Shown here one piece after another: positions 1 to 64,000 of a stretch of DNA of 64,000 nucleotides. The stretch is from Antechinus flavipes. Lineage: Eukaryota. Location of the stretch: the NCBI RefSeq assembly GCF_016432865.1, contig NC_067400.1:554466001-554530000 (forward strand). The letters are read 5' to 3'. A program made the translations under genes and the position numbers. The stretch's first letter is position 1. Every line of letters begins with the position of its first letter. Below the pieces are notes generated by a model that made no database searches, was not told where the DNA came from, and saw nothing but the letters and a program-made list of their open reading frames with translations.

Positions 1-327
1 TGCATTGCTGAATACTGAACCATAGTTTGTATCTTCCTCATGATAATGGGAGCACTCTGTTCAATGCTGGAATCTTTACCTAACATTTGAATCATGTATT
101 AGACTCTCCTCACACTGAGATCATAGACTTATCTAGTTCAACTCAATGTAATTCCTTGAAGATGGAGATTATGGTTCACCTCTCAAATTTGTAACTCCTT
201 CCTCCCTTTCTTCTTCCTTTGTACACTACTCTTAAAAGCTTTACAAAGCTTTTGTGACATGATACTGATGATTCTTTCCTCCTTCACCCATTAGATTTCT
301 GGAATGTTATGAGTATTCTGGGATGAA

Positions 328-1293
328 TCAGCTTTGGCCCTTTCTCCTTAGCAACCTAAGCATTGCTTCCCGAATGTGCTTGGACTTGACACTGTAGATG
401 ATGGGGTTGAGCACAGGGGGCACTACTAAGTAGACATAGGCAACAAAAGTATGCACAATGGGTGGTGCATTCCTACCAAAGCGGTGGATAATAGATACTC
501 CAACACCAGGAATATAGAAGACCAGAACAGCTAGAATATGGGAGACACAGGTATTAAGAGCCCGGATTCTTTCTTGAGGAGATGCTAATCCCATCACTGT
601 GTGTAATATCAGGCCATAGGATAGAGCAATTAGCAAAGAATCCAAAAATCCTGTAGACAGAACTACATAAAGCCCATAAAGTATGTTGACAGTGATGTCA
701 GCACAGGCCCTCTTCATCATGTCAGCATGAAAACAAAATGAGTGGGAAAGTTGGATTTTTTCGGGGCAGAAATTCAGTCTCTTCAGCAGGAAAGGCACAG
801 GGAAGAGAGAAACAGTAGCACGGGTCACAATAGCCATTCCAATCCTGCCAATGACACTATTGGTAAGGACAGAGGCATAACGCAATGGGTTTGAGATGGC
901 CACAAAGCGGTCAAAGGACATGGCCAGAAGCACTGAAGATTCTACAACAGAGAAGGAATGGAGGAAGAACATCTGGATCAAGCAGGCATCAAAGGCTATC
1001 CGACGATAATCAAACCAGAGCACAGCCAAGGTGGTGGGAAGTGTGCACAAAGTGAGTCCCAAGTCAGTGAGAGACAACATGGAAAGGAAGTAATACATGG
1101 GCTGGTGCAGACTGGGAGTCCTCCTCACGGCTAGTAGGATCAGGCAATTGCCTGTGAGAGCCAGAGAATACATAGAACAAAAGGGGATAGAGAGCCATCC
1201 ATGCACAGCCTCCAGTCCCGGAATGCCAATTAGCAGGAAAGCAGATGGTTGGAAGAAAGATCTGTTGTCATGGAAGTAGGGAAATGACATCAT
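328..1293 (-). CDS. Class I olfactory receptor, OR51 family (paralog A, 321 aa)
   Basis: Intact intronless ORF with OR motifs GN (TM1), LHQPMYYFLSML, MSFDRFVAISNPLRY, HSFCFH, RALNTCVSH, HRFG, PPVLNPIIYS and an N-terminal NRS sequon. The start is taken at ATG ATG (1293), not the GTG at 1338 used by the ORF track. From memory it resembles the eutherian Or51a25/Olfr559 orthogroup (unverified). Confidence 0.95.
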   Translation of the reverse strand: MMSFPYFHDNRSFFQPSAFLLIGIPGLEAVHGWLSIPFCSMYSLALTGNCLILLAVRRTPSLHQPMYYFLSMLSLTDLGLTLCTLPTTLAVLWFDYRRIAFDACLIQMFFLHSFSVVESSVLLAMSFDRFVAISNPLRYASVLTNSVIGRIGMAIVTRATVSLFPVPFLLKRLNFCPEKIQLSHSFCFHADMMKRACADITVNILYGLYVVLSTGFLDSLLIALSYGLILHTVMGLASPQERIRALNTCVSHILAVLVFYIPGVGVSIIHRFGRNAPPIVHTFVAYVYLVVPPVLNPIIYSVKSKHIREAMLRLLRRKGQS

Positions 1294-2564
1294 TGAAAGA
1301 AGGAAAGAGTCTCTCAAAAGAGTGCAGAATGGACACACAGATTCAGACAGTAGACAGACTTAATATTTACAAATTTTCATCATATATGCAGAAGGAACTG
1401 TAGACCTTTTCCTCATGTCCCAAAATGTTGAACCTTAGGTTTTAGGAAATAGTTTTACCATCCTGGTGAACAGCCATACTGCACTATATTGTTGGAGTTA
1501 TTATATGGAAGTTCTTGATAGCTATCCTAGCATAGAAAAAAAAACAAACAAACCTTGGATTAGCTCAAAACTGCTTGGTGAGCTTGTCAGAACCAGAGTA
1601 TTTTGCCAGTCATATGGAACAGCACCTGTAGACCTAATCTCAGAAATGCAGGAGCAGCTTTCTAAAAGAACTGAAACTCTGGTTTGGACCTTTTAGCAAA
1701 AAGATATTTGAAGCTCTGAGATAAGAGAAGCAAAAATAAGCACATTTTTTCCATTTGTAATGTTTAGTTGGCCTTGCTGTGAGAAACCAAATGTGGATGC
1801 ATAGTTCAGTAAATTTCTTGAGAAATGCCTGGAACAAATTAGGCATGAGCAAATGTTAAAATAATTCAATTGAGTTACCTTTCCCTCATTCTAAGCCCAC
1901 CCTATCCTGTGTTTTCATGGATCTTCTTGATAATGGTATACCACAGAACAAAGACTTATGGAATCACTAAAATAGGTAATTGTATTCACCTGTCAACATC
2001 TTATCTACAATGTTATTCACATCTATTTCCTTCTTTTCCTGTGACCATCACATTACTTCGGTCTCTCATAAACCTTTGTTTATAGTCCAAAGACTGATAA
2101 ATAGTTCCTCCACCATGAGAATGCTAAGCTAGAAGCTTTTAAATTGGACTCCCTAGGAGCCCCCAAATTTCCTGGACAATTTGCTGAATATATTTAAACT
2201 TAAATGAGAAAAAATAAATATTTTTTCAATTACTCACTGAAATTTGTATTTCTTTCAATTTGTAATTTTTTTCTGATAAGATCAGAATACTCTCAGAAAA
2301 GGCTGGAAATACTTTGATGAATTCATTCAAAACAAAATGTACTATGTATAAAATAACAATAATACTGTAAGATGATCAGCTGTGAATGATTTTGCTATCC
2401 TCAGCAATACAATGATCCAATTTGGAAAGAGTTATGATGATAAATATTATCCTTATCTGGAGAAAGAAGTGATTGTGTCTGAATGCAGAATGAAACATAC
2501 ATTTTTCAAACTTTGTTTTCCTTGAGGATGTTCTTTTGTGAGGTAAAATTGTTTTCATGTCCAA

Positions 2565-2725
2565 AAACCATGACTTTTATGGAAAAGTTCTGCATAAATT
2601 TACATGTGCCTTCTCAATGTGAGGGGTGGGGGGAGGAAAGCAGAGAATCTGGGACTCAAAATTTTAAAAACAAATGTTAAAAATTATTTTACATGTAACT
2701 GAGGAAAAATAAAATATTAAATGAA
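2565..2725 (+). mobile_element. Old marsupial L1 3' end fragment (second copy ~12520-12675)
   Basis: G-rich gaggggtggggggagg followed by ggactcaaaattttaaaaacaaatgttaaaaattattttacatgtaac...aaaataaaat, a typical marsupial L1 3'UTR terminus (from memory). Confidence 0.6.
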
Positions 2726-3834
2726 TCTAAAAAATTATTTTTGAAAATGTGTCTATAGCTTTCATTGCACTGTCAAAGACACAAATGTGCCCATGAAACA
2801 AAAAAGTTACAGAATCTCTCGTGTTGTCCATCTTGCAAATGCTCCCAGAATGATCTTAAAGATTTGACCTCATCATCCCTCAACTAACCTTCAGTGATGC
2901 CCAAAAGTATTGAAGTCCCTACACATTTTGGTCCTATTCTGCTTTCCTAGCCATCTCTTTTGTCTCTTTTACAATATTTAACAGACATGCCTTATACACA
3001 TCTTGTGAATACAGCTCTGTGTAGTTAGTGACACAGTTCTATTGATAAGGATCTCACACCAGAATTTCTTTGTATCCTAGCCTGTCTATGTTTTTTTTTG
3101 TTATTACCACTATACCTTTGACTAGACAATTCCCTATATGTGCCCTGCTCTCTTCCCTCCTATCCGTTAATCCATGGTACTCCTCTCCTTCTAAGAATTA
3201 ACTTTCCAAAAGTGCTGCCATGACTTTTTTCCAGGATTAAACATAGGACTCTAATTCAGTAAAAGCTAAGTCAAGACATTTCCTAGGGAAGAGGAGAGTC
3301 TGTCTTTCTGCAATAGAAGATTTTATTTTTTTGATTTCTCTCTTCTATACCAATCAAAATGTTTTAATTTGGAAATGACTTAAAACCCTTCCAAGTCTTA
3401 ATTCAGATTCAGATTTAGTTTTAAAATCTAAAATTTTGTGTCATTCAAATTTTTTTAGCTCCACAATTTCAAAGATTTCTCCAAACTAAACTTTCCCAGA
3501 ATGGTCATAATTGGTAGGTGGTTTAAATGGGAGTTGGTATTAGTGATTAGTATAAGGGTGGAAAAGTAAGTGGAAAATTTCCTTAGCTCTTCCCCTTATC
3601 TTTCTTTCTTTTTCTTAAAGAGGAAACCATGAATGAAGACACAGATTAAATGAAGGATGGGAGGGTGAGGAGAGATAAATACAGAAAATTTACATTCAGG
3701 AAATTTGCCTCTAAGGACAATACATTATCAAGACTGAGAAGTTACTGTGAATTGAGTCATACAGAACATTTTACATGTATCAAATATTTTATCCACTGCC
3801 AGTTCCCTTCCCTATTTCTGCATGACAAATAGTA

Positions 3835-4020
3835 ATAGTAGTAATAAAAATAATAAATAGTATATATAAAGCACTTTAAGATTTGCAAAAATGTTTCTAT
3901 ATTTATTAACTCATTTGTTTTGATGTTGATCACAACTTTGTGAAGTTAGTGCTATCATTATCTTCATTTTATAGAATATGAAATTGAAACTAGGATGTTA
4001 AATGACTTTTCCAGCATTGA
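3835..4020 (-). mobile_element. MIR-type SINE fragment (second copy ~13790-13970)
   Basis: aaagcacttt...attaactcattt...ctttgtgaagttagtgctatcattatcttcattttatagaatatgaaattgaa matches the MIR core on the reverse strand. Confidence 0.6.
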
Positions 4021-4729
4021 ACCTGTCTTCATATGTAATCTCATTGTTTCATATAATTCCTTTGGTACTTATCTTTCTCATTTGTAAAATAGGTATCATA
4101 ATAATTATTGTCCTACCTAAATTATATAATGAGAATCAGTCATGAAAATGTCTTGTAAAATTTGGTCATCTTTCTGGTTTTGTCTTTTCAATTATTATTA
4201 TGAATAGTATTCACATATTCCCTGGGTATCCCTCCTTTTCTGCATATATAGATGGGTTCAATACATTCTACTCCATTAGTCACAGAAAGTAAAAAAGGAG
4301 AAGCAGAGAGGAGAAATGGAAAGTAAGTCTGTAATCCCTACCTTTGGCCTTCACTTGTCTTCAGTGGTAGGGAGGAAAAGATTTCAAAGGAGAGGGGAAA
4401 CTAAAATGCACTAAGTACCAGATCTGCAAGAAGGAGCCAATTTGAAATACAATGTATGAATGTACGTATGTATGTATGTATTTACCTATTTATCTAGCTG
4501 TTCTTTTTTCTCTTTCCTTGGGTGCAACAAGAGATTCTTCCCTCATAGTTCTCATGAAGAATTCTAGAAGCCTAAACAGAGGAAAGGTCACCAAGAAGGG
4601 AAGGAATGGAAAAAAAAATAAAGGGGGGAAAGACTGAGGAAGGCATCAGGTGTCCAGAACTACACAAAATGGGAGATGATTGAGTCAGAAGCGAAACAAG
4701 GATGGAAAAAAAGCTTTGACTTTTGCTCA

Positions 4730-5460
4730 ATCAGCAAGCATTTTACTAAGTACTGGCTGAGCCAGTAGCTATGTCTAAATACTATGGATAAAAACTAAAA
4801 ATGGAGACCTAATTCTTTCCCTTAAATAATTCATGCTTTATTGGGGAAATAAGACACTTTCAGTGATAAGTAAATACTAAATATATGCTCTGTGTGTGTA
4901 TGTGTTTGTGTGTGTGTGTGTGTGTGGAGAAGGAAGTATTAACAATTTATAGTATTCTGAAAGGCATCTTATATTAAAGGAGAGAACTGGAGTATAGGTA
5001 ATGGTACTGGTGGTGAACAGGATAATACTATGGATTCCAACTGGCATAGATCAGGATGGAGAATATTCTAGAAATGGTGATTAGGCTATTCAAAGATAAG
5101 GCAGCTGACGGTTGAATTTTTTTTGGGGGGGGAGAATTTATAGGATACTTTGACTAGAGCACAGAAAGTGAGAGAATTAGCCAGGAGAATAATAGTGCTG
5201 TTCTTTCCAAGAAGGGGGAAGGAAAGATATTTAATGAGTTTAGGAGGAAAGATAATGAGTTCTGTTTGGGGCCTTTTGACTTTGAAATGCCCACCTTATG
5301 TTGATCTGGAAGATATGTAGAACTGCAGTTGGGGAGAGAAGGGAATCGTTGGTATATGGATTTGGGATTTTTGTGCATAGAAGGAATAGTTGAATCTATG
5401 AAGCCGTAAACAAAAAAGATCAAGATTTAAAAGTAGAAGTTCTTAAAGAAGCTCTTAAAG
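4730..5460 (-). mobile_element. L2 fragment (second copy ~14680-15410)
   Basis: caagcattttactaagtact... L2 tail, followed by the purine-rich reverse-strand L2 body (gacttttgaaatgccca...gatatgtag...tatatggatttggga). Confidence 0.5.
4890..4926. repeat. (TG)n microsatellite (second copy ~14841-14876)
   Basis: Directly visible interrupted TG run. Confidence 0.9.
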
Positions 5461-6312
5461 CTGAGCATGGATGTCCTGTACTAAAGAAAACTAGGACTCA
5501 AGGAGTACTCACAGACTGAACTTTCTGAACTATGAAGCTATCCTTGGTACTGCTAATTCAAAGTGTGACTAAGAAATGTATTTACTTTTAACTCCATGGT
5601 CCTCTGTTTCTTTTTCCATGAAGTGAATAAATTGGACTATATTCTTAAGATATGTTTTATTTTTAATAACCTAAATCCTAGCAATCATCCTTTTGAGAAA
5701 ATATGGCATTGACTATATACTCTCTTCCACCAAAACACACTTGTCCAAAAGGATCCTCCTCAAGTACTTCCTTCTTTCTGAAGAATTTGTTATAGGAAAG
5801 CTTTAGCAATAACACATAAGTGTTCAGAAGCTAAGATTTGAATATTCATGAGAAATGAACTACTGTGGAAAATGCCCTGATCTTCCAATTGGTAAAAAAA
5901 AAAAAAATTTGTCTGAACTATTTATTGATCTTATATCCTTGGGTAGATCAGTTGTTTCTGATTCTGGCTTTCCCCTTCTATAAAATGAGAACAAGATGAT
6001 CTTGTTGAGCTCTAATGTTCTACGATTCTAAGAAAAGAAGACTGAGATGGCTCATAAAGATTTTAGCTAATTTCAAGTTGTTTGGCTGGCTTTGAAGAAG
6101 AGAAATACTTGTTCCCTGCCCCTATCAGCTATCTTAGCCACCTATTCACTATCTACTACTTCAATTGATTGCCTTCATAAGACTCACAGATTGCACATTG
6201 GAATAGGTGTTCCAAAATATAAGACCATGTTTCTGGTAAGAGCAGTCTGTGGGTCATATGAAGGCAATAAATTGTAGCCCACTTTTGATTACACTGAACT
6301 GTATTATCTAAA

Positions 6313-6542
6313 CAAAGAGTTCTTAATCTGGGATATACTAACTCCCTAGGATTTTGGATATAGATCTCAGGGCATCTATGAATTTGAATAGGAAAAACGC
6401 ATTTTCATTTAAAGATAATTGATTTTCTTTGGAATTGTGAATTTTATTTTATACCTTTAAAAAGAATCAAGTTCTTCCACAGGTTTCACCGAACCACTAA
6501 AAGAGTCCATGAGATTTTTAAAAAAGAGTTTAAGGGTCTCTG
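6313..6542. mobile_element. hAT-Charlie/MER5-like MITE (second copy 16291-16520)
   Basis: Degenerate inverted ends caaagagttcttaatctggg ... gagtttaagggtctctg; internal ccacaggtttcacc...gagtccatga. Confidence 0.55.
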
Positions 6543-8869
6543 ATAAATACCTTAGTATTTATCTAGTTGCTATTTTCTATCAATTCTTTTTTGTCACAAA
6601 AGCCTTCATCAAGTTTAGGGCCAAGGGCCTGAGGAAAATATCTGATAGAGATTCCTTGTTTATGAGTAGTTCTTGTTAGAGAAGGTACTAAACCAAGTGC
6701 CAAAGAAGGAAGTATCAGGAAGAACCAATGAAATTAGTTTATTTTCCATAAATTTCAAGTATCTAACCCTACTATTCTGGAATAATGAAAACAGAGCTAA
6801 TGAAATCTGTACATTATGTTACTAACCTCAGTTTTTACATAACAGTTGAATTCTTCAGTTCAGTCTCATGTTGTCATGGGCTCAGTTAATAGGTCTATTC
6901 TGCCTATCCCTTATAACTCTGCCTAGGAAAACCTTCATGAAATCTCCTGGCCCCTGGAGATTAAAGAGCTCTAGGACGCGAATCTCTGACTATTTTAAGG
7001 TCTCAGAGATTATGCTGTCTACTTAGCCATTTATGGATGTTTTCAGGTGGGAATAGAATTCAGGTGGAGAATTCAGAAGGACTCTAGAATGAGGAAGGTG
7101 TTAAAAAGGTTGTTGCATTTGTGTTTTCAGTGCTTAATACAATATTTGACACATATAAGCATCTAGCATAACTTTTTATTTGTTTTATTTATTTATTTTC
7201 TCACTAGTTATATGGTCACTTAGAAAAACCCTCTGGATTCAGGGTGGGAGGAGAAAATCTGAATTTTTGAAGGATAGATCAATGAATCACTCAAGCAATC
7301 AATCTTTTCTGAATGCCTTGGAGACCTATCCTTGTTTTCCATCATCAAAGGCAATATAGGGACTATATGAAACCTGTCTTCAGGCTCTCTAGTCTTTCAT
7401 AGCATTCGACATTACTCTCAAAGCCTCTAATTTGACCAACCCTTTTTATTACGTAGAGTCTCTCTGGAAGTTTTTAGGATCAATGGATCAGAGATATTCT
7501 TGTTATTAATCTCTACTTTGCACTTCAATGGATTTTTCTTCAGGGAAAAGTTTTCATGGAGTAAAGATCACAAGATGAAAGGCATCCCTAATTCCTGAGT
7601 TCAGACTTGTGTTGAATGGGGTAGTCTTACTGATGGGGTAATAATGGCATGTGTCTAATTTTACCTACCAAATCAGTTAGAAAAAAAAGAGGAAAGAACT
7701 ATGGAAGATTTTTTTGACTTCATTGGCTAGATGTCTCAATATATCACATTGGAAGAGTATTAGATTTTTGTAATTCATAAATGAATCTTGGCTTGATTCC
7801 TTAAGGTTACCAGTTCTGGAATCTATTCAGTCCAATTTAATTCAATTCATCAAGTATTTATTAAGTACCCATTATGTAAAGAGTTTGCTAAACATTTGGG
7901 TTTATAAAGACACAAAAGAGAATCCGTACCCTGAAGTAACATACATTTTTATTTGATACAGGCTCATACATCTGGAACTAGAAGAGACATTAAAGATTAT
8001 CTCCCTCAATCGTCTCATTTCCAGATGAGGAAATTGACCATTAGTGAGATTAAGTGACTTTTCTAAAGTAATATGGTAGTGACTGAGAGATCTGGAATTT
8101 GAACCCCAGATTACAACTTCAGTGTTCTTCCTGCCACATCACTGAATCCCTTAAGATTATTTAGAAATAGTATTTTAACACCAGTGATTTCATTGGCCAA
8201 GTAAATGCAAGTTCTATGACTTCTTGGCATATGCACATAAATTAGGAGATTATTTTTCTTTTGTAAATATAATTGTTGCCCTTAGTTCTTGTAGAAGGCT
8301 GAAATGACATCATTATTTTAGAGTTAATGAATGTACAGTAGCTAATGGTGGGCTGATCTAACCAATACAATATCAGAATGCTCTACCACAGTTTGGCTAC
8401 AAATAGTCCACGGGCTATTTGACAATGTCTCCAAATTTGAGCATCTCACATTTCTTTTGAGCTATTGCAGTTCTATATTGTTCATGGAACAGTGTTCTAC
8501 CAAACCTTGGGACAGCTCAGCTGTGAGGAAGAAGGTGCTAGAAAAGAGGGTACATGCTAGAGTGATAATTCTCCACTGATAAGAAAGTTTGGGTAGGGGG
8601 AATACAGAAGAAAGTACTGTCGTGTGTTGGGACTTAGGAAATAGTACTAGTTAGACCTCTAAAACCATATAGTGGTGTGTCAACAGAACAAGCACACTAA
8701 TCGTGTGGACATTCCTTCATAAGTTTCAGGATTTAGTGAAGTCATGTTGGTCAATTAATTACTCATAATAATAATGAAAATTAATGCTTATAAACTCTTT
8801 ATGGTTAGAAAACATATCACATATGACATCTCATAATAGTCTCCGAGAAAAAGTATGAAACAAGTCTGT

Positions 8870-9597
8870 AAATTGTGCATACCATTTGAGCCAGCAGTCT
8901 TTACTAGATCTGTATTTCAAAGAGATCATAAAAAGGAAAAAAAAATCTACATGTGCAAAAATGTTTGCAGGAGCCCTTTTTGTAAGTAGAATGAAACTGG
9001 AAACTGAGTGGAGACCCATTAGTTGTGGTATAGCTCAATCAGTTGTGGTATATGAATGTAATGGAATATTTTTATTCTATAAGAAATGATGAGCAGGTTG
9101 ATTTCAGAAAAGCCTGAAAAGATATACATGAACTGATCATAATGAAGTGAGTAGAACCAAGAGAACATTGTACACAGCAACAAGAAGATTATGTGATGAT
9201 CAATTTTGATGGACTTGGATTTTTTTTAATAATGAGGTGATTTAAGGCCGTTCCAATAGACTTGTAATGGAAAGAGCTATTCCCATCCAGAGAGAGAACT
9301 ATGGAGACTGAATGCGGATCAAAGCATAGCATTTTCACCTTTGTTCTTGTTGTTTGTTTTTTACTTTCTCATTTTTTTTCCTTTTTGTCTGATTTTCGTT
9401 GTGCAGCATGACAAATTTGGAAATATTTTTAGAAGAATTGCACATGTTTGACCTATATACAGCCTAGGGAAAAGGATAGGGAGAAGGGAAGGAGAAAAAT
9501 TTAGAAGACAAAGTTTTGTAAGGGTCAATGTTTAACAGTGTCTTTGCATGTATTTTGAAAAATAGAAAGTTTTTATTAAAAAAGAAAAAGTAGAAAA
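8870..9597 (+). mobile_element. L1 fragment (ORF2 C-terminus remnant plus 3'UTR)
   Basis: Translates as TCAKMFAGALFVSRMKLETEWRPIS...VVYECNGI (L1 ORF2 Cys-rich C-terminal remnant), then a marsupial L1 3'UTR and A-rich end. Confidence 0.9.
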
Positions 9598-10274
9598 CAT
9601 GAAACCTGAAGAATCTTGTGAATGTAGTATGAATGTGTGTGTTATTAGTTCTACTTTTTAGATGCAAAAAGAAAGACCAAAAGAATTTATGGGTCCTATG
9701 TAAAATCACATACCTAGGTAACAGCAGTTTCTTGAGCCTTTGAGAATTCTGTCTTCAAGTCTAATTTTACTGCCACAATACTGTGCTATCTTTCTTCTTC
9801 ATGCTAATAGGAACATAACTTTTTACACTAGAGTCAGTATTCTCTATCTGATACATTTATTGTGCAATCGTTATCACATCAGGCTAATAGAATAGTATGT
9901 ACTTACCTCTTTTTTATATACCATTTTAAGATTTACAATGTATTCTTCATTTATTTTGTTATTATTGTCTTATAAAATGTGTTATTATTAATTTCATTTG
10001 AAGTGGAAAAACTGAGGGTAGAGGAGACTCCAAGCCCAGAACTTTATCCATACTGGGATGGGACTTCAAAAAAATCTAATTCTAACCACTGAACTTTCAT
10101 GAGAATGAGCACTATCTCACCTCTAGTTTGACATCTCTTCCCTTCAATATCTATATATTAAAGGCTTTGTCAAAACAAATTCACTTTGTTTATGATTATG
10201 ACTATACTCATAGTTCCCACCCAATCTCAACCATCATTAATTTCCTGAGATCCCAGAACTATTGCCTAAAGAAA

Positions 10275-11240
10275 TTAACTTTGACCTTTTCTCCTTAGCA
10301 ACCTAAGCATTGCCTCCCGAATGTGCTTGGACTTGACACTGTAGATGATGGGGTTGAGCACAGGGGGCACGATTAGGTATACATATGCTACAAAGGCATG
10401 CACAATTGGGGGCGCATGCTTACCAAAGCGATGGATAATGGACACTCCAATAACTGGAATATAGAAGACCAGAACAGCTAGAATATGGGAGACACAAGTG
10501 TTGAGAGCCCGGATTCTTTCTTTAGGAGAAGCCAAACCCATCACTGTGTGTAATATCAGGCCATAGGATAGAGCAATTAGCAAAGAATCCAAAAATCCTG
10601 TAGACAGAACTACATAAAGCCCATAAAGTATGTTGACAGTGATGTCAGCACAGGCCTTCTTCATCATGTCAGCATGAAAACAGAATGAGTGGGAAAGTTG
10701 GATTTTTTCGGGGCAGAAATTCAGTCTCTTCAGCAGGAAAGGCACAGGGAAGAGAGAAACAGTAGCACGGGTCACAATAGCCATTCCAATCCTGCCAATG
10801 ACACTATTGGTAAGGACAGAGGCATAACGCAATGGGTTTGAGATGGCCACAAAGCGGTCAAAGGACATGGCCAGAAGCACTGAAGATTCTACAACAGAGA
10901 AGGAATGGAGGAAGAACATCTGGATCAAGCAGGCATCAAAGGCTATCCGACGATAATCAAACCAGAGCACAGCCAAGGTGGTGGGAAGTGTGCACAAAGT
11001 GAGTCCCAAGTCAGTGAGAGACAACATGGAAAGGAAGTAATACATGGGCTGGTGCAGACTGGGAGTCCTCCTCACGGCTAGTAGGATCAGGCAATTGCCT
11101 GTGAGAGCCAGAGAATACATAGAACAAAAGGGGATAGAGAGCCATCCATGCACAGCCTCCAGTCCCGGAATGCCAATTAGCAGGAAAGCAGATGGTTGGA
11201 AGAAAGATCTGTTGTCATGGAAGTAGGGAAATGACATCAT
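10275..11240 (-). CDS. Class I olfactory receptor, OR51 family (paralog B, 321 aa; chimera of A and C)
   Basis: Same OR motifs. The N-terminus through TM5 matches paralog A (2 differences seen); ICL3 through the C-terminus and the 3' flank match paralog C. Confidence 0.95.
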   Translation of the reverse strand: MMSFPYFHDNRSFFQPSAFLLIGIPGLEAVHGWLSIPFCSMYSLALTGNCLILLAVRRTPSLHQPMYYFLSMLSLTDLGLTLCTLPTTLAVLWFDYRRIAFDACLIQMFFLHSFSVVESSVLLAMSFDRFVAISNPLRYASVLTNSVIGRIGMAIVTRATVSLFPVPFLLKRLNFCPEKIQLSHSFCFHADMMKKACADITVNILYGLYVVLSTGFLDSLLIALSYGLILHTVMGLASPKERIRALNTCVSHILAVLVFYIPVIGVSIIHRFGKHAPPIVHAFVAYVYLIVPPVLNPIIYSVKSKHIREAMLRLLRRKGQS

Positions 11241-14200
11241 TGAAAGAAGGAAAGTGTCTCTCAAAAGGGTGCAGAATGGACACACAGATTCAGACAGTAG
11301 ACAGACTTAATATTTACAAATTTTCATCATATATGCAGAAGGAACTGTAGACCTTTTCCTCATGTCCCAAGATGTTGAACCTTAGGTTTTAGGAAATAGT
11401 TTTACCATCCTGGTGAACAGCCATACTGTACTATATTGTTGGAGTTATTATATGGAAGTTCTTGATAGCTATCCTAGCATAGGAAAAAAAAAAACAAACC
11501 TTGGATTAGCTCAAAACTGCTTGGTGAGCTTGTCAGAACCAGAGTATTTTGCCAGTCATATGGAACAGCACCTGTAGACCTAATCTCAGAAATGCAGGAG
11601 CAGCTTTCTAAAAGAACTGAAACTCTGGTTTGGACCTTTTAGCAAAAAGATATTTGAAGCTCTGAGATAAGAGAAGCAAAAATAAGCACATTTTTTCCAT
11701 TTGTAATGTTTAGTTGGCCTTGCTGTGAGAAACCAAATGTGGATGCAGAGTTCAGCAAATTTCTTGAGAAATGCCTGGAACAAATTAAGCATGAGCAAAT
11801 GTTAAAATAATTCAATTGAGTTACCTTACCTTTCCCTCATTCTAAGCCCACCCTATCCTGTGTTTTCATGGATCTTCTTGATAATGGTATACCACAGAAC
11901 AGAGACTTATGGAATCACTAAAATAGATAATTTTATTCACCTGTCAACATCATATCTACAATGTTATTCACATCTGTTTCCTTCTTTTCCTGTGACCATC
12001 ATATTACTTCAGGCTCTCCCAAACCTTTGTTTGGACTGATAAATAGTTCCTCCACCATGAGAATGCTAAACTAGAAGCTTTTAAATTGTACTCCCTAAGA
12101 GCCCCAAAATTTCCTAGACAGATTTGCTGAATGTATTTGAATTTAAATGAGAAAAAATAAATATTTTTTCAATTACTCACTGAAATTTGTATTTCTTTCA
12201 ATTTGTAATTTTTTTTCTAATAAGATCAGAATACTCTCAGAAAAGCCTGGAAATACTTTGATGAATTCATTCAAAGCAAAATGTACTATGTATAAAATAA
12301 CAATAATACTGTAAGATGATCAGCTGTGAATGATTTTGCTATCCTCAGCAATACAATGATCCAAGACAATTTGGAAAGAGTTATGATGATAAATATTAAC
12401 CTTATCTGGAGAAAGAAGTGATTGTGTCTGAATGCAGAATGAAACATACATTTTTCAAACTTTGTTTTCCTTGAGGATGTTCTTTTGTGAGGTAAAATTG
12501 TTTTCATGTCCAAAAACCATGACTTTTATGGAAAAGTTCTGCATAAATTTACATGTGCCTTCTCAATGTGAGGGGTGGGGGGAGGAAAACAGAGAATCTG
12601 GGACTCAAAATTTTAAAAACAAATGTTAAAAATTATTTTACATGTAACTGAGGAAAAATAAAATATTAAATGAATCTAAAAAATTATTTTTGAAAATGTG
12701 TCTATAGCTTTCATTGCACTGTCAAAGACACAAATGTGCCCATGAAACAAAAAAGTTACAGAATCTCTCGTGTTGTCCATCTTGCAAATGCTCCCAGAAT
12801 GATCTTAAAGATTTGACCTCATCATCCCTCAACTAACCTTCAGTGATGCCCAAAAGTATTGAAGTCCCTACACATTTTGGTCCTATTCTGCTTTCCTAGC
12901 CATCTCTTTTGTCTCTTTTACAATATTTAACAGACATGCCTTATACACATCTTGTGGATACAGCTCTGTGTAGTTAGTGACACAGTTCTATTGATAAGGA
13001 TCTCACACCAGAATTTCTTTGTATCCTAGCCTGTCTATGTTTTTTTTGTTATTATCACTATACCTTTGACTAGGCAATTCCCTATATGTGCCCTGCTCTC
13101 TTCCCTCCTATCCATTAATCCATGGTACTCCTCTCCTTCTTCTAAGAATTAACTTTCCAAAAGTGCTGCCATGACTTTTCTCCAGGATTAAACATAGGAC
13201 TCTAATTCAGTAAAAGTTAAGTCAAGACATTTCCTAGGGAAAAGGAGAGTCTGTCTTTCTGCAATAGAAGATTTTATTTTTTGATTTGTCTCTTCTATAC
13301 CAATCAAAATGTTTTAGTTTAGAAATGACTTAAAACCCTTCCAAGTCTTAATTCAAATTCAGATTTAGCTTTAAAATCTAAAATTTTGTGTCATTCAAAT
13401 TTTTTTAGCTCCACAATTTCAAAGATTTCTCCAAACTAAACTTTCCCAGAATGGTCATAATTGGTAGGTGGTTTAAATGGGAGTTGGTATTAGTGATTAG
13501 TATAAGGGTGGAAAAGTAAGTGGAAAATTTCCTTAGCTCTTCCCCTTATCTTTCTTTCTTTTTCTTAAAGAGGAAACCATGAATGAAGACACAGATTAAA
13601 TGAAGGATGGGAGGGTGAGGAGAGATAAATACAGAAAATTTACATTCAGGAAATTTGCCTCTAAGGACAATACATTATCAAGACTGAGAAGTTACTGTGA
13701 ATTGAGTCATACAGAATCATTTTACATGTGTCAAATATTTTATCCACTGTCAGTTCCCCTCCCTATTTCTGCATGACAAATAGTAATAGTAGTAATAAAA
13801 ATAATAAATAGTATATATAAAGCAGTTTAAGATTTGCAAAAATGTTTCTATATGTATTAACTCATTTGTTTTGATGTTGATCACAACTTTGTGAAGTTAG
13901 TGCTATCATTATCTTCATTTTATAGAATATGAAATTGAAGCTAGGATGTTAAATGACTTTTCCAACATTGAACCTGTCTTCATATGTAATCTCATTGTTT
14001 CATATAATTCCTTTGGTACTTATCTTTCTCATTTCTAAAATAGGTATCATAATAATTATTGTCCTACCTAAATTATATAATGAGAATCAGTCATGAAAAT
14101 GTCTTGTAAAATTTGGTCATCTTTCTGGTTTTGTCTTTTCAATTATTATTATGAATAGTATTCACATCTTCCCTGGGTATCCCTCCTTTTCTGCATATAG

Positions 14201-14840
14201 AGATGGGTTCAATACATTCTACTCCATTAGTCACAGAAAGTAAAAAAGGAGAAGCAGAGAGGAGAAATGGAAAGTAAGTCTGTAATCCCTACCTTTGGCC
14301 TTCACTTGTCTTCAGTGGTAGGGAGGAAAAGATTTCAAAGGAGAGGGGAAACTAAAATGCACTAAGTACCAGTTCTGCAAGAAGGAGCCAATTTGAAATA
14401 CAATGTATGAATGTACGTATGTATGTATGTATTTACCTATTTATCTAGCTGTCCTTTTTTCTCTCTCCTTAGGTGCAACAAGAGATTCTTCCCTCATGGT
14501 TCTCATGAAGAATTCTAGAAGCCTAAACAGAGGAAAGGTCACCAAGAAGGGAAGGAATGGAAAAAAAAATAAAGGGGGGAAAGACTGAGGAAGGCATCAG
14601 GTGTCCAGAACTACACAAAATGGGAGATGATTGAGTCAGAAGCGAAACAAGGATGGAAAAAAAGCTTTGACTTTTGCTCAATCAGCAAGCATTTTACTAA
14701 GTACTGGCTGAGCCAGTAGCTATGCTAAATACTATGGATAAAAACTAAAAAGGGAGACCTAATTCTTTCCCTTAAATAATTCATGCTTTATTGGGGAAAT
14801 AAGACACTTTCAGTGATAAGTAAATACTAAATATATGCTC

Positions 14841-14875
<35 letters not shown>

Positions 14876-15839
14876 GGAGAAGGAAGTATTAACAATTTAT
14901 AGTATTCTGAAAGGCATCTTATATTAAAGGAGAGAACTGGAGTATAGGTACTGGTACTGGTGGTGAACAGGATAATACTATGGATTCCAACTGGCATAGA
15001 TCAGGATGGAGAATATTCTAGAAATGGTGATTAGGCTATTCAAAGATAAGGCAGCTGAAGGTTGAATTTTTTGTTTGGGGGAGAATTTATAGGATACTTT
15101 GGCTAGAGCACAGAAAGTGAGAGAATCAGCCAGGAGAATAATAGTGCTATTCTTTCCAAGAAGGGGGAAGGAAAGATATTTAATGAGTTTAGGAGGAAAG
15201 ATAATGAGTTCTGTTTGGGGCCTTTTGACTTTGAAATGCCCACCTTATGTTGATCTGGAAGATATGTAGAACTGCAGTTGGGGAGAGAAGGGAATCGTTG
15301 GTATATGGATTTGGGATTTTTGTGCATAGAAGGAATAGTTGAATCTATGAAGCCGTAAACAAAAAAGATCAAGATTTAAAAGTAGAAGTTCTTAAAGAAG
15401 CTCTTAAAGCTGAGCATGGATGTCCTGTACTAAAGAAAACTAGGACTCAAGGAGTACTCACAGACTGAACTTTCTGAACTATGAAGCTATCCTTGGTACT
15501 GCTAATTCAAAGTGTGACTAAGAAATGTATTTACTTTTAACTCCATGGTCCTCTGTTTCTTTTTCCATGAAGTGAATAAATTGGACTATATTCTTAAGAT
15601 ATGTTTTATTTTTAATAACCTAAATCCTAGCAATCATCCTTTTGAGAAAATATGGCATTGACTATATACTCTCTTCCACCAAAGCACACTTGTCCAAAAG
15701 GATCCTCCTCAAGTACTTCCTTCTTTCTGAAGAATTTGTTATAGGAAAGCTTTAGCAATAACACATAAGTGTTCAGAAGCTAAGATTTGAATACTCATGA
15801 GAAATGAACTACTGTGGAAAATGCCCTGATCTTCCAATT

Positions 15840-15842
<3 letters not shown>

Positions 15843-15885
<43 letters not shown>
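15843..15885 (+). repeat. Poly(A)43 tract
   Basis: 43 consecutive A; the paralogous site 5894-5907 has 14. Confidence 0.9.
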
Positions 15886-15889
<4 letters not shown>

Positions 15890-18844
15890 TTTGAACTATT
15901 TATTGATCTTATATCCTTGGGTAGATCAGTTGTTTCTGATTCTGGCTTTCCCCTTCTATAAAATGAGAACAAGATGATCTTGTTGAGCTCTAATGTTCTA
16001 TGATTCTAAGAAAAGAAGACTGAGATGGCTCATAAAGATTTTAGCTAATTTCAAGTTGTTTGGCTGGCTTTGAAGAAGAGAAATACTTGTTCCCTGCCCC
16101 TCTCAGCTATCTTAGCCACCTATTCACTATCTACTACTTCAATTGATTGCCTTCATAAGACTCACAGATTGCACATTGGAATAGGTGTTCCAAAATATAA
16201 GACCATGTTTCTGGTAAGAGCAGTCTGTGGGTCATATGAAGGCAATAAATTGTAGCCCACTTTTGATTACACTGAACTGTATTATCTAAACAAAGAGTTC
16301 TTAATCTGGGATATACTAACTCCCTAGGATTTTGGATATAGATCTCAGGGCATCTATGAATTTGAAAAGGAAAAATGCATTTTCATTTAAAGATAATTGA
16401 TTTTCTTTGGAATTGTGAATTTTATTTTATACCTTTAAAAAGAATCAAGTTTTTCCACAGGTTTCACCGAACCACTAAAAGAGTCCATAAGATTTTTAAA
16501 AAAGAGTTTAAGGGTCTCTGATAAATACCTTAGTATTTATCTAGTTGCTATTTTCTATCAATTCTTTTTTGTCACAAAAGCCTTCATCAAGTTTAGGGCC
16601 AAGGGACTGAGGAAAATATCTGATAGAGATTCCTTGTTTATGCGTAGTTCTTGTTAGAGAAGGTACTAAACCAAGTGCCAAAGAAGGAAGTATCAGGAAG
16701 ATCCAATGAAATTAGTTATTTTCCATAAATCTCAAGTATCTAATCCTACTATTCTGGAATAATGAAAACAGAGCTAATGAAATCTGTGCATTATGTTACT
16801 AACCTCAGTTTTTACATAACAGTTGAATTCTTCAGTTCAGTCTCATGTTGTCATGGGCTCAGTTAATAGGTCTATTCTGCCTATCCCTTATAACTCTGCC
16901 TACTAAAACCTTCATGAAATCTCCAAGCCCCTGGAGATTAAAGACCTCTAGGATGCAAATCTCTATTTTTAAGGTCTCAGAGATTATGCTGTCTACTTAG
17001 CCATTTATAGATGTTTTCAGGTGGGAATAGAATTCAGGTGGAGAATTCAGAAGGACTCTAGAATGAGGAAGGTGTTAAAAAGGTTGTTGCATTTGTGTTT
17101 TCAGTGCTTAATACAATATTTGACACATATAAGCATCTAGCATAACTTTTTATTTGTTTTATTATTTATTTTCTCACTAGTTATATGGTCACTTAGTAAC
17201 AACCTTCTGGATTCAGGGTGGGAGGAGAAAATCTGAATTTTTGAAGGATAGATCAATGAATCACTCAAGCAATCAATCTTTTCTGAATGCCTTGGAGACT
17301 TATCCTTGTTTTCCATCATCAAAGGCAATATAGGGACTATATGAAACCTGTCTTCAGGCTCTCTAATCTTTCATAGCATTCGACATTACTCTCAAAGCCT
17401 CTAATTTGACCAACCCTTTTTATTACGTAGAGTCTCTCTGGAAGTTTTTAGGATCAATGGATCAGAGATATTCTTGTTATTAATCTCTACTTTGCACTTC
17501 AATGGATTTTTCTTCAAGGAAAAGTTTTCATGGAGTAAAGATCACAAGGTGGAAGGCATCCCTAATTCCTGAGTTCAGACTTGTGTTGAATGGGGTAGTC
17601 TTACTGATGGGGTAATAATGGCATGTGTCTAATTTTACCTACCAAATCAATTAGAAAAAAAGAGGAAAGAACTATGGAAGATTTTTGAAAAAAATCTTGA
17701 GATTTTTTTGACCTCATTGGCTAGATGTCCCAGTATATCATGTTGGAAGAGTGTTAGATTTTTATAATTCATAAGTGAATCTTGGCTTGATTCCTTAAGG
17801 TTACCAGCCCTGGAATGTATTCAGTCCAATTTAATTCAATTCATCAAGTATTTATTAAATACCCATTAAGTAAAGAGTTTGCTAAGCATTTGGGTTTATA
17901 AAGACACAAAAGAGAATCCCTACCCTGAAGTAATATACATTTTTATTTGATACAGGTTCATACATCGGGAGCTAGAAGAGACATTCAAGATTATCTCCCT
18001 CAGTCATCTCATTTACAGATGAGGAAATTGATTATTAGAGAGATTAAGTGACTTTTCTAAAGTAATATGGTAGTGACTGAGAGATCTGGAATTTGAACCC
18101 CAGATTACAAGTTCAGTGTTCTTCCTGTCACATCATTGAGTCCCTTAAGATTATTTAAAAATAGTATTTTAACACCAGTGACTTCACTGGCCAAGTAAGT
18201 TCTATGACTTCTTGAGATATGCACATAAATTAGGAGATTATTTTTCTTTTGTAAATATAATCGTTGCCCTTAGTTCTTGTAGAAGGCTGAAATGACATCA
18301 TTATTTTAGAGTGAATGTACAGTAGCTAATGGTGGCTGCTCTAACCAATACAATCTCAAAATGCTCTACCACAGTCTGGCCACAAATAGTCCATGGGCTA
18401 TTTGAAAATGTCTCTAAATTTGAGCATCTCACATTTCTTTTGAGCTATTGCAATTCTATATTGTTCATGGAACAGTGTTCTACCACACCTTGAGACAGCT
18501 CAGCTGTGAGGAAGAAGGTCCTAGAAAAGAGGGTACATGCTAGAGTGATAATTCTTCATTGATAAGAAAGTTTGGGTAGGGGGAATACAGAAGAATACAC
18601 ACTGTCGTGTGTTGGGACTTAGGAAATAGTACTAGTTAGACCTCTAAAACCATATAGTGGTGTGTCAACAGAACAAGCATACTAATCATGTTGACATTCC
18701 TTGATAAGTTTCAGGATTTAGTGAAGTCATGTTGGCCAATTAATTACTCAGAATAATAATGAAAATTAATGCTTATAAACTCTTTATGGTTAGAAAACAT
18801 ATCACATATGACATCTCATAACTGTCTCAAAGAAAAATATGAAA

Positions 18845-19567
18845 TGAAGTGCATACCATTTGAGCCAGCAGTCTTAACTAGATCTGTATTCCAAAGAGAT
18901 CATAAAAAGGAAAAAAAAACTACATGTGCAAAAATATTTGCAGGAGCCCTTTTTGTAAGTAGAAAGAAACTGGAAACTGAGTGGAATCCCATTAGTTGTG
19001 GTATAGCTCAATCAGTCGTGGTATATGAATGTAATGGAATATTTTTATTCTATAAGAAATGATGAACAGTTTGATTTCAGAAAAGCCTGAAAAGATATAC
19101 ATGAACTGATCATAATGAAGTGAGTAGAACCAAGAGAACATTGTACACAGCAACAAGAAGATTATGTGATGATCAATTTTGATGGACTTGGATTTTTTTT
19201 AATAATGAGGTGATTTAAGGCAGTTCCAATAGACTTGTAATGGAAAGAGCTATTCCCATCCAGAGAGAAAACTATGGAGACTGAATGTTGATCAAAACAT
19301 AGCATTTTCACCTTTGTTCTTGTTGTTTGTTTTTTTCTTTCTCATTTTTTTTCTTTTTGTCTGATTTTCATTGTGCAGCATGACAAATTTGGAAATATTT
19401 TTAGAAGAATTGCACATGTTTGACCTATATACAATCTAGGGAAAAGGGTAGGGAGAAGGGAAGGAGAAAAATTTAGAAGATAAAGTTTTGTAAGGGTCAA
19501 TGTTTAACAGTATCTTTGCATGTATTTTGAAAAATAAAAAGCTTTTATTAAAAAAGAAAAAGTAGAA
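18845..19567 (+). mobile_element. L1 fragment (duplicate of 8870-9597)
   Basis: Same L1 ORF2 and 3'UTR remnant within duplication unit 2. Confidence 0.9.
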
Positions 19568-20251
19568 AACATGAAACCTGAAGAATCTTGTGAATGTAGT
19601 ATGAATGTGTGTGTTATTAGTTCTACTTTTTAGATGCAAAAAGAAAGACCAAAAGGAATTTATGGGTCCTATGTAAAATCACATACCTAGGTAACAGCTG
19701 TTTCTTGAGCCTGTGAGAATTCTGTCTTCAAGTCTAATTTTACTGCCACAATACTGTGCTATCTTTCTTCTTCATGCTAATAGGAACATAACTTTTTACA
19801 CTAGAGTCAGTATTCTCTACCTGATACATTTATTGGGTAATTGTTATCACATCAGGCTATATAATAGAATAGTATGTACTTACCTCTTTTTTATATACCA
19901 TTTTAAGATTTACAATGTATTCTTCATTTATTTTGTTATTATTGTCTTATAAAATGTGTTATTATTAATTTCATTTGAAATGGAAAAACTGAGGGTAGAG
20001 GAGACTCCAAGCCCAGAACTTTATCCATACTGGGATGGGACTTCAAAAAAATCTAATTCTAACCACTGAACTTTCATGAGAATGAGCACTATCTCACCTC
20101 TAGTTTGACATCTCTTCCCTTCAATATCTATATATTAAAGGCTTTGCCAAAACAAATTCACTTTGTTTATGATTATGACTATACTCATAGTTCCCACCCA
20201 ATCTCAACCATCATTAGTTTCCTGAGATCCCAGAACTATTGCCTAAAGAAA

Positions 20252-21217
20252 TTAACTTTGACCTTTTCTCCTTAGCAACCTAAGCATTGCCTCCCGAATG
20301 TGCTTGGACTTGACACTGTAGATGATGGGGTTGAGCACAGGGGGCACGATTAGGTATACATATGCTACAAGGGCATGCACAATTGGGGGCGCATGCTTAC
20401 CAAAGCGATGGATAATGGACACTCCAATAACTGGAATATAGAAGACCAGAACAGCTAGAATATGGGAGACACAAGTGTTGAGAGCCCGGACTCTTTCTTT
20501 AGGAGAAGCCAAACCCATCACAGTGTATAATATCAGGCCATAGGAGAGGGCAATTAGCAGGGAATCCACAACTGCAGTGGATACTACTACATAGAGTCCA
20601 TATAGGATGTTGACAGTGATGTCAGCACAGGCCCTCTTCATCATGTCAGCATGAAAGCAGAATGAATGTGAAAGCTGGACTTTCTCAGGGCAGAAATTCA
20701 GTCTCTTCAGCAGGAAAGGCACAGGGAAGAGAGAAACAGTAGCACGGGTCACAATAGCCATTCCAATCCTGCCAATGACACTGTTGGTAAGGACAGAGGC
20801 ATAACGCAATGGGTTTGAGATGGCCACAAAGCGGTCAAAGGACATGGCCAGAAGCACTGAAGATTCTACAACAGAGAAGGAATGGAGGAAGAACATCTGG
20901 ATCAAGCAGGCATCAAAGGCTATCCGACGATAATCAAACCAGAGCACAGCCAAGGTGGTGGGAAGTGTGCACAAAGTGAGTCCCAAGTCAGTGAGAGACA
21001 ACATGGAAAGGAAGTAATACATGGGCTGGTGCAGACTGGGAGTCCTCCTCACGGCTAGTAGGATCAGGCAATTGCCTGTGAGAGCCAGAGAATACATAGA
21101 ACAAAAGGGGATAGAGAGCCATCCATGCACAGCTTCCAGTCCCGGAATGCCAATCAGCAGGAAAGCAGATGGTTGGAAGAAAGATCTGTTGTTATGAGAT
21201 TGTGGAAGCGACATCAT
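20252..21217 (-). CDS. Class I olfactory receptor, OR51 family (paralog C, 321 aa)
   Basis: Intact ORF starting MMSLPQSHNNRSFFQ with all OR motifs. TM5 (VVSTAVVD) and the 5' flank differ from A and B. Confidence 0.95.
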   Translation of the reverse strand: MMSLPQSHNNRSFFQPSAFLLIGIPGLEAVHGWLSIPFCSMYSLALTGNCLILLAVRRTPSLHQPMYYFLSMLSLTDLGLTLCTLPTTLAVLWFDYRRIAFDACLIQMFFLHSFSVVESSVLLAMSFDRFVAISNPLRYASVLTNSVIGRIGMAIVTRATVSLFPVPFLLKRLNFCPEKVQLSHSFCFHADMMKRACADITVNILYGLYVVVSTAVVDSLLIALSYGLILYTVMGLASPKERVRALNTCVSHILAVLVFYIPVIGVSIIHRFGKHAPPIVHALVAYVYLIVPPVLNPIIYSVKSKHIREAMLRLLRRKGQS

Positions 21218-21549
21218 TGAAAAACAGAAAGTGTCTCTCAGACCAAAAGGATCTCTCAAAAGATGACACTATTTCAGACTTTACATATAGATTCAGATAG
21301 AAGATAGCATCAATGTCTACAAATGTTTTGATCAAGAATACAGAAGTGAATGCAGACATTTTTCTCAGGTATCAGACACTAAAACCTGATTTCCCATTTA
21401 ATTAGAATGGAAGTTGTCTATGAGTCAGCAGTGGACATCCTAACACATAATTTTCAGCTGTTATGTAGAATTCTTTTCCTTTGTAGATTTCCTAGAATAT
21501 AAATTGTTTAAAAGTATTCAAAACTTAATTTGAATAAATTTAAGATCAT

Positions 21550-21785
21550 TAATTCTTAACCTTTTCTTTTAGTGTTAGTCATGGGCTCCTTTGGCAGTCT
21601 GGTGGAGTCTATGGATCTCTTTTCAGAATAATGTTTTTAAATAATTGAAGAAAATGTTCAAATTTAGTTCAGTTATAATTCAGAAAATAACAATGCAGTT
21701 TTTTCTTTCCAAGATAAGAGATCCCCTGTAATCTATTAACAGATCCCTTTAAGGGATCTATAGACTCTTAAGTTCAGAACTTCTG
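21550..21785. mobile_element. hAT/MER5-like MITE
   Basis: ttcttaacctttt...gtcatgggctcctttggcagtctggtggagtctatggatctcttttcagaataatgtttttaaa: same family as 6313-6542, opposite orientation. Confidence 0.6.
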
Positions 21786-23292
21786 CTTTTGGGTAAAAGA
21801 TGCTTGATCAGTTACCAAGGGAATCTGAACAAAATTGAAGCATATATTTAGCCTGTGAGGATTATGTCTGGGAAAATAAATATATGTTAATCCAGAGTAG
21901 TTCAGAATTATTATCAAAAGCAAGGTCTTTGCCAGAACTTGTGGTTGTAAGATGGACTCCAGTGCTACGGAGTGGGCTTCTGACAAACCTCAGGCCCTCG
22001 TTTGAAGCTAAGAAAGGATTTTTTGAAATTTTAACCTAGACTAAAGAGATTTTAATCTGAGCAAATAACACTGAATTTTTTACCTTATTTTTGGATTTGC
22101 AGAGAGCCTTGACAAATAACCATGTGAGTTTTGATAAACCAACCAGAGTCTATCTAGCAAAGTATCTCAAATGTCTTTCCTCCATATTTCCCCAACATTA
22201 AAAAAAATTATCAATCACTTGCCATGTTCAATGATCTTTGCTAAAAAGTTACCATACAAAATTAAAAATACACAAAACCTTCCCAAACCAAGACTAACCA
22301 ACTAAGCAACAGTGAAACACTCATTGAGGTTATACCAGAAATCTTCTGGTCTTATTTCTAATGTCTAACTTTGTACATTGGTCACAATTTCACCAGGCTA
22401 CACTAACCTCTTCCTTCCTTTCCATCAATTCTTGTCCTTTCTCCTTATAAATAAAAATAAAACAAATAAAAACTAAAACACAACTAAAGTACTCAAAGAA
22501 GTTTTTTCTTATTAATATCAACCATATCCAATCACCCTATGTCTCATGACATTGACCTACAAATTGTGAATTGCAGTACTTATGCTTCTTTATACTTATT
22601 TATCATTTGTCTTTTTTCTTCATTTTTTAAAATTTTACTATATTTTCAGTTCTGAATTCTCTCCTCCCCTCATCCCCTTCCCTTGCCATTGAAAAGACAA
22701 GGGGAGAAAAACTTCATCACAAATATGTCTTTTTTTCAATTGTGGATGACCTACCTGATCAGACCAGTGGCTCCCCAACCAGGTGGCTATCTGACTATCT
22801 CCTATTCTCAAACCCAAGTATTTTCCCCAAGAAAAGGATATGAAGTCTTTGGGTAAGGAAAATCTTGCTTATTTGTTTTAATCCATGTCTTTATCTTAGT
22901 CACAAAGACTGAAGTTATTAAGGGCTTCAAATTCAGTCAAATCTCAATTCTGACTGAGAGTAGGAACTCAACTTTATCTCATAGTTTCATCAACTTTCCC
23001 AACTTAAACTTTCATATAGAATGCCTATAATATTAGTTGAATTAGATAGTAATTGGAGAGTAGAAAGGACATTTCCCTTACTCTTCATTCTGTTCTTTCT
23101 TCCCTTGAGAGGAGGAGGTTATTGATGAAGAAAGAAATAATCTAAATGTAGCAGAATGAAGTCTGAAGTGGAATCCTTTTTTATTGAGGAAAAAGAACAG
23201 AAATAATCAAAATCCAGAAAATCTTATTCTCTTAAAGAGGAATTTAATTCCAAAGTTTGTAAAATTGTAACACATACGTCTACAGAATACTT

Positions 23293-23490
23293 TGTTCTTA
23301 TTCAGTCATTTTCAACTCTCTTGTAACCTCCTTTGGGGTTTTCTTGACAGAGATACTAAAATGGTTTACCATTTCCTTTTCCAGTTCATTTTTACAGTTC
23401 AAGAACTGAGGTGACATTAAGTGATTTGCCCAGGGTCACTTAGCTAGTCTGAGACCAAATTTGACCTCATGAATAGAAGAATTTCTGACT
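23293..23490 (+). mobile_element. MAR1-like marsupial SINE
   Basis: ttcagtcattttcaactc...tttggggttttcttgacagagatact...ggtttaccatttccttttccag..., then a MIR-like core. Confidence 0.7.
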
Positions 23491-24289
23491 TGCCCAGAGT
23501 ATATTTTGCAATGTGTCAAATGTTATATCTGAAGATAAATTTTCCTCCACCTCTACCTCCATTTGTATATTATTTTTGGTAGGTCATATATGGGGTGACT
23601 TTTATCCTCTCTTAACCTCATCTGTAAAATGGGATACTTATTTTGTATTGTTTGATTGATCAATTAAATATAAAAATGCATCCAGGAAGAACGAAATAAT
23701 TATTTGTAGATAGATAGATATAGACATATGTCAATTATTCTGGGATCCAATAAGAGAAAAATATATGAAAATGCTTTGTAAAGATGAACTCAACTAAAGT
23801 ATCATTGCTATCTTCTTTATTAATGTTATTGTTGCACTCTCCTTCCAAGTTTTTTTTCTTCTGTTTGCATATCACAAAGAAGCTCCAAAACTCTCTTAAA
23901 AATAGAGTGTAATAGATAGATGTGGGCAGAGAATGAAGAAAGTGGGAACAAAAACTGCAGCTTCTTTTTCCAACTCTTCTGCCCCACGTACCGGAGAGTC
24001 TGGAATTCTATGATAGAAGTTGCAAGAATGGGGAGGGGGACCATCATCTAATATTGCAATAAATCTTCTGCTTTCTCTGTTTTGTCCCCATTAGACCACA
24101 CAAGACTCTTGTCTCTGAATGTCTCCCAATTTTCTAGAATAGAGGTAATCCCGTCTAGGAGGAAACAAGGCAAGGGGACCAAAGAGAAGAAGGCTTGAAG
24201 AAGTGAGAGGTTTCAGGTACACAGAAGTAAGAAGAGATAGAGCCAGAAAAGAAGTAAAGATGTGAAGAAACTTTGAGTTTTCCTCTATT

Positions 24290-25250
24290 AACCATCATTT
24301 GTTTAATCTTTATTATATGCTAAATTCCATGCTAAATGTTGCTGTAAAGATGAAGAATTTACATTCTAGTAAGAGCGTAAAACATTAATAAAATACATAC
24401 CAAGTAATGTGAGATTGGGAAAAATGTGAACTGGGAATATTAGAAAAGATCTACTGGAAGAGATAGCACTTAAGTTGAACTTTGAAAGAAATTACAGGCT
24501 CATTGAGCACATATGAGGATAAGAGCATTCTAGCCATAGAAGATTGTCTTTGCAATAATGATGAGGAAGGAGGTATAGTTTTCTATCTAGGGAATAACCT
24601 ATATGTCAACTTAACTGGAACACAGAAAAGATGAAGGGAACTATTATCAATTAGTTTAGAAAATTAAGTTGTAGATAGATTCTGAAAGGATGAAAATGTA
24701 ACAAGGAATTTATATTTTATTCTAGATGTAAAAGGGAAATATTGAAGCTTCCTGAGGAGGGGAATGACATACTCAGTTTTTGCAATTGTATTTAATATAA
24801 TGTGAAGAGACATAATGTAGGAATATTAATTAGGAGGCTAGTTTCTTGTCCAGTAGTTTGGGGGAGAGTGATGGGAGCTGAAAGTAAAATGTTGTATGAG
24901 CATAGACAAAGAGGCAAAATGCAAGAGATATTAGAGAGGTAGAATTAACAAGATTCAACATATTATTTGCATATGGTGAGGTGGGTAGAGAGAAGAAGAA
25001 GAAGCGTTAAGAAGGACTCTAATTTGTAACCTGGGTGTCTAAAATAATGGAAGGGATTAGAGTGTTAGGGTGTTGGAGGATTTTGAGGAAAAGATGATTA
25101 CTTATGTTTTGAACATGTTTAGGTTTAGATGCCTTTGGTACATCACAAATGTTTTGGATGTACAGTAAATAGTTGATGATGTAGCTCTGAACCTTTGACA
25201 TGGGAAATTTTTCTGGGTATCTTCTGTAGTGAGAATAATTAAATCTGTAG
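24290..25250 (-). mobile_element. Degraded L2 fragment
   Basis: cattt...tattatatgctaaattccatgctaaatg L2 tail followed by a typical reverse-strand L2 body. Confidence 0.5.
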
Positions 25251-25795
25251 GCACCTTGAGAGGTTAATTAAGCAGGGAAAGTCTTACGAGGCTGCACACG
25301 ATAGTCATAGAACATGAAAAGCCAAAATTCAAATAAATAAATGTATAGACTGAGGAAAGAACTATCCATATGACTGCACATAAAAGCCACTCTTTTCACC
25401 ACTGATTCATTAAATGACTTTGAATGGATTATGTTCTATACCTCTCTGTTTTATTTCCTTATCTGTAAAAATAAATAAAAATACAAAAACAATAACAGAT
25501 TAGATGATCTCTAAGGAATTATCCAGTTCAAATATATTATATAATTGTATGCTTTTCTTTCTGAGAGACTAGACACCTAGAAGAAAAGAATTTGACCTAG
25601 CTCTTACACTCCTTTACCAAGAAATACATATATACATTAATTTTTACTGAATTGATTTCTGCCCGAAGAGATAATGATTATGGAAATGTGAATAATAATC
25701 CTTATCATTCAATTGCGGAATTCCAGATTTTAAAAAGATAGTGTGGTACAAGGGAAAGCACACTAAATTTAGAGTTGGGTTATTTTGGCCTAAAG

Positions 25796-25975
25796 CAGGG
25801 GTTTTTAATTTGGTGTATGTGAACGTTTTTTAAACAACATGATAACATGTTAACATGACAATATAATTGGTTTACTTTGTTATCATAAACATTTTATATT
25901 ATACACTTGAAAATATTATTCTTAGAAAATGTCCATAGGTTTCACCAGATTGCAACAGGGATTTATGACCCTCAG
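25796..25975. mobile_element. hAT/MER5-like MITE
   Basis: caggggtttttaatttggtg...ataattggtttactttgt...gtccataggtttcaccagattgcaacagggatttatgac. Confidence 0.6.
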
Positions 25976-28675
25976 TATTCATAATCTTTGTCTATAGCAT
26001 TATGATCTTAAGATATGATCTTAATTTTTACATAAAACCAAAATCTGTGGAAGATAAAGTTCTTATGAGCTATTTTATTTACTCTTTTCTCTGCATACTT
26101 CACTCAACCACTTATTTTTACTTCTTTGAATGAAGCATCTCTTCCTAGAAACATGGTATTATATGCTAAGATATCTATCTTGATAGATAATCTCTAGATT
26201 TTAAGAAGGCAGTGATTTTTCTAGTCCACTCAAAATTATACTTACCTGTGGATTACCTAGACTCCCTAGTTTAACCTGTTCCCATGTTTTAATTGTTATC
26301 TTTCCTATGAACCTTTTGAAGGAGCAGAGGCAAGAGGTTGAGAGAAACATCAGATAAAATATCAATTTTATTTAAAAGTAGTTCTAAGTAGGGATGGAAA
26401 ATGCTAAACAGATTTAATGAAAATGGAAGATTGGATTTTTTTTCTTTCCTGTCAGAGATCCAGCCCCACCAATCTGGAAAAAAAGACTAGGGAAATTTAT
26501 GCACAGTCACTAACCTTAGCTTTTACATAATAGTGTAATGCTTCTGATCAGTCTAGTTTCACCCAGTCTTCCTTTCACTCTAGAGGTAACTGCCCATCCC
26601 TTATATCTTTGCATAAAAAGTCTAATTGGAGCTTCCAGGCCCCTTGAGATTAGAAGATTCTTTTACTGGAAGTCTTTGAAATTATTCTCTCAGAGGAAAT
26701 ATTCCTTTCCAAATAGCACACTTTATATAGTCAGGTAGAGTCATGGAATAAGAATGATGAGAGCCCTGAAGGGAGTATTATTTGTAGGTAATGGTTCTAG
26801 TGGGATGAAACGAGGAAAATGAAAGAGAAATATAAGGAGGGAAAATGAGTAAAGAGAAAAAGAAGAAGAAGAGAAAAAAGGAAGGAGAGTAGTAGATTAA
26901 TATAGTTATCAAATATTTAAACAATTCATGCACAAACACGTTAAGAATCTCTGTTTAGACCATCTGAACCAGATTTTCCTACTCTTAATTCAGTGTTTTT
27001 AAAGGGAAAGACAAGGCAAGAAAAAAAATTGGTTAAACAAGAATAGAGAAAGGAACATATAGACAGAAATTTTATTATTTTTTTTTCATTTTATTAGGCA
27101 TATTGCTATGTAATGAATTTTCCTACAATTAACATTGTACTCTCAGGTAGTTCTGAGTTATCCCAATGTTAAGAAGATTTCAAAAAGCATGAAGAGTTTT
27201 CCCTGGCTGGATCAATCAATCAATCAATTAATCAACAAGCAGTGGTAGTCATTTATTGTTTTGCCAAGCATTGTGCTGAACCCTGAAACAATTGTTGCCG
27301 TCAGAATTTATATGTCACAGGAAAAGTCAATATGCATACATATGAAAATGTGCTAGATTTCCCTAGTTTTAGATTTAGAGTTGGGAAATCTGGTTATTTT
27401 GGCCTAAAGCAGGGGTTTTTAACTTGGTGTACATGAACATTTTTTAAACAACATGATAACATGTTAACATGACAACATAATTGGTTTACTTCCAAATAAT
27501 ACAAGTTTTAGATTTAGGAGGGGAGATCTCTAGTAGCTTAGTAGACTAAGAGTCTTCATGAATGAAACCACTGAGCTAATTCTAAAAGGAAAAAGGAATT
27601 AAAAGAGAAAGAGAGAAAAAGGGAATGCAGTTCAGGAATGAAGGGACAATCAGTGCAAAGGAACAGAAGTGGGAAAGGGAAGTTTCTAATGTCCTAAGGG
27701 AATTTAGAGTACTCAAAGAGATTCAATGTATAAGAAAGTGGAAAGATACAAAAGGCTAAATTTAAAGAGCTTCAAATAAATAGTGGAGGATTTTTATTTG
27801 ATCTTTGTGGCATAAGAGAAAGATGTGAGTTTCTTAGAAGGGAAGAACTTCTTTTGTTTACACGGCTCCTGTTCCTAGTCCTGTGGATTCTAGGAAAAAA
27901 TAATTTACTTCTGAAGTGTCAATGAATTCAACCAGCAAATTGTTTTTGTGCCTTCCCTTCCCCTTCTCCAACAACCTATTCCTGATCTCTGTCAGGATAT
28001 GAAGGAGTTAAGAAATGGAAGATACTTATCAACTATCCTCAGGATTGTCAGTTAGATACAAGCACACAGCCATTATCTTCATGCCTCTTAGTTTGAGAGA
28101 TGCCTTGGACTGAATGGAATTTCTAAAGAAATTTTCAGGATACATATGTGAAAGATATTCTTTGTAATAACTTTTGTTTGTATTAACAGAATTAACTTTT
28201 ATTCCAGTTAAATCTTCATGAAAAGGAAGACTTTCATTAAAATGGTGACAAATAGTGAAGATTTTCTTCTTCCCTGGATTCAAGCCAATATGGGGATATT
28301 GAAATAATGGAGTGAGCCTGTTTTTGATAATATGGATCCCTAATGAGCAGGGGGATAATCAGTTGTTACAATATTGAAAGGATTAGCGTCCCCAAGTGAC
28401 TTAAATAAAGTAAGGGCTTCCTAAATGAAAAAAGAGTAGAAAAGTCTAGATATAATACTTCCCTGAACTCTCATAAGTAGCATGAATAAGGGATCCAATT
28501 AATAATAAAAATATAGATATTACTTGACTGGAGAGGTCTCATGGGAAACTAGGATTAGGTGATAGAAATTCTTCAAGCTAAAAATAGTTTTTGATGAGCA
28601 GAATTTCAGGACTGTTTTTTATCCCTCTCCCTGTTTAAGGTTTACTCTATATTTATTAACTTGTTTAGTCTCAGG

Positions 28676-28907
28676 CTGGGATTCTTAACATTTTGGGGGT
28701 CATGGATCATTTTGAGAGTCTAGCGAAGCCTATGAATCCTTTTAAAGGATAATAGTTTTAAATGTCTGAAATAAGATTACTAAGGAAACCTATTATTTTA
28801 AAATTCAGTTCTCAAACTATTGGGAGGAAAGAAAAAATTCACACTTTCTATGAAATCCATCCATGAATTATTCCTAGGAATTCATGGACCTCAGATTGGA
28901 TCCTCTG
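28676..28907. mobile_element. hAT/MER5-like MITE
   Basis: gggattcttaacattttgggggtcatggatcattttgagagtctagcgaagcctatgaatcc ... ttcatggacctcagattggatcctctg. Confidence 0.55.
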
Positions 28908-30325
28908 ATTTAAGGGGAATAAATACAACATACTCTTCTATTATGGAAATCCAAATGAGTACATTCTCTCCCCCTTTCTCTGTTCTTCCAGTTGTGCCAC
29001 AAAGAAACTCCATTTCACATCTGTTTAATGGGGCAGAAAACTTTACTCCAATACCACTTTACCAATATCATGAACCACATCAGAAAATAATTTAGACAGG
29101 CTCCAATTTTTCTCTTTTTGAATACATGAACAGAGGTGAGTGCAAACATGTACTTCACGAAATTAATAAACAACAATAACAACAATAAAATGGAAACACT
29201 AGCAAAAGGGAAAGCATGGCCACTGCTGGCCAGCAGAGCAGGGAAGCAGAAGTCCAAACCTCTCTATTGTCTTTTGTTTACAAAACTGATCATAAAAGGG
29301 TAAGGTGGAAGCAAAACCTGGAAGGCAGTTTTTTCACCAGTGTGTCCATCACGCCAGGCAATGTTTTCTTTTCAGTTCTCCATCATCATTTTTTTTGCAA
29401 AGTTCATCCTTAACCCTCAAGGAATTTACATTCAATTAGTAGTAGCTTAGAATTTGAAGATATAGTACCAGGTTGTAATCTCACAGGGCAGATAACTTTT
29501 ATCCAATAATTTCTTGTGCCCTGAATATTATTTTATGAAAATCTTCTCCTGTTACAATAAGCATGGGAATATCACAGGATACTTCTGCTTTGTAAAAGGG
29601 GGACCCTCTAAAAGGGACAGAGAGTGAAAGTACAAGCAATCAATGGTGGTAAGGTTTAGATTTTTGGAAGTTCACAGTACATAATAGAGCTTTGGAACTT
29701 GAACTTTTAAGAACTTTGAACTAGTAAAATGATGGACTTCTAGAACAGGGACATTGGGCCTCTTAACACCTCTGTGTAATCCTTGGAGGATGGCAGAGTC
29801 AGGAGGGATTTTCTACCAGCAATTCTGATATACAAAGATATGTGGCAGATAGTTCATCTTCCCTTCCAAGTTTCTATGTCCACAATTCCTCATGTTTTCC
29901 TTTTGTTCTATGGTTTTCAGTGCTTTAACATAATATTATCTTATTTGTTCTTCAGAGCAGCTTTTAAAAATATGTAAATTTAATTTCTATTTAACAATGA
30001 AAGAAAATGGAAATCTAAGTGGTTAGATGATTACATGTAATCTTATAAATGGCAGTGAATACCAATAAGTCAGTACTTCTGATTCCCAATGTAATATTTT
30101 TTCTATAATATACCAGTCATTTTTGTTTAAAGCTCATTTACTGCCAAAAATTCTTTTCAGCCTGAGTGGGTACATCTAACTAGCTACTTCACTCATCCAA
30201 CTTTTCATTATCATCTACCAAACCCCTCAGTACTTGGTTTGATAGCTTTGAATCACTTTCTTTAGTATTAGAATTGATTGAATTGTTTTCTTATTTGTTG
30301 ATATTGGATCTATCCACATTCCCCA

Positions 30326-31435
30326 TTATACTGGAGTATCTCCAAAGACTAGACCAATGCTTGTTTCATCAGACTGGGAACTCCCCATGGATGGTGACTC
30401 TATTTGTACTGTCTGAACAGAAAATCTCTGAGAGCAAGTAACTGGGAGAGATTTGTGTCCAATGTGGCTGGAATGAGGAGATGATGTCCACCTGGGGACT
30501 CCAGGTTGGTAAAAGCAGAGCCTAAGCAAGGTTTTCCAGATGCACTGACACTTGATACTGTAGATGACAGGGTTGAGAGCAGGTGGCACCAGGAGGTAGA
30601 TGTAGCCCACCAAGGCCAGAGGCAATGGACCATGACTCCCAAATCGGTGCATGACTGAAAGTCCAATCATGGGCACAAAAAATACTAGGACAGCAGCCAC
30701 ATGGCTCACACAGGTCCCTGCTGCTCGTACTTTCTCTCCCCATGACCCAAGGCCTAGAATCACCTTTGCTATAGGGATATAGGAGAGAATGATGAGGATT
30801 GAGTCAATACCAGCTGTAGACAAGATAACAAAGAGACCATAGTGAACATTGACTTCAGTTTCATTACGTGCCAGCTTCATGATATCTGGGTGGAAGCAGA
30901 AAGAATGAGTAAGCCTCCTCTGATCATTGTAAGTCAGCCTGAGCAACAAGAATGGCAGTGGTAGCAATGTGAGAGCTGACCGGATCAGCACAGCTAGTCC
31001 CACCCTTGCAACCACTCGGTGAGTTAAGAGAGCAGAGTACCGCAGTGGACAGGCAATGGCAGTCCATCGGTCTACTGCCATGGCTAGCAACACTGATGAC
31101 TCTGCCACTGAGGCAACATGAATGAAAAACATTTGAGTCAAGCAGACATCAAAGGCCACCTGACTGATACCAAACCACAGTAATCCTAATGTGGTTGGTA
31201 GTGTGGTCCCTGATAATGCCAAGTCAGTGACAGCAAGCATGGAGAGGAAACAATGCATGGGTTCACGAAGTGATGGATTCCGGGCTACTGCCACCAGGAT
31301 AGCACCATTGCCTAGAGCAGCCGCAAGGTAGAGGAGGAAGAAGGGAATAGAAAGCCATTTGTGGATGTCTTCTCGCCAGGGTATTCCAAGTAGAAGAAAT
31401 GCTGGCAATTGGGACATTGTGTGGTTGGATGACAT
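30326..31435 (-). CDS. Divergent class I olfactory receptor, OR51-like, 369 aa with long C-terminal tail
   Basis: ATG start, NHT sequon, LREPMHCFLSML, MAVDRW, HSFCFHPD, TCVSH, HRFG, PPALNPVIYSIK. No frameshift or internal stop, but several canonical motif residues are altered, so function is not certain. Confidence 0.88.
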   Translation of the reverse strand: MSSNHTMSQLPAFLLLGIPWREDIHKWLSIPFFLLYLAAALGNGAILVAVARNPSLREPMHCFLSMLAVTDLALSGTTLPTTLGLLWFGISQVAFDVCLTQMFFIHVASVAESSVLLAMAVDRWTAIACPLRYSALLTHRVVARVGLAVLIRSALTLLPLPFLLLRLTYNDQRRLTHSFCFHPDIMKLARNETEVNVHYGLFVILSTAGIDSILIILSYIPIAKVILGLGSWGEKVRAAGTCVSHVAAVLVFFVPMIGLSVMHRFGSHGPLPLALVGYIYLLVPPALNPVIYSIKCQCIWKTLLRLCFYQPGVPRWTSSPHSSHIGHKSLPVTCSQRFSVQTVQIESPSMGSSQSDETSIGLVFGDTPV

Positions 31436-31497
31436 GACCTATTTAGTGGCTGAGAATGATGGTACTCCATGCAGAATAGGTGAGGGAAGTCCAAAGG

Positions 31498-31498
<1 letters not shown>

Positions 31499-31531
<33 letters not shown>
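31499..31531. repeat. (TC)n microsatellite ~65 bp upstream of the 369-aa OR start
   Basis: Directly visible. Confidence 0.9.
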
Positions 31532-32129
31532 TTTGTCTATTTAGTACCCAAGGATGAAGGACCTTAGGGTAAACTATGTATGTCACTATAAATTTGGTGA
31601 CCAATTGAGGAGTATTCAAATATGAAATCAGTCTAGTGCTGAAAGATAGAAGATAGCCTATGACATCAAGGTTGAACCATGGAGGACTGCTCTAATGATA
31701 TCAGCATTTGAAAATGTGGCCAATGAGGAAACTCCTCGATGTCAAAGGTAGTCAAGATGTTTTCTTCATATATTATGATGACCTTGATATATTTGAGGAT
31801 GACACCTGGGGAAAAGAAAGACAGCATTAGCTCAACCTGGTTGCTTATTTAATAGAATCATATGATTAGGGAATCTCAGAAAAACCTAAGACACCATCTG
31901 TCAGTCATCAATAAACATTTATTAAGCACCTACTATGTGCCAGACTCTCTGCTAAGTGATAGGGATACAAAGAAGTCAAAAGATAACTGTCTGCTCTTAA
32001 AAAACTCATAGTCTAGTTCAATCCATAATTAAATAGGATTTTCTTCATAGCATAATTGACAAATCTTCATCCTACTTCCAACTGAAGAATTCCAATGACA
32101 AAAAAAAATCAGCTGTCTCAAACAAAACC

Positions 32130-33415
32130 AATGCAGTCAAAATTAGAAGAGAAGCAGAAATCTAGGAAAAAAAAACATTACAGCCAATAATTCTGATAAA
32201 GACTTTATTTTTAAAATATATAAATAATTGAGTCAAATTTACAAGAATACAAGCCATTCCCTAATTAATAAATGGTCAAAGGATATGAACAGACAATTTT
32301 CAGACAAAAAAAGTTAAAGCCATTTCTAGGCATATGAAAAAATGCTCTAAATCACTCTTGATTAGAAAAATACAAATTAAGATAACTCTGAGGTACCACT
32401 TTGCCCCTCTCAATTTGGCTAAGATGACAGGAAATGATCATAATAAATGGAAGAGATATGGGAAAACTGGAACACTAATGCATTGTTAGTGGAATTGTGA
32501 AATGATTCAACCAGTCTGGAAAACAATTTGAAACTATGCCCAAAGGGCCATCAAACTGTGCATTGGGTTTAGAGATACATCTCCATTGGGTCTATATCCC
32601 AAAGAAACCATAAAAGAGGGGAAAGAACCCACATGTTCTAAAATGGTCATAGTAATCCTTTTTTGTAGGAACTAGAAATTGATTAGATGTCTTTTAATTG
32701 GGCAATGGCTGAATAAGTTATTGTATATTAATATAATGGAATATTATTAATAAGAAATAATGAGCAGCTGATTTCAGAAAAGCCTGGAAAGACTTGCATG
32801 AACTGATACTGAGTGAAGTGAGTAGAACCAAGAAAACATTGTACATAGAAACAAGAAGATTATGTGATGATCAGCTGTAATAGAATAGTCTCTTTTCATC
32901 AATGAGGTGATTCAAGGCAATTCCAATAGACTTATGATGGAAAGTGCCATGCACATTCACAGAGGAACTATGGAGACTGAAGAAAAGCCTAGTGTTTTCA
33001 CCTTTTTTTTGTTTTTATTTGCTCGTTTTTTTTTTCTTTCCTGTGGTTTTTTTAAACTTTTGTCCTGCTTTTTCTTGCGCAGTATAATGAATGTGGAAAT
33101 AGATTTAGAAGAATTGAACGTATTTAACCTGTATTGGATTGCTTGCTGTCTTGGGAAGGAGAGAGAGAGAAAGTAAAATTTGGAAAGCAAGATTTTATAA
33201 AGATGAATGTTGAAAATTATCTTTGTATCTAATTGAAAAATAAAATACTATTAAGTTTTTTTAAATCTGCTTCACATATAACATATATTGGATCACTTGC
33301 CATCTAGGGGACAGGGTGGGGGGAAGGCAGGGAAAAATAGAAACATAAGGTTTTGTAAGGATGAATGTTGAAAATTATTTGTGTATATATTAAAGAAATA
33401 AAAAACAAATAAAAA
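32130..33415 (+). mobile_element. L1 fragment (degraded ORF2 3' part plus 3'UTR)
   Basis: aaatggtcaaaggatatgaacagacaattttcag...atgcaaattaag-type ORF2 sequence, then a marsupial L1 3'UTR and A-rich end. Confidence 0.9.
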
Positions 33416-33988
33416 TCTGCTGCTTCCTACAGTAGCCCATTATAGCTAATCCAACTAAGTAAACTAATTTATATTTACCTAAGTCATTTATGTCTCTTGA
33501 AATTAAGGAAAATATTATTGTGAAGCTAATCCCAGAGATTCTTATTCCCCATTAATTTATACTGAGATTACTCAGTGATATCCCCTACACAGTTTAGGGT
33601 CACTTAATTCCCAGGCACACCAAGCTGTATTCTTGTTTCTCAAATCATTATAGCCTCTTGACTTTATTGTTTCCAAGCACTTATTTAGAAGATTTCCTTC
33701 CTCTCATTATAGCTTCCCCATCCCATTTTAGATCAGATTTTCAGTGCAATCTAGGGTTACACCTTACTAAATAAATCATATAGATGAACTAACAAGAGTG
33801 GCCCTAGATCTCAGAATCCCAATGTCTCTTGTTGTTCAAAATCTATGATGTTATGATTCCTTACCATAAAATAGAATAGTTAAAAAATCCTCAGGACCCA
33901 TATAGTCAAACTTTTACCAAAAGAAAGATGCTTTCTATAAGAGTCCCAAAATGGCCATCTAGATTTTACTTGAAAATCTCTAGTGAGG

Positions 33989-34143
33989 NNNNNNNNNNNN
34001 NNNNNNNNNNNNNNNNNNNNNNNNNNNNNNNNNNNNNNNNNNNNNNNNNNNNNNNNNNNNNNNNNNNNNNNNNNNNNNNNNNNNNNNNNNNNNNNNNNNN
34101 NNNNNNNNNNNNNNNNNNNNNNNNNNNNNNNNNNNNNNNNNNN
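33989..34143. other. Assembly gap (155 N)
   Basis: Run of N. Confidence 1.
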
Positions 34144-34227
34144 GTTAAATGTCTGACATCACATTTGAACTCAGGTCCTCCTAACTTCAGGGCTGGTGCT
34201 CTATCCATTGTGCCACCTACCTGCTCC
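34144..34227 (-). mobile_element. tRNA-derived marsupial SINE (WSINE1-like), 5' part; remainder lost in the gap
   Basis: Reverse complement ggagcaggtaggtggcacaatggatagagcaccagccctgaagttaggaggacctgagttcaaat contains Pol III A and B boxes. Confidence 0.85.
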
Positions 34228-34245
34228 TGGAAACCAATGTCTCTT

Positions 34246-34416
34246 TTTTTTTTTTTTTTACTTTAAATTTTATTTTATTTAATAATAACTTTGTATTGAC
34301 AGAATCCATGCCAGGGTAATTTTTTTACAACATTATCCCTTGCACTCGCTTATGTTTAATTTTTTCCCCTTCCTCCCTCCACCCCCCCCAAGATGGCAAG
34401 CAGTCCTATATATGTT
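34246..34416 (-). mobile_element. Young 5'-truncated L1 3' end with a perfect 16-bp TSD
   Basis: Poly-T head, L1 3'UTR, and GAAACCAATGTCTCTT at both 34230-34245 and 34417-34432. Confidence 0.85.
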
Positions 34417-34619
34417 GAAACCAATGTCTCTTGAAGCAGCCAATTCCACTTGTGGTTAGTTGTTTGGAACTAGATCTAACTATCCTTAACCTCTTTCCAT
34501 TGATATTAACTTTACTTTCAAGGGCCAAGACATGAATTTTTAATTCCTCTTGCATATGATACCCTCTTTAGTCACTTGAAGAAGACAGATATGTGATTTT
34601 TTTTCTTGTGTCTTCCCTC

Positions 34620-34810
34620 CTTCAGGTTAAACATCTTAAGCCCCTTCAAATGGTCTTTGCATTCTGTAACCTAGAAGAAGTTAGCCATCTCTTTCACCAT
34701 TGTCTTCGATGAATACCCGTTTGGCAATGTCTTTTCTAAAATGTAGGACCCAGAACTGAAAGTAACATTCCTTATCTGGGCTGCTTAGGTCAGAGGATTT
34801 TGAGATTTTC
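34620..34810 (-). mobile_element. CR1/L3 fragment
   Basis: ttcaggttaaacatc...tgtcttttctaaaatgtaggacccagaactgaa...tcagagga resembles the L3 3' region (from memory). Confidence 0.45.
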
Positions 34811-35469
34811 ATCTATCATATTCAAGATAATATGTTAATTGAATGAAATTTGCAATAGTTATTTTGATTTGCCATATAGCTGTTTTGATTTATGAGTTTC
34901 CGTCATTTAATGTGTATTAAGTTTCTACTATGTACCAGGCACTGTGCTAAGTGCTAGAGATACACATAAAGGCAAAAGACAGTGCCTATCCTCAAGGAAC
35001 TTATATTATACTCAAACTATAAGACATTTGCCACATAATACAATCTAGCCACTCCTACTCGATCTTTTACTGAGAAGTTATGATAGAAATTAGAGAAAAA
35101 ACTATCTTGAGCATAAGAGAGGTCAAAAGAAATTCTGGGAGACTAAGCCAGTGGGATCATCTTTAGTTGGGAAAGTTGAGAAAATAATCTGGAGTATAGT
35201 TTTCAGCTAGATCTTGTAATTCAAGAAGGATGTAAGTGGATAAAGATATTTGACTTACTCTTCTGACAGCCTTGTTCATGAAAAGCAGAGAAAACAAATC
35301 TGGAGCAACTCTGGATATAGAACTAAAGAAATGAAAATGCTGACTTTGTGTCTGATGTGAACTGGAACTCAAAAGGATTGTCCCTTAACCTGGTGTCTAC
35401 ATTTTGTACTGTTAGAGATGTCAGACTGCTTCTGGCTTCAGTGAGTTTGTTTTGGAGGAGGTTAGTGGA

Positions 35470-35730
35470 TGTAGTAGCCAGATGTAGCAAAGATACATAA
35501 GTGGTCTAGTAAATTGTTCATTGGTCCTACAGTCAAGAAGACCAGAATTCAAGTTTTTCTTTACTTATTAGCTGGGTGACTTTGAATAAATTGTTTTACA
35601 TCTAATTTCCTCCCCATTTGAAAGGTAGAGATAGTACCTATCTACTATCCAGGGATAAAGTTGTGATGATAAAATGAGAGATCAGTGAAGTGTTCTGCAA
35701 ATCTTAATGCCCTATACAAATTCAAATTAT
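35470..35730 (+). mobile_element. MIR SINE
   Basis: ttagctgggtgactttgaataaattg...ctccccatttgaaa...gttgtgatgataaaatgag...gtgttctgcaaatctta. Confidence 0.65.
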
Positions 35731-36289
35731 TATTATTTTTTCTTTTTCTTTTGGACCTTAAGGATAGCTCCTCCCTAAAGAAGCCTCTCTCTTTCTCTCT
35801 CTTCATTTTTGCTGTTTGTCTTTCATTTTGGAAGAGGACTGTGACATGAGGGAAATGATGCTATGACAAGCAAGTGAATTGGATTTAAGTGAGGGAGGGT
35901 TGTGCAAGGTCACTTGCCTTTCTAGAGCCATCTGGGTCTAGTGCCAGATATAGATCAAGATGATTGGAGATAGCCCTGGATGAAATGGGACACCTTGGCC
36001 TTTTTAAGCTAAGGTCTTCAACAGGTCTAGTCATTTTTGTTACTAATCTGCCAAATATCAAGGAAGCTATTCAGTAGGTCAGTTTTAAGGTCTTTCTACT
36101 TTCCTGTTTGCTAATGTATCTTTACTGTCTGTAAATGATTTACTCAGACAGGCAAAGTTCCTTATGTCAAAGAAGCCAGAAAAATGGAAATAGTACCAGA
36201 AAACCTTTTGTTTTACAGCTAAGGAAAAGGTCACAATATAAAAGCTATTTAGGTACGATTTTGTGAAGGGGTTTAAATAAAATTCCCAC

Positions 36290-36545
36290 TTCTAAATTGA
36301 GATGGCACAGTTGATAAAAATCCTGAAACTAAAATCAAGAAACACCTGAGTCCAGTTTACCTTTAGGCACTTACTAGTTTTGTAATCCTAAGTCATTTAA
36401 CCCATTTCTGCTTCAGTTTCCTTAAATAGAAAATGGGGATAATAATATGGCCTTCCTCTTACAATTTTTTTTGAAGATAAAATGATATAATATTTTAAAA
36501 ATGCTTTGCAAAACTTAAAATGCTATGCAAATGCTAGCTAATATC
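36290..36545 (+). mobile_element. MIR SINE
   Basis: cacttactagttttgtaatcctaagtcatttaaccc...cagtttccttaaatagaaaatggggataata...atgctttgcaaaacttaaaatgctatgcaaatgctagct. Confidence 0.7.
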
Positions 36546-39539
36546 ATTCTAGATTGTTTTTAAGGTTTATGTGACATAAATGAGTATGAACTTGATTTTT
36601 TCCCAGGAAATACATGAGGTCTGGAAATGCTGGCACAACACTGTTCAGCATGGTGTACCTGAAGGTATTGTGCTCAATGAGCAAAGTAAAATCATAGAAG
36701 CATAAAGGAAACATGAGGTACACAAATCCAGATCTGCTTCTATTCTAAATGTTCTAACAGACCACTTTTGCCTGATCTGTGGTAGCATCTTTTGAACTCA
36801 TATTAGTCTGATCAGTCATACTCAAACATATTGTATCCAAAAACTAATATTATGAAATATTCTTTTTTGAAAATGAAGAACAAACAATAATTATACTACA
36901 ATCACTAAGAGTATCTAAGTAATAATTTTACCCAGCAAGAGGCAATCTACTCTGGCCTCCCAAGATCTGGAGTCCAAAAAAGAATGAATCCTTTTACTCG
37001 TGTGTAAAAGATTATTCTTCTGCCTAAACACAGGCAATAAACATAGCTTGAGCAGCCAGATTTGAAGTTGCAATAGACAACATTGGATGACTCATATTTT
37101 GAATAAATCTTAAGATTTCATATAAAAGTATTGATCAAAGTTATAAAAAATATAGAAAGTTCTTCTTGACTGTTTACCTTTCATTCTAGTGTCTTCATTT
37201 TGTTGACCATTCCCAATTTATCCTGTATATAACTCTACATAGATGGTTATTTATATGCTGTTTCCTAATTAGATCATAAGATCCTTGAGATGGGATGTCC
37301 TTTTGTCTTTGTATATCTTTTAGCACAGTGCCGGGCTCAAAGGAGATCTACACATTTGTAGTTGTAGAATCCTATTCCTTTTATTTTGGGGGAAATTTTC
37401 TAGTTGAATTTCCACCTCTCTAGAATATTATTCAAGCAAACAAATCTGTTACCATGTTATTTTTCAGGAAAATAAAACTGTAATGAGATAGCGAAATGCT
37501 CTCTTCATGGGTCACAGTGGTCTCCCCAGTTCTCTCAACCACAAGTTGTGCAAAGCAAATAAAAATGGTAATATTGCTTCAGTACTAATTCTATATCATA
37601 GATCAAATTCGAGAACAATGAAGCAGGATAGCCTTCTAAAGGTCAGTTGGCCTTCTGTCCTTAACAGATACTGAGCTCTTGTACTCAGTCCAGTCTGGGT
37701 GCTGATCATCAGCCCTGACATACTTCCAATTCAATCCAATTGTCCTGTTGCCCTTCTTGGTGCTATCTGTCAACATATTTCCATCTTGGTTTAATAGCAT
37801 ATAAGTAGCAACAAAGAAAGATGATGGTAGAAGTAATCCAGAATAGTTTCATAAGGAGTGATCTAAGATAGGACAAGCCAACAAATTATTTAAGAGTAGG
37901 AAAGAGTGTAGAGGTGAGCTAATTTATTAAGTGTAATAGATTGGAAGAAAGTATAATTAGAACAAGGATGATGATTTAGGAAAATATGAAGGAGTATTTT
38001 AGAGAGTAAAGTGAAGATGAAGAATAAGGTAGGAGGTAATAAAATATAAGAGTTTGAATGATAAAATTTTTTTGATTAGATAAAGGATTTTGAATCTTTA
38101 GATATGGAAAAATATCTATAAGTGATAGCAAGATCAAATGTGCAATTATGTCTGGGTATAGATGAGGTAGAGTGGAAGAATGGAGTTAGAAAAACAGATC
38201 ATGGGAGTTGAGTATATTGAAAAGCTAGCAGTCAGATTTTTTCTAAAGTACCTCAACAGGAAAGTATCAATTAGGTTAGACAAAAAAACTATGAAACAAG
38301 ATAGACAACTAATTCATTGAGAAGGAAGAAAATATATCCTGGAATCAGTAGATAATGTCCAGCAGAATATGGATTAGGTGATGAATTTGGATGAAGTAAA
38401 CATCAAAGGTTACAAAATGATCAAGCTAGAGGGACAGTATAATTGGTGATAGGGAATAAATAGTATCCTGCTTTCCCTACTATGATCAGTTAATTGTTAT
38501 TGAGAGAGAGGGAGTGTAGTATGAGAAAAGCTATAACAAATACTGGAACAGCCAGGTATTACATGTCATCCCTGGGAATGCAAGTGCCTCTGGGCAAGAG
38601 AGAGAAAGATCTAAAATAAAAAGAAGGATGTTAATTATGGAGTAGGAGTGGAAGTGGTGAGACTGCCTAAAGTGGGACAGCATTTCAAATAAAGACAATG
38701 AACCTCAGAAAGGTTAAAAGTTTTGTTTAACATCATCCAGTCATTAAATAGCCAGTATGAGATTTAAATTCAAATCTCTTCCAAATTAAGATTCTCTATT
38801 TTTACTATATCAGATTATGTCCTATTAGAATGACCTTTCTATAAACATGTACCTTGTAGAAATATTTTCTTTTGCAATTAAGAAGTTTTTGAGCTCTCCA
38901 TATATGAGAATTCTCTTTTTTATCTCCTCCTCTCTATAGCTATTTTGGGTTAGCTACCTCCCTGCTGTGTTGGGAGTTGGCCTTCTCAGCAGTCATTCTG
39001 AGTCACAGTGAGAACTGAGACCTAACCTGGTGCTCTGAGATCAACCAGCCAACATAAACATGGCTAAGAATCAGGCTTGGATTTTTATTGTCCTTGCTCC
39101 CCAGAGATGCTGTTTCACTGGGAAAATTTTTCCTCACAGAAATAAATACCTGTCTGGCTCTCATAGTCCCATCAACCTGGTACAACTATGGCCAATGTCT
39201 TCTGCGCTGGCTCAATTACAATAGTTTCCAAAAGGTCCCTTCCTCCAGGAAGTCTTTTCAAACATAGAGACCAAATTCCTGTGATCTTACCCCATCTTGT
39301 AAGAAGTGTATATACCATTACGGGTGGTCATCAATTACATGTTGTGTGACCACTTGTTAAGGAAGTTATAGAAAGGATTTCTGGGGTGTAATAGGATATT
39401 CTCTTTTTAGCCTCTTCCAGCTCTGATTTTTTTGTCACTATGATTCTCCAAAGAGAACTCTTTTTCACAAAAGGACAACATTATTTGGAAGGGTAAGTTT
39501 GATGTATTAAAACATCTCCCTAAAGCATGTGTAGTCTCT

Positions 39540-40160
39540 TCTAAATTTATAAATGGTCAAAGGATATGAACTGGCAGGTTTTGGATGAAGAAATCAAAGC
39601 TATATATAGCCATGTGCAAAAATGCTCTAGATCATTTTTGTTTAGAGAAATGCAAATTAACATAACTTTGAGATATTATCTCAGACCTATCAGATTGGCT
39701 AATTGGTAAAAGGGGAAAATGAGAAATGTTGGAGAGAATTTGAAAAATTGGCATACTCATACACTTTTGGTGGAACTATGGTACTGATTCAAATATTTTG
39801 AAGAACAATCTGGAATTATGTTCAAAGAGTTATAAAATGGTGTATACCCTTTGACCCAGAAATATCACTATTCTGTTTCCTGAGGTGATTAGGGGAAAAA
39901 AGGAAAAGAATTTATATCTTTTCAAATATTTACTGTAGCTACTTTCTTTGTGGTGGCAAAGAAGTGGAATTTGAGGGGATACCTACTTTATACTATATTG
40001 TAGAAATGCTTGTTTTATTTTATAAATTAAAAATAATAAACAAAGATGATGAGCAGGCTGATTTTAGAAAAACATGAAAAAACTTGCATGAAATAATGAA
40101 GAGTGAAATGAGCAGAACCAAGAAAACATTGTATACAGTAACAGCAATATTGTTGAAAAA
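39540..40160 (+). mobile_element. L1 fragment (degraded ORF2 3' part)
   Basis: ataaatggtcaaaggatatgaac...atgcaaattaacataactttgag...cagattggctaa...gatgagcaggctgattttagaaaaac. Confidence 0.85.
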
Positions 40161-40161
40161 A

Positions 40162-40256
40162 GGGGCAGCTGGTTTGTGCAAAGGATAGAGCACTAATCTT
40201 GGAAACAGCGGGGGAACCTGAGTTCAAATGCAGCCTCAGGTCCTAGCTGGGCAAGT
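40162..40256 (+). mobile_element. Marsupial tRNA-derived SINE fragment
   Basis: ggggcagctgg...ggatagagcac...gaacctgagttcaaatgcagcctcag with A and B boxes. Confidence 0.7.
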
Positions 40257-40374
40257 CTCCCTCCTCATCTTCATTTCTGTTCTTCCCTCAAAGTCCAAGT
40301 TACAATCTCACCTGGAAGATGTCTCCCCTGATCACCCTGAAGCCTAGTATCTTCTCGCTGAGATTATATCAATA

Positions 40375-41335
40375 AATCAAGATATTATTAAGTTTCTACT
40401 ATGTGCCAAACCATTGTGCTAATCATGGGGGATACAAAAAGAGGTTAAATATAATCTCTTCTTTCAAGAAGGTTGCAATCTAATGGAGAAAACAACATAA
40501 AACAAATACATAAAAATCTATAAAAGTATAAATAAGAAATAATTAAAAGAGGGAAAGCATTAGAATTGAGAGTTAGAAAAGGTTTTCTGTTGGAATCCTT
40601 ACAAAGTGCTAATTTAGCATGGTACTTAGCAAATCCTCTAGCTCACTAATGTATTTAAGTACTCATTGGAGTTCACACATTTGGGAGATTTCAGGGTTTA
40701 GTATGAGATATCCGAATTCACACCTCCCTTAATCCCTGCCTCCAGAAAGAGGAGTCAACCTTTGGGAGATCATATATAAAGAGGCTCTTAGCTTCGGATT
40801 AGTTAGTTACTTCGGAACATTGCCAGGGTTTAGAGAAGAGCACTCTGTGAGGAAGCCCACGAGCCCTCTCTCTGAGGCAAGAAATTCATTTCCAACTTTC
40901 ACCTTGGTGCTGGCTGGAGGCTGAAGAAAGCAGAAGCAGAAGCAAAGGACAAAGCTGCAAGAGCTCTTGGAGCCAAGCAGAAAGATAGGCCTCTAAGAAA
41001 AACTAACCAGGCTATTTTGGAGGAGCAATAAAAGATTTGAACTTTTGACACCTGACTGCATTTGGAGTAATTATTACTTTTAACTGAAAGGAAGGCTGCC
41101 TCCAGAAAATCTCCCCGAGAAACCTGCTCTCTCCCAGAGAGAACCATCTTATATTATATTTTAAAGAAGAAAAACACCACAGTTTTCTATAGAAGGCAGG
41201 AATTAGTTTGGACTTAAATGAAGTTAGGAAGGTTAATATTTGAATAGAGTAGGGAGAGTATTCCAGGCATGGGGACATCCAAAAAAGATGACCAGAGCCC
41301 AGAAGTGCAGTGCTTTATTTATGGAACAACAAGAA
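40375..41335 (-). mobile_element. L2 fragment interrupted by the solo LTR
   Basis: tattattaagtttctactatgtgcc...ggggatacaaa L2 tail; the sequence continues colinearly after the LTR (gttttctatagaaggcagg...ttccaggcatggggaca). Confidence 0.6.
40588..41181 (+). mobile_element. ERV solo LTR, 594 bp, 6-bp TSD
   Basis: TG...CA ends, GTTTTC at both 40582-40587 and 41182-41187, TATATAAA at 40773-40780 and AATAAA at 41027-41032. Confidence 0.9.
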
Positions 41336-41414
41336 TGATAATATATTTTCGATAATTGTTTATATATTGTCTCCCTTATTATTAAACTGTGAACTCATTG
41401 AGAGTAGGAACCAT

Positions 41415-41525
41415 TTTTCTTTTTCTTTCCTTCCTTCTTTCTTCCTTCCTTTTTTCTTTCCTTCCTTAGTCCCGTCTTTCCTCCCTCCTTTCCTTCCCCC
41501 CCCCTCTTTCTTTTTCTTTCTCCTT
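41415..41525. repeat. CT-rich (CCTT/CTTT) low-complexity tract
   Basis: Directly visible. Confidence 0.85.
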
Positions 41526-42079
41526 GACGCTCAGCTCAGTACCTTGTACATAATAAGCATTTAATAAATGTTTGTCCGCTTGACTCTGTTAGCTGATTGA
41601 AAATTTGCTTCAATTAGAAGCTTTAAGAGTAAGACTCTAATACTCTGTTGACACTATTAGGTATTATTGAATAGTGCAGAAGAAGTGCCTAACCTCAAAG
41701 TAGAATGGAAGCAGATTTGGGAAGGAGAACTAAAGCCTCTTAATCATTGGAAACTTTGAGATAATAGCAAAGGATTGCAATTCTGACTTGTAGAGTTTGC
41801 AAAGGAAAAAAGTCCCAACATTTAGCCTCCTGGAACAGAAATAGCAGTTTCCTGTCTCCTAGGGAGAGGTCTGCAAATTTAGCTCACTATTTTATACATT
41901 CCTTTTTATGTAGAAAGAGTGAATGCAGTCATGAGTTTAGAATCGTGAATCTTTTTTTTTTAATGAGTATATATGGGTCAGTGAAGTCTGGTGAGAAAAA
42001 TCTAATTTTTAGATGCTTTAAGAAAGTGAGGATTTTTAATGAGATGAAGTCAAGGCAGTTCTTACAGGAAATTTTATAT

Positions 42080-44370
42080 CTCTAGGCGCTTACATGAATA
42101 AAATAGAGAAAGTGAGCTCAATGAATTGAGAATGCAACTAAAAATGCTAGAAAAAGAACAAATTTTAACCCCCCCAAATTAAATGTTAAATCAGGAATAC
42201 TAAAAATCAAAGGAGAAATTAATCAAATTAAAATTAGGAAAACTATTGAAATAATAAGCAAAATTAAGAATTGGTTTGTAATGAAAAAAACAACAACAAA
42301 ATAGATAATTCTTTGGCTAATAGATAATAGAAAAGATAGAAAGATGAAAGAAGAAAATTAAATTATCAGTATTAAAAAAATGGAAAGGATAAAGTTATCA
42401 TCCATGAAGAAGAAATTAAAGCAATAATTAGGAATGATCTTGTTTAAATTTATGCCAATAAATTTGAAAAATTAAGTGACATGGATGAATATTTACAAAA
42501 AATATAGATTGTCCATATTAACAAAAGAGGAAACAAAATACTTAAATGGTCCCATTTTTTAAAAAAAGAAATTGAACAAGCCATCCATGAACTCCCTAAG
42601 AAAAAATTTCCAGGATGAGATGGATTTACAAGTAAATTCTACCAGCAAAAAGATCAATTAAAAGATCAATTCCTATACTATATAAACTATTTAGAAAATT
42701 AAGTGGAGTCCTACAAAATTCCTTTTATGATACAGATATGGTGCTAATAGTTAATTATAGACCAGTTTCCATATTGATGCAAAAATCTTAAGTGAAATAT
42801 TAACAAAGAGATTCCAGCAACTTATCCACAGAATAATATGCTATGACCAAGTGGCATTTATATCAGGGCCAAGTAGTACTTATATCAGGAATGCAGAACT
42901 GTTGCAATATCAGGAAAATATAAGCATAATTAGCCATATCAAAACAAAACTAACAGAAATCATATGATTATCTCAATAGATGCAGAAAAGGCATTTGATA
43001 AATTACATCATCCATTCCTAATTAAAACACTACAACACCCATTACTAATTAAAACACTAGAGAATATAGTATAAATGCTGTTTTCCTTAAAATGTTAAGT
43101 AGCATCTTTTTAAAACCATCAGAAAGCATTATATAAAATTGGGATATGTTAGAGGCATTCCCCAATAAGATCAGGGGTGAAACAAAGTTATCCAATATCA
43201 CCACTATTATTCAATATTGTTCTAGAAATGTAACCTTTACTAATAAGAGAAAAAAAAAAGAAAGTGAAGGAATTAAGAATCGGCAGTGAGGAAACAACAC
43301 TATCATTTTTGCAGATAATATGACGGTATATTTAGAGAATCCTAGAGAATCAACTAAAAAATTATTAGAAACAACAACTTGAACAAAGTTGCAAGATATA
43401 AAAATAAATAATAAAAAACAATAACAAAATTCATCTGAAAGACTAGAAAGTCAAGAATATCAAGAGAACTAATGAAAAAATGCAAAGGCAGGTAGCTTAC
43501 CTATACCAGACCTAAAACTATATTAATAAAGTGACAATCATCAAAAACATTTGGTACTGGCTAAGAAATAGAGTAGTGAATCAGTGAACTAGGTTAGGTA
43601 CACAAGACACAGAGCCAATGATTATAGCAATCTAGTGTTTGATAAACCCAAAGACTCCAGCTTCTGAGATAAGAACTTACTATTTAACAAATATTTATGG
43701 GGAAAAGATCATAAAAGAAAGAAAAGGACCCACATGTGCAAAAATGTTTGTAGCAGCCCTTTTTGTAGTGGAAAGAAACTGGAAATTGATCAGATGTCTA
43801 TCAATTGGATATTGGCTGAGTAAGTTATGGTCATGCAATGGAATATTATTGTTATATAATAAATGATGAGCAAACTGATTGCAGAAAATCCTGGAAAGAC
43901 TTACATGAACTGATGCTGAGTGAGTGAGTAAAATCAAGAGAACACTGTACATAGTAACAACAAGATTATGTGATGATCATCTGTGATGGACTTGGCTATT
44001 TTCAATAATGTGGTGATTCAAGGCAATTTCAGTAGACTTGGGAATGAAAAATGCCATCTCTTTCCAGAGAGAGAACTATGGAAACTGAATATGGAACAAA
44101 GCATAGTATTATCACTTTTTCTTTGTTTGTTGCTTTCTTTCTAAATTTTCCCCTTTTGGTCTGATTTCTTGATCAACATGACAAATATGAAAATGTGTTT
44201 TTAAAAATTGCACATATTTAACCTATGTCAAATTACTTGCTGTCTTGGGGAAGGAGAAGGTAAAAAAAGGTAAGAAGAAAAATTTAGAACACAAAACCTT
44301 ACAAACACAAATGTTGAAAACTATCTTTACATGTTTTTGGAAAATAAAATATTATTGAAGAAAAAAGAAA
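42080..44370 (+). mobile_element. L1 remnant with internally deleted ORF2 (RT region) and 3'UTR
   Basis: catatgattatctcaatagatgcagaaaaggcatttgataaa ([14 protein letters not shown]), gatcaggggtgaaacaaag...tcaccactattattcaatattgt (RT motifs), tttgcagataatatgacggta (FADD-like). Many stops and deletions; ends in a 3'UTR and A-rich tail. Confidence 0.92.
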
Positions 44371-44829
44371 TTGAAGTGTGTGTTTTTTAGGAGGAGGATA
44401 AGGAAAATTTTCTGAGTTATTTTTTATTCCTTAATCATTCACAAAATCAAGCAAAACAGAGGGTGACAGTCTATCCTTTCTGTTTTCCATATTGTTGTTT
44501 TGGAAATACAAAAATGAAATGATTTTATAGATTAAAAGTGAATAGGCAGGATTCTTTTCATATTATTTTCAAAATTGTGCTGGGCAAATTTTATTTTTTT
44601 TAAAAAATTTTACATGCTGGAATATCTTAATGGGGTTTCCTTGGATGTATTACTTCCCCTCCCTTTCCCTCATTGTTAAAGTGAGGATTGGAGGAAATTT
44701 TGTATATAAATGCTCTCATACACGAGAGAAGGCTGATCCACTTTTCCACTCCTTTTCCTCAAAATCCTAGCACCTACTATGTCCAGGATGGAGATTTGTG
44801 GGGCATGTGAACTTTGTTAAACCTGTGAT

Positions 44830-45800
44830 ACTGAGAGTCAGTCAGACAATAAACATTTACTAAAGCTTTCTAGGTTCCTAGAACAAATACAAAGCAGTGG
44901 GGATAGATAGAAGACAAGAGTATATATATATATATATATACAAGATCTATACTAAGTAAACAGAAAGCAGTTTCTGAGAAGTAAACACAAATAGTTCTTG
45001 GGGAAAGTAGTGGGAAGGATATAGGTAGGACTGGAGTCTGGGAAATGCTTCCTGCCAAAGTTAGTATATGAATTGAGTCTTGATGGTCAGGAATTCTAAA
45101 AGGCAAAGGTGAACAGAGAGAGTATTACAGGAATTGGATATAGCCAGACCAAACACAGGGAAATTGGATATAAAATGTTAGATTATCCATTATCTATTGT
45201 ATTATCTATTGTTGTCTGTGTTGTATAATAAAGCCTGTGGAAGGGAAGAATGTATAATAAGACTGGAGAGGTGGGAAGGAGTTATATTGTAAAGAGTTTT
45301 AAAAATCAAATAGATCCATATTTATATCTCATTATGCAGGTGACAGGAAAACACTGGAATTTATTGAGTAGAGAGTCATAAGTAACAGGCCACAGCTCAA
45401 ATCTTTGCTTTAGGAAAATCACTTGGGCAATTTAGTAGACGATGACTGGGAGTAAGAATAGAACTTATGAGATGTAGAACAATTAGAAAATGTTGACAAT
45501 ATCTTAGGCAAGAGATGATAAGTCTGAGCTAGACTAGTGACTATTTGAATGGAGAACAAAAAACTTAGAGAGGAGATGCTGAAAAGTTGGAAATGATAAG
45601 ATTTGAGAACAGACTACACATGTAAATTTAATGAGAGTGAAGATTTAAGGATGATTCTGATTTGTGAACCCAAATAACTATGAGTATGAGAGTGTTCTCA
45701 ACAATAGTTAAAAAAATTAGGAGAAATAGAAAATTTGGAAAAGATGAAAATATGTTCTGATTTGGATCTGTTGAGTTTGATTTGCACATGGTTGTAGACA
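44830..45800 (-). mobile_element. L2 fragment containing (TA)n at 44923-44941
   Basis: cagtcagacaataaacatttactaaagc L2 tail followed by a reverse-strand L2 body. Confidence 0.55.
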
Positions 45801-48800
45801 AAGGGGAGGGGAAGACAACGAGAAGTTGTGCAGAATAAATTACTTTTTCAATAAATTCAATCAAGAAAAGACTATCCTTATGCCTGGAATGTTCTTCTTT
45901 ATCTCTACTTACTAGCTTTGTAGGATTCATGGTTCTGTTGAAACAAAAGTGTGCCCTGAGATGAAGGATTCTTGGGGTGATAGGAATCTGTTCTTGTATA
46001 CAATCCTTCCTCTCAAGGATAGCAGTAGCTATGTGTTAACCATGTAACTGTGGAGAAAACTGAAAGCGAATGATAGAAACTTTACCTTGGTAAAAGATTA
46101 GTTTTTAGGGGATATTCATCAATTTTCATAAAATAGTCTTCTTTACCCAATCTATAAGCAGTAGGAAATTGGGAAGTTCTCACCCAGAGGAGTAAATAAG
46201 GGAGTCTCATCCTAACTGCCAAGCATATGCCACATCTGAGTTTTTTCAGGTTATTGATTTCTCAGAAACTTTCTCATTAATTACTTGCTTCTAGGTCATA
46301 TGACTATAGACCAGCCCAAACAGGTTGGAGTTTTCACCCACTTTTAAACAGGGAAGGAGGTTTTTCAGCTTCCTTTCTCCTATCCTGATCCTAACAATCA
46401 GTATATTCTTTCTAAAATCCAACATTGATTATTCTTGCTAAAAGACTTATATTTATGTTAATCTATCCAGGAAATTTACATTTCAAATAATTTTACAATA
46501 TCTGTTATTTTTTCCCTAGCAGGACAAAGATTCTCACATCTAATATCCTTTCCCCTTCTTACAAGAAAAAATAGACAAACATACTTCTATCTACAATAGA
46601 GATAAAAAAGCTGAGATTTAAAAACTTGCTAAATTGCACAAGTTAATAAACTAGCATACAAGTGTTAGGGTTCTATACTCACTTTAAAATACCATCAGAT
46701 CCCATAACTATTCCTCCATTTGACATCACAAGTTGTATTTGTGATACCACCAAGTCTCCCATGTTAGATACTTGGAGATATTCTTGACTCCCTTTCTTTT
46801 CATATCCCATCAATAACCAAACCCATTTACAGAATTGCAAAAGACAATAACTAGAAGGGACTTGAGAGGCCATTTAATCTAACCTGTGTCTGCAAAGAAT
46901 CTCTTTTGCAAAAAAGTCTTCAGTGACTCCTTCTGGGTTTTGGAATAATAAATTTTCCCCATCTAGATTATCTCATATTCTTCCCCTTCACAAAGATTAT
47001 ATCCTGATTAAACTTTATTTTTGTCTCCAAATAGTATTTGGAGACAATAATATTTGCCTTTCTTGATGCTTTGGCTTTTGTTACCTTTACTTTCCCTGGA
47101 ATATCCCTCTTATCTTTGTCCCTTAAAGACCTATCTTTAAAAATCCAAAGAAAATGTCACCTCTTAAATGAAACTTCCTTTATTTTTTTCTGTCAGTTCA
47201 TCCCTCTTTCCCCTAGGTCACATAGCATCTTGTATTTCTGGAATGCATTGATCATGAAAAAAAAATTGCACTATAGTTTTCTACTCTTTCTGTGTGTTCC
47301 TCTACTAGATTCTATTAGTATGTATTCCTTTATTATATTATAAGCTCCTTTAAGGGAAGGTCAAAAATTTTACCTTAAATTTGCATTTCCTACTGCCCTT
47401 AGTTCAAAGTTCTATATACAATAGACTTAAAATAAATGATTGTTGAATAAATAAATAAATGAATTTCTCTTACAACAACCCTTAATCTGATGCTCTTAAT
47501 TTCAACCACCCATTTCTCTGCTCATATTTCTACCCATAAATTGTCAGGGTCTTCCTGGTTTCAGGACCACAATCTAACATCTAATCCAATCCCTTCTCTT
47601 TACAGTAGAGAAAACTGAGGAACACATAGGTTAAGTAATTTGTCCAAGACCACACAAATAGTACATATTAGAGGAAAGATTTGAATCAGTTCATTTGACT
47701 CCCTAGTCTTTCCATTATTCCAAGATGTCTCTCTGTCTTCTACTGTGTAAAGACCAAACTTACCTAAAGCTGTAACATAAGCTTTCAGTATGGTATTGTA
47801 AGAGATCTAGTAATCTTCCCATAGGCTGGACCAGAAGATCTCCACCATGGGGCCTGAAATCATATTATTAGACATTCATTTCTTTAGTTGAGTCATTGCT
47901 CCTGCAATGGCTGAACAGCATATTCAATTATTCTTCAATACAAATGGCAAGTAGCCTAAGAATTTCACTGAGCATGGTGAATAAGAGGAATATTGAAATG
48001 AAAAGAAAGATTTAGATAGGGGAGGATGCATAACCCAGTTTCTTCACCCAGTTTGCTGCTCAGGGGGTGCATTGTGGAATGAATAGAGATGAACTGACTT
48101 CTTTTCTACCATCTCATGTTTGTCCCTCTACCCTCACTTCAGGACATTGCCTGACATCTATAGTGCTTTATAAAACAAGGAAAACTCCCTGTCCTCTGGG
48201 ACATCATTGGATCTTCTCTACCCTGTCTGCTCAACCTAGCCCTTCTCTGAGAAGGCCAGGATTCTAGATCATCCTAAAAGAGCCACAAGGCTCTTTAGGA
48301 TTAAGAGCTGTCAACTTTTATGTTAAACCTAAAGTTTCTGCCACTGCTTCTGATTCTTAGATTTCCCTTATAAAAGACATCCCATATAATTCTCCTTAGA
48401 TTCCTCTCCAGATTTCCCTTTTGGATCCCTCTTTATAGGTCCTCCACTTTCATGTCCCCTGCACCAAGTACCCTCAGATCTTTGCTTCTAATCCAATTCC
48501 CCTGCAACTGGCATCCCCATTTTCAGCCTTTTTCCCTGGGATATTCCCATTGAATTTTTCTCCCAGCCCCCCTCTACCCTAGTCAGCCCATATAGTCACT
48601 CACCCCCTCCTGGTGACAAGAGCGTGTTTTTAGTGCTTGAGATGGAGGGAAGGGCAGAACACAGGACTCTCAAAAGGGAGTATTTATATTCCATTCCTGG
48701 CTTAGGACCCAGGCCAACTGCAGTCAATCAGCCACTGGGGAATCCTGTATAGGACAGAAACCATCTGGTTCACATGTTAAAAAATGATAGACTGAGCCAA

Positions 48801-49231
48801 GAATCTAGTGATATTTGGGAAACTGGAACTCCAGGAATGGAGGAAGATTTGGGCAGCAAGGGGGATGACAAGGATAGTAATTCCAACTAGAAAATTTTTC
48901 TGCCTGGCTTCTTCAACAAAGTGCAAAAGGAAACAGATGATCTGTTGGGAAAAAATTAGAAGGAATGATCTCAAGTATACAATTAGAGAAAGTGGCTTCA
49001 GTAAAAAGGGGTATTTCTTCATCAAACACTGGATTAAAAGGAGAGAGAATAGCAACTGATATTAAAGGGTTGTGAAATGACAAGAAGAGGGATTTTTTTA
49101 TAAAAGTCTCCATTTTCTCAATAAGCTATGAAGTAAGTCCTCTAAGGGTGAGGGTGGGCTGGGAGGTGGTAAAGTAGGCTACAAGATAGAAGTAAAGATT
49201 TGAAACATCTCCTGAGGGAAATAGGGTAGAG

Positions 49232-49433
49232 CAGTGGTTATTAAACTTTTGTTCTCAGAATCTTTATAATATTAAAAATAATTGAGGATATGTCCAGAGA
49301 GTTTTTGTTTATGTGGGTTATATTTATAGATATTTACCATATTAGATATAAAAACTAATTTTGAATTTGTAGACCTTCTGAAAGTGTTCCACAGACTACC
49401 AGAATTCTCTGATCTACACTTTGAGAAGCATTG
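49232..49433. mobile_element. Charlie1-like hAT MITE
   Basis: TIRs cagtggttattaaact / tttgagaagcattg; internal gagtttttgtttatgtgggttatatttatagatatttaccatattag; degenerate 8-bp flanks gggtagag / tgatagac fit the Charlie xxxTAGAx target preference. Confidence 0.7.
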
Positions 49434-50059
49434 TGATAGACAATAAATGAGGTAAGAATGAAGAGATTTCTTTACTTTGATGAAGGCATATCTGAGATTG
49501 TATAAAATAAACTTTATAGGTTGGAGTCAGTGATGTTGTATGAGTGATTTCCAATTCATTCATAAGTGTACAAGAAGTAGCAGTAGCAGATGGGGATGAT
49601 TTTGGCTAGGTATGAAAATGCCTAAGCTTGAGTGAATGAGGGAGCAAGGAAATTGAGAAGGGAGGAAAGGTTAGAACTGAATTGGTTATCAATATAATGG
49701 AGAGTAAAAAAAAAAAAAAAAACCAGAGAATCAAAGTATTCAATATTGAACTAGATTAACCTAGTCATGGAAATCTTTTCTACATCTCAGATTATTTCAT
49801 TCTGGTTCCACAGAATGTAATGATCCACTGATAAATATTAATAGTACCACATGGCCCTTGTAACCCTCTCACACCTAATAAACCTCAAACATCATTTTAC
49901 TTCAAGTTTAGTTCAGGTGCCTCCATTCCTTGAAAGCCTTCCTACATCATAATAATGAAATCCCCTTCTACATTCCACTTTTGTCTATGAGCTAGTGATA
50001 GTGAACTTCCTGGTATTCCTTTCACTTGCCCCTCCATCTCCAGACTTCATTCCTCCCTA

Positions 50060-50640
50060 TAGGTAGGTGACCCAGAGTTTAGAATGTATACCTGGAAGTC
50101 GGAAAACCTGAATTCAAAACTGGTCTTTAACTTTACTACTTGTATGATTTGGAATAAGTCACTTAGTTTAATCTCAATTTTTTCAAGTGTAAAATGGGAA
50201 AAATAATGGTACCAAGTTTCCAAGGTTGTTGAGAAGAATAATGAAATGTTTGTAAAATACTTAGTCTACTGCCTGGTGCTTAACAAATGCTTAACCTTTT
50301 CTAGTACCCATTTGCAATATCTGTTCCTCTTATCTAGAATGCTCTTTCTCCTCATCTGTGCCTCAACTTCTCTTGCTTTGCTTAATATTCAACTAAAATC
50401 CTACTTTCTCAAAAAGGCATTATCAGTGTTCTTCATCTCCTGTTTGTGGCTTCCTTCTGAGGTTACCTTACATTTTCCTTTCATATATTTTTGGACATAC
50501 ATAGTTCTTTTCATATTGTCTCTCTCATCGAAATATAAGCTTCTAGAAGGCAGAGACAGTTTTTACCTGTGTATTCCCAGCACCTAACAAAGTGCCTGCC
50601 ACATAGATTGATGAACAAATGCTTGCTGGTTGACCTCCCT
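50060..50640 (+). mobile_element. MIR followed by an L2 3' end
   Basis: ggaagtcggaaaacctgaattcaaa...aagtcacttag...gtaaaatggg (MIR); aagcttctagaaggcagagacag...tgtattcccagcacctaacaaagtgcctgccacatag (L2 tail). Confidence 0.65.
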
Positions 50641-51688
50641 AGTTCATCCTGTTCTCCATTTTGTTCAAATCTTCCTTCATCTGATACTCCTAGAACACTG
50701 TGACTTTTCTGTGATATTGCTGTTCATGCAATGCAATCATATTGTATCTCCCTAGTATGTTTTAAACTTCGGAAGTGCCAGATTTCTGTTTTTGCCTTCC
50801 TGTCACACAAGTCTAGGATACTATTTGAACTTGCTCTTAAAATCTTTCCTGAATTGAGTGGAACACTCCTACCTCCACATCAATACACACATACACAAAT
50901 GCCTAAAACTCCCAGACATCTCTGTTAGAATACTTCACATGGATTAGAGCCAGCTCTTTCACATAACACCCCTTCCAGTAATCTAAATCTCAGATAGACT
51001 GAAATATTAGCTGTGCTCTGAACTCAACATTACATGATCAGGCACCATGCACTCCCACATATCCTGTCCAGTGCCTGAAATACACTCCCTGTCATCTCTA
51101 CCCTTAATTATCCTTCTCTTCCTTCAAGGCTTCTCACTCAGCTGCCAAAGATTTCTGTAGGTTTTGTAGGCTTTTTTTCTGACTCCTCTTCCTCTTCCTC
51201 TCTGCAACCCCATACATCTTTCCCCAGCAGAAGTACTCTTTCTTTTCTCAACCATTCTCAGAGTCATTTCTTTGTCAGGATCTCCATGTTGGCTCCTTCA
51301 TCCTCATCTAGTATTTTATTAGTCTGAGTAAATGTTTTCTCTCCTCCTGGAAAGTTTAATCTTCATGAGGGCAAGGAATGACTTTTAAATAAAGTTGTTT
51401 GTTTTCTTTTTAATCTCCCTTTAGGCACTTCGAAAGGCCTGTTGAATAAATTTGGAATGGGAGGAAGAAAAGACCTTTTGTGGGAGGAAAATCTTCATTT
51501 AGGATTTCTCCTGGTTTAGGTTGTGAGACTTATGCTGTCACTAGGCAGCTACAGAGAGCCTTTTACATAGGAAATGGGATGCAGACAAAAAGTCTTTTGG
51601 TGAGTGGAAGTATGAAAGTCACAACTGGGATAAGTGGAGGCTGCTATTGTTGAATACAAATCACTCTTACCTCCTCTAGTGCTAAAGA

Positions 51689-51846
51689 NNNNNNNNNNNN
51701 NNNNNNNNNNNNNNNNNNNNNNNNNNNNNNNNNNNNNNNNNNNNNNNNNNNNNNNNNNNNNNNNNNNNNNNNNNNNNNNNNNNNNNNNNNNNNNNNNNNN
51801 NNNNNNNNNNNNNNNNNNNNNNNNNNNNNNNNNNNNNNNNNNNNNN
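51689..51846. other. Assembly gap (158 N)
   Basis: Run of N. Confidence 1.
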
Positions 51847-51849
51847 AGC

Positions 51850-52262
51850 ATTGAAACTGGAACCAGGAAGATCTGTGTTCAAATTCTGTGCCAGACACTT
51901 AGTAGCTCTATTACTCTGGGTAAGTAACAACCTCTCCCAGATTCAGTTTCCTTACTTATAACACCCATTTCTCAGGGTTACTATGCAGATAAAATTGGGT
52001 GATACAGTAAACCTTAAAAAACAATATGATAATGGTTAATATTTATAGAGTGATTATATGTCAGACATGGTGATAAGTGGTTTTCAAATATTATCTCATT
52101 TGATCATCATATGAACCCTGGGAGGTAACTGCTATTATTATCCCCATTTACAAATCAGGAAGTTGAATCAGATTTGACTCAGCTAGCTAGCAAATATCTG
52201 AGGGCAGATTTGAACTCAGACTTTCTAATTCAAGGCCCAGTACTCTATCCACTGAACCATAT
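51850..52262. mobile_element. Two MIR fragments (+ then -)
   Basis: ggaagatctgtgttcaaattctgtgccagacacttagtagct... and atctcatttgatcatc...gaggtaactgctattattatccccatttac...gggcagatttgaactcag. Confidence 0.65.
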
Positions 52263-52438
52263 AGGTACCCTACATATTATTATAAAAGCTAGTTATTATT
52301 ATCCTGTTGTTTGGGATGGGGCAAATGTTCCTGTGACAGAGATGTAAAGAGCTTTAATGCCCTCAAGACAATGGTTTTTGAGAAGAGGACATGAATGTTT
52401 CCCTTTATAGAAAGGTTTGAAAGGAAAAGGGCTAGTGA

Positions 52439-52592
52439 GTGCAGCTAGATGACACAAGGGTACAGAACACTGGCTCTGCAAGAGGACCTGAATTCAAATC
52501 AGACCTCAGATATTTAATACTTAACAATTATTAGTTGTGTGACTCTGGGCAAGGCACTTAACCCTAATTGTCTTGCCAGGAAAAAAAAAAAA
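52439..52592 (+). mobile_element. WSINE1-like SINE with poly(A)
   Basis: gcagctagatgacacaa...gaggacctgaattcaaatcagacctcaga...gtgactctgggcaaggcacttaaccctaattg plus A12. Confidence 0.8.
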
Positions 52593-54661
52593 GATATGAA
52601 GAGAGAGAGTGGAATTAAAGTCTTGCAGATGACTGGACTCTTCTGGAAGAGTTAATAATAGGGAGATTTCCTACAATCCCATATCTTACTTTCTGTAAAG
52701 AAAGAAATTTCAATGATCCCCCTTTAAATAATGAAGTTAGAAAGGAGAAAACATTTCCCCAATATTTGGAAAACAGAAGAAATTAAAATGCCTGCAAGGG
52801 CTTGTTCTGTTTAAGTCACTTTAGTCACAGCATATACTAAAATATTGAGTAACAGCTCAGAAATGTTTGAATTCCTGCTGAGGGTATGGGGGCAAGATTG
52901 GAGACCAAAAATATCTGTAACCGTTTCTAGATCTGCTACTTACTATCTGTGTCACTTTGGACAATTCCTTTTCTTCATCTTTAAAATGATGGTAAATAAC
53001 TAAGGTTATTTTTAGCTACAAATCTTAAGATCCTCAGCTCAAAGGGATGTTATCTTGCAGGGATATCTTTTCCTTATTTGGCAATGCCTTCTCATAGTGT
53101 CACTAGCTCAAGCTGAATCTCTGTCAAGAAAAGTGTCTGTGTTTTTTCTGTCTCTTCAATTATCTGTCTCTTCTCTGTCTTGTGTCAGTTTAGGGAACCA
53201 TTGGCCTTCCTATAGCCTTAGGGATTTTGCCTGCTTGAACTATAATGAGAAGGCCCCAGAACTTTGATTCTTAGGTTAGGATAATTTTTCTGTCTCCCAG
53301 GGAATTGGAATAAGGAATGCTAGTGATGGTGGGTTTTTTTTTTCATCCAATCAGGCTTGAATTCATTATTGATAGTAGCCAACAGTCCTTATTCTGAAGA
53401 TTGTTTTATGTGGGACTATTCACAAAATTTTCCCAATTATCCTGTCCTTTCATTTAAAATTCTATCAATTAATGTTCATTTCTTGAGATAATGAATCTTT
53501 TCTCCAATTGTCAAGAGATTTCTTTTAAAATGCAAATAGTATCATACTTCTAATTCTTTGCCTATTCACTGTTTTGAGTGTTTTGTTACATTCTCCTTTT
53601 CATAAGATCCTAGGCTATTAGTGTTAATCAACTGCATCATTTTGTGTGCATAAAAAGAGAGATAAAGCTTAGAAAAGGAAAAGTGATTTCTTCCATGTCA
53701 CATAAGTTAGGTGATAGGTTTTTCAACTGTGGTGAGCTTAAATGAGAGCCAAGTTGAGAGAGGTCAGAAAGATGGAGGTAGCATAGAAAAGAATATGTTT
53801 GGAAAACAAAGATAACAAACATCCCCAACTGCTCAACTTCGATAGAAGCTAGATGTGAAGTGTTAAGATATTTGAGGAATGAGGGGATTTAAAATGGTAA
53901 CTTCATAGAATTCTTTTGATTATATACTGAGAACTTGGCAAAGAACATTAAAGGTAGAGGAATTTTGATGGCTATCTAGTCCAATTTCCCATTTTTCTTA
54001 GGCCATTAGGTTCAATCTCATCTTTATTTTAACATAATTCTTTGTTTATGTAACATAAAATAAAGAACTCACTACCTTACAAATCGAGCCCTTTCCAATT
54101 TGGGACAGTTCTAATTGTTATGAAGGACATTGTGTTTTTTAAATCAAGTAGAATTCTGCATTCCTGTAGTTTTCATCCACTGCTTCTATTTTTATCAGTA
54201 GAGTCAAACAATTCAATTTAATTCAAGTATTTATTAAATGCCTAACTTTTATAAGAAATCAAATTAGGCACTAGGGATAGAACAAAAATGATAATAACAG
54301 AGTTGAGATACAAAAAAACTCAGAGGTGATCTAAACTGACCCACTCAAAGGTAACTGTGGCCCAAAGAAATTTAATAATTTGTTCAGGTATACCCAGACA
54401 CCAAGTGACAGAATCAGGATATGAATCAAGATTATTTGATTCCAAATCTATTGTTAATTCCATTGTAGCATATATGCATAATATGAAGACAAAATGAAAG
54501 TCCTCAAAGATAAGTAATGCTCAAGAAACTTATACTGTACAGAATCTAATTAGAAGAGCTCAAATAATTGAATATGATTATCCCCCTCAATGATAGGAAT
54601 TCCAATATAGATCATAGGATCATAAATTTATAGCTAGAAGAGACCTTCCTTTGAGGTTCTT

Positions 54662-54790
54662 TGCTGTTGTTCAGTCATTTTAATCATATGGGACTCTTTG
54701 TGATCCCATTTGGAGTTTTCTTGGCAGAGATAATGGAGCATTTTGCCACTTCCTTTTCCAGTTCATGTTACCAGCTGAAGAAATTAAATC
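54662..54790 (+). mobile_element. MAR1-like SINE fragment
   Basis: tgttgttcagtcattttaatcat...ctctttgtgatcccatttggagttttcttggcagagataatggag. Confidence 0.7.
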
Positions 54791-55391
54791 TAGAGAAATT
54801 CTAAAGGCCATCATTTCCAATCTGTTCATTTTACAAATAATAAAACTGAGACACTGAAAGGTAAAATGATTAGTCAGGAATCACAAAGTTAGTAAGTGAC
54901 TAAGGTGAGATTTGTACCCACATCTTCATGTTTCCTCTCTAAAGAAGTCTTGCTATCTCCTGAATCATGAAATCAAAGAACTTTTGAAGTACCTTGGGGA
55001 AGGGAATGTGAATAAAATTGTACACCCCTATTTCAGAGAGGAGAGAGAAATGAAATTCAGAGATCAATATGCTCCTGACTACATGATTTAGATCCAGCAA
55101 ACACCTCAGAAGCTATTTAGCTTAGCCCTCTCATTTTACACATGAAGGAACTAAAGCCCAGGAAGTTAGCTACTTTACCCAAGATCACATAGGTAGTTTC
55201 TACAACAGGTAGTTTTAGTTGCAGGATTTGAAACCAGATTTGTGACACCAAAACTAGTATGCTTTCCACTATACTATTCTGATAGTTCTGGTGCATTTTG
55301 ATGCACTTATGAACATGGATATCTTTTAAATAATCTATGATTTCCAGATGGCTGAGAGAAAGCCATCATGAGGACATAGAATCTCAGAGTG

Positions 55392-56354
55392 TCAGCTGCG
55401 ACTATCAGCCTGAAGCTCCTTGTCACAGGTGATCTTGAACATGGCCAACACACGGGATCGGATCTGCTTGGTTTTGGCAGCATAGATGATAGGATTGAGG
55501 ACAGGTGGTACCATGAGGTAGATATTACCCATAAGCACATGTACAATGGGATTGAGACGGTTCCCAAAACGGTGAACCACAGATAGACCAACTAATGGCA
55601 CATAAAATGTCAGAACCACAATAATGTGTAAGATACATGTTCCAAAGGCCCTTGCCCGTTCTGTCCGAGATGGGAGCTGTAGCACAGTTCGTATAATCAG
55701 AAAGTAAGAAACTGAGATGAGCAAAGCATCAACACCCATAACCATCAGGATGGCAGTGAGCCCATAAACCACATTGGCTGTGATGTCAGCATGGGACAAC
55801 TTCATCATATCTTGTTGCACACAGTAGGAATGGGTAAGGATGTTTGAGCCACAGAAAGGAAGCCTCTTGATGAGCAGTGGAAATGGGAAGAAAAAGATAG
55901 AACCCCTCACCACTGCTACTATCCCTATCCGAGCTGTGACAGTGTTGGTGAGCACAGCTGCATGCCGAAGAGGGTGGCAGATGGCCATGTAACGGTCAAA
56001 GGCCATGGCCAAAAGAACAGTGGACTCAGTGGCTGAAAGAGCATGGATGAAGAACATCTGGGTGAGACACATATCAAAGGTGATCTCCTGAGAGTTGAAC
56101 CAGAAAAGAGCAAGGATCTTGGGCATTGTGAAGGTAGAGAGGGCCAGGTCAATAGCTGCCAACATGCAAAGGAAGATATACATGGGGGCATGTAGGCTAT
56201 GTTCTGTCCTCACAATGAAAACCACTGTACAGTTGCCCAGCACTGCTACAACATACATGGACAGAAGAGGGAAGGCTATCCAGAATTGGATATCTTCCAG
56301 TCCTGGGAGGCCTATGAGAATGAAAGTGGTGTGGGTGAAGTTGCAGGGGTTCAT
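55392..56354 (-). CDS. OR51E2: Olfactory receptor 51E2 (PSGR / Olfr78 ortholog), 320 aa
   Basis: Same length as, and colinear with, human OR51E2 as I recall it: CNFTH, FPLLSMYVVA, LHAPMY.FLCMLAAIDLALS, NVVYGLTAIL, FLIIRTVLQLPS, KTKQIR.RVLAMFKI.CDK. Confidence 0.95.
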   Translation of the reverse strand: MNPCNFTHTTFILIGLPGLEDIQFWIAFPLLSMYVVAVLGNCTVVFIVRTEHSLHAPMYIFLCMLAAIDLALSTFTMPKILALFWFNSQEITFDMCLTQMFFIHALSATESTVLLAMAFDRYMAICHPLRHAAVLTNTVTARIGIVAVVRGSIFFFPFPLLIKRLPFCGSNILTHSYCVQQDMMKLSHADITANVVYGLTAILMVMGVDALLISVSYFLIIRTVLQLPSRTERARAFGTCILHIIVVLTFYVPLVGLSVVHRFGNRLNPIVHVLMGNIYLMVPPVLNPIIYAAKTKQIRSRVLAMFKITCDKELQADSRS

Positions 56355-56403
56355 AGTTGGTAGTAAGAGATAGAGACTGAAGAAGGGGATAAGATCACAG
56401 GAC

Positions 56404-56425
56404 CTATAAGAGACAAAAAGAAATG
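56404..56425 (-). promoter_or_regulatory. Probable splice acceptor for the OR51E2 coding exon
   Basis: Minus strand catttctttttgtctcttatag|gtcctgtg, 49 nt upstream of the ATG. This fits the usual OR layout of non-coding 5' exon(s) plus a single coding exon. Confidence 0.6.
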
Positions 56426-58898
56426 ATTAGAGAGAACAACCCAGCTGCCTTTTTCCAATGTTCCTCCATCACTTCCTTATAATTTCTGTGATCCTAGAAT
56501 ACCCAAGGCTATGTCATGAAAAGTAATGTCAGATGAACTGATTCTTACTGAGAAGTAAACCTAATTGTGTTTTAAATAGTAGCTTAGAGACAACCATACT
56601 TAACTCAAAAGAAAGAGTCTCTAATGGATTGATTTCAGACACTGGAAGCACTTGTGAAAGAGAGAATCTGAAGCATGAATACTATCTGGCAATTTTGCTA
56701 GCTTATTTCTACTTATTCTGGTGTTTGGAGTATACCTTGCCCTCTGTATATCATCAAAAGTATATCTACCATTTTCCCTTTTACTGAAGGAAGAGTCTGT
56801 CTTTGAGAATTTCTAGAGAATAGCACTTATTAAATGGCAGCTACACTCTGTCTGGAAACCTGGAGGGGAGGTTCTGCTCACATTTCAACCACTTCATTCT
56901 CATGACTTCCATCCAATTCAAGACTTATTATAAAGTTCATGAACTATTACAATAGGCTCCTATCTAGTCTCTCTGGCTCTAAACTATCATGGATAGATTC
57001 ATCGTCCTAAAAAAACAATTTGATCATATTACTTCCTTATTTAAACAGCATCATGAGTAGCAATCTACAAGATAAGATACAAATACTTGAACCGCATAAA
57101 ATATCCTTTATTCATCTCAAGTCCCTCCTTCATTCATCCAAGAACTATTTCCATACTTCTCTTCTACTATTTCCCTACATATGGTCTATTCTCTAAGCAA
57201 ATTGTCACTTAGTGTAATGAAAAGAATATTGGCTTTAGAATCTGTGACTAGTCACACAGTCCCCTCTTTGGGAAAATAAAGGACTTTACCTAGATGGTTT
57301 CTCAGCTATCTTTTAGCTCCAAATCCTGTAATTCTGCTTAGGTTCTCCAAATTCATTCACCATTTTCCTACCTCTATGTTTTTGTTTATGATAACTTACC
57401 CATCTCCCTGATGCTATCTCTACTTTCTATAATCTTAGTCATCCTCCAAGATCCAATTCAAATGCCCTCAATCTCCTTCCCAATCATATATTCTTTCTCT
57501 CCTCTTATTCTAAAAATCTTTTGTTTATAAGTTTCTTATAATCCTTACTACATTGGTTCATGGATCTAGACCTGGTGCTAAAGGTAGGAATGCAGGGCTT
57601 TGAACTAGATAGAGAATGCCATCTTTTACTTTAGTTGCAGCCACAGAAAATTTAGTTAGTATCATCACATGCAATAACATCTAAGTTACTGCATTCCTGG
57701 TTCTCAAAAAACTTGCTCAAGGAAATTGAGTTTCTTGCTTCTAAGCCCTAACATTTTCTGATCTTAATATTTTAAAGACTTTCCTTAGAGACTTTGGCCT
57801 AGCAATGTATTTTTAAAATTCCAGTTGCACTCAAATCTCAATCTTTTTTATGATGAGGCCACTCAAAATTAATTGAAAGTTGATTCACATTTACCTATTA
57901 GGTCACAGTCAAAATTTACAGGTCCATTCACCTTTTGGGTTAGGCAAAGGAGGAGGTCATATCAAATGTGGAAGCCTTTCACCTGGGCTTCTGCTACAGA
58001 AGCAAACTCCTTCTAATTCCCAACCCTGACTGAGGGGCAGATTTTCAAAACATTGGAAAAAGTTTTTGTGTCAGCTATTTGCCCAAAGTAACTCAATAAA
58101 GGGGATGGAGGAAGATGAGGGATATTGTTATAGCTCTTGACAAGTGTGAAAGAGTTGAAAATACAAAAATTAAGAAACACATTTTCCCATTCATCATTAA
58201 TTCCCTTCCCCATCTTCTTCCCACAAAGTCTCCTTTGCCTGAGCCTTCCAGGCTGATTGCTACCTCATTTGATGCCAGTTCTCACTATATTTCTGAAACC
58301 AAAGAGATTATCCCTCCTGAATCACAAGAAAGAATGCCTTCTCCCTTTTCTTTTGCTATGATTCTTGGCCCTAAATAGCTCCCTTCCTAGGCAGGTAATA
58401 ATAGTCTCTTGATTTCTTTCCAGGTTTTCTGCTATGCCTTGTTCCAGTCCCAGAATTCCTAGCTATAGATCTATTTGGATCATCATCATTTAATATTGTA
58501 TGTGAACATGTAAGGAAATGTATTTCCAAACCTTTATTCATGGAATTGTGTTTTCAAGATACTATTTATGGTATATGATGTAAATGGTCTGCTAAATCTG
58601 GGACTTAATGTTCTGTCATGCTTTTCTTCTGACTTTGAGAGATGGGAAATAAGCCATGTAGATCTGGAGAAGAGATTAAAATGTATATTCTTATCATTTG
58701 GCATATGAGTTTAGGGACTCTGTCAATTTTCCTCACTGCCTGTGATGGTATCATGGAAGGGAATGCAATTTTGAAGGGGGAGAGATAAAAGAATCAGGAG
58801 ACATGAAAGACACAGCTTAGGGTCCTGAAATTTTAGTTAATGATTTCCAGCTTGTACCTAGACTCTTTGTTAGAATTGTTGTGAAAATATAGACTCCA

Positions 58899-59051
58899 GG
58901 GGCAGCAAGGTTGTGCAGTGAATAGAGCACCAGCCCTGAAGTCAGGAAGACCTAGGTTTGAATCTGATCTCATATACTTAATGCTTCCTAGCTCCATAAC
59001 CCTGGGCAAGTCACTTAATCCCAATTGCCTCAGAAAACAACAACAAAAAAA
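58899..59051 (+). mobile_element. WSINE1-like SINE with a degenerate 16-bp TSD
   Basis: ggggcagcaagg...aatagagcaccagccctgaagtcaggaagacctaggtttgaatc...ctgggcaagtcacttaatcccaattgcctc plus an A-rich tail. Flanks GAAAATATAGACTCCA (58883-58898) and GAAAATATTGACACCA (59052-59067) differ at 2 positions. Confidence 0.85.
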
Positions 59052-59678
59052 GAAAATATTGACACCAAATAAATAGTCTATTCTTTCACAGAACTGACAG
59101 TCTACACATGGAAATAAAAGGTAAACATACTATCTATACAAAATATGATACTCTAATTTATTTTTGTTTCCTATTCAGCACTGTGCCTTTGACATTGCCA
59201 TATAGCTAATTGGCATAAGGTCAAAAAGAGAGGGCCTCTCCAGCTGAAGAGGGTCAGGTAGAAGAATCAAACCACGCACCTGCAGCATGAGGTTTTTTGG
59301 GGGGAGAAAGACACAAAAATATGGTTATTTTAAAAAGTGTGGAGGTTGGGAGACCCAGAGAACAAGATGTTAACTTGGAGTTGCATGTTTGCAAAGTCTG
59401 TGTATAAACTTATAAGACTATATGCTTTTTGTGAATAGGAGTGTTAATTATTATTATTATTTTATATTGTTAGTAAATATTCTCTATATGGCAGTCAGAA
59501 TTTGTCTAGCATAGGCATTTGCAAGATGTTTATTGAATTAATTTGAAATCAATTTATCCTTCTATTAAGAATTCCCTTCCTCCTGTCCCTGATTGCCTCA
59601 TCTTTCCTGCTGTTATACTTTGAGCATCAAACTCCTTGATACTCCCCTAAAATTAAATGGAATAGAGAGATGGAATAG

Positions 59679-60009
59679 TGGATATCTTGAGGGAATCAGG
59701 TGTTTTTAAAGAAACAAGACTCAAAATGTTTCCAAATCGAGTAAAGACATTTATTAGAATAACATATTCAATAGGCTCTTCTCTGTTAAGGAATAGCAGC
59801 TCCTCCAGCTGAGAAGTGGACCTTATACAAGATATAAGTGTTAAATCATACTATTAGCTAGGGACTGGAGTGTAATTAATTCTAATGAATTCTATTAGGC
59901 ACCAAAGTTACATTCAACTGGGTGCAGGAGTGTGATTGGTTAGTTCAGGGGTTTTATCCAAAGGGTCTTGGGAAAGGTATACCTCATCAGAATGCCAGAC
60001 CTGATGTCA
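59679..60009 (-). mobile_element. Candidate solo LTR (ERV1-like layout)
   Basis: Minus-strand order aaccaatca (59939-59935), TATAAG (59827-59822), AATAAA (59755-59750), then a U5-like gagtcttgtttc. No clean TSD found and the ends are approximate. Confidence 0.45.
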
Positions 60010-61064
60010 GTATGAGTTATGATGAAGATAGGCTAAAAACACCATCCCCATGAGCCTTCTTTGTCTCATCTGTAAAATAAGCTGAAGAAGAAAATGTGAG
60101 TATTCTCTAGTATCTCTACCAAATTGACATAACAAAAAGAATTGAACAACAACAAGAATTGGATGATGTCTCAATGACCTACTACAGTTGTTTTCACTTT
60201 GTTTTTTCCCCACAAAAGTGATGAAAGGAGAAGCTCATATGTCTGTTCTAGTTGTCATAGGACACTTCAATTATTGCTTCCAGGAAAGAATGGTTTATGC
60301 TGTTAGTACATTATCCAGTCATTTATGTCTGAAGGCATTCTTCCTTTTTTGGCCCTATCCCTAAATGATTTAACTTTAGAAGTGCTTTCCTCTAGTCTCC
60401 TCAAATTCTCCCTGTTTCTTGTTCTCTTTAGCTTTCTGGCTAATGGTCTCCAAGGAGGGACCATTAGGGAATTAATAGGTAAAGAATAGTGTTCCAGATG
60501 TGGGCTCTATTCCCTGATGGCTGAAAAAGAGAAAACAAACTCTACTAACCTAAAGGATTACTTTAAGATTTGGGTAGGAGTCTGCAAGAATTCCTGATGG
60601 GAAAGTCCATGCCCTTACTTAGTAGACAAGGCCACGATTAGGATAGATTCTCACCTTTCATCAGTGCTGCAGGGGCCAGCTATCTTGGAGGCAGAGGAAT
60701 GAAATAGACATGAAATAATCTTTGAAGGTCTCTTTCAGCCCTAGGGTCCCAGTGCACATTTCCATGCCCTCATCTATGAATACAGTTTTTAGAGGCACTT
60801 CCTGTATTTATGTAGCTGCAGTGTGAGATCCTGTCATTTTACCTCAAAGAAGGAGTGAAGGTGAAAGGATAAAATAAAAAGGTTTTGATTCTTCAGATGG
60901 GAGAACTTAAGGATTTGGAAAACAGGAGATCAGAGATGATTGTGAATTCTCAGGAATACTCCATACAACCAGTCAGTGCCAGAAGGGACCTTAGTGATTA
61001 TATAGTTCAAATACTTTTCTCCCTCCCCCAAACACATGTATGTCTCACCCCTGGGCCAGCTGAA

Positions 61065-61300
61065 GACAATGTGGTAGAGTGGAAAGAGGGATACACCTGG
61101 AAAGATTTGGATTCAAATCCTGGGTAAGACACTTATTTTCTGTGTGACCAAGGGCAAATGGTTTAACCTCTTAGCCTTAGTTTACTTAACTATAAATAGA
61201 GACTAATATCACCCAGCAAAGGCTATTGTTCACATCAAATAAGATAATATATGTAAAGCACTTTTGTAAATTTTACAATACTATGTACAAGCAAATTATT
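61065..61300 (+). mobile_element. MIR SINE
   Basis: ggaaagatttggattcaaatcctggg...ctgtgtgaccaagggcaaatggtttaacctc...gtaaagcacttttgtaaa. Confidence 0.7.
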
Positions 61301-61370
61301 AGTTATTTACATTTATCCCTGTATGCTCAATGAATTGATAATAATTATATTAGAAATAGTATATTAAAAA

Positions 61371-61441
61371 TAGTAGTAGCAGCAGCAGCAAGAGGGGGAG
61401 GGGAGGAGGAAGAAGAGAAGAAAGAGGAGCAGCAGCAGCAG
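61371..61441. repeat. Compound (TAG/CAG)n - GA-rich - (CAG)n simple repeat
   Basis: tagtagtagcagcagcagcaagagggggagggg...gaggagcagcagcagcag. Confidence 0.8.
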
Positions 61442-64000
61442 AATATTTGGCGCATAGGAAGCACTTAATAAATATTAATTGCTTGAATCCTAACACTAAC
61501 AGTGATGATGACAACAGCTTGCATGTATATAAAGCTTTGTACTTTACAAATATTACCTTATTTTATACTCAAACAAATCTAGGAATTAGGTGCTATTTTT
61601 ATCCCTATTTTACAGATCAGGAAAGTAAGGTGAAATAATTTGCTCTGGATCACATGTGATATATATTTGAGGCTTGTTGGGATGCCCTGTGCTCTTGACT
61701 CCATACCTGGCAATCTATCTACTGTGCCACCTATTGCCCTATTACAGTGTTATTTCTACCACACTAGTTAATTAGCATTTATACAGGACTTTAAAAGTTT
61801 CTGAAGCATTTTAGATATATATTATCTTTTGATCTTTACAACTTCTCTGGGTTGTAAGTACACATAATAACGCTATTTTACTGAAGAAGGAACTGATTTG
61901 GAGGAAATAAAAAGTTATTCTGGAATCAGAGGACCTGGGTTCATATCCTATTGTTGACACAACTCTATAATGGTGCATATGCTATTTAACTTGTCCAGGT
62001 TTCAAACTCTTTCATTGATAAATGAATTAATTGACCTAAGGGTATATCTATGATCCTTAAGTATAAGAGCCATGAGATTGGCCCTTACCTTTTGACTCAA
62101 GCTTCAGTGGTCTTTTCACTCTCTACAAAGTCTCTCTCCTTTCCCCTTTCCCTTAGTCCAACATCCTTTCCCAGGTTTCATTCCCCATCTGTATTATGTG
62201 AATGACCCTGTCATACTTAACCTGTGGAGAAGGGGGCTATTCTCCATCATAGCAGTCTTCACTTATAGCAGGGAAGGTTCTCTGCCTCTCAGTCTCTTTC
62301 CAGATTACTGCCTGAGCCCTGGAATCCTTTTCCCAGAGAGGAATCTTTTTTTTTTCCTCAAGGATACATAGGGATTATATTGCAAATCCCAGGGCTGGGA
62401 TGGCAGAGCAAAGAAACTAAGAGTCTGATTCTCTCTGAGGCACAAGTGATTGATACCAAGCTGAGTACTAAGTGGATGGGGATGAGGGAAATAGAGAAAG
62501 AGAATGATGAAATGGTGTGTATATATACTGGAGAAGAAGACATCTATGGATTAGGAGGAATGGAAGAAACAGCCTGTTATGTTATAAAATAACTGAATTT
62601 AAGAGTAAAAAACCATTGAATGCATGGTACACTCCTTCTGACTAATTGGATTTTGGTTCAGATCCTTTCTCTGATGCTTAGTTTTTGACCTTGCATAAGG
62701 TCATCTATCTCCCTGGCTCTCAATTTCTTCATTTGAAATATTAAGATTTAGACAAAATGTTTTCTTAGGACCTTTTTAGTGTCTACTATAATTCTGAGAT
62801 CTAGGTTCATACCTTGACCCTGCTAATTATTACCTGTGTTAATAAATTGGATAAATCATTTAATCTTTCTGGGTTTCAGTTTTTTCACTTGCAAAGTTTG
62901 AAAGTTTAAATATTGTGAATTTTAAAAGGCTTAGAGTCAGCTGAGGGCATCACCATCTCTTCTTTTCCATCAGGAAAAGATCTAGCATCACTACAAAATC
63001 TATGTAAAAAGATCTTTTAAGTTCCTTACAGCTCTCATATCATCACTGACTTAATTCCACAAGGCACTTCATGAATTCAGGTCCTTTCTCTTTTTCTTTC
63101 CCTCAAAACAAAGGCTCACATCATTATTTCTCTACTATTGTACATATTTCTTTCATGATTTCCAGTCTCCACTCTCCCACTCTTACTCAGTATGTCTCAA
63201 TAGAAAATTACACTTAAACCAAGACACCCTGCCATCCACCTTCCTCCCTACTTTTTTATCCATAGCAATCTTTCCCTGTGTTTCTACTGGACTTTTGTCC
63301 AAAGGCTTGTGGCTCAGTTACCAACCCAATCTAAGTAAAGCTGTTTTATTTCTCCTTCCCTTTGTTGCTTTGGAACATATCAGACACAGACTTATGAGAT
63401 ATTTCTCTTCCTCTTTCAAACCCCCCCCCCATGCATGTCTACTGTGATGAATGCAAGTTCAATCCTTGTCTCCTTTCAGTTATTCCTGGAGCCCCATTCC
63501 AGTAGGATATTGAGGGTTTTAATTGTCTTATCTCTATCCTCTACTACTGACAAGGACTGTATTACTTACCAAAACAGCAGCATACATCATCCATTCATGA
63601 GGAGAGCAATTGGATTGATCATGTCTGTCTACAGCTTTCTTATGACACTGCCAAGAAACCTCATGGGGTTTGGGGAGAGGAGAAATATTGCTAAAAATGT
63701 TCTGTGTGATGTGTGTATGTGTTTTCCCAGATGACTTTGAAGGCAGAAATATATATATTTCTATGCTAGTCTGTTCTTTGTACTCAGTAAAAATTTTTAA
63801 CAAACAGAATTAACATACAGGATTTAAAGTCAAACTCTTCACAGTGGTCCTTTAATGTCTGCATCCACATTACCTATATAGCATTAGACTCACTCATTAA
63901 ACTAAGCAAACAACATATCTTTATTGAACTTCTACTCTATTCACATCCCTGCTTGGCACTGTGGCAAATTTTAAAATAATAACAATAATTCAAAGTCCCG

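What the first reader, a model, noticed from the sequence alone, without database searches (positions are those of the whole stretch)
10275..11240. Middle OR is an in-frame chimera created by unequal crossover; breakpoint resolved to ~8 bp
From 10545 upward (TM5 back to the ATG and ~10 kb of 5' flank), paralog B matches paralog A: only 2 CDS differences were seen, one giving R>K in MMKKAC. From 10536 downward (ICL3, TM6, TM7, C-terminus and 3' flank) it matches paralog C (gccaaac, caagtgttgagagc, ttaactttgacc) and not A (gctaatc, caggtattaagag, tcagctttggcc). The switch lies in cccatcac (10537-10544). This is the expected product of non-allelic recombination between ancestral A and C, which also duplicated the spacer. 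B pairs A-type TM5 (LSTGFLD) with C-type TM6/TM7 (IPVIG...GKH, HAFV). That is a TM5/TM6/TM7 combination found in neither parent, so altered odorant tuning is possible (inference).
Basis: partly seen in the sequence, partly recalled or inferred. Interest (0 to 1): 0.75.

Follow-up and report, generated by a model that had tools for sequence, protein, structure and literature searches.

The report
Chimeric smell-receptor gene from unequal exchange
The middle of three neighbouring smell-receptor genes in this antechinus is a real front-of-A, back-of-C hybrid sitting at the joint of a 10-kb tandem duplication that the Tasmanian devil lacks. This is a clean example of a known way in which receptor families grow, though its history is messier than one recent crossover.

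Summary
Three intact OR51I2-like genes lie on the minus strand about 9.95 kb apart: A 328-1293, B 10275-11240, C 20252-21217.

- **Switch.** In the 991-nt block shared by all three there are 74 informative sites. B is A-like at 39 of 41 sites above 10545 and C-like at 31 of 33 from 10536 down. Max chi-square is 58.7, reached by 0 of 20,000 permutations. The switch lies in 10537-10544.
- **Flanks.** B's 5' flank copies A's for about 9 kb. B's 3' flank copies C's.
- **Outgroup.** The Tasmanian devil has one unit only (C-spacer-A), so the extra unit arose on the antechinus side.
- **Reads.** A 176-nt short-read contig from the closest run bridges the joint with no mismatch, so B is not an assembly splice.

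- The two spacer copies are a mosaic. About 81% differs by 1.5%. Two patches differ by 5.4%, as much as antechinus differs from devil. In one patch another species' contig groups with one copy only.
- The array is therefore old and has evolved in concert, so the 8-bp switch may be a conversion-tract edge.
- The same type of TM5/TM6-7 pairing already occurs in devil, bilby and Dromiciops relatives.
- All eight OR51E2 ligand-contact positions are identical in A, B and C.

This is a new member of a known kind (compare human OR8U8 + OR8U9 giving OR8U1). The scan noted a similar conversion mosaic elsewhere in this genome (s1-193731).

The parts
328..1293 (-). Paralog A, an intact OR51I2-like class I olfactory receptor. 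It is the parent of B's 5' part and the ortholog of devil P0122.
10275..11240 (-). Paralog B, the chimeric gene. It is intact: 321 aa from the first ATG, and 320 aa from the ATG at 11237 in the public gene model.
20252..21217 (-). Paralog C, an intact OR51I2-like receptor. It is the parent of B's 3' part and the positional ortholog of devil P0002.
10545..11263 (-). A-type part of B: 5' leader, N-terminus and TM1-TM5. 39 of 41 informative sites are A-like.
10537..10544 (-). Switch interval (cccatcac on +), in codons V232-G234 at the cytoplasmic end of TM5, equivalent to OR51E2 residues 224-226.
10273..10536 (-). C-type part of B: ICL3, TM6, TM7, C-terminus and stop. 31 of 33 informative sites are C-like.
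10711..11157 (-). Tract homogenised among A, B and C (0-2 differences in 447 nt). It equals A 764-1210 and C 20688-21134. The 350-nt identical A-C run inside it is never reached in 200,000 permutations.
1317..10272 (.). Spacer copy S2, between B and A.
11264..20249 (.). Spacer copy S1, between C and B.
7578..9053 (.). Old patch 1 in S2 (equals S1 17552-19026). The two copies are about 5% apart and equidistant from the devil sequence.
1939..2187 (.). Old patch 2 in S2 (equals S1 11890-12130). A contig from organism B shares derived states with S2, not with S1.

Best explanation
B is the recombinant joint gene of a tandem duplication made by unequal, homology-guided exchange between two older paralogs, C (upstream) and A (downstream). 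The exchange put A's promoter side, N-terminus and TM1-TM5 in front of C's ICL3, TM6, TM7 and 3' flank. It left C-spacer-B-spacer-A. This happened on the antechinus side after, or close to, the split from the Tasmanian devil lineage.

The array did not stay still afterwards. Gene conversion or further unequal exchange re-homogenised most of the two units and the central part of all three genes. Two unconverted old patches remain. The sharp switch at 10537-10544 therefore marks the last exchange boundary. That is either the founding crossover or the edge of a later conversion tract.

Shown: the chimeric pattern, the tandem structure, the single unit in the devil, the joint in reads, and the mosaic ages. 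Inferred: the molecular route, the order of events, and that B works as a receptor.
For: - **One sharp switch.** 74 informative sites, max chi-square 58.7, 0 of 20,000 permutations.
- **Flanks.** 326-11263 aligns with 10273-21240. A-C homology ends at the CDS edges, so B's 5' flank equals A's and B's 3' flank equals C's.
- **Outgroup structure.** In the devil the 369-aa OR is followed by two genes only, about 9 kb apart, with nothing called in the next 10 kb. Window 31098-10279 and window 11263-158 both align collinearly to the one devil unit.
- **Both parental types are old.** In the N-terminal and TM6-7 segments A groups with devil dA and C groups with devil dC.
- **B's parts are antechinus-derived.** B shares derived bases with A (11178, 10710, 10680) and with C (10413, 10395) that the devil orthologs lack.
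- **Joint in reads.** In run X1 a 176-nt contig covers 10484-10656 with 0 mismatches, 53 and 112 nt either side of the switch. Every 31-mer of such a contig comes from reads (inference from how such contigs are built).
- **Flank copies in reads.** X1 contigs match B-adjacent copy-specific bases in both flanks.
- **Mosaic history.** The dispersion index of copy divergence is 3.8-5.9, against 0.82 for antechinus-devil divergence. Old patches: 5.44% between copies, 5.35% to devil. The rest: 1.47% and 5.39%.
- **Patch 2.** The X3 contig carries five S2-derived characters: two substitutions, a 9-nt insertion, and 5-nt and 1-nt deletions.
- **Concerted evolution in the genes.** At five sites in the homogenised tract every antechinus copy differs from both devil copies.
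Against: - The switch sits in an 8-bp island inside about 85%-identical sequence. That is not typical of classical NAHR, which usually resolves in long identical tracts (119 bp for OR8U1, PMC2570968).
- Run X1 may come from the individual that was assembled, so it is not clearly independent.
- No long read or contig links both flanks through B.
- An old duplication predicts B in other antechinus-like species. Runs X3, X7 and X8 showed only A-type contigs or none at the joint, and X3 showed no S1-type copy in patch 2. That needs loss in those lineages or non-detection, and contigs cannot prove absence.
- There is no RNA or ligand evidence that B is expressed or functional.
Confidence: 0.82

Rival explanations
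1. A single, clean, recent NAHR event. One crossover between A and C made B and both spacer copies at once, and everything since is ordinary point mutation. The 8-bp interval is the crossover point.
For: The geometry fits. About 81% of the spacer differs by a fairly even 1.1-2.0%. B's two halves differ from their parents by only 3 of 719 and 2 of 272 sites. Organism B (run X3) shows no B-specific contig, and its gene-to-flank depth ratio is about 2, against about 1.55 in X1 (depth is weak evidence).
Against: Two patches (1673 aligned nt) differ by 5.44%, equal to the antechinus-devil distance, with symmetric private changes of 46 and 45. Total divergence to devil is normal there, so hypermutation is excluded. 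In patch 2, S1 keeps the ancestral state at five characters that S2 shares with another species. That cannot happen if S1 was copied from S2's lineage after the two species split.
Confidence: 0.15
2. Assembly artefact. Only C and A exist, and the assembler placed two haplotypes in tandem or looped through the shared gene sequence.
For: The 447-nt tract identical in all copies could create a graph loop. No single read or contig seen here spans both flanks. X1 may be the source sample.
Against: The switch lies 165 nt outside the identical tract. B-specific 31-mers are present in short-read contigs with 0 mismatches. The copies differ by 1.5-5.4% with many indels, far above allelic levels expected for a mammal (the expectation is from general knowledge). 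Both copy-specific flank versions occur in X1 contigs. The region 1-32000 has no gap.
Confidence: 0.03
3. The duplication predates the antechinus-devil split. The devil's two-gene state is then secondary, produced by a deletion that fused C with an ancestral B. That would explain why the devil's C-position gene has a C-type head, an A-type TM5 and a C-type TM6-7.
For: Old patches are as diverged as the two species. Devil dC is C-type to 10689, A-type from 10629 to 10497, and C-type from 10455, so its A-to-C switch lies within about 40-90 nt of B's.
Against: The devil is equidistant from S1 and S2 in the patches (46 against 45), with no sign of orthology to one copy. The devil's A-type tract is identical to dA, including devil-specific bases at 10611 and 10517, as expected for a recent conversion within the devil. 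The switch points differ by seven informative sites. B shares antechinus-derived bases with A and with C.
Confidence: 0.1

Closest known systems
Human OR8U8 + OR8U9 giving OR8U1, a chimeric OR made by NAHR (Hasin et al. 2008, PMC2570968; read)
   Same: Two tandem, same-orientation OR paralogs recombined inside the coding region. The product is an in-frame hybrid receptor, and the authors suggested it may have new odorant-binding properties.
   Different: OR8U1 is the deletion product, so the parents are lost on that allele. It is polymorphic in humans, and its exchange interval is a 119-bp identical stretch. Here the product is the duplication one, with both parents retained beside the hybrid. 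The switch is an 8-bp island, and the array has since evolved in concert.
Haemoglobin anti-Lepore and red/green opsin hybrid genes (textbook knowledge, not checked here)
   Same: Unequal crossover between tandem paralogs yields parent-hybrid-parent arrays with a hybrid coding region and a duplicated spacer.
   Different: Those are human polymorphisms or disease alleles with a known phenotype. This case is a species-level, probably million-year-old arrangement with no functional data.
Interlocus gene conversion and concerted evolution in OR clusters (scan note s1-193731 for this genome; devil dC tract here)
   Same: The central 447 nt of A, B and C, and a tract of about 130-230 nt in the devil's C-position gene, are conversion mosaics. 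Most of the two spacers are homogenised as well.
   Different: Conversion alone changes no copy number and leaves the recipient's flanks in place. B's C-type sequence runs on into a whole duplicated spacer.
OR51E2 and consOR51 cryo-EM structures (8F76, 8UXV)
   Same: B aligns over its full length (332 and 433 bits). All eight OR51E2 propionate-contact positions are conserved in position and identical among A, B and C.
   Different: B carries Ala where OR51E2 has Q181 and Val where it has I202. Its ligands are unknown.

Membership tests
Class I (OR51-type) olfactory receptor | Pfam 7tm_4 match above the gathering score over the whole domain | tested here: met
   E = 5.4e-114, 381 bits, profile positions 1-280 of 280
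Class I (OR51-type) olfactory receptor | Intact single-exon ORF of about 320 aa whose closest relatives are named OR51 | tested here: met
   ORF 10275-11285. The best named hits are OR51I2-like marsupial proteins at 88-97% identity. consOR51 scores 433 bits.
Class I (OR51-type) olfactory receptor | Expression in olfactory neurons and a response to odorants | not testable with these tools
   No listed run is on record as RNA
Chimeric joint gene of an unequal-crossover (NAHR) tandem duplication | Parents in direct orientation on either side of the hybrid | tested here: met
   C, B and A all lie on the minus strand at spacings of 9977 and 9947 nt
Chimeric joint gene of an unequal-crossover (NAHR) tandem duplication | A single switch of parental informative sites, in register and in frame | tested here: met
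   39/2 then 2/31 sites; 0 of 20,000 permutations; the 991-nt alignment has no gaps
Chimeric joint gene of an unequal-crossover (NAHR) tandem duplication | Each flank of the hybrid matches the corresponding flank of a different parent | tested here: met
Chimeric joint gene of an unequal-crossover (NAHR) tandem duplication | An outgroup keeps the unduplicated two-gene state | tested here: met
   Devil locus L001/L002
Chimeric joint gene of an unequal-crossover (NAHR) tandem duplication | The joint is present in sequencing reads | tested here: met
   X1 contig 10484-10656 has 0 mismatches. Whether X1 is independent of the assembled individual is not established.
Chimeric joint gene of an unequal-crossover (NAHR) tandem duplication | The exchange point lies inside a long tract of perfect identity | tested here: not met
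   Only 8 bp are identical at the switch. The nearest long tract (10711-11157) is 165 nt away. This leaves the mechanism or a later conversion edge open, but it does not affect the chimeric status.
Chimeric joint gene of an unequal-crossover (NAHR) tandem duplication | Even divergence between the two units, as expected from one event | tested here: not met
   Dispersion index 3.8-5.9. Patches differ by 5.44% and the rest by 1.47%.
Pure interlocus gene-conversion mosaic | The donor-type tract is bounded on both sides by recipient-type sequence, with no copy-number change | tested here: not met
   C-type sequence continues through the stop codon into about 9 kb of duplicated spacer. The feature is met for devil dC.
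False duplication in the assembly | Near-allelic identity of the copies and a joint absent from reads | tested here: not met

The most novel reading that the evidence does not exclude
The same kind of receptor, pairing an A-type (GFL) TM5 with a C-type (VIG...KH...LIV) TM6-7, was made twice in dasyurids by different routes: unequal exchange in the antechinus (B) and a short conversion tract in the devil's C-position gene. Either this pairing is favoured by selection, or the TM5/ICL3 boundary is a recombination hot spot in this OR51 array. A bolder version is that the array predates the split and the devil gene is the reciprocal C-B fusion.
Probability: 0.12. Interest if true: 0.5.

Novelty: new member of a known kind. 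Interest (0 to 1): 0.3.

Why it matters
The locus gives a natural domain-swap triplet in the one OR family with solved structures. A, B and C are identical through TM1-TM4 and at every OR51E2 contact position. They differ only in TM5 (5.44, 5.47-5.49, 5.63), ICL3, TM6 (6.51, 6.52), ECL3 and TM7 (7.35, 7.36, 7.43). Side-by-side assays could therefore separate the TM5 contribution to tuning from the TM6-7 contribution without any engineering.

It also documents gene birth by unequal exchange and later concerted evolution in one 21-kb array, with a dated outgroup. It does not change how OR families are thought to evolve.

Tried and rejected
- **Bilby outgroup.** Fetching the bilby locus (P0004) to polarise spacer changes found no record. 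The devil branch and the antechinus stem could therefore not be separated, and a faster antechinus clock could not be tested.
- **Absence of B in other species.** Logan contigs showed only A-type or no contigs at the joint in X3, X7 and X8. Contigs drop variants and the tool filters records, so I do not claim absence.
- **Contig depth as copy number.** In X1 the part shared by all three genes has depth about 79 and the flanks about 50. In X3 the values are about 50 and 20-28. The tool warns against this use, so I cite it only as weak evidence.
- **Hypermutation in the old patches.** Rejected, because divergence to devil is the same inside and outside them (5.35% and 5.39%).
- **Conversion from a dispersed repeat as the source of the old patches.** Rejected, because the other copies of that repeat in the window are only about 78% identical. 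Private changes are also symmetric between S1 and S2.
- **Devil dC as a relic of an ancestral B.** Considered and ranked low.
- **Word searches of earlier findings.** These returned an error or nothing.
- **N runs.** The runs at 33989-34143 and 51689-51846 were left untouched.

Full report
**What is there**

The window holds five intact olfactory receptor genes on the minus strand. All match Pfam 7tm_4. Three of them are near-copies: A (328-1293), B (10275-11240) and C (20252-21217). Their best named relatives are marsupial "olfactory receptor 51I2-like" proteins. The proteins encoded here lie on a 636.7-Mb contig of the same length as one carrying an Antechinus flavipes protein. An earlier scan note also calls this genome the yellow-footed antechinus. 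Positions 1-32000 contain no N. The two N runs further on were left alone.

**Checking the observation**

- Self-comparison aligns 326-11263 with 10273-21240. This is a tandem unit of 9947-9977 nt present 2.1 times.
- A and C resemble each other only from 23 nt upstream of the ATG to 2 nt past the stop (326-1316 against 20250-21240). Their outer flanks are unrelated.
- In this 991-nt gap-free three-way block there are 74 sites where A and C differ and B matches one of them. From 11263 to 10545, 39 are A-like and 2 are C-like. From 10536 to 10273, 2 are A-like and 31 are C-like.
- Maximum chi-square is 58.7, reached by none of 20,000 permutations. Fisher p is 3.8e-16.
- The switch lies in 10537-10544 (cccatcac on +), in codons V232-G234 of the 320-aa protein.
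A and B differ at two CDS sites upstream of the switch: 10683, and 10657 which gives R194K.

**Origin**

The Tasmanian devil locus was fetched through two devil proteins. It has the 369-aa OR, then two genes about 9 kb apart, and nothing called in the next 10 kb. At the DNA level (about 93% identity), window 31098-10279 and window 11263-158 both align collinearly to the single devil unit. The devil therefore has C-spacer-A and the antechinus has C-spacer-B-spacer-A.

With the devil genes as outgroup:
- A groups with devil dA and C groups with devil dC, both in the N-terminal segment and in the TM6-7 segment. Both parental types are thus older than the species split.
- B lies 1-2 differences from A in the 5' segments and 2 differences from C in the 3' segment. 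It lies 26-31 differences from the other parent.
- B shares derived bases with A (11178, 10710, 10680) and with C (10413, 10395) that the devil orthologs lack. Its two halves therefore come from antechinus-lineage A and C.

This is the geometry expected for the duplication product of an unequal exchange between A on one chromatid and C on the other.

**Is it an assembly artefact?**

- In the closest run (X1, organism A, possibly the source sample) a 176-nt contig covers 10484-10656 without a mismatch. It has 53 and 112 nt on either side of the switch.
- My inference from how such contigs are built is that every 31-mer in them occurs in reads. The joint-specific words, which neither A nor C can supply, are therefore real.
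- X1 contigs also match the B-adjacent copy-specific bases in both flanks.
- The switch lies 165 nt outside the 447-nt tract that is identical in all three genes, so a graph loop through that tract cannot explain it.
- No record seen here spans both flanks. Long reads remain the decisive test.

**The history is not one clean event**

- The two spacer copies differ by 2.27% (K2P), against 5.5-5.7% to the devil. Private changes are balanced at 91 and 105.
- The differences are strongly clumped. The dispersion index is 3.8-5.9 (p about 4e-13). Antechinus-devil differences are Poisson-like, with an index of 0.82.
- Two patches differ by 5.44% between copies: S2 7578-9053 (S1 17552-19026) and S2 1939-2187 (S1 11890-12130). 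That is as much as either copy differs from the devil (5.35%). The counts are 46 S1-private, 45 S2-private and 44 devil-side changes.
- The remaining 7148 nt differ by 1.47% between copies, with the same distance to devil of 5.39%. The total rate is therefore normal in the patches, and only the coalescence is deep.
- In patch 2, the single 874-nt contig of another organism (X3) carries five S2-derived characters: bases at 12011 and 12013, the same 9-nt insertion, and a 5-nt and a 1-nt deletion. It carries ancestral bases at the S1-private sites. S1 there split off before that species separated from the window's species.
- In a young block the opposite is seen at 9711. S1 and S2 share a derived base that X3, X7 and the devil lack.
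- The genes show the same process. A, B and C are identical over 10711-11157 apart from 10806 (B coordinates), where C differs from A and B. The 350-nt identical A-C run is never reached in 200,000 permutations. At five sites in that tract all antechinus copies differ from both devil copies.
- The devil's C-position gene has its own A-type tract (10629-10497). It is identical to dA, including devil-specific bases, so it is an independent recent conversion.

The most coherent reading is an early duplication on the antechinus side followed by concerted evolution. B's present near-identity to its parents, about a quarter of the antechinus-devil distance, would then date the last homogenisation rather than the founding event. 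The weak point is that X3, X7 and X8 showed no B-specific contig and X3 showed no S1-type patch. That means either loss in those lineages or non-detection.

**Mechanism at the switch**

The 8-bp island lies in sequence where A-type and C-type differ at about 15% of sites. The human OR8U1 hybrid resolved in a 119-bp identical stretch (PMC2570968). Three routes fit and cannot be told apart here:
- exchange started in the neighbouring 447-nt identical tract, with heteroduplex repair beyond it;
- the edge of a later conversion tract;
- a template switch guided by the paralogous alignment.

**Function**

B is intact. Its two private coding changes are conservative: R194K, and L282F, which converges on A's residue.

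B was aligned to OR51E2 (8F76; chain index minus 10 gives native numbering, anchored on G198, Y217, S258, R262 and Y291). The published propionate contacts are H104, F155, L158, Q181, G198, I202, S258 and R262 (bioRxiv 10.1101/2022.12.20.520951). These fall on B residues 111, 162, 165, 189, 206, 210, 266 and 270. None of them differs in protein among A, B and C.

The residues that do differ map to 5.44, 5.47-5.49 and 5.63, to ICL3, to 6.51 and 6.52, to ECL3, and to 7.35, 7.36 and 7.43. These are second-shell or classical pocket-floor positions. A change in tuning is possible but not indicated.

The pairing of a GF-type TM5 with a VIG-type TM6-7 is not new among marsupials. Devil P0002, bilby P0004 and Dromiciops P0006 have the same type of pairing. 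A's TM6-7 (PGVGV, GRN, LVV) looks like the derived state, shared with devil dA. No RNA run was listed.

**Comparison and verdict**

- This is the duplication-side counterpart of OR8U8 + OR8U9 giving OR8U1. From textbook knowledge it also parallels haemoglobin anti-Lepore and the opsin hybrids.
- No paper in the library describes it for Antechinus.
- B's protein is already in public databases as a predicted gene.
- It is a new member of a known kind, well supported as a chimera. Its history involves concerted evolution rather than one recent crossover.
- Interest is modest. Its main value is as a natural TM5 versus TM6-7 swap in a structurally solved OR family.

Noticed in passing
L001:10001-10963 (devil gene P0002), B-equivalent sites 10629-10497: The devil's C-position gene carries an A-type tract of about 130-230 nt across TM5 and ICL3. 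The tract is identical to the devil A ortholog, including devil-specific bases. This is an independent interlocus conversion that gives the same type of TM5/TM6-7 pairing as antechinus B.
   Followed up: partly
window 30326-31435 (-) and L001:1-773: The OR with the long Ser/Thr-rich C-terminal tail is 369 aa here. The devil gene model at the same position is also listed as 369 aa, so the extension appears conserved in dasyurids.
   Followed up: partly
window 8909-9578, 12259-12392, 12527-12660: Contig depth is 10^4 to 7x10^5 in all four runs. These are high-copy interspersed repeats inside the spacer. Copies elsewhere in the window (32609-33134, 43703-44226) are about 78% identical.
   Followed up: no
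window 10394 (B residue 282): B alone has T (Phe) where C and devil dC have C (Leu), although the neighbouring sites 10395 and 10397 are C-type. This is a private change in B that recreates A's residue at TM7 position 7.36.
   Followed up: partly
window 9847-9869: Four changes private to S2 lie within 23 nt (9847, 9863, 9865, 9869). Runs X3 and X7, copy S1 and the devil all lack them. This is probably one complex mutation in B's 3' flank.
   Followed up: no
window 326-1316 vs 20250-21240; devil 9975-10965 vs 19967-20957: Homology between the two old paralogs stops within a few bases of the start and stop codons in both species. This suggests that repeated conversion confined to the coding region has kept otherwise unalignable loci similar.
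   Followed up: partly
window 33989-34143 and 51689-51846: Two N runs of 155 and 158 nt. They were left as they are.
   Followed up: no
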